Both the position numbers and the translations under genes were made by a program. A stretch of DNA of 64,000 nucleotides, from contig CAXXLV010000002.1 of assembly GCA_963664305.2 (NCBI GenBank), forward strand, positions 96,001 through 160,000. Reading direction: 5' to 3'. Under the pieces are notes generated by a model. It saw nothing but the letters and a program-made list of their open reading frames with translations. It was not told the origin of the DNA and searched no databases. Every line of letters begins with the position of its first letter. Positions within the stretch are counted from its first letter, which is position 1. This document shows, one piece after another, positions 1 to 64,000 of the stretch. Origin of the DNA: an uncultured Aliarcobacter sp. (GTDB taxonomy: Bacteria > Campylobacterota > Campylobacteria > Campylobacterales > Arcobacteraceae).

Positions 1-1
1 T

Positions 2-2926
2 GTTTATTCTGATGCTTGGGTAAATGTTTTAGAAAAAATAAAAAATAAAGAGCTTGATTTATTGGCTTGTGCTGCACAAACTCCTGATAGAGAAAAATAC
101 TTAAATTTTACAAAACCTTATTTGAATGTTGAAGTTGTTGTTGTAGGAAGAAAAGATTTAAAACTAAATAATTTTGATGAAATAAAAAATTATACAGTAG
201 CTGTTCAAAAAAATAATTATATACATGAAGACTTATCTAGAAAATTTCCAAATATTAAATTTTATTTTGTTAAATCAAATGAAGAGGCTTTTAAAGCTGT
301 ATCTTTTGGAAAAGCAGATTTTTATTTAGGTAATTTAGCTGTTGTTACATATTTTATAGAAAAAGATTTATTAACAAATTTGGAAATAAAAATGAAATCA
401 GATTTTGAAAGTGCAAAATTGTCAGTTGCAGTTTTAAAAGAAAAAAATATTTTATTTGATATCTTTCAAAAAGTTATTGATAATGTAAGTGAAGAAGAAA
501 AAAACAAAATCAATAGAAAATGGATATTTGAAGAGAACTCAAAAGAACAACTTATAAATTTTTCTAAAGAAGAATTAGAGTGGTTAAAACAAAATCCCGT
601 GATTTATTTAGCAGGTGATCCAAAGTGGCCACCATTTTCTTTTTATGAAGATGGAAAATATGTAGGAATAATTCCAGATATGTTGAATTTATTGAGAGAA
701 ATAAGTGGAATTAATTTTCAACATATAAATACAAATAGTTGGGAAGAGTCTGTAAAGTTACTAAAAGATGAAAAAGTAAAAATTCTTGATGCTGTAACTA
801 TTACTCCAAAGATGTCAAAAATGGTTGAATATACTTCAAAATATTTTTCTTCACAAATCGTAATTATTGGAAAGAAAAATAATGAAACATATATAAGTTC
901 ACTTAAAGATATTGAAAATATGGATAAAAAAGCATTAGGTTTGGTTGAAGGAAATTTTATAACTGAAATGATAAAAAGAGATAATCCTGACTTAGAGATA
1001 TTTGGAACTTTTAGAGATATTCCTGAAGGTTTAAAAGCATTATCAAGTGGAATGATAGACTATTTTGTTTTGGATGTTCCTACATTTGACTATTATAGTA
1101 AAGCATATAGTTTAAGCAATTTAAAAATTGTTGGAATTACTGGATATAACACAGAATATAGATTTGGGATTGATAAAAACTCTTTAATTTTAGTTTCAAT
1201 TATGAATAAAATATTGAAATATATTCCTCAAGATAGAAAAGATGAGATTTATAGAAAGTGGATAAGAATTGATAATAGTAAAAATATAGATTATGAATTG
1301 ATTTGGAAAATATTAGCTGTTTTTGTGGTGATTTTTGGACTTATATTTTATTGGAATAGAAAGTTACAAACAGAGATAAATGAAAAAGAAAAAGTTCAAA
1401 AAGAGTTAGAAGAAGAAAAAACTCATATAAAAGCTTTAAACGAAGAGTTAGAAAAAGCAAAAGAGGTAGCTGAAAATATTGCAAAACAAAAAAGTGAATT
1501 TTTAGCAAATATGAGTCATGAAATAAGAACTCCTATGAATTCAGTTATTGGATTTACAGAAATTTTGGATAAGGAGATAAAAAATCCTCTACATAAAGAG
1601 TATTTGAGTTCTATAAAAAAGGGTGGAAATTCTCTTTTGAGAATAATAAACGACATTTTAGATTTATCAAAAATAGAAGCTGGAAAATTAGAAATAAAAA
1701 ATGAGTCTTTAAATCCTACAAATTTATTTTTAGAAATAGAGTCTATTTTTCATTCTAAAATTATTAGTAAAAATATAACTTTTATTTTAGATATAGATAA
1801 AAATATACCTAAATATATAATAATTGATGGAGTAAGAATACGACAAGTTTTATTTAATTTAATCGGAAATGCAATAAAGTTTACAGAAAAAGGTCAAATA
1901 AAAGTAAAAGTTGAAAATCTATATAAAGATAATACAAAAAGTAAGATAGATTTGGTTTTTAGTGTTGAAGATACAGGTATTGGAATAGATGAAAAGAATT
2001 TAAAATCAATTTTTAACGCTTTTGAACAATCATCAAATCATGATGTTGCAAAATATGGAGGAACAGGTTTAGGTCTTGCCATTTGTGCAAAACTTGTTCA
2101 GATGATGAATGGAGAAATAAGTGTTTCAAGTCAAAAAAATAGAGGTTCAGTTTTTAAAGTAATATTAAAAGATATTCCAGTTAGCTCTATTGAAGAGGAG
2201 ATTGTAAGTAGTAAAATATCTTCTTCAAATATAGTTTTTGAAAAATCACAAATTTTGGTTGTTGATGATGTTGAAGAGAATAGAAATTTAGTAAAGGCAA
2301 GTTTAAAAGATTTTGATATAAATTTAATAATGGCTCAAAATGGTCAAGAAGCTTTAGCTAAACTAAAAAATGTAAATGTTGATTTAATACTTATGGATTT
2401 AAGAATGCCAGTAATGGATGGATATGAAGCTGCAACTATAATCAAAAAAGATGAAAGATTAAAAAATATTCCTTTGATTGCATTAACAGCATCTGTAATG
2501 GGAAAAGATTTAGAAAAAGTAGAAAAATATGGATTTGATGGATATTTGAGAAAACCAGTTATTTTAGATGATTTGATAGAAGAATTAGGTAAATATTTAA
2601 AATATTACTTTTTAGATAATGATATTATTGAAAAAGATAAAAATGAGATTTTAGATATTGATAAATTAAAACTTGTAATACAAAAATTAGAAAATGGGCT
2701 AAAAGAAGAGTGGTTAAGTATAAAAGACGGAGGAGATTTTTCTTTAATTGAAGAGTTTGCTCAGAAATTAAATCAATTATCAATAGAAAAAGATATTTAT
2801 ATACTAAAAGATTATTCAAATGAGTTATTAAAAAATATTGAAGCTTTTGATATTGAAAAAGTTGATTATTTAATGAATAGTTATATGGAATTAATAAACA
2901 ATTTAAAGGTAAAACTTGGAAACTGA
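2..2926 (+). CDS. Hybrid sensor histidine kinase/response regulator with tandem periplasmic PBPb (family 3 SBP-like) domains, BvgS/EvgS-like architecture; 5' end lies outside the window
   Basis: Frame is open from position 2 through the TTG at 62. TM segment ILAVFVVIFGLIFYWN, H-box FLANMSHEIRTPMN, N-box QVLFNLIGNAIKFT, G-boxes DTGIGI and GGTGLGLAI, receiver domain ILVVDD...LMDLRMPVMDG. Confidence 0.92.
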   Translation, partial: VYSDAWVNVLEKIKNKELDLLACAAQTPDREKYLNFTKPYLNVEVVVVGRKDLKLNNFDEIKNYTVAVQKNNYIHEDLSRKFPNIKFYFVKSNEEAFKAVSFGKADFYLGNLAVVTYFIEKDLLTNLEIKMKSDFESAKLSVAVLKEKNILFDIFQKVIDNVSEEEKNKINRKWIFEENSKEQLINFSKEELEWLKQNPVIYLAGDPKWPPFSFYEDGKYVGIIPDMLNLLREISGINFQHINTNSWEESVKLLKDEKVKILDAVTITPKMSKMVEYTSKYFSSQIVIIGKKNNETYISSLKDIENMDKKALGLVEGNFITEMIKRDNPDLEIFGTFRDIPEGLKALSSGMIDYFVLDVPTFDYYSKAYSLSNLKIVGITGYNTEYRFGIDKNSLILVSIMNKILKYIPQDRKDEIYRKWIRIDNSKNIDYELIWKILAVFVVIFGLIFYWNRKLQTEINEKEKVQKELEEEKTHIKALNEELEKAKEVAENIAKQKSEFLANMSHEIRTPMNSVIGFTEILDKEIKNPLHKEYLSSIKKGGNSLLRIINDILDLSKIEAGKLEIKNESLNPTNLFLEIESIFHSKIISKNITFILDIDKNIPKYIIIDGVRIRQVLFNLIGNAIKFTEKGQIKVKVENLYKDNTKSKIDLVFSVEDTGIGIDEKNLKSIFNAFEQSSNHDVAKYGGTGLGLAICAKLVQMMNGEISVSSQKNRGSVFKVILKDIPVSSIEEEIVSSKISSSNIVFEKSQILVVDDVEENRNLVKASLKDFDINLIMAQNGQEALAKLKNVNVDLILMDLRMPVMDGYEAATIIKKDERLKNIPLIALTASVMGKDLEKVEKYGFDGYLRKPVILDDLIEELGKYLKYYFLDNDIIEKDKNEILDIDKLKLVIQKLENGLKEEWLSIKDGGDFSLIEEFAQKLNQLSIEKDIYILKDYSNELLKNIEAFDIEKVDYLMNSYMELINNLKVKLGN

Positions 2927-3320
2927 AAGTAAAATATTAATAGTTGATGATATTCCTAAAAATATCCAAATGGCAATGAATATTTTAAAAAATGAAGGTT
3001 ATAAAATGTTCTATGCAAAAAGTGGAGAAATGGCACTAAAACTTATAAATGAACACAATTTTGATTTAATATTATTAGATATTATGATGCCTGATATGAA
3101 TGGATTTGATGTTTGTGCAAAACTAAAAAATGATGAAAGAACTAAAAATATTCCAATAATTTTTTTATCTGGGAAAGATTCTTCTTCTGATATAGAACAA
3201 GCTTATGAAAGTGGTGGAATTGATTATGTTGTTAAACCTTTTATTAGAATTGAATTAATAACAAAAGCAAATTCTTATGTAAGATTAAAGCAATTAGAAG
3301 ACAAGTTTGCTAGTTTATAA
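2916..3320 (+). CDS. Single-domain response regulator (receiver only)
   Basis: ILIVDD, LLDIMMPDMNG, IIFLSG, DYVVKP motifs; overlaps the end of the upstream kinase (TTG start). Confidence 0.9.
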   Translation: METESKILIVDDIPKNIQMAMNILKNEGYKMFYAKSGEMALKLINEHNFDLILLDIMMPDMNGFDVCAKLKNDERTKNIPIIFLSGKDSSSDIEQAYESGGIDYVVKPFIRIELITKANSYVRLKQLEDKFASL

Positions 3321-3330
3321 AGGCTAAATT

Positions 3331-4473
3331 ATGCAGAAAAAATATGATAACAAGATTTTATTGGTTGATGATGATTTAAAGAATTTACAAGTTGCAATGA
3401 GTATTCTAAGAGATTATAATGTAATTTATGCTCAAAGTGGAGAAAAGGCTTTAGAATTATTAGAAAAAAATCAATTTGATTTAATTTTACTTGATGTTGT
3501 AATGCCTACAATGGATGGATATTATGTTTGTTCTAAAATTAAATCAAATGAAAAAACAAAAAAAATACCAGTAATTTTTTTAACAGTAAAAGATGATGAA
3601 AAAGATATAGTAAAAGGTTTTGAATTAGGTGCAGTTGATTATATAACAAAACCATTTTATAGTGAAGTATTGTTAAAAAGGGTAGAAGTTCATTTGAAAT
3701 TGGCAGCTGTCATGAAAGAATTAGAACTTGTAAATGAAAATCTAAATGAGAAAGTAAAAAATCAAGTTGAAGAATTAAGAGAAAAAGATAAGATTATAGT
3801 TCAACATTCAAAGATTAATGCAATGGCATCTATTATTGATGTTATTTCTTTACAATGGAAAGAACCAGTTGATAAAATCAAATTATATTTACAATCTTTA
3901 GATTTTAAGTTTTCAAATATACAAGAGTATAAATCAGATGAAACTTTTAAAAAAACTCTTGATGAGGTTAAGAAATTAGATGAAATTATGGGAGATTTTC
4001 ATAAGTTTTTTAATAATCAAAAAAATAAAGAAGAGGTTAATATAAAAGTATCTTTAGACAATGCAATTTTTTTATTAAAAGATGAATTGAATGAATTAAA
4101 TATAAAGTTAAGTATAAAAGGCGACAATTTAATCTCCTTAAATATTGTATTTGAAGAGATAAAACATATTTTTAGTAAACTAATTTCTAAATCAATAGAA
4201 AATTTTAAACTATCTAAATTATCAATAGAAAAAACTATAGATATATCTTTTCAAAATATTGAGAACTCTGTTTATATAATTTATGAAGATAACACAAATA
4301 ATTGTGATGATAATATGATTAAAAAATTTTTTGAATCGCCTAACTTATTTAAATATGATAATTTTGATTTAGGGTTTTATTTAGTAAAAGTTTTTGTTGA
4401 AAAAAATTTTGGTCTATTAAATATAGAAAAAATAGAAAATGGAATAAAATACACTATTAGATTTGATAGATAA
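3331..4473 (+). CDS. Receiver domain fused to a degenerate histidine-kinase-like (HisKA/HATPase) module
   Basis: N-terminal receiver (LLVDDD, LLDVVMP, DYITKP). C-terminal half follows the NtrB-like kinase layout but H-box reads ISLQWKEP and G-boxes are eroded. Confidence 0.8.
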   Translation: MQKKYDNKILLVDDDLKNLQVAMSILRDYNVIYAQSGEKALELLEKNQFDLILLDVVMPTMDGYYVCSKIKSNEKTKKIPVIFLTVKDDEKDIVKGFELGAVDYITKPFYSEVLLKRVEVHLKLAAVMKELELVNENLNEKVKNQVEELREKDKIIVQHSKINAMASIIDVISLQWKEPVDKIKLYLQSLDFKFSNIQEYKSDETFKKTLDEVKKLDEIMGDFHKFFNNQKNKEEVNIKVSLDNAIFLLKDELNELNIKLSIKGDNLISLNIVFEEIKHIFSKLISKSIENFKLSKLSIEKTIDISFQNIENSVYIIYEDNTNNCDDNMIKKFFESPNLFKYDNFDLGFYLVKVFVEKNFGLLNIEKIENGIKYTIRFDR

Positions 4474-4487
4474 AAGGAAAATATATA

Positions 4488-4850
4488 ATGAAATATAATG
4501 AATTAACAGATGAAGAAAAATATGTTATAGAAAATAAAGGAACAGAATATCCATTTACTGGGAAATATAATGATTTTTATGAAGAAGGAATTTTTACTTG
4601 TAAAAAATGTGATGCACCTTTATATAAATCAAGTGATAAATTTAAATCAGGTTGTGGATGGCCAAGTTTTGATGATGAAATAAAAGATGCAGTAAAAAGA
4701 ATTCCTGATAAAGATGGAAGAAGAATTGAAATAGTTTGTGCTTCTTGCGGAGGACATTTAGGTCATGTTTTTGAAGGTGAAGGTTTTACTGCAAAAAATA
4801 CAAGACATTGTGTAAACTCAATCTCTTTAAATTTCAAAAAGGCTGAATAA
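4488..4850 (+). CDS. msrB: Peptide-methionine (R)-S-oxide reductase
   Basis: GTEYPFTGKY, CKKC/CASC zinc motifs, SGCGWPSF, HLGHVF, RHCVNS. Confidence 0.96.
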   Translation: MKYNELTDEEKYVIENKGTEYPFTGKYNDFYEEGIFTCKKCDAPLYKSSDKFKSGCGWPSFDDEIKDAVKRIPDKDGRRIEIVCASCGGHLGHVFEGEGFTAKNTRHCVNSISLNFKKAE

Positions 4851-5344
4851 TGGAAAATCAAAATTTAAAAAAAGCATACTTTGCAGCTGGATGTTTTTGG
4901 GGAGTTGAATATCACTTTAAAAAATGTAAAGGTGTAATTAGTGCAATTTCAGGATATATGGGAGGGAATATTCCAAATCCTAGTTATGAAATGGTATGTA
5001 CAGGATTTACAGGACATTTAGAAGCAGTTGAAGTAACTTATGATGAAAATATTGTAAGTTTTGAAGAATTGACAAAACTATTTTTTGAAATACATGATTT
5101 TACTCAAGTAAATGGGCAAGGTCCTGATATTGGAAGTCAATATTTATCTGCTATATTTTATGTTGATACTGAGCAAAAAGATATAAGTGAAAAACTGATT
5201 TGTGAGTTAGAAAATAAAGGATTTAAAGTGGCTACTTCTCTTTATCCTTATGTGCCTTTTTATGAAGCGGAATTATATCACCAAGATTATTATGAAAGAC
5301 ACCAAAAGGTGCCTTATTGTCATAAGTATAGAAAGATTTTTTAG
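4850..5344 (+). CDS. msrA: Peptide-methionine (S)-S-oxide reductase
   Basis: FAAGCFWGVE active-site motif, QGPDIGSQY, AELYHQDYY. Confidence 0.96.
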   Translation: MENQNLKKAYFAAGCFWGVEYHFKKCKGVISAISGYMGGNIPNPSYEMVCTGFTGHLEAVEVTYDENIVSFEELTKLFFEIHDFTQVNGQGPDIGSQYLSAIFYVDTEQKDISEKLICELENKGFKVATSLYPYVPFYEAELYHQDYYERHQKVPYCHKYRKIF

Positions 5345-5679
5345 ATAGTACCTAAAATATAATAGATTGGTCTATTATCTAATTTTTGAAGTTTTACATT
5401 GTATTTATTTGCCCAGTGTGAAACTTCATTGTGGAATTCTTCTAAAATTTCCTCAGAATCATTTTCATCACATTTAATTTTTAAATAGTTTGATTTATTT
5501 GATAAACCAACATAGGCATTCATTTTTTTCAAATGGTCATTTAATGTTAAAATATGTTTTGCAAATTTATCAAAATCTATTGTTGATTCAATCATTTTCT
5601 CCGCTTGTTTTAATGAAGCTTCACTTTTTGAATAACCTAATTGAGATAATATTACTTCTGCTGATACATCTAATTGCAT
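5341..5679 (-). CDS. Hypothetical protein (112 aa)
   Basis: Clean ORF with AAGGA Shine-Dalgarno on the minus strand; converges on msrA with a 4-bp overlap; no motif recognised. Confidence 0.7.
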   Translation of the reverse strand: MQLDVSAEVILSQLGYSKSEASLKQAEKMIESTIDFDKFAKHILTLNDHLKKMNAYVGLSNKSNYLKIKCDENDSEEILEEFHNEVSHWANKYNVKLQKLDNRPIYYILGTI

Positions 5680-5817
5680 TTCATTCCTTAATTTTTAATT
5701 TTATATTATCAAATTTAGTTTTAATTATGATTAAAATTAAATGCTAAGAAATTATTTTTTGTCTATTTATTAAAGTTTTTATATGTTTTTTTGTAAGATA
5801 AAATAAAAAGGTTTTTT

Positions 5818-6132
5818 ATGTCAATACTATTAGAAATGAGTATGTTTCCAACTGATAAAAGTGAAAGTAAAAGTAAAGAAGTTTCAGAAGTTATAAAAAT
5901 AATAAGAGAAAGTGGGGTATCTTACCAACTTACAGCAATGGCAACAATTATTGAAACAAATACTTTAAAAGAGGCTTTAGAATTAGTTGAAAAATGTTAT
6001 TTAAGATTAGAAAAATTGGGTTGTAATCGAGTTTATTCAACACTCAAATTTGATATTAGAAAAGGTCATGAAAATAGATTAAAAACAAAAATTGAATCAG
6101 TTGAAAAATATATAGGAGAGGTTTCAAAATAG
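5818..6132 (+). CDS. MTH1187/YkoF-like thiamine-binding protein family
   Basis: About 100 aa with the family pattern EMSMFP...SKEVSEVIKII...YQLTAMATIIE...RVYSTLKFDIR...KIESVE. Confidence 0.8.
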   Translation: MSILLEMSMFPTDKSESKSKEVSEVIKIIRESGVSYQLTAMATIIETNTLKEALELVEKCYLRLEKLGCNRVYSTLKFDIRKGHENRLKTKIESVEKYIGEVSK

Positions 6133-6133
6133 T

Positions 6134-6706
6134 CTAAAAAAGACTTTTTTGAACACCAATATTTTCTTCCCCTAAAGCTTTTAATTTAAAACTAATTCGA
6201 TGAATATCGCTTCTTCCAAATTTTTTAATCGCTTCAATATGAGCTTTTGTTCCATATCCTTTATGTTTATGAAAATCATAATTTGGATAAAGTGATGAAA
6301 TTTCATCCATAAATCTATCTCTACTTACTTTTGCCAAAATTGAAGCTGCACTAACTTCTTTTATTGTTGCATCTGCTTTTATTTTGTGTTGTAGAGTAGA
6401 AATACCAAAAGAAGTATTCCCATCCATTAAAAATTCTTCACAAAACTCATTTAAATTTTCCATGATTTCTAAAATTGAATTTTTTAGACAAAAACTTATA
6501 CCTTTTTCATCTATCAAATTTGCATTTGAAAAGACTATATGATACTTTGATTTTTCAATAATCTCTTCATATAATTTTTCTCTTTTCTTTTCACTTAGAA
6601 CTTTTGAGTCATTTAATCCTTTTATATCTTCTAATAAAATAGCACCAGCTACAACTAAAGGTCCTGCAATTGGCCCACGTCCTGCTTCATCAATACCACA
6701 TAACAT
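6134..6706 (-). CDS. rnhB: Ribonuclease HII
   Basis: GIDEAGRGPIAGP, DSKVLSEKKRE, VSAASILAKVSRD, HKGYGT. Confidence 0.96.
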   Translation of the reverse strand: MLCGIDEAGRGPIAGPLVVAGAILLEDIKGLNDSKVLSEKKREKLYEEIIEKSKYHIVFSNANLIDEKGISFCLKNSILEIMENLNEFCEEFLMDGNTSFGISTLQHKIKADATIKEVSAASILAKVSRDRFMDEISSLYPNYDFHKHKGYGTKAHIEAIKKFGRSDIHRISFKLKALGEENIGVQKSLF

Positions 6707-6792
6707 ACAAAATCCTTATAATTATTAATTTATTATAACATTTATAAAAAAAACTATATAATGTATAAAATATTATATTATTTGGAAATAAA

Positions 6793-7895
6793 ATGAAAAA
6801 GAACTTTATTTTGATTATTATTTTAGTTCTTATTTCCTCAATCTTCTTTTATATTTTCTTTTATAAAAAAGAAGAAGTTATAAAAATCGGATTTGTTGGA
6901 GCATTAACTGCAAAATATTCTGTTTTGGGAAATGCTATGATGAATGGAATAGTTTTAGCTTTTGAAGAGGAAGATTTTCGAGTTAATGGCAAAAAAGTTG
7001 AGCTTATTTTTAAAGATGATAAAAAAGATATTGAATTAAATAAAAAAATTGTAAATGATTTTATAAATCAGGGAATAAAAATAGTCATAGGTAACGTAAC
7101 AAGTAGTATGACTAAAATATCAATGTCTATTATAAATCAACATTCTGATATGTTTTTAATTTCTGCTGCTTCTGCAAGTAATGAATTTTCTGGTATAGAC
7201 GACCAGTTTTTTAGAGTTCATGTTGCAAATAATGAACAAAGATTTTCAAGTTTTGTAGATTATATAAATGATTTAGGCTTTAAAAAAATTTATGGAATTT
7301 ATGATCCAGGAAATATAACTTACACAAAAGATTATTTGGAAAATTTTGAAAAAACTTATATAAATAAGGGTGGAGAAAAATTTATTCAATACTCAAAAAG
7401 TGATGATTTAGATTATTTAGTTCAAGATATAAAAGAAAAAAATCCTGATTTATTATTGATTTGTGCAAATTCAGTTGATGGTGCGAGAATTGTACAATAT
7501 TTAAGAATAAATGGTATTTCAACTCAAATTGCTTCATCTGAATGGGCAATGACTTCAACTTTTATTGAAAATAGTGGTAAATATAGTGAAGGAATAATTT
7601 TTAATATTGACTATGATGTAAATGCAAAAAATGAAAAATTTTTAAAATTTGTTAATAATTTTGAAAATAAATACAATATTTTCCCTTCAATGTATGCTGC
7701 AAAAGGTTATGAGTTAGCAAAAATTATAATAGAACTTTTAAAAATAGGAGAAGAGACAGAACTTAAAAAAATATTTTATTAAAAAAAGAGTTTGAAGGAC
7801 TTCAAAATACAATAATTTTTGATAGATTTGGAGATGTTGTAAGAGATTTTAATACCTTTAAAATTATTGATGGAAAGTTTGAGAAAATAAAATGA
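6793..7895 (+). pseudogene. LivJ/Peripla_BP_6-type solute-binding protein, frameshifted at an A7 tract (7765-7771); as sequenced it stops at 7782
   Basis: N-terminal TM anchor, IKIGFVGALTAKYS, IVIGNVTSSM. Adding one A at 7765-7771 continues the frame (NILLKKEFEGLQNTIIFDRFGDVVR...KIK) to TGA 7893-7895, which overlaps the next ATG as ATGA. Confidence 0.8.
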
Positions 7896-10042
7896 AAAGT
7901 GAAAAAAGTTTAAAAAAGGATATATTAAGTATATTGATATATTTTTCAATTTTTATTACTGTAATCATAAGTTTTATCTCATTAATAAATTTTTATTATT
8001 CAAAATTAACTATCGTTGAACATAATCAAAAACAGCTTTTATATCATATTGAATCAGAAGTAAATAAATATTTATCAAAAATATATGATTTATCTATTTA
8101 TTTAAAAGAAAATTATAAAGATACAAATAATAGTGTTTTAAAAAGTATTGTCGATACAAATAAAAATATTTCATCAATTTTAATTTTAGATGAGAATGGA
8201 ATTATAAAAGATTTTTATGCCACAACAAATTTAAATATTTATAAAGAATTTGACTATTCAAAACAAGAATATTATTCAAAATTTAAAAAAGATAAAAAAG
8301 ATTATTGGTCAAATGTTTTTTTATCTACAATTGATGATGAACCTTCAATCTCATATACTTTTAGAATGGATAATAAAGTTGTGGTTTTTGTAATAAAACT
8401 GACTGAAATCGCTGAATTTATTTCAAGATTTAAAACTCAAAATAATATTCACATGAGTAAAATATTTGATAAAAATGGAACTTTAATTTTAAATCCAAAT
8501 AATCCTGATTTAGTTTTACAAAGATTTAATGAAAATAGAAATGAAGTATTTACTAAATTGATTAATAAACTACCACCTTATAGCTTTACAATTTTTTATT
8601 CAAAGTTATTAGATGAAAATTTATATGGAACTTATACAACGATTGAAAAAACAGGTTGGAAAATCGTAATTAGTGAAAGTTATGATTCTATTTTAAAATC
8701 ATTAAATGGAATAGTTTTTATCATGTTTTTTGGCATGGTTTTATTTATTTCTTTAGCTATTATATTGTCTTTAAGAATTTCTAGAAGAGTTTTTAAATCT
8801 TTTGATGAGTTACAAAAAACAACTACAAGTATTGCAAATGGAAATTATAATATTTCTACAAATAACTCTTATTATAGTGAATTTAATATCTTATTAAATA
8901 GTTTTAATAAGATGAAAATAGAAATTGATAAAAGAGAAGAATCTTTAGAATCATCACTAAATAGTTTTAAAGTTTTATTTAATTCGACAATGGAAATTAT
9001 GATAATTCATGATAGAGGAATTTGCGTTGATGCAAATAATGTAGCAGTTAAATTTTTTCATTTGAAAAGTAAAGAAGAATTAATTGGAAAAAATCTTTTA
9101 GAATTTGTTGATGAAACTTATAAAGAACTATTAATAAAAAACTATAGAAAAAATACAACTCCTTATGAATTTGATGTAATTATAGATAATCAAAAATATA
9201 CTTGTTTAGGGCAAGGTAAATTTATCCATTTAGATAAAAAAATTTTCAAACTATCAACATTGATTGATATAACAGAGTTAAAAGATAAAGATAAATTACT
9301 TGCAAACCAATCAAAAATGGCTGCAATGGGAGAGATGATAGGAAATATTGCTCATCAATGGAGACAACCTTTAAGTCTAATAAGTACTTGTGCTAGTGGG
9401 ATAAAACTAGAAAAAGAGTATGGAGAAATGAGTAATGAAAGATTATTTGAATCTTTAGATTTGATAGTTGAAAATACTCAATATCTTTCAAAAACAATAG
9501 ATGATTTTAGAAATTATTTTAAAGCAGATAAAAGTCTTGAAGATTTTTGTGTTAATGATGGAATTGAAAAAGTTTTAAAACTTTTAAAATCTAGTTTGGA
9601 TAGTTATAATATAGAAGTTAGTACAACTTATGAAAATGATTTGAAAATAAATGCTTATCCAAATGAATTTTTACAGGTCATAATAAATATTATAAATAAT
9701 TCAAAAGATGCATTAATTAATCAAGATGTTAATAAAAGATTTATAAATATTAAAACTTATAAAAAAAGTGAAAATTGTTTTATAGAAATATCTGATAATG
9801 GAGGAGGAATTGATGAATCAATTATTTCAAAAGTTTTTGAACCATATTTTACTACAAAGCATCAATCTCAAGGAACAGGAATAGGCCTTTATATGTCACA
9901 TCAAATTATTGTTGAACATATGAAAGGTGATATTTTTGTGAAAAATATAGAATTTTCAAAGTTTGAAAATAGATATAAAGGGTGCACTATAACTTTAGTA
10001 ATTCCAAACAATGAAAAAATTACTTTAGATTTTCATATATAA
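7892..10042 (+). CDS. Sensor histidine kinase (dCache-like periplasmic domain, HAMP, PAS, HisKA, HATPase)
   Basis: Two TM helices flanking a roughly 240-aa periplasmic domain; H-box NIAHQWRQP; DNGGGI; PYFTTK; GTGIGLY. Confidence 0.92.
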   Translation: MKSEKSLKKDILSILIYFSIFITVIISFISLINFYYSKLTIVEHNQKQLLYHIESEVNKYLSKIYDLSIYLKENYKDTNNSVLKSIVDTNKNISSILILDENGIIKDFYATTNLNIYKEFDYSKQEYYSKFKKDKKDYWSNVFLSTIDDEPSISYTFRMDNKVVVFVIKLTEIAEFISRFKTQNNIHMSKIFDKNGTLILNPNNPDLVLQRFNENRNEVFTKLINKLPPYSFTIFYSKLLDENLYGTYTTIEKTGWKIVISESYDSILKSLNGIVFIMFFGMVLFISLAIILSLRISRRVFKSFDELQKTTTSIANGNYNISTNNSYYSEFNILLNSFNKMKIEIDKREESLESSLNSFKVLFNSTMEIMIIHDRGICVDANNVAVKFFHLKSKEELIGKNLLEFVDETYKELLIKNYRKNTTPYEFDVIIDNQKYTCLGQGKFIHLDKKIFKLSTLIDITELKDKDKLLANQSKMAAMGEMIGNIAHQWRQPLSLISTCASGIKLEKEYGEMSNERLFESLDLIVENTQYLSKTIDDFRNYFKADKSLEDFCVNDGIEKVLKLLKSSLDSYNIEVSTTYENDLKINAYPNEFLQVIINIINNSKDALINQDVNKRFINIKTYKKSENCFIEISDNGGGIDESIISKVFEPYFTTKHQSQGTGIGLYMSHQIIVEHMKGDIFVKNIEFSKFENRYKGCTITLVIPNNEKITLDFHI

Positions 10043-10072
10043 CTTGACATTATATGACTCAAGTGCTATAAT
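10043..10072 (+). promoter_or_regulatory. Sigma70 promoter of clpB overlapped by an HspR-type HAIR operator
   Basis: TTGACA 10044-10049, 17-bp spacer, TGC-TATAAT 10064-10072. CTTGACA-N7-ACTCAAG 10043-10063 matches the HAIR consensus CTTGAGT-N7-ACTCAAG at 12 of 14 positions. Confidence 0.85.
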
Positions 10073-10103
10073 TTTATTAGCAATTAAATAATAGGAGTGC
10101 TAA

Positions 10104-12683
10104 ATGAGTAATAATATTTTTGAAAAAATGACAAATCAAATGCATGAAACAATAGATTCAAGTGTTGCACTTGCTCTACATAATAAAAATCAAGAAGTAG
10201 AAATAGTTCATCTACTTTGGGCTTTATTAACTAACACTAATTCTGTATTAAATCAATTATTAAATAAAATGAATGTTAATAAAGCAGCAATTGAACTTGA
10301 AGCAAAATCAAACGCACAAAAACTTCCAAGTGTTAGTAGCGTTACAAAAGAGAATATAAAATTATCAAGAAATTTACTTACAAGTATACAAAAAGCTGAA
10401 GGATTAATGGCAAGTAATGGTGATAAATTTATAGCTATTGATACTTGGTTAATCTCAAATTTTGATTCTCAAGTAATGAAAGATATTTTAGGAAAATATA
10501 TAGATTTAAGAGAAGCAAAAAAAGAGCTTGAAGCTATGCGTGCTGGAAAAACTATTGAGAGTAATAGTGCAGATGATAATCTTGAAGCTTTAAATAAATA
10601 TGGAATAGATTTAAATAAAAAAGCTATTGATGGTGAACTTGACCCAGTAATTGGAAGAGATGAACAAATTAATAGAATGATGCAAATTTTAATAAGAAAA
10701 ACAAAAAATAATCCAATTTTATTAGGAGAACCTGGAACTGGAAAAACTGCAATTGCAGAAGGTTTAGCTCAAAGAATAGTAAACAAAGATGTACCAACAA
10801 GTTTACTTAATAAAAGAGTTGTAAGTCTTGATATGAGTGCACTAATTGCTGGTGCTAAATATAGAGGAGAGTTTGAAGATAGATTAAAATCTGTTATTGA
10901 TGAGGTTAAAAAAGCTGGAAATATAATTTTATTTATTGATGAAATTCATACAATCATTGGTGCAGGTGCTAGTGAAGGAAGTATGGATGCTGCAAATATC
11001 TTAAAACCAAGTCTTGCAAGAGGTGAATTACATACAATTGGTGCAACAACATTAAAAGAGTATAGAAAATATTTTGAAAAAGATGCAGCAATGCAAAGAA
11101 GATTTCAACCTGTAAAAGTTGATGAACCAACAGTAAATGAAGCTTTACAAATTTTAAGAGGTATAAAAGAGAAACTTGAAACTCATCATAATGTAACTAT
11201 AAATGATAGTGCATTAGTTGCAGCTGCAAAATTATCAAATAGATATATTACTGATAGATTTTTACCAGATAAAGCAATTGATTTAATTGATGAAGCTGCA
11301 GCTGAATTAAAAATGCAAATAGAATCAGAACCAACAGCACTTTCTACAATTAAAAGAGAGATTCAAACATTAAATGTTGAAAAAGAAGCTCTTAAAATGG
11401 AAAAAAATAAAAAGAATGAAGAAAGAGTTGAGCAAATTGAAAAAGAACTTGCAAATAAAAATGAAGAGAAACAAAACCTTGAAGCAAGATTTGAAAATGA
11501 AAAACAAACATTTAATGCAACAAGTGAATTAAAAATAAGAATTGATGAATTAAAAACAAAAGCAAATATTGCAAAACGTGAATCAAAATTTGAAGAAGCA
11601 GCAAAAATAGAGTATGGTGAAATTCCAGCACTTGAAGCAAAAATTAAAGAAAATGCTGAAAAATGGGAACAAATGCAAAAAGAAGGAACACTTCTTAGAA
11701 ATTCAGTTGATGAAGAAGCAATTGCAAGTATAGTTTCAAGATGGACAGGAATTCCAGTTAATAAAATGATGGATAGTGAAAAACAAAAAGTTTTAATGGT
11801 TGAAGATGTTCTTAAAAAAGATGTAATAGGACAAGATGAAGCAATTAAAGCAATTAGTAGAGCTATAAAAAGAAATAAAGCAGGGTTAAGTGAAACTTCG
11901 CGACCAATTGGTTCATTCTTATTTTTAGGACCAACTGGAGTTGGAAAAACAGAAAGTGCAAAAACTTTAGCTAAGTTTTTATTCGATGATGCAAAATCAC
12001 TTATTAGATTTGATATGAGTGAATATATGGAAAAACACGCAGTTTCAAGACTTGTTGGAGCTGCACCTGGTTATGTTGGATATGAAGAGGGTGGTCAATT
12101 AACTGAAGCAGTTAGAAGAAAACCTTATAGTGTTATTTTATTTGATGAGGTTGAAAAAGCACATCCAGACGTATTTAATATACTTTTACAAGTTTTAGAT
12201 GATGGAAGATTAACTGACAATAAAGGTGTTACAGTTGATTTTAAAAATACAATTATTATTTTGACTTCAAATATTGGAAGTGCAAGAATAATTGAAATTA
12301 GTGATAAAGAAGAAAGAAGAAAAGCTGTTTTAGATGAATTAAAAATGCATTTTAGACCAGAGTTTTTAAATAGACTTGATGATATTGTTATTTTTGAACA
12401 ATTAAATCTAAATGCAATTACAAATATTGTTGATATTTTATTTAATAATATTAAGAAAAAAGTTGAAGAAAAAGATATAAATATTTCATTAACACAAAAT
12501 GCAAAAGAGTATATTGCAAAAATTGGATTTGACCCAGTATATGGTGCAAGACCGCTAAAAAGAGCTATCTATGAAATAGTTGAAGATAAATTAGCAGATT
12601 TAATTTTAGAAGATAAAATAGGTGAGGGAAGTAGTATAGAATTTGATGTTCAAAATGATGAAGTAATTGTTAATATTGCCTAA
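10104..12683 (+). CDS. clpB: ATP-dependent chaperone ClpB
   Basis: Two AAA+ modules ([17 protein letters not shown]), coiled-coil middle domain, [20 protein letters not shown]; 859 aa. Confidence 0.97.
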
Positions 12684-12748
12684 AGAATATTTAAGTAAAA
12701 TTTAACTATAATCCACAACTTATTTAGTGAATATAGAGGAAATCTAAG

Positions 12749-12883
12749 ATGAAAAGAACGTATCAACCACATAATACTCCTAGAAAAAGAACTCACGGGT
12801 TCAGAGTAAGAATGGCTACTAAAAACGGTAGAAAAGTAATTAATGCAAGAAGAGCTAAAGGTAGAAAAAGATTAGCTGTTTAA
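12749..12883 (+). CDS. rpmH: 50S ribosomal protein L34 (not in ORF track)
   Basis: Manual translation [51 protein letters not shown] upstream. Confidence 0.98.
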
Positions 12884-13206
12884 GCAAAGACCACAGACTT
12901 AATAGTCCAAAAGACTTCAACAGACTATATAAAAGCGGCAAGAGATGGCATACTGCCAGCTTTGTCGCTTTTTTTAGTTCTAGCCCTACATTAAAAGCTG
13001 CTTTTGTTACTTCAAAAAAAGTTGGAAATGCAGTAAATAGAAATAAAGCAAGACGAAGAATGCGTGCTTTATTTGCTTCATATGAAAAACAATTATTAGT
13101 TGGTAACTATATATTTGTTGCAAAAATAACCTTACATGAAAAAAATTATTTAGAATTAAAAAAAGATTTTGATTTCGCATTAAAAAGATTAGAAGTTTTA
13201 AAATGA
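12871..13206 (+). CDS. rnpA: Ribonuclease P protein component (not in ORF track; probable non-canonical ATT start)
   Basis: Manual translation (I/M)[26 protein letters not shown]...[22 protein letters not shown]...LK* carries the RNR motif. Lies between rpmH and yidD; TGA overlaps the yidD ATG. Start position inferred. Confidence 0.92.
12931..12975 (+). terminator. Intrinsic-terminator-like hairpin inside rnpA, downstream of rpmH
   Basis: AAAAGCGGCAA...TGGCA-TAC-TGCCA...TTGTCGC followed by T7 (12969-12975). Confidence 0.6.
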
Positions 13207-13550
13207 AATTTATTTTTAAATATTTGATAAGATTTTATCAAAAATATTTAACGATTTTATCTTTTGGATCATGTAGATATTATCCAACTTGTTCCCAATA
13301 TGCATTATGGCAGTTGGATAATAATACTTTTTTTAAGGCGTTTTATTTTACAATATTGCGCATATTAAAATGTAATCAACTTTTTGATGGTGGATTTGAT
13401 TATCCAATAGTAAAGTTGAGAGCAAATCAAAATATCAATTATAAAAAAATCAAAATAGTATATTGGTATATTCCATTGGAAAATGGAAAGTATTTAGTAG
13501 TAAAAAATCGGGAGTGGAAAAAGAAGAATGAACAACATGAATCAAAATAA
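13203..13550 (+). CDS. yidD: Membrane protein insertion efficiency factor
   Basis: IRFYQKY, CRYYPTCSQYA, RILKCNQLFDGGFDYP; between rnpA and yidC. Confidence 0.93.
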   Translation: MKFIFKYLIRFYQKYLTILSFGSCRYYPTCSQYALWQLDNNTFFKAFYFTILRILKCNQLFDGGFDYPIVKLRANQNINYKKIKIVYWYIPLENGKYLVVKNREWKKKNEQHESK

Positions 13551-15150
13551 TGGTATGCAAAAACGAATGTTAATTATGACATTACTTGTTTTTGTATTTT
13601 TTATAGCGTATGAGTTTTTAGTTTTAAAACCACAGCAAGAAGCAAAAGCTGCAAAAGCAAAACAAGAGCAAGCGCAAAAACAAAATGCTGCACCTGATGT
13701 AAATACAACTGCAACTCAAATGGTTGCAACAGATGTAAATGGAAATCCAGTTGATATGTCTAAATCAGTTCAGGCATTATCATCAAAAGCAATTGCAAGT
13801 AATGAAATTATTTCTGTAGTTAAAACAGCAAAAAGTGTTATTGAAATTGATAATTTAGGAAGAGTTGCACAAGTAACTTTACTTGAAGAGAAATATAAAG
13901 ATGAAAATGGAAATCAAATAAAATTATTTGAATCAAATCAATTAAGACCTTTAGAAGTTAGATTTGCTGATACAAACATCAATACAGAAGCATTTAAAGT
14001 TAGTGTAACTGCTAGTTCATCAAATGTTGATGCATCTACAAGTGCTCAAGAGTTAGTATTAACTCAAAACTTAGGTGATACAGTTTTAACTAAGAAATTT
14101 ACTGTTTATCCAGATGGACATTATGATTTAACAATTAATTCAACAAATGAAAAACAGTTTTTTATTACAAATGGTTTTAGACCAAATGTTTTAGCTGATA
14201 TGTATGCTGTTCATGGTTTTATTGCTAAATTAAATGATAATACATTAAAAACTATTGAAGATGGTGATTTAGATAAAAATGAAACAATTGTTGGTTCAAA
14301 ATTTTTATCTAATTTTGATAGATATTATGCAACTGTAATTTACAATTTTGATAAATCATTAAGTTTAAGTTTAATGCCAGATGCTTCTTCAAATCCACAA
14401 GCTTTCGTTCATGCAGGAAATAATATCTCTTTTTCTGGTTATATTGGACCAAAAAATCATAGAGATTTAGAAGCATTAAATCCTGAATTAATTGATGTTA
14501 TTGATTATGGTTGGTTTACATTTATTGCAAAACCAATGTTTATGTTATTACAATTTATTCAAGGTTATGTAGGTAACTGGGGATGGACAATTGTTATTTT
14601 AACTATTTTAATCAAATTAGTTCTATATCCTTTATCATATAAAGGTATGGTTTCTATGCAAAAATTAAAAGATTTAGCTCCAAAAATGAAAGAAATTCAA
14701 GCTAAATATAAAGATGATAAACAAAAACAATCAATGCATATGATGGAACTTTATAAAAAACATGGTGCAAACCCAATGGGTGGATGTTTACCATTAATTT
14801 TACAAATTCCAGTATTCTTCGCAATTTATAGAGTTTTATTAAATGCAATCGAATTAAAAGGCGCTCCTTGGATGTTATGGGTTCACGATTTAGCAGAAAT
14901 GGATCCATATTTTGTTTTACCTATTTTAATGGGTGCAACAATGTATTTACAACAAAAAATTACACCAAATACAATGCAAGATGAAATGCAAAAGAAAATT
15001 TTCCAATTCTTACCAGTTGTGTTCACATTCTTCTTCTTATGGTTCCCAGCAGGTCTTACATTATATTGGTTTATAAATAATCTATTTACTATTGGTCAAC
15101 AATATTATATAAATAGCGTATTTGAAAGAAAAAGAGCTGAAAAAGCATAG
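13528..15150 (+). CDS. yidC: Membrane protein insertase
   Basis: IDYGWFTFIAKP, GNWGWTI, NPMGGCLPLILQIPVF, PAGLTLYW. Confidence 0.97.
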   Translation: MNNMNQNNGMQKRMLIMTLLVFVFFIAYEFLVLKPQQEAKAAKAKQEQAQKQNAAPDVNTTATQMVATDVNGNPVDMSKSVQALSSKAIASNEIISVVKTAKSVIEIDNLGRVAQVTLLEEKYKDENGNQIKLFESNQLRPLEVRFADTNINTEAFKVSVTASSSNVDASTSAQELVLTQNLGDTVLTKKFTVYPDGHYDLTINSTNEKQFFITNGFRPNVLADMYAVHGFIAKLNDNTLKTIEDGDLDKNETIVGSKFLSNFDRYYATVIYNFDKSLSLSLMPDASSNPQAFVHAGNNISFSGYIGPKNHRDLEALNPELIDVIDYGWFTFIAKPMFMLLQFIQGYVGNWGWTIVILTILIKLVLYPLSYKGMVSMQKLKDLAPKMKEIQAKYKDDKQKQSMHMMELYKKHGANPMGGCLPLILQIPVFFAIYRVLLNAIELKGAPWMLWVHDLAEMDPYFVLPILMGATMYLQQKITPNTMQDEMQKKIFQFLPVVFTFFFLWFPAGLTLYWFINNLFTIGQQYYINSVFERKRAEKA

Positions 15151-15158
15151 GAAAACTC

Positions 15159-16025
15159 ATGAAAAAGTTTGAAGCAAATTGTTTAGAAAAAGTTTATGAA
15201 TTAGCGACAGCAGATTTTAACTGTTCTATTACAGAATTAGAAATTGAAGTTATCCAACAACCAAGTAAAGGTTTTCTTGGTTTTGGAAAAAAGAATGCGA
15301 TTATTCAAGCATGTTTTAAAAATAGTTGTAAAACTTATGTTCAAGAACCAAAAACTTTTAAAAATAAAGATGTAAGAATAGAAGAAATTTCTCAAAGAAT
15401 TGAAAATTCGAATAAAGAAGTTCCTTCTACTCCATCTGATAAAAAAGAACCTTTATCTAAAGTTCCAAAAGTTGAATCAAAAGACAAAATTTTTGACAAT
15501 TTTTATAATGAAGAATCTTCACAAACTGAAATGTCAAAAATTGTAATTAAAAAAGATAAAGAAAAAATTTTAGAAGAAGTAAAAGAAGGAATAAATCTTT
15601 TATTTGATAACACATGTTATAAAATTGAAGATATTAATGTTGAATTTTATGATGATGAGACTTTATACATAGAGTTTTTAGGTGAAGATTCTGCATTATT
15701 AATTGGTAAAGAAGGTTATAGATATAAAGCATTATCTTATATTTTATTTAATTGGATAAATGAAAAATATGGTCTTATGTTAAGATTAGAAGTTGCAGAA
15801 TTTTTGAAAAATCAAGAAGATGCGATTCATGCTTATTTAGAACCGATTATTGAAATAATCAAAGAAAAAGGCACTTTTAAAACTAAACCACTTGATGGTA
15901 TTTTAGTTCACATTGCTTTAAAAAGATTAAGAGAAGAGTTCCCTGACAAATATGTTGCAGTAAAAACAAATGTTAGAGGTGATAAATATGTACTTGTAAA
16001 TGAGTACAGAGCAAGAGAAATTTAA
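15159..16025 (+). CDS. jag: Jag/EloR-family RNA-binding protein (Jag_N, KH, degenerate R3H)
   Basis: IEVIQQPSKGFLGFGKKNAII (Jag_N), LLIGKEG (KH); between yidC and mnmE. Confidence 0.88.
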   Translation: MKKFEANCLEKVYELATADFNCSITELEIEVIQQPSKGFLGFGKKNAIIQACFKNSCKTYVQEPKTFKNKDVRIEEISQRIENSNKEVPSTPSDKKEPLSKVPKVESKDKIFDNFYNEESSQTEMSKIVIKKDKEKILEEVKEGINLLFDNTCYKIEDINVEFYDDETLYIEFLGEDSALLIGKEGYRYKALSYILFNWINEKYGLMLRLEVAEFLKNQEDAIHAYLEPIIEIIKEKGTFKTKPLDGILVHIALKRLREEFPDKYVAVKTNVRGDKYVLVNEYRAREI

Positions 16026-16027
16026 TC

Positions 16028-17368
16028 TTGTTTGATGATGCTACAATTGTTGCAATAGCAACGGCAAATGGAATAGGTTCTATTTCAATTGTAAGGATTT
16101 CAGGAGCAAATGCTCTTGCAATCGCTTCTAAAATCTCAAAAAAAACAACTTTCCAACCAAGACTTGCAACACTTTCATATCTTTATGATACAAATAATGA
16201 AATTATTGATGAAGCTTTAGTTTTATATTTTAAAGCACCATTTTCTTTTACTGGAGAAGATGTTGTAGAGTTTCAATGTCATGGTGGAGTTGCAATTGCA
16301 AATATGATAGTTGATGAAGTTTTAAAACATGGAGCTAGACTTGCAAATCCAGGTGAATTTTCTAAAAGAGCATTTTTTAATAATAAAATTGATTTAACAA
16401 AAGCAGAAGCTATATCAAAAATTATTGAAGCAAGAAGTGCTGATGCAGTTAAATTACTTGCACGACAACTAAAAGGTGAATTAACAAATTTCGTAAATGA
16501 AATAAGAGAAGATTTACTTTTTATGTTAGCTTATACAGAAGTTTCTATTGATTATGCTGAAGAAGATTTACCTACAGATATTTATGAACAAATAGAAAAT
16601 AAAATGCAAAAGATAATTCTAAAATTATCAAATACATTAGAAGCTAGTCGTAGACGTGAAGGAATGATTGAAGGTTTTAAAGTTGCAATTATTGGTAAAC
16701 CAAATGTTGGAAAATCTTCACTTTTAAATAAACTTTTAAACTATGATAGAGCTATTATAAGTGATATTGCAGGAACAACTAGAGATACTATTGAAGAGTC
16801 GGTTAGAATTGGTACACATATTATCAAAATAGTTGATACTGCTGGTATTAGAAATGCAAGTGATGTGATTGAAAAAATAGGAATTGAAAAATCTATTCAA
16901 ACTATAAATGAAGCTGATATTGTAATTGCATTATTTGATAATAGTAAAATTTGTGATGATGAAGATAAAAAAATATTAGAATTGATAAATGAAAATTCAG
17001 ATAAAGAGATAATTAAAGTTTTAAATAAAACTGATTTAGAAAACAAGTTTTCAAAATCAAATCTTGATGATTTTATTGAACTTTCAACAAAAGAGGATAT
17101 TAATCCATTAATAAAAAGAGTTGAAAATATTTTAGACTCAAATACACATAGTGATGAAATGACATTAATTTCAAAACGACAAGTATCATCAGTTGAAAAT
17201 ACATTGTATAATATCAATTTAGCAAAAGAGCCATTATCAAGTGGTGAGTTAGAGTTTTTTGCACACTTTATAACAGAAGCATTAGAAAATATTTCATCAA
17301 TAACAAGACCTTATGAAAATGATGAAATGTTGGATGTTATGTTTGGTGAATTTTGTTTAGGTAAATAG
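16028..17368 (+). CDS. mnmE: tRNA uridine-34 modification GTPase
   Basis: TIVAIAT, SFTGEDVVEFQCHGG, GKPNVGKSS, GTTRD, DTAG, C-terminal FCLGK. Confidence 0.97.
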   Translation: MFDDATIVAIATANGIGSISIVRISGANALAIASKISKKTTFQPRLATLSYLYDTNNEIIDEALVLYFKAPFSFTGEDVVEFQCHGGVAIANMIVDEVLKHGARLANPGEFSKRAFFNNKIDLTKAEAISKIIEARSADAVKLLARQLKGELTNFVNEIREDLLFMLAYTEVSIDYAEEDLPTDIYEQIENKMQKIILKLSNTLEASRRREGMIEGFKVAIIGKPNVGKSSLLNKLLNYDRAIISDIAGTTRDTIEESVRIGTHIIKIVDTAGIRNASDVIEKIGIEKSIQTINEADIVIALFDNSKICDDEDKKILELINENSDKEIIKVLNKTDLENKFSKSNLDDFIELSTKEDINPLIKRVENILDSNTHSDEMTLISKRQVSSVENTLYNINLAKEPLSSGELEFFAHFITEALENISSITRPYENDEMLDVMFGEFCLGK

Positions 17369-17386
17369 TTAATTTAGAGGTCAAAT

Positions 17387-17794
17387 ATGAAACAATTTTT
17401 TGTTTTTATGATGTTTAGTTTTTCATTATTGTTTGCAGACCAATGGGATGGCTTTTTTAAAGAGAGTGGATTCCCAAGAAAAGTAATTGATGATGGAAGT
17501 GTTGTTAAAGGGAAAATTTATCAAGCAAAGGTTACTTACCAGATTTCCAATAATGATGGAATAAAAGGTAATTTTGAAAATAATGATACAGCAAAAGTTA
17601 CAGTTACTAATGAAAAAGGAAAAGTTCTTTCAACTAATAAATTTATGAATGCAACAGAACTTAGAACTTGGGCTAGACAAAATTTTACTGAAATTTTTTC
17701 TTCAATTCTTGGTGATTCAGAGTTAAATAAAGAGAAAATTACTGAATTAACTAAATTAGCTTCTTTAGTTCTTTTAAATAAGAATTTAGACTAA
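17387..17794 (+). CDS. Hypothetical exported protein (135 aa)
   Basis: GAGG SD; signal-peptide-like N-terminus MKQFFVFMMFSFSLLFA|D; no motif recognised. Confidence 0.7.
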   Translation: MKQFFVFMMFSFSLLFADQWDGFFKESGFPRKVIDDGSVVKGKIYQAKVTYQISNNDGIKGNFENNDTAKVTVTNEKGKVLSTNKFMNATELRTWARQNFTEIFSSILGDSELNKEKITELTKLASLVLLNKNLD

Positions 17795-17825
17795 ATAACA
17801 AAATCTAAAAGGATTTTGTTATTTA
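17792..17825. terminator. Bidirectional hairpin between convergent genes
   Basis: TAAATAACAAAATC-TAAAAG-GATTTTGTTATTTA, perfect 14-bp arms containing both stop codons. Confidence 0.75.
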
Positions 17826-18302
17826 AAGAGGTTTTTCATAACTTACTAGTTTTGCATTTTCTTTAGAAATATCAATCCAACTATTACAATCAAAATGTAT
17901 CTCCATAATTCCACCCATTTGGAATTTTTCTTTAAACCCAACTAATGTAACAGCTAAGGCAGTTAATGATGGATTATGACCAACTAATAACATAGAATCA
18001 ACTGTATCAAATGTATAAGAAATAGTTTCAAGTAACTCATTTACAAATGCCATATATAAAACTTCATTTAACATTATAGTTTTATTATAATTTAGTGCTT
18101 TTGCAAATATCTCTGCTGTATTTCTTGTTCTTTTTGCTGGACTTGCTACTATTAAATCAACTTTAGGATTTTTTTTAGCAAAATTTTCTGCGATTGTTTT
18201 TGCTTCAAGGATTCCTTCTTCAGATAATTCTCTATCATAATCATCTTGATTTAAATCTTCATCTTCTTTTTTTGTATGTCTTACAATGTAAAGTTTTTTC
18301 AT
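17823..18302 (-). CDS. sixA: SixA-like histidine phosphatase
   Basis: LYIVRHTK, DYDRELSEEG, SPAKRTRNTA, LLVGHNP. Confidence 0.85.
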   Translation of the reverse strand: MKKLYIVRHTKKEDEDLNQDDYDRELSEEGILEAKTIAENFAKKNPKVDLIVASPAKRTRNTAEIFAKALNYNKTIMLNEVLYMAFVNELLETISYTFDTVDSMLLVGHNPSLTALAVTLVGFKEKFQMGGIMEIHFDCNSWIDISKENAKLVSYEKPL

Positions 18303-18429
18303 ATACCTACTCTAGATTTAAAAATTATATTTGATTTTAAATAATTTAAGCTTTTTTTCTTATAAAAAATTTAATATATAGATATTATAGCTACAAATTT
18401 GTATAATAAAAAAAATTAAGGATACTATT

Positions 18430-19344
18430 TTGGGATATGATTTAAATAAAAAGTTAGTAATAGCCATTTCTTCAAGAGCTTTATTCAATTTAGAAGATGA
18501 AAATAAAATATTTGAAGAAAAAGGTTTAGATGAATATTATAAATATCAAATAGAAAATGAAGATGTATTACCAAAAAAAGGAACAGGTTTTAGATTAGTT
18601 AAAAACCTATTGAGAATTAATGAAGATTTTCCTGATGATAAACAAGTAGAAGTTATTATCATGTCAAGAAATAATTCTGCAACAAGTCTTAGAATTACAA
18701 AATCTATTGAAAAATATAAACTTGATATTGCAAGGTCAGCTTGGAGTGGGGGAAGTGATATTTCTAAATATTTAAAACCATTTAAAGTTGATTTGTTTCT
18801 TTCAGCAAATGAACAAGATGTTCAAGAAGCAATAAATGAAGGAATAGCAGCAGCTAGAATTTTACCTTATGAAAACGATGAAGATGAATTTTCAACTCAA
18901 GTAAAAATCGCTTTTGATGGTGATGCAGTTTTATTTTCAGAGGAGTCAGAAATTATTTATAAAACACAAGGATTAAATGCATTTTTAGAATATGAAAAAC
19001 AAAATGCCTCTAATCCTATGAAAAGTGGACCATTTGCTCAGTTATTGAGTGTTATTTCAAATATTCAAGCAAAATATCATGAAGAACAAACACCAATCAG
19101 AACTGCACTTATAACAGCAAGAAATTCGCCTGCACATGAAAGGGTAATAAGAACTCTTTCACAATGGGGAGTTAGACTTGATGAAGCTTTCTTTTTAGGT
19201 GGAGTTGATAAATATGAAGTTGTAAAAGCTTTTGGAGCAGATATCTTTTTTGATGACCAAGATGTACATTTGGAAAATACATCAAAAATTGCACCAAGTG
19301 CTAAAGTACCATACAAAAAAGAGTCAATTTTAAATAACATTTAG
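18430..19344 (+). CDS. 5'-nucleotidase (cN-I-like family)
   Basis: [54 protein letters not shown] start. Confidence 0.9.
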
Positions 19345-19399
19345 TTTAATTTTTATTAACCAAAATCTGTTAGAATCACAAAAATTTAAGGAGGATAAA

Positions 19400-20260
19400 A
19401 TGGAACAAATTAAAACAGTTTTTTTACTTACATTTTTAACCGTATTATTTGTGTTTATAGGTTATTCATTTGGTGGAACAAATGGAATGTTAATAGCATT
19501 TTTAATGGCAGGTGGTATGAACTTTTATGCTTATTATTATTCGGACCAACAAGTGTTAAAACATTATGATGCTACACCTTTAGATGATGTTAGACATCCA
19601 GTTTATAGAATTACACAAAAATTAACACAAAAAGCTGGTCTTCCTATGCCAAAAGTTTATTTAATACCTGACCATACTCCAAATGCATTTGCAACGGGAA
19701 GAAACCATGAACATGCAGCTGTAGCAGTTACTATGGGATTATATGAGATGTTAAATGAAGAAGAATTAGAAGGTGTAATTGCACATGAATTATCACATAT
19801 AAAACATTACGATATTTTAATTGGAACAATAGCAGCTGTATTTGCAGGAGCAATTGCGATGATTGCAAATATGATGCAATTTGGAGCAATGTTTAGTAAT
19901 AGTAATGATAGACAAAATTCAAATCCAATTATGATGATTGTAATGGCTATTTTACTTCCAATAGCTGCTTCAATTATACAAATGACAGTTAGTAGAAGTA
20001 GAGAGTTTATGGCTGATGAAGGAGCTGCACGAATGACTGGAAATCCAGGAGGACTTCAAAGTGCTTTAGCAAAACTTGAAAATTATGCAAGAAGTGGACA
20101 TCAAATACATAATGCAACTGAACAAACTGCTCATATGTTTATAATAAATCCATTTTCAGGATTAAAATCAAATATTGGAAATTTATTTAGAACTCACCCT
20201 ACAACTGAAGATAGAATAGCAAGGCTTGAAGAATTAAAATTTGAGTTAAAAAGAAGATAA
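19400..20260 (+). CDS. htpX: Membrane zinc metalloprotease HtpX (M48)
   Basis: [28 protein letters not shown]. Confidence 0.96.
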
Positions 20261-20264
20261 ATAA

Positions 20265-20295
20265 AAAAGCAACCCTTGACCAAAGAGTTGCTTTT
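20265..20295. terminator. Hairpin terminator between htpX and the convergent M15 peptidase gene
   Basis: AAAAGCAAC-N13-GTTGCTTTT with A/T tails on both sides. Confidence 0.65.
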
Positions 20296-20332
20296 ATTCT
20301 CGAATTATAATCAAAAAAAATTAAATCATTCT

Positions 20333-21091
20333 TTAATTAAGAAGTTCTGGACGATATTCAAAATGCATGGTGTCATAGTGATACCATCTACCTCCCCAAA
20401 TAAATCCATATTTCTCAAAGATTTCAACAATTTCAAGAGGTATTTTATTTTTATATGAAAGATTGTTTTTATCTTTATCCCAAAGCCAATAATGTGAATC
20501 TTTTACATTCAAATCAATTGCAATTCCAAAACTATGAACACTTAATCTATTTGTTTCACTAATTTTTCTCCAATTAAAAGCTCCACTTGGATTTTTGGCA
20601 AAAGATTTTATATTATTTGGAAGTTGCTCAATTTCATTTGATATAGATTCTAGTTTTTTATCTATATCATTTATTTTACTAACCCATAATGTTTTTTTTG
20701 AACTTTTTGGTAACCATATAATTTTTACTAGATTTTGTTTTACTTCTTTTTGATTTGAGCCATACATTTTTTTAAAAAATGGTTCATATCTAATTCTTCC
20801 TGCATCTTCATTTTTTGAAGCTATATAATTTTTATTTTCAGATAATTTTATATATGGAATATCTAGTTGATTTTTTAATGATGGATTGTTTAGTTTTTCT
20901 TTAAAATTTTTATTTTCAATTTTATCATCAAATAACATTTGTTCATTATCATTCCAGATTAAGTGATTATTTGAACTTTCTTTTATAAAATTAGGATAAG
21001 CTTGAACAAATTTATTAGCGTTATTTGCTAATAAATTTGAAGAAAGAATAATTAGAAAAGAGAATTTATTTATTATAGACTTTTTTAACAT
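20333..21091 (-). CDS. Exported M15-family zinc peptidase (D-Ala-D-Ala carboxypeptidase / L-Ala-D-Glu endopeptidase-like)
   Basis: [10 protein letters not shown] zinc motif, [15 protein letters not shown]. Start reassigned to ATG 21091 ([22 protein letters not shown], signal-peptide-like). Confidence 0.85.
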
Positions 21092-22142
21092 TTTCCATTT
21101 TTGATGACATATTAAGTAATACCATATCTGCAAGAACTAATGCCATCATAGATTCAGCAACAATACTTCCCCGTACAGCAACACAAGGGTCATGTCTTCC
21201 TTTTAGTTTACATTCTACTTCATTATCATGAATATCAATTGTTTCTTGTTCTATAAAAATTGAGGGAGTTGCTTTGAAATAGACTTTTACATTTATATCA
21301 TCGCCATTTGAAATACCACCAAGAATTCCACCACTGTGATTTGTTTTAAATCCAGATTTTCTTATTTGGTCATTATTGTCATAACCTTTTACTCTTGAAG
21401 AAAGTGCTCCATCTCCAATTTCAACAGCTTTTACTGCATTTATTCCCATCATTGCATTTGCAATTTGAGAATCAAGTTTAAAATAAAGTGGTTCACCAAG
21501 ACCAATTGGTGCATTTTTTACATTTATAAGAGCAACTCCACCAACGCTATTGTGTGAATTTTTAGCTTCTAAAATAGCATTTTTTTGAGCTTCTTCAACA
21601 CTTTTATCTAAAGCAAATATTTCAGAATTAGAAACATTTTCAAAATCAAAAGTTGAAGCTTGAATTCCATCTATTTCACAAATTCCACTTTTGATATCTA
21701 TATTTAACTCTTTTAAAAGAAGTTTTGCAATTGCACCAGCAGCAACTCTAGCAGCTGTTTCTCTAGCACTACTTCTTCCTCCCCCTCTATAATCTCTTGT
21801 TCCATATTTATTAAAATAAGTAAAATCTGCATGTCCTGGACGGAATAAATCTTTTACATTTGAATAATCACTACTTTTTTGATTTTCATTAAAAATTACC
21901 ATAGAAATAGGAGTTCCAGTAGTTATCCCTTCAAAAACTCCACTTAAAATTTCTACAACATCACCTTCTTTTCTAGCGGTTGCAAATTTATTTTGACCAG
22001 GTTTTCTTCTATCCATTTCACTTTGGATAAATTCTTCATCTATTTTAATCCCAGCAGGAACTCCATCAACTATACATCCAAGAGCTTTTCCATGAGATTC
22101 ACCAAAAGTTGTAAACCTAAATCTATGACCAAATGTATTCAT
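21066..22142 (-). CDS. aroC: Chorismate synthase
   Basis: [30 protein letters not shown]. Confidence 0.98.
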
Positions 22143-22147
22143 ATTGG

Positions 22148-22822
22148 TTATTCTCCTTTTAGTTTTTCAATAGCGATTTTAGCTGCTGCTTGTTGAGCTA
22201 GTTTTTTACTTTTCCCACTAGCATAACCATAATTTGTTCCATCAATCCAAATTGATACTTCAAACTCTTTTTTGTGGTCTGGTCCATAAGAACCTTCGAT
22301 TTTATATTCTGGAATTGAAGCAAATTTAGCTTGAGTTATTTCTTGAAGAGCTGTTTTATAATCACTAAATAATACATCAAGATTAATTTTGTCATAAGAT
22401 TTTTCTAATAATCTTAAAATAATAGGTTTTAAAGTATTTAATCCTGATTCTAAATAAATTGCACCCATAATAGCTTCAAAGGCATCTGATAAAATAGAAG
22501 CTTTTGTTCTTCCTTTATTTCTCTCTTCAGCTGTTGAAATGAAAATATAATCACCTAATCTTATTTCATTTGCAAGTCTAGTAAATCCAGTTTCATTTAC
22601 TAAACTAGCTCTTATTTTAGATAGTTCACCTTCATTTGATTTTGGGAATTTTAAATATAAATATTCTCCAACAATTAAATTTAAAACTGCATCGCCTAAA
22701 AACTCTAAACGTTCATTATTGTAAGGTTTTTTGTAACTTTTATGGGTAAGTGCTTCGATTATCAGATTTTTATTTTTAAACTGATAATCCAAACACTTTT
22801 CCAATTTCGAATAATCACTCAT
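22148..22822 (-). CDS. rnc: Ribonuclease III
   Basis: [12 protein letters not shown] signature; C-terminal dsRBD (DYKTALQE...[12 protein letters not shown]). Confidence 0.98.
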
Positions 22823-22906
22823 TTGTGTCCTTTATTAAAATTTATGGAAGTATAGCACATCTTTTATTATGTTATATCTAGTTATTTTTTTATTTTAAAT
22901 CTTTTT

Positions 22907-23956
22907 TTATTGTAAAGATTGATAAGGTTCATAAAAAGATTTTGTTAAATGATGTTTTACATTAAAAGTTAGTATATTATGACAATGTGGACATCTTGTA
23001 TCAAACACAGGATGAGAGTGTTTACATGAACTACAAATAAATTCAAAATCTAATGTTGCATTAATTTTATGCTCATGTCTATTTATAAGCATCAAAATAT
23101 CTAAATCAAAATTATGACTATGTTCTAAGTTTTTTAAATAACCTTTTGCATTATAAACTTCTGATAAAAAAGAGTTATCAAGAACTTTATTAAAATCAAT
23201 ATCATCAAAATTTAAATACCAAACTATATCAATGAATTTTGAACAATCAAACTCTTTTATATGTTCCCAAAAAAATGGTTTATTAAATTGAATTAAAAAA
23301 CCTACAAAAATTCTTTCTATTATTTTATGTTCTTTAAAAATTTCATATAAAAGTTCAGTTCTTCTTTCAAATGATAAAATTGAATCATTTAAAATAATTA
23401 ATGAATCTAAATATATTTTATCAATTTTCATATCTAAATCTAATTCTTCTAAGCAAGAAGCAATCTCTTTTGCTTTTTTGAAGTCTTTTAGTTTTTCACT
23501 TACAAGTAATAGATATTTTAGTGCATTTTTATTGTGTGGAGAAAATTTTAGGATTCTTAAAAAAATCTCTTTTGATCTTTGTAAAAAACCACCTTTAAAA
23601 TAAGTAGTTCCTAAAAGTTCTAATAATTCTTCTTTTTTTACTCTATCATTTACATGTTCTAGTAGAGTTAAATATACGGAAATAGCTTTATTATAATCAC
23701 CTTTATGTAAAAAAGATGACGCTAAAAGTAAAATTGAATCAAAAGGAAGATTATAAGTTTTATAAAGATGAACATAATCTTCTTCTTTTAATTTTCCTAG
23801 TTCAAATCTTAAAGAGAGTTTTCTATAATCTTTTCTTGCATTTCTTTCTTTATAGATACCGTAAGAATATGTTATAAATGATATTATAAAAATTAGAGCA
23901 ACAATAATTATTATTCCAAGTAAAGGGTCCCTATACTCTAAAACTATATTATCCAC
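22907..23956 (-). CDS. LapB/YciM-like TPR protein with N-terminal TM and C-terminal rubredoxin-type Cys motif
   Basis: TM LLGIIIIVALIFIISFI, TPR-like helices, CSSC...CPHC. Start reassigned to GTG 23956, which has an AAGG SD. Confidence 0.75.
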   Translation of the reverse strand: MDNIVLEYRDPLLGIIIIVALIFIISFITYSYGIYKERNARKDYRKLSLRFELGKLKEEDYVHLYKTYNLPFDSILLLASSFLHKGDYNKAISVYLTLLEHVNDRVKKEELLELLGTTYFKGGFLQRSKEIFLRILKFSPHNKNALKYLLLVSEKLKDFKKAKEIASCLEELDLDMKIDKIYLDSLIILNDSILSFERRTELLYEIFKEHKIIERIFVGFLIQFNKPFFWEHIKEFDCSKFIDIVWYLNFDDIDFNKVLDNSFLSEVYNAKGYLKNLEHSHNFDLDILMLINRHEHKINATLDFEFICSSCKHSHPVFDTRCPHCHNILTFNVKHHLTKSFYEPYQSLQ

Positions 23957-24043
23957 AAATAAAACCTTTAGTAATTGTTTTAAAAAGTAGTGCATGTTAG
24001 CATAAAAGTTCATATAAACGAATAAAAGTGTATAATCCTTTTT

Positions 24044-25678
24044 ATGATAAAAAAAGAGTCAATAGAAAATTTAAAAAACCATCTTGATGTTGTAGATGTA
24101 ATTTCTCAATTTATAGAGTTAAAAAAATCTGGAGCAAATTTTAAGGCATGTTGTCCTTTTCATGGAGAAAGTACTCCATCTTTTGTAGTTAGCCCAGCAA
24201 AACAAATATATCATTGTTTTGGATGTGGGGCAGGTGGTGACTCTATAAAATTTGTAATGGAATATGAAAAAACAACATATCCTGAAACAATAGAAAAATT
24301 AGCTTCAATGTACAATTTTTCATTGGATTATGAAAATACAACTGAAAAAAAACAAGATATAAGAATTTTAGAAGAAGTAAATAAATTCTATCAAAAACTT
24401 TTTGTAAGTAATTCTGTAGTAAAAGAGTATATAAAAGATAGAGGAATTTCAGATTTTTCTATTGAAAAGTTTGAAATAGGATATGCTCCTGTTTCTCTTG
24501 ATACAATAAATTTTTTAAAATCAAACCATTTTAATTTAACAGAAGCTATAGAATTAGGTGTTATTGATACAGGAACAAATGGACTTTATTCAAGATTTAT
24601 AGAAAGAATTACTTTTCCTATTTATTCAATAAATGGAAAACTTGTAGGTTTTGGTGGAAGAACAATAACTGGACACAATGCAAAATATGTAAATTCGCCA
24701 CAAACTAAATTTTTCAATAAATCAAGACTTTTATACGGTTATCATTTAGCAAAAGAAAAAATTTATAAAAATAAACAAATAATTGTTTGTGAAGGTTATT
24801 TAGATGTAATAATGCTTCATCAAGCAGGATTTAACTCAGCAGTTGCAACACTTGGAACTGCACTTACAACAGAACACTTACCATTATTAAGACGGGGAGA
24901 ACCAAAAGTAATACTTGCCTATGATGGAGATAAAGCTGGACTTGCAGCAGCTTTTAAAGCATCTGTGATGTTAAGTCAAAGTGAATTTGAAGGTGGAGTT
25001 GTAATTTTTAGTGATGGTCAAGACCCAGCTGATATGGTAAAAGGGAAAAAGATTGAAGAATTAAATAAAATCTTTTCAAATCCTATACCATTTATTCCTT
25101 ATGCAATTGATTATATTGTCTCAAAATATGATATAAATGAACCTAGTCAAAAACAAAAAGCGCTTAATGAAGCAAATGATTATTTAAAAAGTTTAAGTTT
25201 ATTAAATCAAGATGAATATAAAAGATATTTAGCTCAAAAATTGAATGTTAGAGAAAATTTGGTAAAAATTAGTTCAGATAAACAAAGAATTAATGAAGTA
25301 AATTTATCAAAAATAGATATTGCCGAACTTTGTATAATAAAATCAATACTTGAAAAACCAAAAAGATTAGATTCAGTTTTAGATATAGTTGATATTTCAA
25401 TGTTTGAATTTCATAAAAATGAATTTGAATTAGTTTTAACAGATATAGAAAATCCATCTTTAAATTCGATTATTTTAAATGAAAAACTTGAAAATTATGA
25501 TGATGAAAGATTAAATCAAGAACTTTTAACTTTAGTTTACAAATTTTATACAAATAAACTAACTGCAATATCTTATGATAAGAGTTTAGATTTTAAACAA
25601 AAAGCAAATCTAATTAGAAAAATCAAGGATAATATTTATCAATTAAAACAAGGAAAACTTGTAAGTTATAATCTATAA
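24044..25678 (+). CDS. dnaG: DNA primase
   Basis: CPFHGESTPSF...CFGC zinc finger, KYVNSP, EGYLDV, YDGDKAG (TOPRIM). Confidence 0.98.
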   Translation: MIKKESIENLKNHLDVVDVISQFIELKKSGANFKACCPFHGESTPSFVVSPAKQIYHCFGCGAGGDSIKFVMEYEKTTYPETIEKLASMYNFSLDYENTTEKKQDIRILEEVNKFYQKLFVSNSVVKEYIKDRGISDFSIEKFEIGYAPVSLDTINFLKSNHFNLTEAIELGVIDTGTNGLYSRFIERITFPIYSINGKLVGFGGRTITGHNAKYVNSPQTKFFNKSRLLYGYHLAKEKIYKNKQIIVCEGYLDVIMLHQAGFNSAVATLGTALTTEHLPLLRRGEPKVILAYDGDKAGLAAAFKASVMLSQSEFEGGVVIFSDGQDPADMVKGKKIEELNKIFSNPIPFIPYAIDYIVSKYDINEPSQKQKALNEANDYLKSLSLLNQDEYKRYLAQKLNVRENLVKISSDKQRINEVNLSKIDIAELCIIKSILEKPKRLDSVLDIVDISMFEFHKNEFELVLTDIENPSLNSIILNEKLENYDDERLNQELLTLVYKFYTNKLTAISYDKSLDFKQKANLIRKIKDNIYQLKQGKLVSYNL

Positions 25679-25761
25679 AAATTAATTTCTAAAATTTATT
25701 TTATTAGTAGTTTATTTTTTGTAGAATTCCAAAAAAGTTATTTAAACTTAAGGAAAATCCA

Positions 25762-26145
25762 ATGAAATTTATTGAAAGTGATAATTTACCTTTAGCAATA
25801 GGTCCTTATTCTCCTGCTGTAAAAGTAAATGGTATGATTTATACATCTGCACAAGTTCCAGTAACTTTAGATGGTACGATGATAGAAAGAGATATAAAAA
25901 TACAAACTAGACAAGTATTGTCAAATCTTAGAACACTTTTAGAAGATGCTGATAGTGGACTAGAAAAAGTTGTTAAAGTATCAGTTTATTTAGAAAATAT
26001 TGAAGATTTTGGTGTAGTTAATGTTTTATTTGCAGAAGCGTTTGGGGATCATAAACCTGCTCGTACAACAATTTCTGTAAAAGGATTACCAAAAAATGCA
26101 CTAATAATGGTTGATGCAATAGCATTAGCAAATGATTATCATTAA
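25762..26145 (+). CDS. RidA/YjgF-family enamine/imine deaminase
   Basis: AIGPYSPA, KPARTT, LPKNALI pattern. Confidence 0.9.
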   Translation: MKFIESDNLPLAIGPYSPAVKVNGMIYTSAQVPVTLDGTMIERDIKIQTRQVLSNLRTLLEDADSGLEKVVKVSVYLENIEDFGVVNVLFAEAFGDHKPARTTISVKGLPKNALIMVDAIALANDYH

Positions 26146-26261
26146 AATAATAGACTTAAAGAAAGTTTAAACTAAATTAAGATACTATTCCGGTTCGAAA
26201 AATAGAGTTAGTATGAAAAAGTATCGACTTATGCATATAGAATTGAATTAGAGGAAAAAAG

Positions 26262-26579
26262 ATGTACGCAATTATCAAGTGTGGTGGAAAACAGTATAAA
26301 GTTTCTGAGGGAGATATCTTAGACGTAGATTATACTGGTAAAGCTGCTAAAGAAACTTTAGAAATTACTGATGTTTTAGCTGTAAACAACGGTGAGTTAA
26401 AAACTGGTGATGCAGTTGCAAACGCAAAAGTTGAAGCAGTTGTAGTATTAGATGGTACTGGTGTAAATAGAGCTAGAAAAGTAATCATTTACAAAAAAAG
26501 AAGAAGAAAAGATTCTAAGTTAAAAAGAGGTTTTAGAAAAAGCTTCACAAAAATTAGAATTACAAAAATCGCTGCATAA
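26262..26579 (+). CDS. rplU: 50S ribosomal protein L21
   Basis: MYAIIKCGGKQYKVSEG, KKRRRK...GFR. Confidence 0.98.
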   Translation: MYAIIKCGGKQYKVSEGDILDVDYTGKAAKETLEITDVLAVNNGELKTGDAVANAKVEAVVVLDGTGVNRARKVIIYKKRRRKDSKLKRGFRKSFTKIRITKIAA

Positions 26580-26606
26580 GCATAACAAAAGTTAAGGAGA
26601 ACAATT

Positions 26607-26864
26607 ATGGCTCACAAAAAAGGTCAGGGAAGTACACAGAATAATAGAGACTCAGCTGGTAGAAGACTTGGTGTTAAAAAGTTTGGTGGTGAAGTTGTAA
26701 GAGCTGGAAATATTATCATTAGACAAAGAGGTACAAAAGTACATTTAGGTCAAAATGTTGGTATGGGTAAAGATCATACAATTTATTCTTTAATTGACGG
26801 TGTTGTTAAATTTGAAATTAAAGATAAAAAAAGAAAAAAAGTTTCAGTTTACGCAGCATCGTAA
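26607..26864 (+). CDS. rpmA: 50S ribosomal protein L27
   Basis: [31 protein letters not shown]. Confidence 0.98.
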
Positions 26865-26887
26865 TTCTGAATACAATTAGTTTCTTT

Positions 26888-26922
26888 AAAGGGTGTATGG
26901 CTTTTGCCTACACCCTTTTTTT
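26888..26922 (+). terminator. Intrinsic terminator after rplU-rpmA
   Basis: AAAGGGTGTA-TGGC-TTTT-GCC-TACACCC followed by a T run. Confidence 0.85.
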
Positions 26923-27011
26923 ATTTAAAAATTAACATAACTAATTAAAAGTTAACAGTGAAATAAGATTTTACTTTTAGTTTTTAATTATTTATTAAAA
27001 GGAAAGTTATT

Positions 27012-28103
27012 ATGTTTATAGATAGCGCTAGATTTTCAGTTACATCTGGAAAGGGTGGACAGGGATGTGCAGCTTTTAGACGAGAAAAATTTGTTGTTAA
27101 AGGTGGACCTGATGGTGGAGATGGAGGAAGAGGTGGAGATGTTTATTTTCTAGTAGACAATAACACTGATACTTTATCAAATTATAAAGGAAGAAAATTC
27201 TTTAAAGCTGAAAATGGAAAACAAGGTTTAGGTGGAAGTATGACTGGAAAGTCAGGTGAAGCACTTGTTTTAATTGTACCTCCAGGAACTCAAGTAATTG
27301 ATGATGAAACAAATGAAGTTATTTTTGATTTATTAGAAGTTGGAAAAAAAGTTTTATTTTTAGAAGGTGGAAAAGGTGGATTAGGAAATGTTCACTTTAA
27401 AAATTCAAGAAATCAAAGACCTACTTATTTTCAACCAGGACTTCCAGGAACAACTAGAAAAATTAGATTAGAATTAAAACTTATTGCTGATGTTGGACTT
27501 GTTGGTTATCCAAATGTTGGAAAATCAACTCTTATTTCTGTAACTTCAAATGCAACTCCTGAAATTGCAAATTATGAATTTACTACTTTAACTCCAAAAC
27601 TTGGTGTTGTTGAAGTTGGTGATTATAACTCTTTTGTAATGGCTGATATTCCAGGAATTATTGATGGAGCTAGTGAAGGAAGAGGTTTAGGTTTAGAATT
27701 TTTAAAACATATTGAAAGAACTAAAACATTACTTTTTGTAATTGATGTTGCAAATTATAGAACAATGATTGACCAATATAAAGTTTTAAAAGAAGAGGTT
27801 GCAAAATTTTCAAATGAATTATCAAAAAGAAATTTTGCGATAGTTTTAAGTAAAATAGATGGATATTTTGGTGAAGATTTAGAATCAGATATCAAAAACT
27901 TTATAAAAGAGATTGGATTAGAAATAAGTAATTCAAATGAGTTTAAATTTGAAAGTGATTATCCATATTTTATTCAAGATTTAATTTATTCAAGATTTGA
28001 CAATAGTAAGCCATATTTTGTTTTACCTATTTCTTCTTTAACAAAATTAAATGTTAAACAATTAGGATTTGCTTTATATAATTTATTGGAACAAGATAAA
28101 TGA
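27012..28103 (+). CDS. obgE: GTPase ObgE/CgtA
   Basis: Gly-rich Obg domain [33 protein letters not shown]. Confidence 0.97.
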
Positions 28104-28870
28104 AAAGATTAGTAATAAAAGTTGGTACTGCTGTTTTAACTCAAGATGGTCAATTAGCTCTTGAGAGAATGGACAATTTAGTAAATTTAATTGCAAAATT
28201 AAAAAATGAAAAAAATCTTGAAGTTATTTTAGTATCTTCTGGTGCTGTTGGTGCTGGATATACTTCTTTAAAACTTGATAAAAAAATAGTTGCTAATAAA
28301 CAAGCATTAGCTGCAATTGGACAACCGTTATTACTTAAAAATTATAAAAAAAGATTTAAAGCTCATGATATAACTTGTGCACAAATGCTTTTTATTGCAG
28401 ATGATTTTGATTCAAGAAAAAGATCAAAAAATGCACAAAATGTAATGGAAATTTTACTTGAAAATAATATTCTTCCAATTATAAATGAAAATGATGTAAT
28501 TGCTACTGATGAGTTGGTTTTTGGAGATAATGACCAATTAGCTGCTCATGTAGCTTATTATTTTAAAGCAGATATGTTAGCAATTTTATCAGATATCGAT
28601 GGATATTATAATAAAAATCCAAGAGAATTTTCTGATGCTGTTTTACAAAAAAATGTTTATGAAATAAAAGATGAAGAGTTAGAAATGAAGCATAGTGCAA
28701 ATTCAGAATTTGCAACAGGTGGAATTGTAACAAAACTTAAAGCTGCAAATTTTTTAATGCAAAGAGGAATTCCAATGTATCTTACATCTGGATTTGATTT
28801 AAAAAATGCTTATGATTTTTTAGTTGATGGAAATCATAATAGCGGAACAATTTTCCAAACAAAAAAATAA
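28100..28870 (+). CDS. proB: Glutamate 5-kinase (no PUA domain)
   Basis: [33 protein letters not shown]; 256 aa. Confidence 0.96.
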
Positions 28871-28883
28871 AAAAGGATAGTTT

Positions 28884-29804
28884 TTGAGTAAAAGAATTCT
28901 ATTTATGGGAACACCAGATTATGCTACAACAATATTTAAAGAGTTAATAAATAGCAAATATGAAGTGATAGGATTATTTACTCAACCTGATAAACCAGTT
29001 GGGCGAAAACAAGTTTTAACTCCACCTCATATAAAACAATATTGTTTAGATGAAAATCTAAATCTTCCAATTTTTCAACCTTTAAAATTAAGAGGAAATG
29101 AAGAAGCTAAAAAACAGATAGAAGATTTAAAACCTGATTTTATTATTGTTGCTGCTTATGGACAAATTTTACCAAAAGAGATTTTAGATATTGCTCCATG
29201 TATTAATCTTCATGCGTCTTTATTACCAAAATATAGAGGAGCTAGTCCTATTCAAGAATCACTTTTAAATGATGATTATTTTACTGGTGTTACTTCAATG
29301 CTTATGGAAGAAGGACTTGATAGTGGGGATATTTTAGGGTTACAATATTTAAAAATTACTTCAAATATGGAAGTAGCCGAAGCTTTTGAAAAATTATCAA
29401 TTATTGCAGCAAATTTAACAATAACAACTTTGGATAATTTTGAAAATATTAAACCTATAAAACAAAATGAGTCAGAAGTTAGCTTTTGTAAAAAAATAAA
29501 AAAAGATGATGGATTAGTAAATTTCTTAGATGCAAAAAAATTGTATTTAAAATATAAAGCATACTCCTATTGGCCAGGAGTTTTTTTAGAAACAGAGCTG
29601 AAATTAAAAGATATTGAATTAGTTGAAGAAAACTCAATAAATAAAGAGGGAGAAATTCTAGAAATCTCTAAAGAGTTTATAGTTGTTGGATGTAAAAACG
29701 GAAGTTTAAAAATAAAAACTTTACAAGCACCTTCAAAGAAAGCTATTAGTTCTGTAGATTATATTAGAGGTCAAAGATTTGAAGTAGGAGATATCCTAAT
29801 ATAA
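28884..29804 (+). CDS. fmt: Methionyl-tRNA formyltransferase
   Basis: FMGTPDYA, TQPDKPVGR, INLHASLLPKYRGASPI. Confidence 0.97.
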   Translation: MSKRILFMGTPDYATTIFKELINSKYEVIGLFTQPDKPVGRKQVLTPPHIKQYCLDENLNLPIFQPLKLRGNEEAKKQIEDLKPDFIIVAAYGQILPKEILDIAPCINLHASLLPKYRGASPIQESLLNDDYFTGVTSMLMEEGLDSGDILGLQYLKITSNMEVAEAFEKLSIIAANLTITTLDNFENIKPIKQNESEVSFCKKIKKDDGLVNFLDAKKLYLKYKAYSYWPGVFLETELKLKDIELVEENSINKEGEILEISKEFIVVGCKNGSLKIKTLQAPSKKAISSVDYIRGQRFEVGDILI

Positions 29805-29829
29805 ATTTAGCGTAAAAGTTACGCTAAAT
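29805..29829. terminator. Hairpin between convergent fmt and AEC transporter genes
   Basis: ATTTAGCGTAA-AAG-TTACGCTAAAT. Confidence 0.7.
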
Positions 29830-30712
29830 ATGTTGTATACATTGTTATTGTAAATAGACTCAATAAAACACCTAATACAAGAGAATTTATTGCAATTTTT
29901 TCATCTAATCCACCCTTAATAGCTAAAACTGTAGCCATTGTCATTGGAGGCATTGCAACTTCAATAATTGTTACTTTTACCCAAGTTTGATCTATTCCAT
30001 AGAAGTATTTAAATCCAATTAATATTATTATTGGAACAACAATCATTTTTAGAATCATTGCAACAGAAACTATATGTAATCTAGCAAAAATATTTTTTAA
30101 TTCTAACTTCATACCAATAGCAATCATAGCAAGTGGTACTAATGTTGAACCAAGTGTTTGAGTAGTTAATAATAAAAAGTTTGGTATTTCAAAATTTTTA
30201 GCAATTAATGTAACAAAAAACATAATTTGTGGTGGAAATAAGAAAATAGATTTTGAAATAGATTTCACACTATTTTTTTTACCATTTCCCCAAGTAATTA
30301 TAAACATACCAACTGAAACTAAAAGTAAAAATGAACCAAAAATATCATAAATCAAACCATATACAATATAATCTTGTCCATAAAATGCATCTATATATGA
30401 AAATCCTATAAATGAGGTATTTCCAAAAGTTGCCATAATCATAAATGTAGCAAAATATGTTCTATTTAATCTCATTAATTTACCTACAAGATATGCTAAT
30501 GTAAGGTTAAATAAAATGAAACATATAAACATTAAAATTAATCCAATAATTCTTTGGTCAATAATTAAAGGATAAATTTTTGAAAAAACAATAGATGGAA
30601 GTGAAAAGTAAATGATAAATTCAATTAACTGTTTTGAATTATCATGAAAAAATACTTTAAACATATATCCTAATGCTAAATATATAGCAATAGGTAAAAC
30701 TGGATCTAACAT
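29819..30712 (-). CDS. AEC (auxin efflux carrier/malate permease) family transporter
   Basis: About 10 hydrophobic segments; YFSLPS, FGNTSFIG, PLAMIAIG, AMPPM. Confidence 0.85.
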   Translation of the reverse strand: MLDPVLPIAIYLALGYMFKVFFHDNSKQLIEFIIYFSLPSIVFSKIYPLIIDQRIIGLILMFICFILFNLTLAYLVGKLMRLNRTYFATFMIMATFGNTSFIGFSYIDAFYGQDYIVYGLIYDIFGSFLLLVSVGMFIITWGNGKKNSVKSISKSIFLFPPQIMFFVTLIAKNFEIPNFLLLTTQTLGSTLVPLAMIAIGMKLELKNIFARLHIVSVAMILKMIVVPIIILIGFKYFYGIDQTWVKVTIIEVAMPPMTMATVLAIKGGLDEKIAINSLVLGVLLSLFTITMYTTYLA

Positions 30713-30783
30713 AACAACTAATACCTTTTTTCGAAAGATTATAATTAATAAAATCTTCTATTTTAATTATGTATAATCGAAAA

Positions 30784-31419
30784 ATGAAAATTATAAGATT
30801 AAATGAAGTTAACTCAACTCACACATATTTAAAAGAGTACATAAAAACTAATGGTTATATTGAACCATTGTGTATTGTAACAGATTATCAAACAGATGGA
30901 ATTGGAAGTAGAGGTAATTCATGGAGTGGGAAAAAAGGTAACCTTTTTTTTTCTTTTGTTTTTTCAATAAACGAATTACCAGAAGATTTACCTTTACAAA
31001 CAATTTCAATTTATGTTTCATATATATTAAAATCAATTTTAAGAGATTTGGGTTCTAATATATGGATTAAATGGCCTAATGATTTTTATATAAATAATAA
31101 AAAAATTGGTGGAACAATTACTAATATGTCTAAAGATTTAGTTTATTGTGGAATAGGTTTAAATTTAGTAGAAGTAGAAGAAGAATTTGGAAAACTCGAT
31201 ATAAATGTTGATGTTGATAAATTGTTACAAAATTATTTTTTTAAGTTAGAAAAAAAGATTTCATGGAAGCAAATTTTTAGTGATTTTAAGATAGAATTTC
31301 AACTTAGCAAAAAGTTCCAAACGACCATAGATAATCAAAAAGTTTCTTTAGAAAATGCGATATTAAATGAAGATGGTTCAATACAAGTAAACGATAAAAA
31401 GGTATTTAGTTTAAGATGA
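30784..31419 (+). CDS. birA: Biotin-[acetyl-CoA carboxylase] ligase (no DNA-binding domain)
   Basis: VNSTH, QTDGIGSRGNSW, IKWPND, KKIGG. Start reassigned to ATG 30784. Confidence 0.92.
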   Translation: MKIIRLNEVNSTHTYLKEYIKTNGYIEPLCIVTDYQTDGIGSRGNSWSGKKGNLFFSFVFSINELPEDLPLQTISIYVSYILKSILRDLGSNIWIKWPNDFYINNKKIGGTITNMSKDLVYCGIGLNLVEVEEEFGKLDINVDVDKLLQNYFFKLEKKISWKQIFSDFKIEFQLSKKFQTTIDNQKVSLENAILNEDGSIQVNDKKVFSLR

Positions 31420-32192
31420 CAGAGATAATTTCAATAGCAAATCAAAAAGGTGGAGTAGGTAAAACTACTACGGCTGTAAATTTAAGCGCAGCACTTGCCT
31501 TAGAAGGTAAAAAAGTCTTATTAATTGATGCAGATCCTCAAGCAAATGCAACTACTTCGTTGGGATTTCATAGAGATACTTACGAATATAACATTTATCA
31601 TGTAATGTTAGGAACAAAAGAATTAAGTGAAATTATTTTAGATTCAGAAATTGAGAATTTAAAAGTTGCACCTTCAAATATTGGACTTGTTGGGATAGAA
31701 AAAGAGTTTTATAAAAATACTAAAGAAAGAGAATTAGTATTAAAAAGAAAAATAGATCCAGTAAAAAAAGATTTTGATTATATTATCATCGATTCACCTC
31801 CAGCACTTGGACCAATAACAATAAATACTTTAAGTGCTTCATCATCAGTATTAATTCCTATTCAATGTGAGTTTTTCGCTTTAGAAGGTTTAGCACAATT
31901 ATTAAATACAATTAAATTAGTTAAACAAACAATAAATCAATCTTTACAAATTAGAGGTTTTTTACCTACAATGTATAGTGCACAAAATAATCTTTCAAAA
32001 CAAGTATTTGCAGATTTAGCACAACATTTTGAGAATAAATTATTTAAAGTTGATGATAATTCATATGTTGTGATTCCAAGAAATGTAAAATTAGCAGAAA
32101 GTCCAAGTTTTGGGAAACCAATCATGCTTTATGATACAAATTCAAGTGGAACAAAAGCTTATACAAATTTAGCAAGAGCAATTGCAGGATAA
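31416..32192 (+). CDS. parA: Chromosome partitioning ATPase ParA/Soj
   Basis: NQKGGVGKTTT, DADPQANAT, IDSPP, PIQCEFFALEG. Confidence 0.96.
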   Translation: MTEIISIANQKGGVGKTTTAVNLSAALALEGKKVLLIDADPQANATTSLGFHRDTYEYNIYHVMLGTKELSEIILDSEIENLKVAPSNIGLVGIEKEFYKNTKERELVLKRKIDPVKKDFDYIIIDSPPALGPITINTLSASSSVLIPIQCEFFALEGLAQLLNTIKLVKQTINQSLQIRGFLPTMYSAQNNLSKQVFADLAQHFENKLFKVDDNSYVVIPRNVKLAESPSFGKPIMLYDTNSSGTKAYTNLARAIAG

Positions 32193-32213
32193 TTTTATTT
32201 TATAGGATACAGT

Positions 32214-33071
32214 ATGGCATTAGGAAGAGGATTAGGAGAATTATTAGGAGAAGTTGAATCAGCATATGAAAATTCAACTGGAAACAATAAATCAGGTGTA
32301 AGAAAACTAGATGTTTCATTAATTAAAGCTAATCCAAATCAACCAAGAAAAATATTTGATGAAGAAAAATTACAAGAATTAAGTGAATCTATAAAAGAAC
32401 ATGGATTATTGCAACCAATAGTAGTAGTAGAAAATGATGATAATAGTTACACTCTAATTGCAGGGGAGCGAAGATTAAGAGCTCATAAACTTGCAAAAAT
32501 TGAACAAATAAAAGCAATTATTGTTGATGCAGATGAATTAAAATTAAGAGAATTAGCATTAATTGAAAATATTCAAAGAGATGATTTAAATATTATTGAA
32601 TTAGCATACTGTTACGCACAGTTACTAAATGAACATAACATTACTCATGAAGAACTATCAAAAAAAGTGTTTAAAAGTAGAACTTCTATCACAAATACAT
32701 TAAGACTGTTACAATTAAACTCATATGTACAACAATTTTTAGCAACGGACAAAATTAGTGCAGGGCATGCAAAAGTTATGTTAGGTCTTAGTTCAGATGA
32801 ACAAAAAATGGTTGCAGATTCTATCGTTGGACAAAAACTTTCAGTTAGAGAAACAGAAAAATTAGTTAAAGAATTAAAAGAAAGAAATACAGATAAACCA
32901 AAGAAAGAGAAAGCTATTTACGACTATAACGTAGCTCCTTTAAAAAATCTAATGACTAAATTACAAGAAAATAATTTGAAAGTAAAAGTAGAAAAAAACT
33001 ATTTTAAAATTGAATTTAACTCACAAGAAGAAATTGACAAAATATCTAGTTACTTTAATATACAATTGTAA
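32214..33071 (+). CDS. parB: Chromosome partitioning protein ParB/Spo0J
   Basis: ALGRGL, NPNQPRK, IAGERRLRA, ENIQRDDL. Confidence 0.96.
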   Translation: MALGRGLGELLGEVESAYENSTGNNKSGVRKLDVSLIKANPNQPRKIFDEEKLQELSESIKEHGLLQPIVVVENDDNSYTLIAGERRLRAHKLAKIEQIKAIIVDADELKLRELALIENIQRDDLNIIELAYCYAQLLNEHNITHEELSKKVFKSRTSITNTLRLLQLNSYVQQFLATDKISAGHAKVMLGLSSDEQKMVADSIVGQKLSVRETEKLVKELKERNTDKPKKEKAIYDYNVAPLKNLMTKLQENNLKVKVEKNYFKIEFNSQEEIDKISSYFNIQL

Positions 33072-33184
33072 CAAAATCCGAAAATTTATAATCTAATTTT
33101 TTCATTTAATATATTTTTATACTTAGTTTTGCTAAAATATTTGAGTTTTAGTTAAACTAAACTGTAAAAAATATGGAGGAATGA

Positions 33185-33607
33185 ATGTTAGACATAAGTC
33201 CTGTATTATTGCTTAGCTCTGGTATCATCTTTCTTTTAGTTGTTGCTAGACTAAACAGTTGTCTTTTCAAGCCATTATTAAAGCACATGGATGATAGAAC
33301 AGCTTCTATAAAAAAAGATTTAGAAGATGCAAAATCAAACGGTGCTGATGTTGATGGTTTGTTAGCGGAAGCAAATGAAATCATTTCTAAAGCTAAAAAA
33401 GAAGCAGCTGCAATTAGAGAACAAGCTTATAAGGAAGCAAAGGATAGTGCTGATGCAAAACTTGCAAGTGCTAAATCTAATTTAGAAGCAAAATCTGTAG
33501 AATTTGCTAAAAACTTACAAGACGAGACTAAAGCTCTAAGAGATTCTTTAGTATCTTCTATGCCTCAATTTAATGAGAGCCTAAAAGCTAAGCTTAGCTC
33601 TATTTAA
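33185..33607 (+). CDS. atpF': F0F1 ATP synthase subunit b'
   Basis: N-terminal TM, FKPLLKHMDDR, coiled coil; first gene of the atp cluster. Confidence 0.9.
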   Translation: MLDISPVLLLSSGIIFLLVVARLNSCLFKPLLKHMDDRTASIKKDLEDAKSNGADVDGLLAEANEIISKAKKEAAAIREQAYKEAKDSADAKLASAKSNLEAKSVEFAKNLQDETKALRDSLVSSMPQFNESLKAKLSSI

Positions 33608-33622
33608 TAAAGGGATTAGAAT

Positions 33623-34135
33623 ATGAAAAGATTATTATTACTTGGGTTAGCTTTAGCTCCTGTTGCATTATTTGCAAGCGAAGGTGCGGTAGAAACTGAT
33701 ATAGTACAAAGAACCGTTAACTTTATTATATTTGCTGGAATTTTATGGTATTTACTTGCTGATAAAATTAAAGCATTTTTTGCCAATAGAACTTTATCTA
33801 TTCAAGCAGAACTTGACAAAGTTCAAGAGACTTTAAAAGCTTCTCAAGATAAAGTTTCAGATGCACAAAAAAAACTTGAAGAAGCAAAAAAAATTGCTAC
33901 TGAAATTATTGAAGGTGCAAAAGCTGATATTGATTCAGTTAAACAAAAAGTTGCAACTGCTGTTGATGCAGATATCGCTAATCTAAATAAAAATTTAGAT
34001 GAAATGATGAAAGTAGAAACATCAAAAGCTAAAAGAAAAGTTGTTACTGAGGTTCTTGAAGAGCTATTAAGTTCTGAAAATATTCAATTAACTCAAAGCG
34101 AGTTAGCAAATATTGTTCTTAAAAAGGTAGCATAA
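33623..34135 (+). CDS. atpF: F0F1 ATP synthase subunit b
   Basis: RTVNFIIFAGILWYL, coiled coil. Confidence 0.92.
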   Translation: MKRLLLLGLALAPVALFASEGAVETDIVQRTVNFIIFAGILWYLLADKIKAFFANRTLSIQAELDKVQETLKASQDKVSDAQKKLEEAKKIATEIIEGAKADIDSVKQKVATAVDADIANLNKNLDEMMKVETSKAKRKVVTEVLEELLSSENIQLTQSELANIVLKKVA

Positions 34136-34665
34136 TGAAAGATTTAGTAGCAAAAAGATATGTAAAAGCTTTAATTGATGGTAGAGATAGTTCATCTATT
34201 AATACTATTAGTGAGAAGTTAAATGAAATTTCAACAGCATTTGCTGATGAAAAATTTAATTCTATTATTTCTTCACCAGAAATTTCATCGACTGAAAAAG
34301 TTAATTTAGTAACTTCATTTGTTGACGGTATAGATTATGCTTTAAGCAATTTTATTAAATTATTAGGTGAAAAAAGAAGATTAACTTTATTACCAAACAT
34401 TGCAGCTGAGTTAAGTGCTCAAATTGCAAAAAATAATAATAGTTATGTTGGTGTTGTTTATACTAATCAAGAATTATCAAGCGATTATGTATCTTCAATA
34501 GAAGAACAATTTAGTAGAAAATTTGATGTTAAATTATCATTATCACAAAATGTTTGTGACTATGATGGTATTAAAGTAGATATTGACGGACTTGGGGTTG
34601 AAATATCTTTTTCTAAAGATAGATTAAAATCACAGTTAATTGATCATATTTTAAAAGCAGTTTAG
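34135..34665 (+). CDS. atpH: F0F1 ATP synthase subunit delta
   Basis: VAKRYVKAL, NFIKLLGEKRRL; position before atpA. Confidence 0.93.
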   Translation: MKDLVAKRYVKALIDGRDSSSINTISEKLNEISTAFADEKFNSIISSPEISSTEKVNLVTSFVDGIDYALSNFIKLLGEKRRLTLLPNIAAELSAQIAKNNNSYVGVVYTNQELSSDYVSSIEEQFSRKFDVKLSLSQNVCDYDGIKVDIDGLGVEISFSKDRLKSQLIDHILKAV

Positions 34666-34686
34666 AACTTATAAAGGAGAAATTGA

Positions 34687-36204
34687 ATGGGTGCAAAAAT
34701 TCAAGCTGATGAAATCAGTTCTATAATAAAAGAAAGAATTGATAACTTTGAATTAAGTGTAGATGTAAATGAGACAGGGAAAATAATCTCTTATGCAGAT
34801 GGTATTGCTCAAGTTTACGGATTAAAAAATGTAATGGCTGGTGAGCTTGTAGAGTTTGAAAACGGTGAGAGAGGTCTTGCTTCAAACTTAGAAGAGTCTT
34901 CAGTTGGTATCGTTATCCTTGGAAAAGGTGAAGGTCTTAGAGAAGGAACATCTTGTAAAAGACTTGGAAAATTATTAGAAACACCAGTTGGTGAAGCTAT
35001 GGTTGGAAGAGTTGTTAATGCATTAGGTGAGCCAATTGATGGTAAAGGTCCTATTGCAGCAGCTGAGCATAGATTTGTTGAAGAAAAAGCTCCTGGAATT
35101 ATGGCTAGAAAATCTGTTCATGAGCCATTAACAACTGGTATTAAAGCTATTGATGCATTAGTTCCAATTGGAAGAGGACAAAGAGAGCTTATCATTGGTG
35201 ATAGACAAACTGGTAAAACTACAGTTGCAATCGATACAATTTTAAATCAAAAAGGTGAAAACGTTGTTTGTATTTATGTTGCTATCGGACAAAAAGCATC
35301 TTCAGTTGCAGCAGTTGTAAGAACATTAGAAGAGTCTGGTGCTATGGATTATACAATTGTTGTTAATGCTGGTGCTGCTGATTCATCTGCATTACAATTC
35401 TTAGCTCCATATACAGGTGTTACAATTGGTGAATATTTCAGAGATAATGGTAAACATGCATTAATCGTTTATGATGATTTATCAAAACATGCAGTTGCAT
35501 ATAGAGAAATGTCATTAATCTTAAGAAGACCTCCAGGAAGAGAAGCTTACCCAGGGGATGTATTCTATCTACACTCAAGATTATTAGAAAGAGCTGCAAA
35601 AATGTCAGATGAAAAAGGTGCTGGTTCTATGACTGCGTTACCAATCATCGAAACACAAGCTGGAGACGTTGCTGCATATATTCCAACAAACGTAATTTCT
35701 ATTACTGATGGACAAATTTTCTTAGAAACAAACTTATTTAACTCAGGTATTAGACCTGCAATTAATGTTGGTTTATCTGTTTCTAGGGTTGGAGGAGCTG
35801 CTCAAATTAAAGCTACTAAACAAGTTGCAGGTACTTTAAAATTATCTTTAGCACAATATAGAGAGCTTGAAGCGTTTGCTCAATTTGCATCAGATTTAGA
35901 TGAAGCTACAAGAAGAGAATTAGAACTTGGACAAAGAATGGTTGAAGTTTTAAAACAAGGTGTTAATAAACCACTTGTTATTGAAAAACAAATCGTTATT
36001 ATTTATGCAGGTACTAAAGGTTATTTAAATGATATCGCAGTTAAAGATGTTGTAAGATTTGAAAATGAATTACATGCATTCTTTGAGCAAAAATATTCAA
36101 ATATTTTAGAATCAATCAAAACTAAACAAAAATTAGATGATGATAATGAAGCTGAATTAAAAGCTGCATTAGAAGAGTTCAAAACTGTATTTAATGCAAA
36201 ATAA
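34687..36204 (+). CDS. atpA: F0F1 ATP synthase subunit alpha
   Basis: [32 protein letters not shown]. Confidence 0.99.
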
Positions 36205-36214
36205 GGATTAGCAA

Positions 36215-37099
36215 ATGGCTAATTTAAAAGAGATAAAATTAAAAATCGGTAGTGTTAAAAATACTCAGAAGACAACAAAAGCTATGAAGCTAGTTTCTTC
36301 TGCTAAACTTACTAGAACAAGACAATTGTCTGAGCAAGCTAGAAGTTATGCAGCGAAAATTAATGATGTTCTTTCTGATATTGCTGCTAGAGTGAGTACA
36401 GCTCATGAAGGTGGAAACATTAGTAGAGCTTTTGTTAGCAATGATAATCCAAAAACAGTTGATATTGTTTTTGTAACAGCTGATAAAGGTCTTTGCGGTG
36501 GATTTAATATGTCAACAATTAAAACTGTAAGTAGATTAATTGCTGAATATAAATCTAAAGGAATTAATGTAAGATTAAGAGCAGCTGGTAAAAAAGGTGT
36601 TGAATATTTTACATTCCAAAAGTTTAGTTTAGAACAAAAAGTAAGTGATTTAAGTTCTGCTCCTGATTATGACAGAGCTGCAGATTTTATAAATGCTGTT
36701 GTAGAAGATTTCAGAAATGAAGTTACTGATAAAGTAGTTTTAGTTTACAATGGTTTTTTAAATATGCTATCTCAAGAAATTAGAGTTAGAGAATTATTAC
36801 CAATTGGTTTAGATAATATTGAAGCTAAGAAAACTGAGTCAATGTTAGAAATTGAACCAGATGATGATGAAGAAGTATTAAACGAATTAACTGATAAATA
36901 TATTGATTTCAATATGTATTATGCATTAATTGACTCTTTAGCTGCTGAGCATTCTGCAAGAATGCAAGCAATGGAAGCTGCAACTAAAAATGCAAAAGAA
37001 AAAGTTAATAGTTTAACTGTTGAATATAATAAAGCTAGACAAGCTGCAATTACAACTGAGCTGATAGAAATTATCAGTGGTGTTGAAGCATTAAAATAA
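36215..37099 (+). CDS. atpG: F0F1 ATP synthase subunit gamma
   Basis: DKGLCGGFN, EHSARMQAM, NKARQAAITTELIEI. Confidence 0.99.
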   Translation: MANLKEIKLKIGSVKNTQKTTKAMKLVSSAKLTRTRQLSEQARSYAAKINDVLSDIAARVSTAHEGGNISRAFVSNDNPKTVDIVFVTADKGLCGGFNMSTIKTVSRLIAEYKSKGINVRLRAAGKKGVEYFTFQKFSLEQKVSDLSSAPDYDRAADFINAVVEDFRNEVTDKVVLVYNGFLNMLSQEIRVRELLPIGLDNIEAKKTESMLEIEPDDDEEVLNELTDKYIDFNMYYALIDSLAAEHSARMQAMEAATKNAKEKVNSLTVEYNKARQAAITTELIEIISGVEALK

Positions 37100-38512
<1,413 letters not shown>

Positions 38513-38534
38513 CAAAAAACCATTAAGGCATAAC

Positions 38535-38912
38535 ATGGATACAATTAGATTATCAATCGTTACACCTAATGGAGAAATATTTAATGATGATGTGAAAACT
38601 GTAACTCTTCCTGGAAAAGAGGGAGAGTTCGGTGTTCTACCAGGACATTCTTCATTAGTTTCTTCATTAACTGTTGGTGTAATTGTTATTGAAAAAGCAA
38701 ACTCTACTGAAGCTGTTGCTATTAACTGGGGACATGTTAAAGTAGATGAAAAATCAGTTGATGTATTAGCAGATGGAGCTATTGCATTAACAGCTGGAAA
38801 AGATTCTGAAATTGCTAAAAATATTGAAGCAGCAAAAGTATTAGTTAACTCTGTAAAAGATTCTAATATTTCTCTTGCATCAGTTGAAGCAAAAATCAAC
38901 TCATTTGCATAA
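38535..38912 (+). CDS. atpC: F0F1 ATP synthase subunit epsilon
   Basis: IVTPNG, PGKEGEFGVLPGH. Confidence 0.97.
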   Translation: MDTIRLSIVTPNGEIFNDDVKTVTLPGKEGEFGVLPGHSSLVSSLTVGVIVIEKANSTEAVAINWGHVKVDEKSVDVLADGAIALTAGKDSEIAKNIEAAKVLVNSVKDSNISLASVEAKINSFA

Positions 38913-38918
38913 AAGCTC

Positions 38919-39479
38919 ATGATTACTACATTACTAAATTATTTGGCAAATAGTAGTGCTATAACTTATATAGTTTTAGCACTATTGTCAACATATATTG
39001 TTATCACTTTCTGGGTTTTCTTTTATAGAAGAAGTATATTAAACGCACTTATCAGTAATGAACAAAAATCCTTAGAAGCATTGACTTCTAGAGAAACAAG
39101 ATTTTCTCCATTATCTGCATTAAATAAATGCTCTAATAACATAACTTCAAAAGAATTATTACATGCATGTGAAATTAATATTATGAAAGATGCAAGTTCA
39201 GGTTTATCATGGTTAGCAATTATTTCTTCTACATCACCATTTATCGGTCTTTTTGGTACGGTAGTTGGTATTCTAGAATCATTTGCTAAATTTGCAAATC
39301 AATCAAAAGTAGCGTTTTCAATTATTGCACCAGCTATTAGTGAAGCGTTAGTTGCTACAGCAGCAGGTATATTAGTGGCAATTTTTGCCTATACTTTCCA
39401 TCAAATTCTCACAAGAAAAGTTTATGAATTAAATGTTTTTCTTAAGGCACAATCACAAATTTTAATTGCTAAAGGGTAA
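38919..39479 (+). CDS. tolQ: TolQ/ExbB proton-channel protein of the Tol-Pal system
   Basis: SPFIGLFGTVVGI, ISEALVATAAG; upstream of tolR-tolA-tolB. Confidence 0.85.
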   Translation: MITTLLNYLANSSAITYIVLALLSTYIVITFWVFFYRRSILNALISNEQKSLEALTSRETRFSPLSALNKCSNNITSKELLHACEINIMKDASSGLSWLAIISSTSPFIGLFGTVVGILESFAKFANQSKVAFSIIAPAISEALVATAAGILVAIFAYTFHQILTRKVYELNVFLKAQSQILIAKG

Positions 39480-39483
39480 TAGA

Positions 39484-39873
39484 GTGTATGATCTTAATCA
39501 AAAACCAGATTTAAATATTACTCCTTTAGTAGATATTATGCTAGTTTTACTAGCAATACTTATGGTAACAGCACCTGTTATCGAATTTGAAGAACCGATT
39601 ACTCTTCCAACAGGAAGCAGATCTCAACAAACACAAGATGTTCAAAAAATTGATATTATTATTACAAAAGATAGAATCGTTACACTAAATAAAAATAAAA
39701 TAGAAATAGGAAATTTTGCAGATAGCTTTTTGCAATTTTCAAATGGAAAAGATCAAAATACACCCGTTTATATTCGTGCAGATAAAAGTTTAAAATATGA
39801 TGATATTATTTTTGTTTTAAAATCAGTTAAAGAGGCTGGTTTTTTCAAAGTGGCATTAGTTACAGACGGATAA
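39484..39873 (+). CDS. tolR: TolR/ExbD protein
   Basis: LNITPLVDIMLVLLAILMVTAP, IRADK. Probable start GTG 39484 (AAGGG SD). Confidence 0.87.
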   Translation: MYDLNQKPDLNITPLVDIMLVLLAILMVTAPVIEFEEPITLPTGSRSQQTQDVQKIDIIITKDRIVTLNKNKIEIGNFADSFLQFSNGKDQNTPVYIRADKSLKYDDIIFVLKSVKEAGFFKVALVTDG

Positions 39874-39876
39874 TGA

Positions 39877-40602
39877 ATGCAAAATAATTTTTCATTTATA
39901 GTTTCAGGTATAATCGCATTTTCTTTATATATTTGTTTATGTTTCTCTGTACTTTTTTATATTATGAGTCCAGAACAAAATATGATTAATATTACTCCTA
40001 CTTCAACTTCAATTGAACTTGATATGATAGTAGAAAAAGCAGAGAAAAAAATGGTTGAAAGAAAGGTTGAAAAAATTATTGAAGAAAAAGAAGTTGTTGA
40101 AAAACAAACTTCTGCTCAACAAGAAAAGAAACCAGATTTAAAATCATTATTTGCAAATGTTAAAGAAACAGCCAAAACTGTTACAAAAGAAGAAGTTAAT
40201 AATGTTCAAAAATCAATTGATCCTAAAAGATTTAAATCTAAATTTGAAAAAGAAAAGAAATCTTCAAATATTAAGATTGATAGATTGTTAGAAGACGAAA
40301 AAACAGCTACAAATACAAAAAGTACAAATGCAGCAAAAGGTGTTGAAACAGATGAATATTTTGCACAAATTAGTGAGATGTTATCTGCTTGGGTACCAGT
40401 TGGATCTGGATTAAAAGCGGTTGTTTTAATTATGATTGATTTAGAAGGTAGATTTGATTATAGTTTTGTAAAAAAATCAGGTGACAGTACATTTGATACA
40501 TCACTAGAAGCTTTTTTAAGTGAGCAGAAAAATATTGCTTATCCTAAACCAACAAAGGGTAAAGCAGTTAGAATTAATGTTGATTTCAAATCAGAAGGAT
40601 AA
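39877..40602 (+). CDS. TolA/TonB-C-terminal-domain protein
   Basis: N-terminal TM, Lys/Glu-rich linker, C-terminal KSGDSTFD motif; between tolR and tolB. Confidence 0.8.
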   Translation: MQNNFSFIVSGIIAFSLYICLCFSVLFYIMSPEQNMINITPTSTSIELDMIVEKAEKKMVERKVEKIIEEKEVVEKQTSAQQEKKPDLKSLFANVKETAKTVTKEEVNNVQKSIDPKRFKSKFEKEKKSSNIKIDRLLEDEKTATNTKSTNAAKGVETDEYFAQISEMLSAWVPVGSGLKAVVLIMIDLEGRFDYSFVKKSGDSTFDTSLEAFLSEQKNIAYPKPTKGKAVRINVDFKSEG

Positions 40603-40606
40603 AATT

Positions 40607-41878
40607 ATGTTTAGAATATTTTTGTTAATATCAATGATATTAAGTTCAGTTTTTGCAGAAGTAGATGCAAATTTAGAAATTATTAAAAAAGCAAATTCTG
40701 TACCTAAAATATTGGTATCAGTTGCAAGTGATACAATGGAAGTTGAAACTCTTAATAAAATAAAAAAAGGTATAGCTGATGACTTAAATGTTAGTGGTCA
40801 CTTTGAAATCGCAACGATTAATAGTCAAACAGCTTATGATAGTATACCTGATATTTTAAGTTTATCAAATCAAGGTGTAGGATTATTTTTAAATATCTCT
40901 GCAAAAAAAGAAGCTACAGGTGATTTTACACTTATGACTAAACTTTATAATATTGGTGCAAGAGCTTTAATTTTAGAAAAAAATTTCACTACTTCACAAG
41001 AGGATAGATATATATTTTTAGCTCATAAAGCTGCTATTTCTATTAATGATTTCTTTAAAGCTCCAAGTATTTCATGGATGGATAAATTTGTTGTTTTTTC
41101 AACGTATAAAGGGGCTGGTAAAGCTGATATTATGATTGGAGATTATACTTTAACTTATAAGAAAACAGTTGTTACTGGTGGTTTAAATATTTTCCCAAAA
41201 TGGGCAGATAAAGAGCAAAAAACAATTTATTATACATCTTATAACTATAAAAAACCTACATTAGTTAAATTGAATATATATAACAGAAGTAAAGACATAA
41301 TTATGGATTCTGATGGAATGTTAGCTTGTTCAGACGTAAATGAAGATGGAACTAAACTTTTAGTTACTGCATCTCCAACAGGTCAACCTGATATTTTCTT
41401 ATATGACACAAGAACAAGACAAAAAAGTCAAATCACAAGATACAGTGGAATTGATGTTGGTGGACAATTTATAGAAAATGGTTCAAGAATTGTTTTTGTA
41501 TCTGATAGATTAGGAAATCCAAATATTTTTGCACAAGGAATTAATTCTACAGCTGTTGAAAGATTAGTATATCACAGTAACAATAATTCATCTGCAACAG
41601 CACATGAAAATAATATTGTATATAGTAGTAAAGATTCAGATAATGAATTAGGTGGAAAAAGTTTTAATCTATATTTAGTTTCTACTAAAACAGATAGTTT
41701 AAAAAGATTAACTTCAAGTGGTGTTAATCAATTCCCAAAATTCTCTACAGATGGTGAAACTTTATTATTTATAAAAACATATGCTGGAGAGAGTTCAGTT
41801 GGTATTATTAGATTAGATTACAATAAATCTTTCTTATTCCCATTAACAGGTGGAAGAATTCAATCTATTGATTGGTAA
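40607..41878 (+). CDS. tolB: Tol-Pal system beta-propeller protein TolB
   Basis: Signal peptide from ATG 40607 (MFRIFLL...VFA), PD40-like repeats (FVSDRLGNPNIF, PKFSTDG), C-terminal SIDW. Confidence 0.92.
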   Translation: MFRIFLLISMILSSVFAEVDANLEIIKKANSVPKILVSVASDTMEVETLNKIKKGIADDLNVSGHFEIATINSQTAYDSIPDILSLSNQGVGLFLNISAKKEATGDFTLMTKLYNIGARALILEKNFTTSQEDRYIFLAHKAAISINDFFKAPSISWMDKFVVFSTYKGAGKADIMIGDYTLTYKKTVVTGGLNIFPKWADKEQKTIYYTSYNYKKPTLVKLNIYNRSKDIIMDSDGMLACSDVNEDGTKLLVTASPTGQPDIFLYDTRTRQKSQITRYSGIDVGGQFIENGSRIVFVSDRLGNPNIFAQGINSTAVERLVYHSNNNSSATAHENNIVYSSKDSDNELGGKSFNLYLVSTKTDSLKRLTSSGVNQFPKFSTDGETLLFIKTYAGESSVGIIRLDYNKSFLFPLTGGRIQSIDW

Positions 41879-41885
41879 TTCTTAT

Positions 41886-41913
41886 TTAAAGTATGGTTTA
41901 AACCATACTTTAA
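41886..41913. repeat. Perfect 28-bp palindrome at the tolB / dpsL convergent junction (probable bidirectional terminator)
   Basis: TTAAAGTATGGTTTAAACCATACTTTAA equals its own reverse complement. Confidence 0.85.
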
Positions 41914-42425
41914 TTTAAATTCTTTTTTATATCTATAATAAATTCTGTAATATCATCATGAAGAGTTTGTAAATCTTCCTCATGTTCAACTTCATCAGCT
42001 AAAATCTGACTTACAATATCATAAGTAACTATATCTTTATTTCTTGTTATTTCAACAATAGTTGAATATGTGTTTATTGCACACTGTTCACCTTTTATTG
42101 CATCCGTTAATATAGCAACAACATCAAAATTAGTTGGAGCATCATAACCACAATTTGTACTTTTTATCCAATCATTTGGATGAAGTAGAGGAGTACCTCC
42201 TAATTGAAGAATTCTATCTGCTAACATATTTGCATGTCTAAGTTCATCAGTTGCATGTTGTGTTAATTCAACAATTGCAGCATCTTTCATAATACCTTTA
42301 ACAACTTTTGCTTCAATAAAGTACTGATAGTATGCTAACCACTCATCTGCATATGCATTATTTAGAAGTTTTATGATTTCATTTATTTCAATACCTTTAA
42401 TGATTGAATTACCAATTCTAGCCAT
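41910..42425 (-). CDS. DPS-like (DPSL, thioferritin-type) ferritin-superfamily protein
   Basis: AYADEWLAYYQY, DELRHA, NCGY, GEQCAI, DEVEHEEDL: di-iron ExxH motifs plus the Cys pair typical of DPSL. Confidence 0.82.
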   Translation of the reverse strand: MARIGNSIIKGIEINEIIKLLNNAYADEWLAYYQYFIEAKVVKGIMKDAAIVELTQHATDELRHANMLADRILQLGGTPLLHPNDWIKSTNCGYDAPTNFDVVAILTDAIKGEQCAINTYSTIVEITRNKDIVTYDIVSQILADEVEHEEDLQTLHDDITEFIIDIKKNLN

Positions 42426-42573
42426 TTTATCCTCCTATTTTTCATTTAATTTCTATATTACAAGAGAAATTCTTAATTTAAAGTTACAATAGATGCTAAG
42501 ATTACAAAAATATAAACAATTATTAAGGTTCAATTTAATATTATTTCAGGAAATTTTATTTCAAGGAAAAAAT

Positions 42574-43110
42574 ATGAAAAAGTTAGGTATTTACTCGGTT
42601 TTAGTTGCAGCATTATTATTCACTACTGGTTGTAGCGAAAAAAATGTTGATATGAATGTTGATAACGGTGCTACTGCAGATGTTGCTCCAGCTACTGATA
42701 CAAATTTAGCTGATGGAAGCTTCTCTGCTTTAGAAAAAGCTGGAAACGGTAACTGGTATATGATCAATGGTCAAAAAGTTTTAATTGAGCACGTTTACTT
42801 CGGATTTGATAAATACGATTTAACTGCTGAAAACAAAGAAAAAGCTACTTCAAATGCTTCAAAATTATCACCATTAACTGCTGATACAACTGTAAAAGTA
42901 TTTGGTAACACTGACGAATGGGGAACTGATGAGTATAACTACGCATTAGGATTAAAAAGAGCTAACGCTGTTAAAGATGTTTTAGTAGCTAACGGTGTTT
43001 CTGCTAATATCTCTTTAGTATCTTTAGGTGAAAGTAACCCAGTTTGTACTGAAAAAACTAAAGATTGTTGGGCAAAAAACAGAAGAGTTGAACACGAATT
43101 AAGTAAATAA
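42574..43110 (+). CDS. pal: Peptidoglycan-associated lipoprotein
   Basis: Lipobox TTGC, YFGFDKY, GNTDEWGTDEYNYALGLKRA, KNRRVE. Start reassigned to ATG 42574. Confidence 0.95.
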   Translation: MKKLGIYSVLVAALLFTTGCSEKNVDMNVDNGATADVAPATDTNLADGSFSALEKAGNGNWYMINGQKVLIEHVYFGFDKYDLTAENKEKATSNASKLSPLTADTTVKVFGNTDEWGTDEYNYALGLKRANAVKDVLVANGVSANISLVSLGESNPVCTEKTKDCWAKNRRVEHELSK

Positions 43111-43115
43111 TTCTG

Positions 43116-44090
43116 ATGAATAAGTATCTTCTACCTCTATTAGTAGTAACTTCATTAACCGTAGCCGAAGAGGTTTCGGTTTATGGAGCTGGTGGTTCTT
43201 CGGACACTCCTTATGGGCTTAGTTCGACAGAAAAGCATATTATGAAAAACCAGTCAAATATAAGTAATTTATCTTCAAAAATTGGAGATATAAATACTTT
43301 AGTTGAGTCTATTAATAGAAGGTTAGAAGGCTTAGAATCTACATATGAAGGTGATTCTGCAAAATTAAACACAACTTCAAGAAAAGTTGATGAATTGATG
43401 CAAAAAATCGGTGGATCTTCAGATTTAGCTTCTAACAATAACACATCTTCTACAAATCAATCATCAGATCCTCAATTAGCAGAAACTGTTAATAATCTGA
43501 AAACTGCTTTAACTAAATTAACAGCTTTAGTTAATAAAATAAATTCAGAATATGTTTCTTCAACTGAACTTGAAAAAAACATGCAACAGTTTATTACAAG
43601 AGAAGAATTTGAGGCCTTGAAAAAAGCTATGGGTGTTAAAACATCACAAGTAAATCCTACAAAAACTAACGAAAAAAAATCTGCTGATGTAGAAGATAGT
43701 GCTGAAATAAAAAAAACTTTAACAGCGGAAGATAAACCAAAACTTTTATCTGAAGCAAAAAAAGATTTCGATGCAAAGAAGTATGATAGCGCTATACCTA
43801 AATATGAAAAATTAGTTGAAGTTAATTATAAACCTGCTGAAAGTAATTATTATCTAGGTGAAATGTGGTATATAAGAAAAAAATATGATGTTGCAATAAG
43901 TCATTTTAAAAAGTCTGCAATTCTAAATGATAAAGCAGCTTATATGCCAACTTTATTATTGCATAGTGCTATTTCATTTGAAAATACAAAAGATAAAGAT
44001 AATGCAAAAAGTTTCTATTCTACTTTAATAGACCTTTATCCTGACTCAAGTGAAGCAAAAATAGCAAAAAAAAATTTAGCTAAGTTATAA
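43116..44090 (+). CDS. CpoB/YbgF-like periplasmic coiled-coil/TPR protein
   Basis: Signal peptide, coiled coil, C-terminal TPRs ending LIDLYPDSSEAKIAK; follows pal. Confidence 0.82.
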   Translation: MNKYLLPLLVVTSLTVAEEVSVYGAGGSSDTPYGLSSTEKHIMKNQSNISNLSSKIGDINTLVESINRRLEGLESTYEGDSAKLNTTSRKVDELMQKIGGSSDLASNNNTSSTNQSSDPQLAETVNNLKTALTKLTALVNKINSEYVSSTELEKNMQQFITREEFEALKKAMGVKTSQVNPTKTNEKKSADVEDSAEIKKTLTAEDKPKLLSEAKKDFDAKKYDSAIPKYEKLVEVNYKPAESNYYLGEMWYIRKKYDVAISHFKKSAILNDKAAYMPTLLLHSAISFENTKDKDNAKSFYSTLIDLYPDSSEAKIAKKNLAKL

Positions 44091-44116
44091 TATATAAATA
44101 AAATTAAGGAAAAATA

Positions 44117-44698
44117 ATGTCAAATAAAGTAATAGGTATAGAATATACATTAAAAGATGCAAAAACTGGTGAACAATTAGATTCAAATGTTGGTCAAGCT
44201 CCATTAGAATTTATTTCAGGAAAAGGACAAATTATTCCTGGATTAGAATCTAAATTAGTTGAAATGGCTGCAAATGAAGAAGCTGATGTTTTAGTTGAAG
44301 CTAAAGATGCGTATGGTGAATATAATGATGAAGCTGTACAAACATTACCAAAAGAACAATTTGCTGGTATTGAATTAGTTGAAGGTATGTCATTATATGG
44401 AACAGGTGAACATGGTGAAACTGTACAAGTTGTAGTTAAATCATTTACTGATTCTGATGTAACAATTGATTACAATCACCCAATGGCTGGTAGAACATTA
44501 ATGTTTACAGTTGCTATTTTATCTTTAAGAGATGCAACTGAAGAAGAAGTACAAACTGGTGTTGTTGGTGGAATGGCTGCTATGGGTGGTGGTTGTTGTG
44601 GTGGCGGAGGTCACTCTCATGGTGGAGGTTCTTGTGGAACTGGTCATGATCATGATCATGGACACGGACACTCTCACGGTGGTTGTGGTTGTCACTAA
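44117..44698 (+). CDS. slyD: FKBP-type peptidyl-prolyl isomerase / metallochaperone SlyD
   Basis: GQIIPGLE, DYNHPMAG, His/Cys/Gly-rich tail. Confidence 0.96.
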   Translation: MSNKVIGIEYTLKDAKTGEQLDSNVGQAPLEFISGKGQIIPGLESKLVEMAANEEADVLVEAKDAYGEYNDEAVQTLPKEQFAGIELVEGMSLYGTGEHGETVQVVVKSFTDSDVTIDYNHPMAGRTLMFTVAILSLRDATEEEVQTGVVGGMAAMGGGCCGGGGHSHGGGSCGTGHDHDHGHGHSHGGCGCH

Positions 44699-44724
44699 TC
44701 TTTTTTATATAAAAAGTTTTTCTC

Positions 44725-44756
44725 TTTGCCCAGATGTATTTATACATTTGGGCAAA
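44725..44756 (+). terminator. Hairpin after slyD
   Basis: TTTGCCCAGATGTA-TTTA-TACATTTGGGCAAA followed by T-rich sequence. Confidence 0.7.
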
Positions 44757-44838
44757 ATTATTTTTTAGGGTTATGAAGTTTAACTTTAAAAAATGATTTT
44801 AATAAATTTAAAACTTATATAATAAAGAGGTATTTAAA

Positions 44839-45768
44839 ATGAAAAAAGTTGCTTTTATATTTCCAGGACAAGGTAGTCAAACTGTTGGAATGGGAAAAGA
44901 TTTTTTTGAAAATAGTGAAATTGCAAAAGATATGATTTCAAAAGCAAGTGATAGATTAGGTATTGATTTTGAAAAACTTTTATTTGAAGAAAATGAAAAT
45001 TTAGGGAAAACTGAATTTACTCAACCTGCTATTTTACTTGTAAGTTCTATTGCAAATGCAATTTTTAAAGAAAAATTAAATATTACACCTGAATTTGTTT
45101 TAGGTCACTCTTTAGGAGAATTTTCAGCGTTAGTTGCTGCTGGTGCAATTGATTATTTAGATGCTGTTGAATTAGTTCATAAAAGAGGTTTATTTATGAC
45201 TGAGGCTTGTACTGGTGGAGGTGCTGGTATGATGGCATTAGTTGGAATTGATGATGCCACAGTTGAAAAAGTGTGTGCTGAACAAAGAGAACTTGGTAAA
45301 AAAGTATGGCCAGCAAACTACAATATGGATGGACAACTAGTACTTGCAGGTATTAAAGCAGATTTAGAATCTTTAGTTGATGTATTTAAAGGTGCAGGTG
45401 CTAAAAGAGCTATTGTTTTAGATATGTCTGTTGCATCACATTGTGAATTATTAACAAGTGCAGTTGAAAATTTAAAACCATATTTACAAGAGTTTTTAAA
45501 AGATGAGTTTTTACCTGTGATTTCAAATGTAAGTACTCAAGCTTATACAACTAAAGATGAAGCTATTGATTTATTAGCTGCTCAACTTACAAGTCCAGTT
45601 AAATATAAACAATCAATTAAAGCTCATGAAGATAAAGTTGATTTATTTATTGAATTTGGAAATGGAATAGTTTTAAAAGGTTTAAATAAAAAAATCACAG
45701 AAAAACCAACTCTGAATGTTTCTGATATGAAAACATTAGAAGCAGTAATAGGTGAATTAAATGACTAA
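44839..45768 (+). CDS. fabD: Malonyl-CoA-ACP transacylase
   Basis: FPGQGSQ, TQPA, GHSLGE, SVASH. Confidence 0.97.
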   Translation: MKKVAFIFPGQGSQTVGMGKDFFENSEIAKDMISKASDRLGIDFEKLLFEENENLGKTEFTQPAILLVSSIANAIFKEKLNITPEFVLGHSLGEFSALVAAGAIDYLDAVELVHKRGLFMTEACTGGGAGMMALVGIDDATVEKVCAEQRELGKKVWPANYNMDGQLVLAGIKADLESLVDVFKGAGAKRAIVLDMSVASHCELLTSAVENLKPYLQEFLKDEFLPVISNVSTQAYTTKDEAIDLLAAQLTSPVKYKQSIKAHEDKVDLFIEFGNGIVLKGLNKKITEKPTLNVSDMKTLEAVIGELND

Positions 45769-46456
45769 ATTAGCAATTATGGGAGCAATGGAAGAGGAAA
45801 TTGAACCTCTTTTAGCTCATTTTGAAAATGTAAATGTAGTTGAATTTGCAAATAATAAATATTATGAAGTTAAATATAATGGTTTAGAAATTGTAGTTGC
45901 TTATTCAAAAATTGGAAAAGTTTTTGCAAGTTTAACAGCTGCAACAATGATAGAAAAATTTGGTTGTGATACACTTTTATTTTCTGGAGTTGCAGGTGGA
46001 ATTAATCCTGAACTTAAAATCGGTGATTTAATTATTGCAGATAAATTATGTCAACATGATTTAGATATTACAGCATTTGGTCATCCAAATGGATATGTTC
46101 CTGGTGGTAAAGTTTTTGTTGAAACTACAAAAAGCTTAAGAGAAATAGCAATTAAAGTTGCAAATGAAAACAATCTAAAAGTAATTGAAGGAACAATTGC
46201 AACTGGTGATCAGTTTGTTCACTCTACTGAAAGAAAAGATTTTATTCAATCTACTTTTAATGCAGATGCTTTAGAAATGGAAGGTGCAAGTGTTGCTGTT
46301 GTTTGTGATGCTTTAAATGTTCCATTCTTTATATTAAGAGCTATCTCTGATACTGCTGATATGGATGCTGGATTTGATTTTGATGAATTCTTAAAATCAA
46401 GTGCTAAAAATTCTGCAGATTATTTAATTAAGATTGTAAAAGAATTAATTAAATAA
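45761..46456 (+). CDS. mtnN: 5'-methylthioadenosine/S-adenosylhomocysteine nucleosidase
   Basis: IMGAMEEE, KIGKV, TGDQF, EMEGAS, RAISD. Confidence 0.96.
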   Translation: MTKLAIMGAMEEEIEPLLAHFENVNVVEFANNKYYEVKYNGLEIVVAYSKIGKVFASLTAATMIEKFGCDTLLFSGVAGGINPELKIGDLIIADKLCQHDLDITAFGHPNGYVPGGKVFVETTKSLREIAIKVANENNLKVIEGTIATGDQFVHSTERKDFIQSTFNADALEMEGASVAVVCDALNVPFFILRAISDTADMDAGFDFDEFLKSSAKNSADYLIKIVKELIK

Positions 46457-46530
46457 ATTTTTTAAAAAATAGAGTTGAAATTAAATAAATATTTCAACTT
46501 TATCTTTTTTGTCTATTTTTTCTCATTTAA

Positions 46531-46564
46531 AACCCTCTTTTAACACTCTTAGCAATGATAAAGT
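46531..46564 (+). promoter_or_regulatory. Candidate activator-dependent promoter of the AGCS transporter gene
   Basis: AACCCTCTT (46531) and AACACTCTT (46542) repeat with an 11-bp period, followed by TGA-TAAAGT extended -10 (46556-46564). Confidence 0.5.
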
Positions 46565-46588
46565 TTTCTAATATAAAAAGGAGACAAG

Positions 46589-48025
46589 ATGTTAGCTGAA
46601 ATAAATACATTTTTAAGTGATCTTATTTGGGGTTCTATATTAATTTATTTACTACCAATATTAGGATTGTTTTTTACAGTAAGTTCTAGATTTGTACAAT
46701 TTAGATATTTTTTTAAGATGTTTCATATTTTAAGAGAAACAGTTAGAGATAAAGAGGGTCATATCTCTTCTTTTCAAGCTTTAATGCTTAGTGTTGCTGG
46801 ACGTGTTGGTGGTGGAAATATTGCCGGTGTTGCTGTTGCTATAACGCTAGGTGGTCCAGGTGCTGTTTTTTGGATGTGGGTTATTGCTCTTGTAGGAATG
46901 GCAACAAGTTTCTTTGAATGTTCTTTAGCTCAATTATATAAAGAAAAAGATGGTATAGATTCTTGTGTTTATAGAGGTGGTCCTGCATACTATGCAACAA
47001 AAGCATTAAAACAAAGATGGTTAGGTGTGGTTATTTCTGTTTTATTAATGTTTACTTTTGGTTTTGCATTTAATGCGACTCAATCATTTATTATTTCAAC
47101 TTCTTTTGAAGCTTCATTTAATCTTCCAACTTGGGTAACTGGATTAGCATTAACTTTAGTTTTTGGTGTTACTATTTTTGGTGGGGTAAGAAGAATTGCT
47201 AGAATGTCTGAAGTTATTGTTCCAATTATGGCTTTAGGATATTTACTTATTGCTTTAGTTGTTATAGTTTTAAATCTTGATAAAATTCCTTCTTTAATCG
47301 TTATGATTGTAACTGAAGCATTTAATCCAAGTTCTGCAATTGGTGGAGGAATTGGAGCTGTTATTATTCAAGGTGCAAAAAGAGGTATGTTCTCAAATGA
47401 AGCGGGACTTGGAAGTGCACCAAATGTTGCAGCAGTTGCTTATGTAGCACATCCTGTTCAACAAGGAATAGTACAATCTTTTTCAGTATTTATTGATACA
47501 ATAATTTTATGTTCTTGTACAGCATTTATTATTCTTTTATCTGGTGTTTATACTCCAGGAATCAGTGGTGTTCAAGGGGTTTTATTAACTCAAAATGCTT
47601 TAATTGAACATATTGGACCATTTGGTGGAGTTTTTGTAACTCTTGCATTATTCTTATTTGGTTTCTCATCTATGATTTATAACTATTATTTAGCTGAAAA
47701 TAGTTTAAATTTCTTTAGTAAAGGAAATGTAACAGTATTTAATATTTTTAGAACATTATGTATTTTACTTGTTATTTGGGGTTCATTCCAAGATTTAAGT
47801 TCTATTTTTGCATTCTCTGACTTATCTATGGGATTATTAGCAATCATCAATATGATAGTTATTGCAATATTATACAAACCAGTACTTCAATTAATTAGAG
47901 GTTATGAAAGACAGTTAAAAGAAGGAAAAGTTCCAGTTCTTAGATACAATGATTATACAGAATTTAATTTTGACAAAGAAACGTGGAAAGAGATTGTTGA
48001 TAATATCAACGATAAAAAAGATTAA
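46589..48025 (+). CDS. Alanine/glycine:cation symporter (AGCS/AlsT family) amino-acid transporter
   Basis: AGRVGGGNIAGVA, GGPGAVFWMW, RGMFSNEAGLGSAP, VFIDT. Confidence 0.95.
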   Translation: MLAEINTFLSDLIWGSILIYLLPILGLFFTVSSRFVQFRYFFKMFHILRETVRDKEGHISSFQALMLSVAGRVGGGNIAGVAVAITLGGPGAVFWMWVIALVGMATSFFECSLAQLYKEKDGIDSCVYRGGPAYYATKALKQRWLGVVISVLLMFTFGFAFNATQSFIISTSFEASFNLPTWVTGLALTLVFGVTIFGGVRRIARMSEVIVPIMALGYLLIALVVIVLNLDKIPSLIVMIVTEAFNPSSAIGGGIGAVIIQGAKRGMFSNEAGLGSAPNVAAVAYVAHPVQQGIVQSFSVFIDTIILCSCTAFIILLSGVYTPGISGVQGVLLTQNALIEHIGPFGGVFVTLALFLFGFSSMIYNYYLAENSLNFFSKGNVTVFNIFRTLCILLVIWGSFQDLSSIFAFSDLSMGLLAIINMIVIAILYKPVLQLIRGYERQLKEGKVPVLRYNDYTEFNFDKETWKEIVDNINDKKD

Positions 48026-48045
48026 GAGTTAACTCTTAATCTTTT
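48016..48045. repeat. Perfect 30-bp palindrome spanning the transporter stop codon (probable terminator)
   Basis: AAAAGATTAAGAGTTAACTCTTAATCTTTT equals its own reverse complement. Confidence 0.85.
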
Positions 48046-48097
48046 AAGCAATTTTTAGACATCATACAAACTAAAAGATATAAGTAAAGGTTTTTTT

Positions 48098-49222
48098 ATG
48101 TTTAATAAAGAAGGAATACCATTTTTTATTATAGTTATACCTTTTTTATCAATATTATTTGTATCTTTCCTTTCAATCTCATACTATTTAAAACTATCAA
48201 ATGAAACTTATCAAACTGAAATAAATGAATATAAAAGACTTCATTTAAATAAATTAAGTGATACACAAATTGTTAATACATTTTTAGAAATAAAAATCAA
48301 AGAGCATGAAAAAGAAGAAAAAAAATTTAAAAAATTTTTACTTACTGCAACAGCTGTAATTTTAACTTTTATGGTACTTTTTACTTTTTTAATGTTATCA
48401 ATTATAAAAGATGTTATAAAAAAATATAAATTACAAGTTCAAAATAGAGAAAATGCTCTTGAAAGTTTAAATGAAAATTTATCTTTAAAAGTAAAACAAG
48501 GAATTGAAGAGGCTAAACAAAAAGATAGAAAAATTTTAGAACAAGCAAAACTTGCAAGAATTGGTTCTATGATTAGTATGATTGCTCATCAATGGCGACA
48601 ACCTTTAAGTCAATTATCTGGAATTTTGATGGAGTTGGAAACTACAACAAGATTTAAAAAAGTAGATAATGATTATATTTTAAATGCTATTGATAAAAGT
48701 GATAAAATGATTGAATTTATGTCAAATACAATAGATGATTTTAGAAACTTCTATAAACCAGACAAGAAAAAAGAAGACTTTTATGTTTCTGATACTTGTA
48801 AAAAAGCCATCAATATTATTGATGCGACTTTAGAAAATCTTGGAATAAATCTGATTTTAGATATAAAAGAAGATAAAAAGATTTTTGGTTATCCAACAGA
48901 ATTTTCTCAAGTTATCTTAAATATTATAAGTAATGCAAAAGATGTTTTAATTGAAAAAAATATAAAAAATCCAAAGATAGGGATAAATATTGAAACAAAA
49001 GGTATTTTATCAATAATTACTATAAAAGATAATGCAGGTGGAATTGAAGAAAAAAATTTAGAGTTGATATTTGACCCATATTATAGTACTAAAGATTCTT
49101 CAAAAGGGACTGGGCTTGGTCTTTATATTTCAAAATTGATTATTGAGCGAAATATGGGTGGAGAGTTAAGCGTATCAAATGACAGTGAAGGTGCTGTTTT
49201 TAAAATAGTTGTAGCAGGATAA
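48098..49222 (+). CDS. Sensor histidine kinase with two TMs and a short periplasmic loop
   Basis: H-box MIAHQWRQP, DNAGGI, GTGLGLY. Confidence 0.93.
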   Translation: MFNKEGIPFFIIVIPFLSILFVSFLSISYYLKLSNETYQTEINEYKRLHLNKLSDTQIVNTFLEIKIKEHEKEEKKFKKFLLTATAVILTFMVLFTFLMLSIIKDVIKKYKLQVQNRENALESLNENLSLKVKQGIEEAKQKDRKILEQAKLARIGSMISMIAHQWRQPLSQLSGILMELETTTRFKKVDNDYILNAIDKSDKMIEFMSNTIDDFRNFYKPDKKKEDFYVSDTCKKAINIIDATLENLGINLILDIKEDKKIFGYPTEFSQVILNIISNAKDVLIEKNIKNPKIGINIETKGILSIITIKDNAGGIEEKNLELIFDPYYSTKDSSKGTGLGLYISKLIIERNMGGELSVSNDSEGAVFKIVVAG

Positions 49223-49226
49223 AAAA

Positions 49227-49907
49227 ATGAAACCAGAATTAATTGAAGAGTTAAAAAATATTTCTATTTTATGTGTAGAAGATGAAGATGGAATTCGAGA
49301 AACAATTGTTAATACTCTTAATTACTATTTCAAAGATGTTTATGAAGCTTCAAGTGGAAATGAAGGATTTGAACTTTATGAGTATTATAAACCAAAAATT
49401 GTAATAACTGATATTCAAATGAGAGATGGAAATGGTGTTGATTTAGTTAAACGAATTAGAGAAAATGATTTTGAAACGATGATTATTATGTTAACAGCTC
49501 ATTCAAATGAAGAGAGTTTAATGGACTTGATAAATCTAAATATAAATCATTATATTCTAAAACCATTAAATCTAAAAAAATTGTCACAAGCTTTGGAAAA
49601 ATATCTTGTTAAATCTTCAAAAGCAGTAATGTTAAGTGATGATTTACTTTTTGATTTACAAAAAAGAGAATTAGTTTATAAAAACAGTGAAATAATTCCT
49701 TTAAGAAAGAGAGAAAAAGATTTTTTATATCTTTTATATGAAAAAAAAGGTTCTATTTTAAAATATGAAGAAATAGAGTTTGAACTATGGAATGATAAGG
49801 AGATGACAACACATGCTTTAAAATCATTTATAAAAGAATTGAGAAATAAATTACCAATAAATGTAATCAAAAATGTACCTCAAGAGGGATATACTTTACA
49901 AAAATAA
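49227..49907 (+). CDS. OmpR/PhoB-family response regulator
   Basis: VEDED, ITDIQM, YILKP; winged helix (LKSFIKELRNKL...GY). Confidence 0.93.
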   Translation: MKPELIEELKNISILCVEDEDGIRETIVNTLNYYFKDVYEASSGNEGFELYEYYKPKIVITDIQMRDGNGVDLVKRIRENDFETMIIMLTAHSNEESLMDLINLNINHYILKPLNLKKLSQALEKYLVKSSKAVMLSDDLLFDLQKRELVYKNSEIIPLRKREKDFLYLLYEKKGSILKYEEIEFELWNDKEMTTHALKSFIKELRNKLPINVIKNVPQEGYTLQK

Positions 49908-49912
49908 TAAAA

Positions 49913-49944
49913 GACACTTTTTGCATACTTTTATTTTATAAGAT
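49913..49944 (+). promoter_or_regulatory. Candidate activator-dependent promoter of aspA
   Basis: GACACTTTT (49913) and CATACTTTT (49924) repeat with an 11-bp period, followed by TAAGAT -10 (49939-49944). Confidence 0.45.
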
Positions 49945-49973
49945 TTTAAAAATTATTAATCATAAGGATTTTT

Positions 49974-51386
49974 ATGGAAAAGCAATATAGAATTGAAAAA
50001 GATTTTTTAGGTGAAAAAGAGATAGAAACAAGTAAATATTATGGAATTCAAACTTTAAGAGCAAAAGAGAATTTTGATATAACAAAAACAAGTTTATCTT
50101 TATTTCCAAATTTTATAAAATCACTTGCAAAAGTTAAAAAAGCTTGTGCTTTAACTAACTATGAATTAGGTGATTTAACGGATGTTCAAAAAGATGCAAT
50201 TATTCAAGCTTGTAATGAGATAATTGATGGAAAATTTAGAGATCAATTTATTGTTGACCCAATTCAAGGTGGAGCTGGAACTTCTACAAATATGAATGTA
50301 AATGAAGTTATAGCAAATAGGGCTTTAGAAATTCTTGGAAAACCAAAAAGTTCTTATGACATCATTCATCCAAATAATCATATAAATATGAGTCAATCAA
50401 CAAATGACGTTTATCCAACAGCAATAAAATTAACTTTACATGAATTAATCTACAAACTAAAAGACAGTTTAAGATTTTTAAGAGATTGTTTTGAAGAAAA
50501 ATCTATCGAATTTAAAGATATTTTAAAAATGGGAAGAACTCAGCTTCAAGATGCTGTTCCTATGACTTTAGGACAAGAATTTAAAACATTTGCAGTAATG
50601 ATTGATGAAGATATTTTTAGATTAAGAGAGTGTCAAGCTCTTTTAAAAGAGGTAAATTTAGGTGCTACTGCAATTGGTACTGGAATTAATACAAAAGCTG
50701 CTTATCAAAGAAAAGTAATCTCAAATTTAAGAGAAGTTACTGGTGTTGATTATATAAGTGCAGGAGATTTAATTGAAGCTACACAGGATACTGGAGCATT
50801 TGTTCATATTTCTGGTGTTTTAAAAAGAGTTGCTATTAAAATCTCAAAAATTTGTAATGACTTAAGACTATTAAGTAGTGGACCAAGAGCTGGATTAAAT
50901 GAGATTAATTTACCACCATTACAACCAGGAAGTTCAATCATGCCTGGAAAAGTAAATCCAGTTATTCCAGAAGTTGTAAATCAAGTTGCTTTTGATGTTA
51001 TTGGTGCAGATACAACTATTTCAATTGCAAGTGAGCATGGACAATTACAGTTAAATGTATTTGAGCCATTAATTGCATATAAACTATTTAATTCAATAAA
51101 CATGATGAGAAGAGCATTTTACTCTTTAGGTGAAAAATGTGTTAAAGGAATTACAGCAAACGAAGAAGTTTGTATGAATAATATTTTAAATTCTGTGACA
51201 CTTGTTACTTGTTTAAATCCAATTTTAGGATATGAAAAAAGCTCAAGTATTGCAAAAGAGGCTTTAAAAACAAACAAAAGAGTTTATGACATTATCTTAG
51301 AACAAAAATTATTTACAAAAGAAGAGTTAGATGAACTTTTACAACCAAAAAATATGGTTCACAATTATGATAAAGGAATGAAATGA
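49974..51386 (+). CDS. aspA: Aspartate ammonia-lyase
   Basis: QGGAGTSTNMN, SQSTNDVYPT, KMGRTQLQDA, GSSIMPGKVNP, LQLNVFEP. Confidence 0.95.
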   Translation: MEKQYRIEKDFLGEKEIETSKYYGIQTLRAKENFDITKTSLSLFPNFIKSLAKVKKACALTNYELGDLTDVQKDAIIQACNEIIDGKFRDQFIVDPIQGGAGTSTNMNVNEVIANRALEILGKPKSSYDIIHPNNHINMSQSTNDVYPTAIKLTLHELIYKLKDSLRFLRDCFEEKSIEFKDILKMGRTQLQDAVPMTLGQEFKTFAVMIDEDIFRLRECQALLKEVNLGATAIGTGINTKAAYQRKVISNLREVTGVDYISAGDLIEATQDTGAFVHISGVLKRVAIKISKICNDLRLLSSGPRAGLNEINLPPLQPGSSIMPGKVNPVIPEVVNQVAFDVIGADTTISIASEHGQLQLNVFEPLIAYKLFNSINMMRRAFYSLGEKCVKGITANEEVCMNNILNSVTLVTCLNPILGYEKSSSIAKEALKTNKRVYDIILEQKLFTKEELDELLQPKNMVHNYDKGMK

Positions 51387-51871
51387 AAATAACAGTATTA
51401 AATACAGGTGGAACTTTTAATAAAAGATATAATCCATTAAAAGGTGAACTTGAAGTTCCAACAGATAATATCGCTTTAGATGAGATAATTGAAAGTTGTT
51501 TTAATATTGAATTTGAAATTAAAAATGTAATTTCAAAAGATAGTTTAGAAATAGATAACGATGATAGAGATTATCTTGTAAAAACTATAAATGAAAGTAG
51601 TGAAAATATTATCATAGTTCATGGAACAGATACTATTGATATAACTTCAAAATATATTGATGAAAGAGTTAAAGATAAAAAGATAGTAATGACAGGTGCA
51701 ATGGTTCCTATGAGTATAAAAAAAGTTGAAGCAACTTTAAATTTTGCACAAGCAATAGGGTTTTTAAATGCACCAATATCAAATGGAGTTTATATTTCTA
51801 TGCACGGATGTGTGACAAATTATGCTAAACTTTTGAAAAATAGACAATTAGGACAATTTCTAATTTCATAA
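51383..51871 (+). CDS. Short-chain L-asparaginase (N-terminal catalytic domain only)
   Basis: NTGGTF and HGTDT catalytic motifs, TGAMVP; 162 aa; ATGA overlap with aspA. Confidence 0.85.
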   Translation: MKITVLNTGGTFNKRYNPLKGELEVPTDNIALDEIIESCFNIEFEIKNVISKDSLEIDNDDRDYLVKTINESSENIIIVHGTDTIDITSKYIDERVKDKKIVMTGAMVPMSIKKVEATLNFAQAIGFLNAPISNGVYISMHGCVTNYAKLLKNRQLGQFLIS

Positions 51872-51880
51872 AGGATTTAG

Positions 51881-52480
51881 ATGAAAGAGTTTTTAGAAGT
51901 TTTAAAATCTTGTGGCTATGATGCTTCATTTGTAAAAAATAAAAATGAAGCATTAGAGTTAGCAAAAACATATATCAAACCAAATATGAGTGTTGGACTT
52001 GGTGGAAGTGTAAGTGTTCAAGAAATAGGATTATTAGACTATATATTAAATCAAAAAGATATAAAAGTTTTTAACCAATATGAAGATGGCATTTCTATGG
52101 AAGAGAATATTCATAGAAGAAGACAAGGTTTAGTTTCTGATATTTTTATCTCAAGTACAAATGCAATTACAAAAGACGGAAAACTTGTAAATGCAGACGG
52201 AAGTGGAAATAGAGTAGCTGCTCTTTCTTATGGACCAACAAATGTTTTATTGATTGTTGGTATTAATAAAATAGTTGATACTTTAGAAGATGGTTTTAAA
52301 AGAGTCATGGAAGTTGCAGCTGTTAAAAATATAAAAAGAATAAACAACAAAGCAATAGAAATGGGAAAAGAACCAAAATATAATCTTGAAAATATTGCAA
52401 ATAAATTCTCTTGGGTTAAAGGTGATGATATAAAAGGAAGAATAATTGTCATCTTAGTTGATGAAGAATTAGGATATTAA
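51881..52480 (+). CDS. LUD-domain (LutC/YkgG-like) protein
   Basis: GLGGSVSVQEIG, SSTNAITKDGKLVNADGSGNRVA, VGINKIV, EELGY. Confidence 0.85.
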   Translation: MKEFLEVLKSCGYDASFVKNKNEALELAKTYIKPNMSVGLGGSVSVQEIGLLDYILNQKDIKVFNQYEDGISMEENIHRRRQGLVSDIFISSTNAITKDGKLVNADGSGNRVAALSYGPTNVLLIVGINKIVDTLEDGFKRVMEVAAVKNIKRINNKAIEMGKEPKYNLENIANKFSWVKGDDIKGRIIVILVDEELGY

Positions 52481-52503
52481 GAGTTAGAAAATCTAACTCT
52501 TAA
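52477..52503. terminator. Bidirectional hairpin between the LUD gene and the ferritin gene
   Basis: TTAAGAGTTAGA-AAA-TCTAACTCTTAA containing both stop codons. Confidence 0.75.
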
Positions 52504-53012
52504 GCTTTTAGTGTTGGGTCAACAAATACTCTTGTAGCCAATTCTTGGTCAATTACATAAAGACCATAACCATTATCTCCAATAAGTTTTATCTTATCAA
52601 TAATAGTGTTTAAAGTTGCCTCTTCTTCTACTTGTTCTGTTACATACCATTGAAGCATATTGTATGTTGCATGGTCTTTATTTTTCATAGTTAAATCACT
52701 AAGTTCATTTAGATATGAACTCATTGAAATTTCATGAACAAGAGCTTTTTCAAAAGCATCTAAAATAGATTCAAATTCAACATTAACTTTTTTAATTTCG
52801 GGTAAGTCAATTTTAACTTGATGACTCTCTAAATATTTAAACAATTTCATTGCATGGGCAAGTTCTTCTTGATACTGAACTAAAAACCAATTTGCAGATC
52901 CAGCTAGTCCTATTTTAGAAGCATAAGCAGACATTCCTAAATATATATAAGAAGATTGGAATTCTCTATTTAACTGTATAATTAACGCATTTGCAACTTC
53001 ATTTTTTAGCAT
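52500..53012 (-). CDS. ftnA: Non-haem ferritin
   Basis: QLNREFQSSYIYLGMSAY, EELAHA, LQWYVTEQVEEE. Confidence 0.93.
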   Translation of the reverse strand: MLKNEVANALIIQLNREFQSSYIYLGMSAYASKIGLAGSANWFLVQYQEELAHAMKLFKYLESHQVKIDLPEIKKVNVEFESILDAFEKALVHEISMSSYLNELSDLTMKNKDHATYNMLQWYVTEQVEEEATLNTIIDKIKLIGDNGYGLYVIDQELATRVFVDPTLKA

Positions 53013-53121
53013 ATGAACTCCTTAATTTTAATTGTGTTCAGTATACAAGAATTATTCTTTAAAATTAAAATAACATAACTTTAGATAAAATGCCCAAAAA
53101 TAAAAAATAGGACTTTATAAA

Positions 53122-54042
53122 ATGGCTTTATATACATGTGGACATATTATTCCTGATTCTGACTCAATTTGTTCAGCAATCTCTTTATCATATTTATTAA
53201 ATAAGATTGGAAGACCTGCAATCCCAGCAAGACAAGGTGAGCCAAATCCAGAAACTAAATATATTTTAGAAAGATTTGGATTTGAAGCACCAGTTTTAAA
53301 AACATCTTTTGCAGGTGATGAACTTTTTATCACTGATTATTCTGATGTTGCACAAGCTCCACAAGAATTAGATAAAACAACAATCGTTGGAATTGTTGAC
53401 CACCATAAATTAGGTGATATTACAACTTCAGCTCCATTAGAGTGTTGGATTAGACCTGTTGGTTGTACAAATACAATCGTAAAAGAGATGTATGATTTCC
53501 ATAAAGTTGAAATTCCTGCAAACATTGCTGGAATTATGATGTGTGCAATTTTATCTGATACAGTAATTTTCAAATCACCAACTTGTACAGAAACAGACAT
53601 TAAAGCTGTTAGAGAATTAGCAGCTATTTGTGGTATTGAAGATTTTGGTGCTGTTGGTATGGAAATGTTTAGAGTTAAATCAGCAGTTGCTGGAACTCCA
53701 ATAAGAGAACTTGTAATGAGAGATTACAAAAACTTTGATATGCATGGGTCTAAAGTAGGTGTTGGACAACTTGAAGTTGTTGATGGTTCAGTTTTTGATG
53801 CAATCAAAGATGAATTAATGGCTGATATCAAAAAAGTAAAAGAAGAGCAAGGATTACATACAGTTGCTTTACTTTTAACTGATATTATGAAAGAAGGAAG
53901 TGAAGTATTAGTTACTTCTGATGATGCTTCAATTTTTGAAAAAGCATTTAACTGTAAACTTGAAGATGGAAAAGTTTGGTTAGATGGTTGTTTATCAAGA
54001 AAAAAACAAATCATTCCTTTCTTAGAACCTGCATTTGCCTAA
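53122..54042 (+). CDS. ppaC: Manganese-dependent inorganic pyrophosphatase (family II, DHH)
   Basis: GHIIPDSDSICSA, VDHH, ILSDT, SRKKQ. Confidence 0.96.
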   Translation: MALYTCGHIIPDSDSICSAISLSYLLNKIGRPAIPARQGEPNPETKYILERFGFEAPVLKTSFAGDELFITDYSDVAQAPQELDKTTIVGIVDHHKLGDITTSAPLECWIRPVGCTNTIVKEMYDFHKVEIPANIAGIMMCAILSDTVIFKSPTCTETDIKAVRELAAICGIEDFGAVGMEMFRVKSAVAGTPIRELVMRDYKNFDMHGSKVGVGQLEVVDGSVFDAIKDELMADIKKVKEEQGLHTVALLLTDIMKEGSEVLVTSDDASIFEKAFNCKLEDGKVWLDGCLSRKKQIIPFLEPAFA

Positions 54043-54052
54043 ATAAAAAGAG

Positions 54053-54081
54053 TAAAAAGATAGCTTTTTGCTATCTTTTTA
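54053..54081 (+). terminator. Intrinsic terminator after ppaC
   Basis: TAAAAAGATAGC-TTTTT-GCTATCTTTTTA. Confidence 0.8.
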
Positions 54082-54101
54082 TCTTCAAATTATTACTCTA
54101 A

Positions 54102-54117
54102 TGGAACTTCAATTGCA
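54102..54117 (+). promoter_or_regulatory. Candidate sigma54 (-24/-12) promoter
   Basis: TGGAAC-TTCAA-TTGCA: GG-N10-GC spacing, about 25 bp before the ATG at 54142, which has an AGGAG SD. Confidence 0.6.
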
Positions 54118-54141
54118 ACTACAAAAATAGTAGGAGCAAAA

Positions 54142-54711
54142 ATGAATATAACTGTAAATACCCAAAATATAAAAGAAGAGCTGTTTTTAGAAGACTTAAA
54201 CGAATTTGATAATTTAGAAGAATTGGTTTATACAGTTATTGATGCTTGTCCTTATGATTTTGAATTTATTCCTACAATTGCTTCTTTTAAATATCTAACA
54301 AATTTTGACCAAATTGCAAAACTAAATGGTATTAGATATTTTTATAAAATGTATAAATTGATAGATTTATTATGTTTTTATAAAGCCTTAATTCAAAAAT
54401 ATGAAGAACAAACTAATCAAACAAATAATAAAATCTCAAATTGCACTCAACTAACTTTAGTTTTTGATGATAATCATCTATTTGAGAGTTGTCAAATAAA
54501 TGCAATAAAAATCTATAAAAATTGTTTTTTTACTCACAAAAATAAAAAACTAGATAATAAACTTTTAGCATATAGTTTAAATCATATTTTAAATGAATTT
54601 TTTGAGGAGTCTTATACTTCAAAATTAAAAGAGAAAGATATTAATAAAGATATAAAAGTAAGAGCTAATTTTATGGGTATTGATATTTTTACTTTTGAAA
54701 AAGAGTTATAA
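54142..54711 (+). CDS. Hypothetical cytoplasmic protein (189 aa)
   Basis: Strong AGGAG SD and clean ORF; no motif recognised. Confidence 0.75.
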   Translation: MNITVNTQNIKEELFLEDLNEFDNLEELVYTVIDACPYDFEFIPTIASFKYLTNFDQIAKLNGIRYFYKMYKLIDLLCFYKALIQKYEEQTNQTNNKISNCTQLTLVFDDNHLFESCQINAIKIYKNCFFTHKNKKLDNKLLAYSLNHILNEFFEESYTSKLKEKDINKDIKVRANFMGIDIFTFEKEL

Positions 54712-54760
54712 CTAAAATCTACAAATAAGCCTAAAATAGATAAAATCCAATTTCAAAATT

Positions 54761-54969
54761 TATCAAGTGAATTTTTTTATTCATGGGAAATAGGTGAAAA
54801 TCCTATACTGCCCCCGCAACGGTAATCGCATATATAATAAAATTTTTATTATGCCAATTTTTTAAAACCACTGTCATTTTGATGGGAAGGTAAAAATTGG
54901 TTTGAAAAAGTATGCTAAGTCCGGAGACCGACTTGATAGATAAAATGCAAATCAGGCGGGGTGACCTGA
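54761..54969 (+). ncRNA. Cobalamin riboswitch (long, adenosylcobalamin/class-I type)
   Basis: Closing stem TATCAAGT/ACTTGATA; GGGAA; ATAGG-TGAAAAT-CCTAT; ACTGCCCCCGCAACGGTAA; CCACTG...GGGAAGG; B12-box AAGTCCGGAGACC; downstream hairpin TCAGG-CGGGGTGA-CCTGA whose loop complements CCCCG. Confidence 0.95.
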
Positions 54970-55049
54970 AAAAAGCCATAAATTTATTAATAGTTTATTC
55001 TTCAAACCCTAAATGATTCTTGTATTAATTTTTATTAATAGGAAGTTTC

Positions 55050-58000
55050 ATGCTTTTATTTCGACATTTTTTAGTGTTGTTTTTTATATTTTTATTTAGT
55101 ACAAATTTATTTGCTAAAGAAAATAAAACAATTTTTTCCATAGTTTCAGATAGGTCAGCAATAACTTTAAATAGTGGTGCAAATACATATCTAAAAAATT
55201 CAAATGATAAAATTATCATACGAACAGTGAGTCAAGTATCTTTGATGAATGATGAGGAGTTGGATAACTATTTAAAAAATTCAGATGTAGTTCTTTTATG
55301 TGCAGTTTTTGGTGATGTAGTTGATAGATTATTAGCACGAAAATATGAAGCTTCACAACTTAGAATTTCTCTTCAAGGAGATAGAAGGCTTCTTAGTTTA
55401 AATAATGATTTCTTAGGAAATTCTTATAGTGATAATATAGATACTATTCTTGAAAAAGATAAAGAAAATCTAGGTTATATAAATTTTTTAGAGAAAAAAC
55501 AAAAAGAGTTTTCTTCTTATGCTTTTTATTTACAAGCAAGAGCTTATTGGGATAATAGAGGAAATGAAAATATCTCAAATCTTTTCTCTTTTTTATCAAA
55601 TCCAAATCTACAAAAAAACTCATGGCCAAAAGTTGTTGAATTAAAATCTATAAGATATTTTTTAGATGCAGATGATTCTAAAACATATTTTGATGTGGAT
55701 GACGTAATCAAAAAAATAGATTCTTCAAAAGATATTTTATTTGTTTTAGATAATGATAGAGCAGATAGTTTAAATGAGTGGAAAATACATGAAGAGTTAG
55801 TAAAAAAATCAAATTTTCAAGTAATATCTATCTTATCTTCTTGGGGAAAATCAAGTTTTGAAGCAGTTAAAAGTCTTGAAAATATTGTTTCAAAATTAGA
55901 TAAAAATCAAGGATTTTCAATTATTTCTTTACATGACTTTGTAATTGGAAGTGGTTTAGGTAAAGATGAAGTAAGTAGTGTTTTAGAAAGATTAAATGTA
56001 CCAGTTTTAAAAGGTCTTAGAGTTTTAGATTTATCATATTTAAACTATTCATTATCAAGTGAAGGATTACAAAAAAATTCTGTTCATTATAGAGTTTCAA
56101 TGCCAGAACTTCAGGGAATTGGACAAGTTCATATTCTTTCTTTAAATGAGGATTATATAACTGATGAAAAAACAGGAGTTACTCTTTTTTCTGTAAAAAT
56201 TTTAGATGATGAAATAAAAAATATTATTGAAAAAGCAAATAATTGGATAAAACTAAAAAAGAAAAATAATAAAGATAAAAAAATTGCCATCATTTACTAT
56301 AACCATCCTCCAGGACGACATAATATTGGAGCTGATAATCTAAATGTACCAAAATCACTTTTTAATATCTTAACTTCTTTAAAAGCACAAGGTTATGATG
56401 TTGGGACTTTGCCTGCAAATGATGAGGAGTTATTAAAAATTCTTCAAGAAAAAGCTGTAAATTTACCAAATGATAAAAAAGCATTAAAACAAATGAGCCC
56501 AAATATAAATAAAGTTGATGCAACTGAGTATAAAAATTGGTTCAAAACTTTACCAAATTATATTCAAGAAGAGATGCAAGATGGACCATTGGCTTTACTT
56601 CATGTAGAGATAAGAAATTTTTTAACAGCTGAAATTAAAACAATATCTTCTACAAACAAATCTTTAGCTTATAGTTCAATGAAAGATTATATGCATAAAA
56701 CTATGGATAATCTTCATCATGCAATGGATGGAGTAAGAAGCGAAAGCAGACAAAGAGCTGTAAATTTACTAGCACAGTTAAGAGAAGAGTATGAAAATAT
56801 TTTAACTTTATCTCAAGAAGAAAAAGAGTTTTCATTTGAATCTATGGATAAACTTAAAAAAGCTGTTATTGATTTAGGAATTGAAGGGATAAAAGGTTGG
56901 GGTGAAGCACCCGGAAATGTGATGGTTTATGAAGATAAACTTTTACTTCCAAGTGTTGAGTTTGGAAATATTCTTTTAGCACCACAACCACCTCGTGGTT
57001 GGGAATTAAATGAAGAGTTACTTCATGCAAACTTATCTTTTCCTCCAACTCATCAATATTTAGCTTTTTATCATTTTATAAAAGATAGTTTTAAAGTTGA
57101 TGCTGTTGTTCATGTGGGAAGACACTCAACTTATGAGTTTTTACCAAGAAAAAGTGTAGGGCTTACTTCAAAAGATTATCCATATTTGATGATTGGAAAT
57201 ATGCCAAGTATTTATCCATATATTGTTGATGGAGTAGGTGAAGGTATTCAAGCAAAAAGAAGAGGTCAGGCTATAATGATTGACCATTTAACGCCACCTT
57301 TATCAATTACAAAACTTTATGATGATTTATTGCAAATAAGACAGCTAATTGAAAGTGCAGAATCTGCAACAGATGAAATAGTAAGAAAGAACTCTATAAA
57401 AAAGATTAAAGAATCTATAGATAAAGCAAATCTAAAAGATGAACTTATTAATAGTATGGATGAAGAGTTAAAAGTTCGTGGTATTGGATTTGATGAGGTT
57501 GATGATGAATTTTTACTTCATGAAGTAGGGCATTATTTAACTCATCTACAAGAAGAGTTTATGCCTTTAGGACTTCATACTTTTGGACAAGATTGGAATG
57601 ATGATGCAGTTAATATTATGCTTAAATCAATGGGTGAAGAGAATACTAAAGAGGTAAAAGCAAATCTTATAAAATCTCCAAAAAATGAGATGAACTCTTT
57701 ACTAAATGCATTAAATGGTGGATATATAATTGCAGGAAAAGGAAATGACCCAATAAGAACTAAAGAGGCACTTCCAACTGGAAAAAACTTTTATGCACTA
57801 GATGGAAGTTTGATACCAAGTAGTATTGGATATGAAATTGGAGTGAAGTTAGCTCAAAAGGTGCGTGAAAATAAAAATTATGATATCAGAAAAAAAGAAG
57901 CGATAATTTTATGGGCATCAGATACAGTTAGAGATGAAGGCGCGATGATAGCTTTTGGACTTGATTTATTGGGGATTAAACCTGTGTGGAATAGTAGAGG

Positions 58001-59402
58001 AATTTTGCAAGGATTAGAACTTTTACCTTTAGATGAAAATAGAGTAAGAAGATATGATGTGATTTTTACTGGTTCAGGATTGTTTAGAGATTTATACTCT
58101 TCACAATTGGCTTTACTTGATAAAGCAGTTTTGATGTCTTTAGATGCTAGTTACAATGAGATAGTTTCAAAATATCCTGCTTTAACGCTTGCGTTAAATA
58201 AAGCTTTAGAACCTCTTGGAGATTTAAAAAAAGCTGGAAATGAATCTTTAGAGACAAATAGTGTGGCTTTAAATTGGGTAGATGAAGCAAGAGAAATTTT
58301 AAAACAAAATCCAAATATAGATGCAAATGAGTTAGGAAAAATATCTAGTAAAAGAGTTTTTGCAACAGCACCTGGTGCTTATGGAGCTGGAATAAATAGA
58401 TTAGCAGAACGTTCAAGTGCATGGAATGATAGAAAAGAGCTAGCAGATGTTTTCATAAAAAGAATGGGATATTCATACTCAGAAGATGGTTATGCACAGT
58501 TATCAGTTGAAAGTTTTGAAAGACAACTTCAAAAAGTTGAAAATACATATTTAGGAAGAGCAAGTAATTTATATGGATTAATAGATAACAATGATACTTT
58601 TGACTATCTTGGAGGATTGAATTTAGCTATTGAAAAAGTAACTGGAAAACAACCAAATAGTTTTGTAATAGATAATTCAAATGCAAATAATCTAAAAATC
58701 ACACCACTTGAAACAGCACTTTTAAGTGAGTTAAGAGGAAGATTTTTAAATCCTCAATGGATAAAACCACTTATGAATGAAGGATATAGTGGTGCAAGAA
58801 CCATGGGAAGTGAGTTTGTTGAGTATTTATGGGGATGGCAAGTTACAAGTCCTGAGATTATAAAAGATTGGGTTTGGGAAGAGGTTAAAGCTGTTTATAT
58901 TGATGATAAATTGAATCTAAAACTAGATGAGTTTTTATCTTCAAATTATCAAGTGCAAGTTCAAACAAATATGTTAGCTGTTATGCTTGTAGCTATTCAA
59001 AAAGATTTTTGGAAAGCAGATGAAAAAACACAAAAAGAGCTTTCTGAAAAATTTGCAAAAAATATAATAGAACATGGAATTCCAGGAAGTGGGCATACAC
59101 ATGCAAATCATCCGATATATGATTTTGTAAAATCAAAAATATCTAAAGAAGAAGCTAATAAATTAGAAGAAGTTTTAAGTGAAAGTCGAATGGAAAAAGA
59201 GAAAAAAGATAGTGTAACTTCTATTCAAGAGATAAAACTAGAAAATCAGAAAAATAAAAATGAAGAAAAAACAGAAGAGTTAAGTGAGAGTAAAAATAGT
59301 AATAAAGATGATTCTTATATGAAATATTTATTGGGTATTGCTTTTTTAATTTTACTTGTTGGTTTAGGTAAATCAATATTTTTTAATAAGATAAAAGGAT
59401 AA
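55050..59402 (+). CDS. Exported, membrane-anchored CobN/magnesium-chelatase-H family protein (BtuS/HmuS-like)
   Basis: KKIAIIYYNHPPG, FGNILLAPQPPRG, PPTHQYLAFY, HVGRHSTYEFLP, LPTGKNFY, SGLFRD, RFLNPQWI, GYSGA, YLWGWQVT. N-terminal signal peptide and C-terminal hydrophobic anchor. Confidence 0.9.
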   Translation: MLLFRHFLVLFFIFLFSTNLFAKENKTIFSIVSDRSAITLNSGANTYLKNSNDKIIIRTVSQVSLMNDEELDNYLKNSDVVLLCAVFGDVVDRLLARKYEASQLRISLQGDRRLLSLNNDFLGNSYSDNIDTILEKDKENLGYINFLEKKQKEFSSYAFYLQARAYWDNRGNENISNLFSFLSNPNLQKNSWPKVVELKSIRYFLDADDSKTYFDVDDVIKKIDSSKDILFVLDNDRADSLNEWKIHEELVKKSNFQVISILSSWGKSSFEAVKSLENIVSKLDKNQGFSIISLHDFVIGSGLGKDEVSSVLERLNVPVLKGLRVLDLSYLNYSLSSEGLQKNSVHYRVSMPELQGIGQVHILSLNEDYITDEKTGVTLFSVKILDDEIKNIIEKANNWIKLKKKNNKDKKIAIIYYNHPPGRHNIGADNLNVPKSLFNILTSLKAQGYDVGTLPANDEELLKILQEKAVNLPNDKKALKQMSPNINKVDATEYKNWFKTLPNYIQEEMQDGPLALLHVEIRNFLTAEIKTISSTNKSLAYSSMKDYMHKTMDNLHHAMDGVRSESRQRAVNLLAQLREEYENILTLSQEEKEFSFESMDKLKKAVIDLGIEGIKGWGEAPGNVMVYEDKLLLPSVEFGNILLAPQPPRGWELNEELLHANLSFPPTHQYLAFYHFIKDSFKVDAVVHVGRHSTYEFLPRKSVGLTSKDYPYLMIGNMPSIYPYIVDGVGEGIQAKRRGQAIMIDHLTPPLSITKLYDDLLQIRQLIESAESATDEIVRKNSIKKIKESIDKANLKDELINSMDEELKVRGIGFDEVDDEFLLHEVGHYLTHLQEEFMPLGLHTFGQDWNDDAVNIMLKSMGEENTKEVKANLIKSPKNEMNSLLNALNGGYIIAGKGNDPIRTKEALPTGKNFYALDGSLIPSSIGYEIGVKLAQKVRENKNYDIRKKEAIILWASDTVRDEGAMIAFGLDLLGIKPVWNSRGILQGLELLPLDENRVRRYDVIFTGSGLFRDLYSSQLALLDKAVLMSLDASYNEIVSKYPALTLALNKALEPLGDLKKAGNESLETNSVALNWVDEAREILKQNPNIDANELGKISSKRVFATAPGAYGAGINRLAERSSAWNDRKELADVFIKRMGYSYSEDGYAQLSVESFERQLQKVENTYLGRASNLYGLIDNNDTFDYLGGLNLAIEKVTGKQPNSFVIDNSNANNLKITPLETALLSELRGRFLNPQWIKPLMNEGYSGARTMGSEFVEYLWGWQVTSPEIIKDWVWEEVKAVYIDDKLNLKLDEFLSSNYQVQVQTNMLAVMLVAIQKDFWKADEKTQKELSEKFAKNIIEHGIPGSGHTHANHPIYDFVKSKISKEEANKLEEVLSESRMEKEKKDSVTSIQEIKLENQKNKNEEKTEELSESKNSNKDDSYMKYLLGIAFLILLVGLGKSIFFNKIKG

Positions 59403-59404
59403 AA

Positions 59405-59854
59405 ATGTTTTCATCAATTTCAGTTGGTTTAATGCACCAAATCTCATCACTTCTTTTAGAGCCTGTCTCTTGGGCTTTGCTTTTTTTTGTAGTTTTTTCA
59501 CTTTATGAAATAGGAATAACTATAGGTGAAAGAGTTATCGAAATCAAAAGATTGATAAATACTAAAGATAAAACTTTGGTTTTAAATGTTGCAAAAAAAA
59601 GAATAGAAAGAGCAGATTTTATCACAAGACTTGCTCCCATGCTTGGACTTATGGGAACTTTAATTCCTTTAGGTCCTGGGCTTGCAGCACTAGGTGATGG
59701 TGATGTTAAAATACTAAGTACTGCAATGAGTGTTGCTTTTGATACAACAGTTTTAGGATTACTTTGTGGAATGGTAGGTTTTGTAATAGCAAGACTAAGA
59801 AGAAGATGGTATGACAAAGCTTTAACTTTAATGGAGAGTGAAGATGAAAAATAG
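59405..59854 (+). CDS. MotA/TolQ/ExbB proton-channel family protein (HmuU-like)
   Basis: APMLGLMGTLIPLGPGL, AMSVAFDTTVLGL; starts 2 bp after the chelatase stop. Confidence 0.88.
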   Translation: MFSSISVGLMHQISSLLLEPVSWALLFFVVFSLYEIGITIGERVIEIKRLINTKDKTLVLNVAKKRIERADFITRLAPMLGLMGTLIPLGPGLAALGDGDVKILSTAMSVAFDTTVLGLLCGMVGFVIARLRRRWYDKALTLMESEDEK

Positions 59855-60152
59855 ATTTTCAAGCGAACATTTTTCTAAAGAAGATGATGAACCTCTTGGT
59901 CCTTTAGCAAATTTGGTTGATATCATTTTAGTTTTTGCTTGTGGTTTAATAGCTGCTTTAGTTGCTCTTAGTCCTAATTTACAAGAGCATTTTAAAGTGT
60001 CAACAGATACAAAAGTTATAACTCAAGGAAAAGAGTTGGTTGAAATTCCAAAAGAAATAAAAGAAAATATGGAAACAAAAGAGGGATATAAATCTTTAGG
60101 ACAAGTTTATAAAGACCCAAAAACTGGGAAATTGATATTAATTTCTGAATAA
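59844..60152 (+). CDS. DUF2149-type small membrane protein (ExbD-like TM, HmuV-like)
   Basis: DEPLGPLANLVDIILVFACGL, GYKSLGQVYKDPKTGKLILI. Probable start ATG 59844 (GGAG SD); overlaps the upstream gene. Confidence 0.82.
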   Translation: MKNRFSSEHFSKEDDEPLGPLANLVDIILVFACGLIAALVALSPNLQEHFKVSTDTKVITQGKELVEIPKEIKENMETKEGYKSLGQVYKDPKTGKLILISE

Positions 60153-60230
60153 TTTTCAAGTTATATTAAAAAAATAACAAAATTAGATTATAATGAACTT
60201 GTTAAGATTTAAACTAATAAAGGATATAAA

Positions 60231-60806
60231 ATGAAACATGAATTAATGACTTTACCTTATGCTTTAGATGCCTTAGAACCATTGATGTCAAAAGAAACTT
60301 TAGAGTTTCATTATGGGAAACATCACCAAACTTATGTAAATAATTTGAATAATTTAATTGCTGGTACAAAATTTGAAGATTTATCTTTAGTAAATATCAT
60401 TTTAGAATCAGATGGTGGAACTTTTAATAATGCAGCACAAGTTTATAACCACGACTTTTTTTGGAATGGATTAACTCCAACTCAAGGTGCAATTCCATCA
60501 ACTGTTGAAGAAGCTTTAACAAAAACTTTTGGAAGTGTTGATAAATTTAAAGAAGAGTTTACAGCAAAAGCTGTAGGACATTTTGGTTCTGGTTGGGCTT
60601 GGTTAGTTCAAGATGAAAATCAAAATTTAAAAATAGTTACAACTGCAAATGCACAAAATCCTCTAACAGAAAATCTAAAACCTATTTTAGTATGTGATGT
60701 TTGGGAACATGCATATTACATAGATGTAAGAAATGCAAGACCTAAGTTTTTAGAAAACTTCTGGAAACTTGTAAATTGGGATTTTGTAGCACAAAATCTT
60801 GGATAA
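60231..60806 (+). CDS. sodB: Iron superoxide dismutase
   Basis: FHYGKHHQTYV, FNNAAQVYNHDFFW, FGSGWAWL, DVWEHAYY (AAQ is Fe-type). Confidence 0.95.
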   Translation: MKHELMTLPYALDALEPLMSKETLEFHYGKHHQTYVNNLNNLIAGTKFEDLSLVNIILESDGGTFNNAAQVYNHDFFWNGLTPTQGAIPSTVEEALTKTFGSVDKFKEEFTAKAVGHFGSGWAWLVQDENQNLKIVTTANAQNPLTENLKPILVCDVWEHAYYIDVRNARPKFLENFWKLVNWDFVAQNLG

Positions 60807-60810
60807 AAGG

Positions 60811-60835
60811 AAGTATGGATTTTTCCATACTTTTT
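60811..60835 (+). terminator. Intrinsic terminator after sodB
   Basis: AAGTATGGA-TTTT-TCCATACTT followed by a T run. Confidence 0.75.
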
Positions 60836-60839
60836 ATAA

Positions 60840-61625
60840 ATGAAATCAGATATTTTTAAAAACTCAAAATTAGACTTTATCGAGTTACGATATGTTGAAA
60901 ATATCGAAGATTGTGTAAAGATGCATTTACACGAAGAACTTACAATCACTGCAATAAAAAAAGGCTCATTAAACCTCATTTTCAATGATACTTTTATTGA
61001 ACTAAAACCAAATGAAATAGCTATCATAAATAGTCAAATTCCCCACAGTGCAACTACAAATGAAATCTCAAAAGATGGTTATGTTTTGTATTTGAAGAAA
61101 GAGTATTTGGAAAAAATAAATTTTAATTTTTCATCAGCTTTTGAGTTAATAAAACAAAAAAATATCTATAAGAATTTTATAAAATTATGTGATTGTTTAC
61201 TTAATGTTAAAGTATCTTTGATAGAAAAAGAGGAGATGTTTTATATTTTTTGTTTATCATTTTTTTCTTTTGAACAAACTATACAAAACCAAAATGAAGA
61301 ATCAATTTTAGCAATGAACATAAAAAAATATTTAGATAAAAATTATCTTGAAGAGTTTATCTTAGATGAGTTAGCTTTAAAGTTTGATTTAACAGTTGTT
61401 CATCTAATTCGAGTTTTTAAAAAAGAGTTTGGATTACCGATTCATTCGTATATTTTAAATAAAAAGGTTCATCTTGCAAAAGAGCTATTGACTTCAAATA
61501 TTCCTATATCTCAAATAGCTCAAGATAGTGGTTTTTTTGACCAAAGTCACTTAAATAGAAGTTTTAAAAGAATTTTTCAAATTACACCAAAAGAGTATCA
61601 AAGAAATATATTTTCAAAATGTTAA
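60840..61625 (+). CDS. AraC-family transcriptional regulator (cupin + double HTH)
   Basis: HLHEE...IPHS cupin; HLIRVFKKEFGLP, GFFDQSHLNRSFKRIFQITP. Confidence 0.93.
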   Translation: MKSDIFKNSKLDFIELRYVENIEDCVKMHLHEELTITAIKKGSLNLIFNDTFIELKPNEIAIINSQIPHSATTNEISKDGYVLYLKKEYLEKINFNFSSAFELIKQKNIYKNFIKLCDCLLNVKVSLIEKEEMFYIFCLSFFSFEQTIQNQNEESILAMNIKKYLDKNYLEEFILDELALKFDLTVVHLIRVFKKEFGLPIHSYILNKKVHLAKELLTSNIPISQIAQDSGFFDQSHLNRSFKRIFQITPKEYQRNIFSKC

Positions 61626-61688
61626 TTTTGTACAAGATTTTATTTTTTGTAAAAGTTATAATTTGCAAAATTTAAAAAGGAGTTTATT

Positions 61689-61751
61689 GTGAGTGTAAAT
61701 GTTATAAAACAAATTATCTCTTTTTCTTTCCTCTGCCTCAAAACTTTATAA
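61689..61751 (+). CDS. Candidate leader peptide upstream of leuA (20 aa; not in ORF track)
   Basis: AAGGAG SD then GTG; MSVNVIKQIISFSFLCLKTL*; two CTC Leu codons near the end. Confidence 0.5.
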   Translation: MSVNVIKQIISFSFLCLKTL

Positions 61752-61804
61752 TAAAAAAATATACAAAAAACAAATCAAAAATAAAAATCATATCGGAGTA
61801 AACC

Positions 61805-63106
61805 ATGAGTTTCAAAAAATATCAACAATATCCTATTGTCAAAAATTTCAAAAGAGAGTGGGCAGATAAAACTATAACAGAAGCACCAATTTATTGTAGT
61901 GTAGATTTAAGAGATGGGAATCAAGCTTTGATAAATCCTTTAACAGTTGAGCAGAAATTGGAGTATTTTAAAGTCTTAGTAAAAATGGGATTTAAACAAA
62001 TAGAAGTTAGTTATCCAAGTGCTAGTGATACAGATTTTAATTTCACAAGAAAATTAATCGAAGAGAGTTTTGTGCCTGATGATGTAGCTATTCAAGTTTT
62101 AATTCCTGCAAAAAAAGAGTGGATTAGAAAAAGTGTTGAAGCTATGAAAGATGTAAAAAATGGAATTTTCCATTTATATAATCCAACAAATGAGTTTCAA
62201 AGAAGAGTTGTTTTTCAAAAAAGCGATGATGAGATAATTCAAATGGCTATTGAAGCTATGCAATATTTAGTTGAACTAACAAAGGATTTTAAGGGAAAAG
62301 TAACTTATCAATATTCACCAGAAAGCTTTTCTCAAACTACTTTAGAGTTTGCAGTAAAAATATGTAATGAAGTTATAAATGTAGTAAAACCAACGAAACA
62401 AAATAAGATGATAATAAACTTACCAAATACACTTGAAGCTTGTACAGCAAATGTTTATGCAGATAGAATAGAGTGGATGTGTAAAAATTTACACAATCGT
62501 GAAGCTTTGATAATCAGTGTTCATCCTCATAACGATAGAGGAACTTCTGTGGCAAGTGCAGAGTTAGCTGTACTTGCAGGAGCAGATAAGGTTGAAGGAA
62601 CTTTATTTGGAAATGGGGAGCGAGCAGGGAACTTAGACATAATAAATTTTGCTTTTAATATCTATTCACAAGGGATAGACCCAAAACTTGATTTATCAAT
62701 AATTGATGAGGTAAAAGATATGTATGAAGAAAAAACAGGAATTTTGGTACATCCAAGACATCCATATGTAGGTGATATGATATTTACTGCTTTTAGTGGT
62801 GGACATCAAGATGCTATAAAAAAAGGAATAGATTTTTATAGACAAACAAATAGCCAAAGTTGGAATGTACCATATTTACCAATTGACCCAAAAGATATAA
62901 AAAGAGGATATGAAAAAGTAATACGTGTAAACTCTCAATCAGGAAAAGGAGGAGCAAGTTTTATAATAAGTGAATTTTTAGGCGTGAATATGAATAAAGA
63001 TGAAGCTATAAAATTTGGTTTGGTTATAAAAGAAGAATCTGATAGATTAAAAAGAGAGTTAGATAAAGAAGAAATAATCGAACTATATAAAAAGTTAAAT
63101 AGTTAA
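61805..63106 (+). CDS. leuA: 2-isopropylmalate synthase (LeuA type 2), lacking the C-terminal regulatory domain
   Basis: VDLRDGNQAL, YSPESF, HPHNDRG, GNGERAGN, FSGGHQDAIKKG, PYLPIDP, RVNSQSGKGG; only 433 aa. Confidence 0.88.
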   Translation: MSFKKYQQYPIVKNFKREWADKTITEAPIYCSVDLRDGNQALINPLTVEQKLEYFKVLVKMGFKQIEVSYPSASDTDFNFTRKLIEESFVPDDVAIQVLIPAKKEWIRKSVEAMKDVKNGIFHLYNPTNEFQRRVVFQKSDDEIIQMAIEAMQYLVELTKDFKGKVTYQYSPESFSQTTLEFAVKICNEVINVVKPTKQNKMIINLPNTLEACTANVYADRIEWMCKNLHNREALIISVHPHNDRGTSVASAELAVLAGADKVEGTLFGNGERAGNLDIINFAFNIYSQGIDPKLDLSIIDEVKDMYEEKTGILVHPRHPYVGDMIFTAFSGGHQDAIKKGIDFYRQTNSQSWNVPYLPIDPKDIKRGYEKVIRVNSQSGKGGASFIISEFLGVNMNKDEAIKFGLVIKEESDRLKRELDKEEIIELYKKLNS

Positions 63107-63132
63107 AAGTAAGTTTTAAAACTTACTTTTAA
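63103..63132. repeat. Perfect 30-bp palindrome at the leuA / agmatinase convergent junction (probable bidirectional terminator)
   Basis: TTAAAAGTAAGTTTTAAAACTTACTTTTAA equals its own reverse complement. Confidence 0.85.
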
Positions 63133-63134
63133 TT

Positions 63135-63998
63135 TTATCTATATTCGATTTTCCCTTGACTTGCAAGTAATGCACCACATAATTGGTATAAAACACGTGA
63201 ACCAACATTTGCATCCCAACCATCAGCACTATCGCCAACTTCACAAAGGTCAAATCCTATGATATTTTTTCCAGCTTTTACAACCATAAAGATTAGGTGT
63301 TCTAACTCTCCATATCTCAATCCTCCGGGAACTGGAGTTCCAGTATTTGGACAGTTTAATGGCTCTAAACCATCAATGTCTATTGATAAATAAATATTTT
63401 GAGGAAGTTGATTTATCAATGGAGCAAAAACATCTTCCAAAGATTTTCCACTAGCTAGTTTGGCTTGCATATGCGTATCATATAAACAGTCACCTTTATG
63501 ACCGTAGTTTATCATTCTAGTTGCTTCTTCATTACTATAATCTCTGATTCCAATTTGAATTAAGTTTGAAACATTTTGACATTCATTCATTACATTGTAA
63601 AAAATTGAAGCATGAGAGTAAGTAAAACCTTCATAAGCTTCTCTTAAATCGTGGTGAGCATCAACATGTAAGATTCCAAATGATTCAGTTTGAGTGTCAT
63701 TTAAAGCTTTGATAAGTCCTAGTGGTGATGAGTGGTCTCCTCCTACAACTGCTACAAATTTCCCTTTTTTTATTTGTTCCATTGATTTTTCATAAACTGA
63801 AGAGTTTAGTGTAGCTGATGCTTCATTTACATATTTTAATGCTTTTTCATTTATGTCACCATTTTCAAGTGCATCAATAACTTTTAAAGCTTTTTTTCTT
63901 GCTTTGTTACTTAGTTTATGTAAACTTTTATCAGTCTCTAACATAGCAATACCAGCAGTATATGGCTTGATATAATGAAAGTTTTCAACATCAAGTTG
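63135..63998 (-). CDS. Agmatinase/arginase-family ureohydrolase; 5' end lies outside the window
   Basis: GGDHS, HVDAHHD, SHAS, SIDIDGL, TGTPVPGG, DLCEV. Frame remains open from 63944 to the window edge (QLDVENFHYIKPYTAGIA). Confidence 0.9.
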   Translation of the reverse strand, partial: QLDVENFHYIKPYTAGIAMLETDKSLHKLSNKARKKALKVIDALENGDINEKALKYVNEASATLNSSVYEKSMEQIKKGKFVAVVGGDHSSPLGLIKALNDTQTESFGILHVDAHHDLREAYEGFTYSHASIFYNVMNECQNVSNLIQIGIRDYSNEEATRMINYGHKGDCLYDTHMQAKLASGKSLEDVFAPLINQLPQNIYLSIDIDGLEPLNCPNTGTPVPGGLRYGELEHLIFMVVKAGKNIIGFDLCEVGDSADGWDANVGSRVLYQLCGALLASQGKIEYR

Positions 63999-64000
63999 GT

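Follow-up and report, generated by a model that had tools for sequence, protein, structure and literature searches.

A cobalamin-riboswitch-linked CobN-like gene with an ExbB-like/DUF2149 pair in an uncultured Aliarcobacter sp.: a further BtuS family member and candidate periplasmic corrinoid chelatase

What might a CobN/ChlH-superfamily protein do when its gene lies behind a cobalamin riboswitch and is joined to genes for an ExbB-like and a DUF2149 protein? We addressed this question in an uncultured Aliarcobacter sp., using a window of 64,000 nucleotides (the whole stretch of DNA analyzed; contig CAXXLV010000002.1, positions 96,001 to 160,000 of the forward strand) and the 2.78-Mb genome to which it belongs. 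The locus comprises the following features:

54748..54950, + strand, cobalamin riboswitch aptamer (RF00174; Rfam 83 bits, E 6e-19)
54951..55049, + strand, leader / expression platform, with an AGGAAG ribosome-binding site at 55040-55045
55050..59402, + strand, CobN/ChlH-superfamily gene, B12-type "BtuS-like" (1450 aa; PF02514 at 806.6 bits)
59405..59854, + strand, MotA/TolQ/ExbB-like gene (149 aa; PF01618 at 40.7 bits, cut-off 22.9)
59838..60152, + strand, DUF2149 gene (104 aa; PF09919 at 46.8 bits, cut-off 27.1)

The RF00174 match spans the full model (positions 1-189) with a score above the gathering score of 31.5, and its alignment shows the B12 box AAGTCCGGAGACCGA and the core CUGCCCCCGCAACGGUAA; a genome-wide Rfam search identified this element as the only RF00174 match in the genome. 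No intrinsic terminator was identified on the + strand within the leader (54951..55049), and the leader fold was no better than that of shuffled sequences (z -0.7). A gap of 2 bp (59403-59404) separates the CobN-like gene from the ExbB-like gene, which in turn overlaps the DUF2149 gene by 17 bp, or by 11 bp if the latter is counted from an in-frame ATG at 59844 rather than from its GTG start codon. A first-pass annotation of this DNA had described a cobalamin riboswitch ahead of three tightly coupled genes; its riboswitch start, 54761, falls inside the RF00174 match, and the open reading frames and junctions are as it described them. It had also reported that the window lacks cob/cbi genes and an AAA+ partner for a chelatase. 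When ORFs of the window (13 + 53) were scanned with Pfam, neither turned up; the scans gave no more than ClpB, an ATPase of the ParA type and the genes of a canonical TolQ/TolR set, which is separate from the triad.

We confirmed at least 528 related loci in one-genome-per-species data. The ExbB-like and DUF2149 genes follow the CobN-like gene in 73/73 related loci with downstream sequence, an arrangement far beyond chance and in line with the earlier expectation that the three genes co-occur across genomes. No further gene family is common to more than 12 of 80 related loci; the small pair therefore belongs with the chelatase-like gene and not with a TonB-dependent receptor or TonB. A riboswitch is present at 71 of the 80 loci, 61 of them identified by motif (8/8 sampled cases were confirmed by Rfam) and the others by Rfam among the remaining 19 (10/19), and none was found at nine loci.

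Public records label such proteins "cobaltochelatase subunit CobN", and the 1450-aa protein, encoded by the only PF02514 gene in the genome, exceeds the PF02514 gathering cut-off of 24.5 bits. By this label, it would be an ordinary CobN that works in the cytoplasm in de novo B12 synthesis and whose neighbors are unrelated. However, the protein falls under the cut-off of all nine NCBIfam CobN/BchH models, including the CobN equivalog TIGR02257 (531.6 bits vs. a cut-off of 822.05). In the phylogenetic tree, it lies inside a B12-type clade with support of 100 and a long stem (1.21); the sister group of this clade is the Hmu-type proteins (haem dechelatases), and canonical CobN and BchH branch separately. 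Six TIGR02257-passing proteins form a clade of their own, also with support of 100, that excludes the 1450-aa protein. The chelatase partners of an ordinary CobN are likewise missing: the genome contains no match to chelatase CobS (TIGR01650), its one strong PF01078 match is YifB (TIGR00368, 438.9 bits vs. a cut-off of 362.4), with two others near 20 bits, and no CobS/CobT- or ChlI/ChlD-type partner was found across the genome, of which all but 8000 bases were covered, which extends the earlier claim of a missing AAA+ partner from the window to the genome. Across genomes that carry the module, CobS is above cut-off in 0/36 and ChlD in 0/5 tested. CbiC/CobH is absent from 31/36 module genomes, the window's genome included. 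With the linkage of the triad in every informative locus and a predicted exported topology (below), we rejected the ordinary-CobN explanation as extremely improbable, in keeping with the first-pass view that this is "not ordinary cobN" and would separate from canonical CobN in a phylogeny.

The predicted topology and the conserved residues of the 1450-aa protein map as follows:

55050..55115, + strand, signal-peptide-like N-terminus, residues 1-22, translated as MLLFRHFLVLFFIFLFSTNLFA and followed by KE, with the cleavage site judged by eye
57111..57242, + strand, conserved catalytic core H688, H692, E696 and E731 (alignment to 9d26, positions hand-counted)
59220..59240, + strand, clade-specific tether motif SIQEIKL, residues 1391-1397 (tail alignment), preceding a low-complexity linker
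59319..59384, + strand, C-terminal transmembrane helix, approximately residues 1424-1445 (Kyte-Doolittle 19-residue mean 2.36)

A hydrophobic N-terminal segment occurs in every B12-type and Hmu-type row of the alignment and, judged by eye, has an A-x-A-like end in the rows inspected; canonical CobN/BchH rows have internal hydrophobic stretches only. The C-terminal helix, directly followed by the basic tail NKIKG in the 1450-aa protein, is found in 36/37 B12-type rows and 8/8 Hmu/TBDT-type rows, but in 0/9 CobN/BchH rows. Based on these features, the protein is predicted to be exported and C-terminally anchored in the membrane. At the tether, E1394 of SIQEIKL is present in 35/37 B12-type rows, and Hmu-type proteins carry a GQKLE motif in its place.

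Within the core, H692, E696 and E731 are invariant in 54/54 rows across all clades, and H688 is His in 53/54. The protein thus shares with the chelatases CobNST, ChlHID and BchHID the PF02514 fold and the conserved catalytic residues, and with canonical CobN only it shares D1179; those enzymes are cytoplasmic, AAA+-dependent and lack a membrane anchor, in contrast to its predicted export. Many His and Arg residues are invariant only in the B12-type clade, including H419, R423, H424, R567, R569, H659, R691, H824-E-x-x-H828 and H1349.

The best PDB match of the 1450-aa protein is HmuS of B. thetaiotaomicron (9d26, 391.7 bits), which PMC12583661 presents as the haem dechelatase of the Bacteroidota hmuYRSTUV system; P. 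gingivalis HmuS is treated in PMC13227078. The first-pass annotation had drawn this parallel, and the Hmu-type operons, which carry the same small pair, do form the sister clade. HmuS, too, is a CobN-superfamily protein of ~1450 aa, bound to the membrane on its periplasmic side; its gene is likewise adjoined by ExbB-like (HmuU) and DUF2149 (HmuV) genes, with no AAA+ partner. The equivalents of HmuS His-538 and Glu-577, whose roles we take from PMC12583661, are kept (H692 and E731, respectively, in the alignment to 9d26). However, the phmmer alignment to HmuS starts only at query residue 385, and the HmuS Asp-1208/His-1209 dyad corresponds to Asn-Asp by hand count of the 9d26 alignment; gammaproteobacterial Hmu-context proteins likewise carry Asp at the His-1209 position. 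The locus also differs from Hmu loci in that the window has no HmuY, HmuR, HmuT or receptor gene beside the unit, which is under a B12 riboswitch rather than iron or haem control, in that the 1450-aa protein lies outside the Hmu-type clade, in its ExbB-like subunit of 149 aa (vs. 211-233 aa), and in its substrate, presumably a corrinoid.

A name for such proteins already exists. BtuS was coined for B12-linked loci by Rodionov 2003, as cited in PMC6460266, so that the btuS name used in the first-pass annotation is a real one; the definition quoted there (CobN-like, separate clade, B12 control) describes the window's protein, which shares with BtuS its distinctness from CobN/ChlH and its predicted export and membrane anchoring. 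The family has thus had a name since 2003, and by this quoted definition the unit in the window is a further member. Bacteroides fragilis BtuS1 and BtuS2 were studied for haem-iron use (PMC6460266), and BtuS2 is the HmuS homologue according to PMC13227078. Two other clusters can be compared by their published descriptions: cobN-exbB-exbD-tonB on Geobacter lovleyi pSZ77 (PMC3403914) and Pseudomonas aeruginosa PA1922-PA1925, which is Zur-regulated (PMC4542158), the function of each being left open there. Both join a CobN-like gene, without CobS/CobT, to ExbB/ExbD-like genes; unlike the window's unit, both include a TonB-dependent receptor, the Geobacter cluster also includes TonB, and PA1922-PA1925 responds to zinc and not to B12. 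Among the literature consulted, no paper treated the module in Campylobacterota.

The two small proteins resemble the ExbB-ExbD-TonB, TolQ-TolR and MotA-MotB stators. The 149-aa protein belongs to PF01618 and has a predicted ExbB/TolQ-like fold of three long helices (model pLDDT 89.4); its Thr/Pro motifs, PMLGLMGTLIPLGPG and AFDTT, do not vary among 24 sequences. In a Foldseek search, the top ten PDB matches of this model were all ExbB/TolQ, at E values of 0.02-0.07 with none ≤0.001, and a PDB profile search with the sequence gave a weak match (E 0.055). The 104-aa protein has one transmembrane helix bearing an Asp, D28 (codon 59919-59921), that is invariant in 28 sequences, followed by a C-terminal beta-hairpin, GQVYKDPKTGKLILI. 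An Asp in a transmembrane helix is the hallmark of ExbD/TolR; however, this protein matches PF09919 (DUF2149) and not PF02472 (ExbD/TolR), its periplasmic part is only ~55 residues, the large stator subunit is much shorter than in the known systems, and no TonB/TolA gene is linked to the triad. The monomer model of the DUF2149 protein is of low confidence (pLDDT 65), its sequence profile found no meaningful match in the PDB, and no longer protein carrying a fused DUF2149 domain was found when such fusions were sought, which is weak evidence. A complex prediction for CobN-like residues 555-1450 with the DUF2149 protein scored 0.01 against a mark of 0.32 and speaks neither way.

Host gene content bears on the direction of any metal chemistry. 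In the window's genome, btuBFDC has cobB nearby, and CobQ, CbiB, CobD, CobU, CobS, CobT and a MetH-like protein are encoded elsewhere, whereas a corrinoid adenosyltransferase was not found. CobB is present in 30/36 module genomes, and among CbiC-negative genomes it occurs in 25/31 with the module compared with 61/179 of a background sample (Fisher p 1.7e-6). CobB is common in module-less genomes without ring synthesis and independent of the module, and this background lowers its value for marking genomes that salvage cobalt-free corrinoids. In Colwelliaceae and one Nitrospinae genome, the triad is clustered with CobB and CobO, near BtuB; the CobB and CobO steps flank cobalt insertion, and these neighbors mirror the steps either side of CobNST. 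At two loci, a PepSY_TM reductase-family gene lies inside the operon, a hint of reductive chemistry. For a 200-aa membrane protein in Colwellia, the ESM Atlas lead is DUF6580 (21% of members).

The module could be an HmuS-like dechelatase that supplies metal by taking cobalt, or a different metal, out of corrinoids or porphyrin-like compounds after their import. The sister position of the Hmu-type proteins, the HmuS structural match, the stator pair shared with hmu operons and the reductase-family genes in two operons are consistent with this explanation. We nevertheless consider it distinctly unlikely, as a His that every Hmu-type protein carries has given way to another residue at positions 35, 205, 300, 660, 962 and 1234 of the window protein, HmuS His-1209 is also replaced by Asp, and for the 31/36 hosts without ring synthesis, including the window's genome, freed cobalt would be no relief for B12 shortage. 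Removal of cobalt from corrins is, moreover, chemically very hard: it is not known to be achievable without destroying the ring, which argues against the reverse reaction. Because these hosts cannot use freed cobalt for B12, the evidence favors a salvage role, by inserting metal or handling corrinoids, more than it favors removal. The first-pass proposal of an envelope machine for metal removal or exchange thus stands as to its predicted location, but host gene content points away from removal.

Alternatively, the large protein might perform no metal chemistry, acting as a periplasmic corrinoid binder that passes its cargo to BtuF or a membrane carrier, with the ExbB-like/DUF2149 pair driving release or helping to energize BtuB ("B12 uptake S"); its role may extend to further steps in the periplasm, for instance reduction or upper-ligand removal. 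CobN itself binds its substrate tightly. The B12 riboswitch, the proximity of BtuB at some loci, the PepSY_TM genes within two operons and the lack of a tie between CobB and the module are compatible with such a role, as are the exbB-exbD-tonB and receptor genes that adjoin the Geobacter relatives (PMC3403914) and the second, non-substrate haem that HmuS carries at a separate site (PMC12583661). A protein that only binds, however, would not have to retain the catalytic His/Glu set of the superfamily, which does not vary within the clade. The triad also has no conserved receptor or TonB neighbor (no further family exceeds 12/80 loci), and the window's genome already has BtuF. We regard capture and hand-off as somewhat unlikely.

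The explanation we tentatively prefer, at a little short of even confidence and from sequence-based evidence, is a periplasmic chelatase, driven by proton motive force, that metallates salvaged cobalt-free corrinoids. In its favor we count the riboswitches, the predicted export and anchoring, the invariant catalytic and clade-specific residues, the strict linkage of the small pair, the missing ring synthesis in most hosts, the higher CobB frequency in CbiC-negative genomes with the module, and the clusters with CobB and CobO. The three genes would make up a self-contained, B12-repressed envelope module that serves corrinoid salvage: at low adenosylcobalamin, the riboswitch would permit expression of the three coupled genes, and the class I chelatase superfamily enzyme would sit on the periplasmic side of the inner membrane, anchored through a flexible tether by its C-terminal helix. 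A MotA/ExbB-type proton channel would be built from the two small proteins, the ExbB-like subunits forming a ring that encloses the DUF2149 helices with their Asp; because the periplasm has no ATP, this channel would substitute for the AAA+ ATPase (CobS/CobT, ChlI/ChlD) of the cytoplasmic chelatases. We infer the direction, substrate, coupling to the proton channel and stoichiometry: most likely, the enzyme would insert Co2+ into a corrinoid without cobalt, of the hydrogenobyrinic acid type, that entered via BtuB, and BtuFCD would then import the metallated product for completion by CobB, CobQ, CbiB/CobD, CobU, CobS and CobT.

A bolder form of metal insertion, possible but doubtful, holds that this is a cobaltochelatase outside the cytoplasm, driven by proton motive force via a dedicated 5:2-type stator, and a new entry point to B12. 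Ring-less bacteria would import cobalt-free corrinoids that producers with the aerobic pathway release, add the metal in the periplasm and complete the molecules inside the cell, and the SIQEIKL tether motif would be the handle pulled by the DUF2149 hairpin. Several observations count against periplasmic insertion. The sister clade is that of a dechelatase, HmuS, and recombinant HmuS turns over haem alone according to a section heading in PMC12583661, so that a proton motor is not required for HmuS chemistry. CobB is missing from 6/36 module genomes and common without the module; 5/36 hosts build the ring, 3/5 of them with CbiX, which would make the module surplus there. The PepSY_TM genes, the failure to find a corrinoid adenosyltransferase in the window's genome and the 9/80 loci that show no riboswitch also fit poorly, and our literature search yielded no report that cobalt-free corrinoids occur free in nature.

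If periplasmic metal insertion is correct, class I chelatases would gain a second type of motor, proton flux via an ExbB/ExbD-like channel, and cobalt-free corrinoids would be a new shared currency in B12 ecology. It would also explain why CobB and CobQ are kept by many ring-less marine Gammaproteobacteria and some Arcobacteraceae. Owing to the label "cobaltochelatase subunit CobN", genomes with the module would be wrongly credited with the cobalt-insertion step of the aerobic pathway. Under the rival explanations, too, the module would be a widespread, B12-repressed, putative corrinoid-handling device, present at no fewer than those 528 loci.

The cobalamin riboswitch at 54748-54950 is the sole Rfam cobalamin match in the window and in the 2.78-Mb genome. 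The first-pass annotation had placed three tightly packed genes behind it, and Rfam, Pfam, and the ORF coordinates confirmed this arrangement (hereafter, the triad) as written.

Features of the riboswitch and triad in the window
54748-54950, + strand: cobalamin riboswitch (Rfam, 83 bits, E 6e-19, full model)
55040-45: AGGAAG ribosome-binding site, after the riboswitch
55050-59402: CobN-like ORF, 1450 aa (PF02514 at 806.6 bits)
59405-59854: ExbB-like ORF, 149 aa (PF01618 MotA/ExbB at 40.7 bits), after a 2-bp gap
59838-60152: DUF2149 ORF, 104 aa (PF09919 at 46.8 bits), with a 17-bp overlap with the ExbB-like ORF

Pfam scans of 66 window ORFs identified neither a cob/cbi gene nor a chelatase ATPase, in agreement with the claim that the window lacks both biosynthesis genes and an AAA+ partner. 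Directly 5' of the riboswitch lies a 189-aa ORF (54142-54711) without a Pfam or NCBIfam family. At 33185-44090, the atp operon is immediately succeeded by a gene run that resembles a Tol-Pal set and is distinct from the small pair of the triad; in order, it encodes canonical TolQ/ExbB (PF01618, 88.8 bits), ExbD/TolR, a TolA-like protein of the TonB_2 type, a 452-aa product with no family assignment, an OmpA/Pal-like protein, and a TPR protein. Because the window already encodes this normal TolQ/TolR/TolA-like set, the ExbB-like/DUF2149 pair is an extra, dedicated system.

We used a pattern scan with one genome per species to collect related loci; this analysis identified at least 594 stretches and at least 528 confirmed relatives, from which the best 80 were kept. 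The ExbB-like and DUF2149 genes are directly downstream in 73 of the best 80 loci, and in the other seven the contig ends within 440 bases, so that the three genes co-occur in 73/73 loci with downstream sequence. No other gene family is common to more than 12 of the best 80 loci, which argues that the pair is inherited with the chelatase-like gene and not with a receptor or TonB gene. In 61 of the best 80 loci, the upstream sequence contains a B12-box motif or a pair of core and box, and Rfam confirmed a riboswitch in all eight motif-positive loci sampled. When all 19 motif-negative loci were scanned with Rfam, 10 proved to have a riboswitch on the + strand at a position compatible with the operon and nine had none, bringing the total to 71 of the best 80. 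The triad is a real, well-conserved module.

In the ExbB-like protein, the motifs PMLGLMGTLIPLGPG and AFDTT are invariant. Its predicted structure has three long helices (pLDDT 89.4), and the ten best Foldseek matches of this model are all ExbB or TolQ chains, none of which reaches E 0.001. In the DUF2149 protein, the single helix bears an invariant Asp, and the terminal hairpin is conserved. A short motif that differs by clade (SIQEIKL in the window protein, GQKLE in Hmu-type proteins) sits in the large protein's tether and may be a docking strand.

The CobN-like protein reaches the curated cut-off of none of the nine NCBIfam models for CobN and BchH (531.6 vs 822 for TIGR02257), and its best solved relative is HmuS (PDB 9d26, 391.7 bits), followed by ChlH (335) and CobN (320). 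We inferred a 54-protein maximum likelihood tree with IQ-TREE (quick mode, LG+G4, with SH-aLRT as the only support measure). It comprises the window protein, 36 relatives picked from the 80 loci to cover a spread of taxa, six TIGR02257-passing and three TIGR02025-passing proteins, five proteins encoded in operons with HmuY, one receptor-linked copy, and two others; L118 (from an unpublished genome) and L119 (a duplicate) were left out. The riboswitch-type proteins form a single clade (37/37, support 100) that is sister to the Hmu-type and receptor-linked proteins (support 97). According to a tool warning, the join of the long L105 branch with the Hmu-type rows may be false. The CobN and BchH clades (support 100 each) stand apart from both, and the window protein lies outside them.

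A C-terminal hydrophobic helix was found in 36/37 riboswitch-type rows (the remaining row is N-masked) and in 8/8 Hmu/receptor-type rows, whereas it was found in 0/9 CobN/BchH rows. Given this helix, the basic residues directly after it, and an N-terminus that appears signal-peptide-like by eye, the protein is predicted to have a periplasmic body and a C-terminal anchor. The first-pass reading of a non-canonical, envelope-located system was thus correct, with the location as predicted topology. An ordinary CobN, which that reading had rejected, is contradicted by the sub-cut-off scores, the separate clade, and the helix; we consider it extremely improbable. One Hmu-type protein (L102 7754-12010) scores 1218 bits with the NCBIfam “CobN” equivalog NF004644, whose cut-off is 1248; the name “CobN” in public records therefore fails to separate exported proteins of the dechelatase type from true CobN.

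HmuS was shown experimentally to be a haem dechelatase (PMC12583661), and HmuU and HmuV are described in PMC13227078 as uncharacterised to date. BtuS1/2 of B. fragilis are predicted to be periplasmic in PMC6460266, which traces the name BtuS to Rodionov 2003; the triad belongs to this already named family. CobN-like genes without CobS/CobT and beside exbB-exbD are reported in Geobacter lovleyi (PMC3403914) and in P. aeruginosa, where Zur controls them (PMC4542158). The literature searched yielded no study that tests what the riboswitch-type clade does and no work on it in Campylobacterota. Dataset EV4 of PMC12583661 may show the cluster. Outside Bacteroidota, an Hmu-like operon (receptor, HmuY-domain protein, ExbB-like, DUF2149, CobN-like) occurs as a second operon in Colwelliaceae and relatives.

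Hmu-like and receptor-linked loci
L101-L104 and L106, ~3200-12000 in each: Hmu-like operons, Colwelliaceae and relatives
L105 5506-14083: receptor, CobN-like, 215-aa membrane protein, ExbB-like, DUF2149, one Cellvibrionaceae genome

We surveyed B12 metabolism in 36 module genomes: that of the window and 35 more selected from the 80 loci. The ring marker CbiC/CobH was found in 5/36 and CobB over the cut-off in 30/36; a second PF02514 gene is missing in most. The search for AAA+ partners identified no CobS over the cut-off in the 36 genomes and no ChlD over the cut-off in the five ring-builders, three of which have CbiX. Among 200 background genomes of the same class (G036-G235), none with the module at the thresholds used, CobB was over the cut-off in 81 and CbiC was found in 21; these counts include the unpublished G074 and G176, both positive for CbiC and CobB, so the ring-less subset (CobB in 61/179) is independent of them. 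CobB is enriched in ring-less module genomes (25/31 vs 61/179, Fisher p 1.7e-6), a p-value that relatedness among the genomes makes too favourable, and it clearly occurs independently of the module.

CbiC was not found in the window's genome (searched less 8000 bases). A search for btuB located btuB-btuF-btuD-btuC (G000:C2:660284-667078, in the window's genome; L019 5239-12078), with cobB ~1.3 kb off, past two small opposite-strand genes; Rfam identified no cobalamin riboswitch at this cluster, the genome's only one being that preceding the triad. A MetH-sized B12-binding protein is also present. No CobA/CobO/BtuR-type or PduO-type adenosyltransferase was found (less 8000 bases), though CobQ and the later steps (CbiB, CobD, CobU, CobS, CobT) are present. 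The Colwelliaceae operon order is riboswitch, 200-aa membrane protein, CobB, triad, CobO, and a Nitrospinae contig has BtuB-like, triad, CobB, CobO, CobS, CobU, CobD. In Colwellia-type operons, the gene that comes first after the riboswitch (L051 5779-6384 and relatives, cluster 10) specifies a ~200-aa polytopic membrane protein that contains a TRTHHF motif and has no Pfam or NCBIfam family (DUF6580 in 21% of ESM Atlas neighbour members); it is a candidate corrinoid or metal carrier. Two loci have a gene of the PepSY_TM (siderophore-reductase) family between riboswitch and CobN-like gene (L052 5371-7218, L090 6319-7896).

Among the matches listed, the closest proteins are named Aliarcobacter, Arcobacter, and Poseidonibacter, and the pattern scan listed 11 Arcobacteraceae loci elsewhere. 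The window's genome has a G+C content of 27%. Because Arcobacteraceae copies are nested within marine gammaproteobacterial ones in the 54-protein tree, and none of 400 other Campylobacterota genomes sampled (23 of the same family) has a module match at E 1e-50 or better, the module probably reached Arcobacteraceae by horizontal transfer.

The CobN-like protein is expected to be enzymatically active, since it keeps the invariant catalytic His and Glu of the superfamily (H692 and E731, equivalent to HmuS His-538 and Glu-577, hand-counted from the alignment). Several His and many Arg are among the residues whose invariance is confined to the riboswitch-type clade; speculatively, they would fit the capture of metal and a polycarboxylate as substrate. 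A capture/hand-off role, or some other processing role, is possible but rather unlikely. HmuS-like dechelation, the activity of the best solved relative, is less likely still: freed cobalt would give ring-less hosts nothing for B12, and cobalt is not known to leave a corrin unless the ring is destroyed. For these two reasons we tentatively favour cobalt insertion, at somewhat below an even chance; the exported chelatase would deliver cobalt to a cobalt-free corrinoid, and the ExbB-like/DUF2149 proton channel would stand in for the missing AAA+ motor. The triad is of interest chiefly as a system in which the ideas of a proton-driven chelatase and of cobalt-free corrinoid salvage could be tested.
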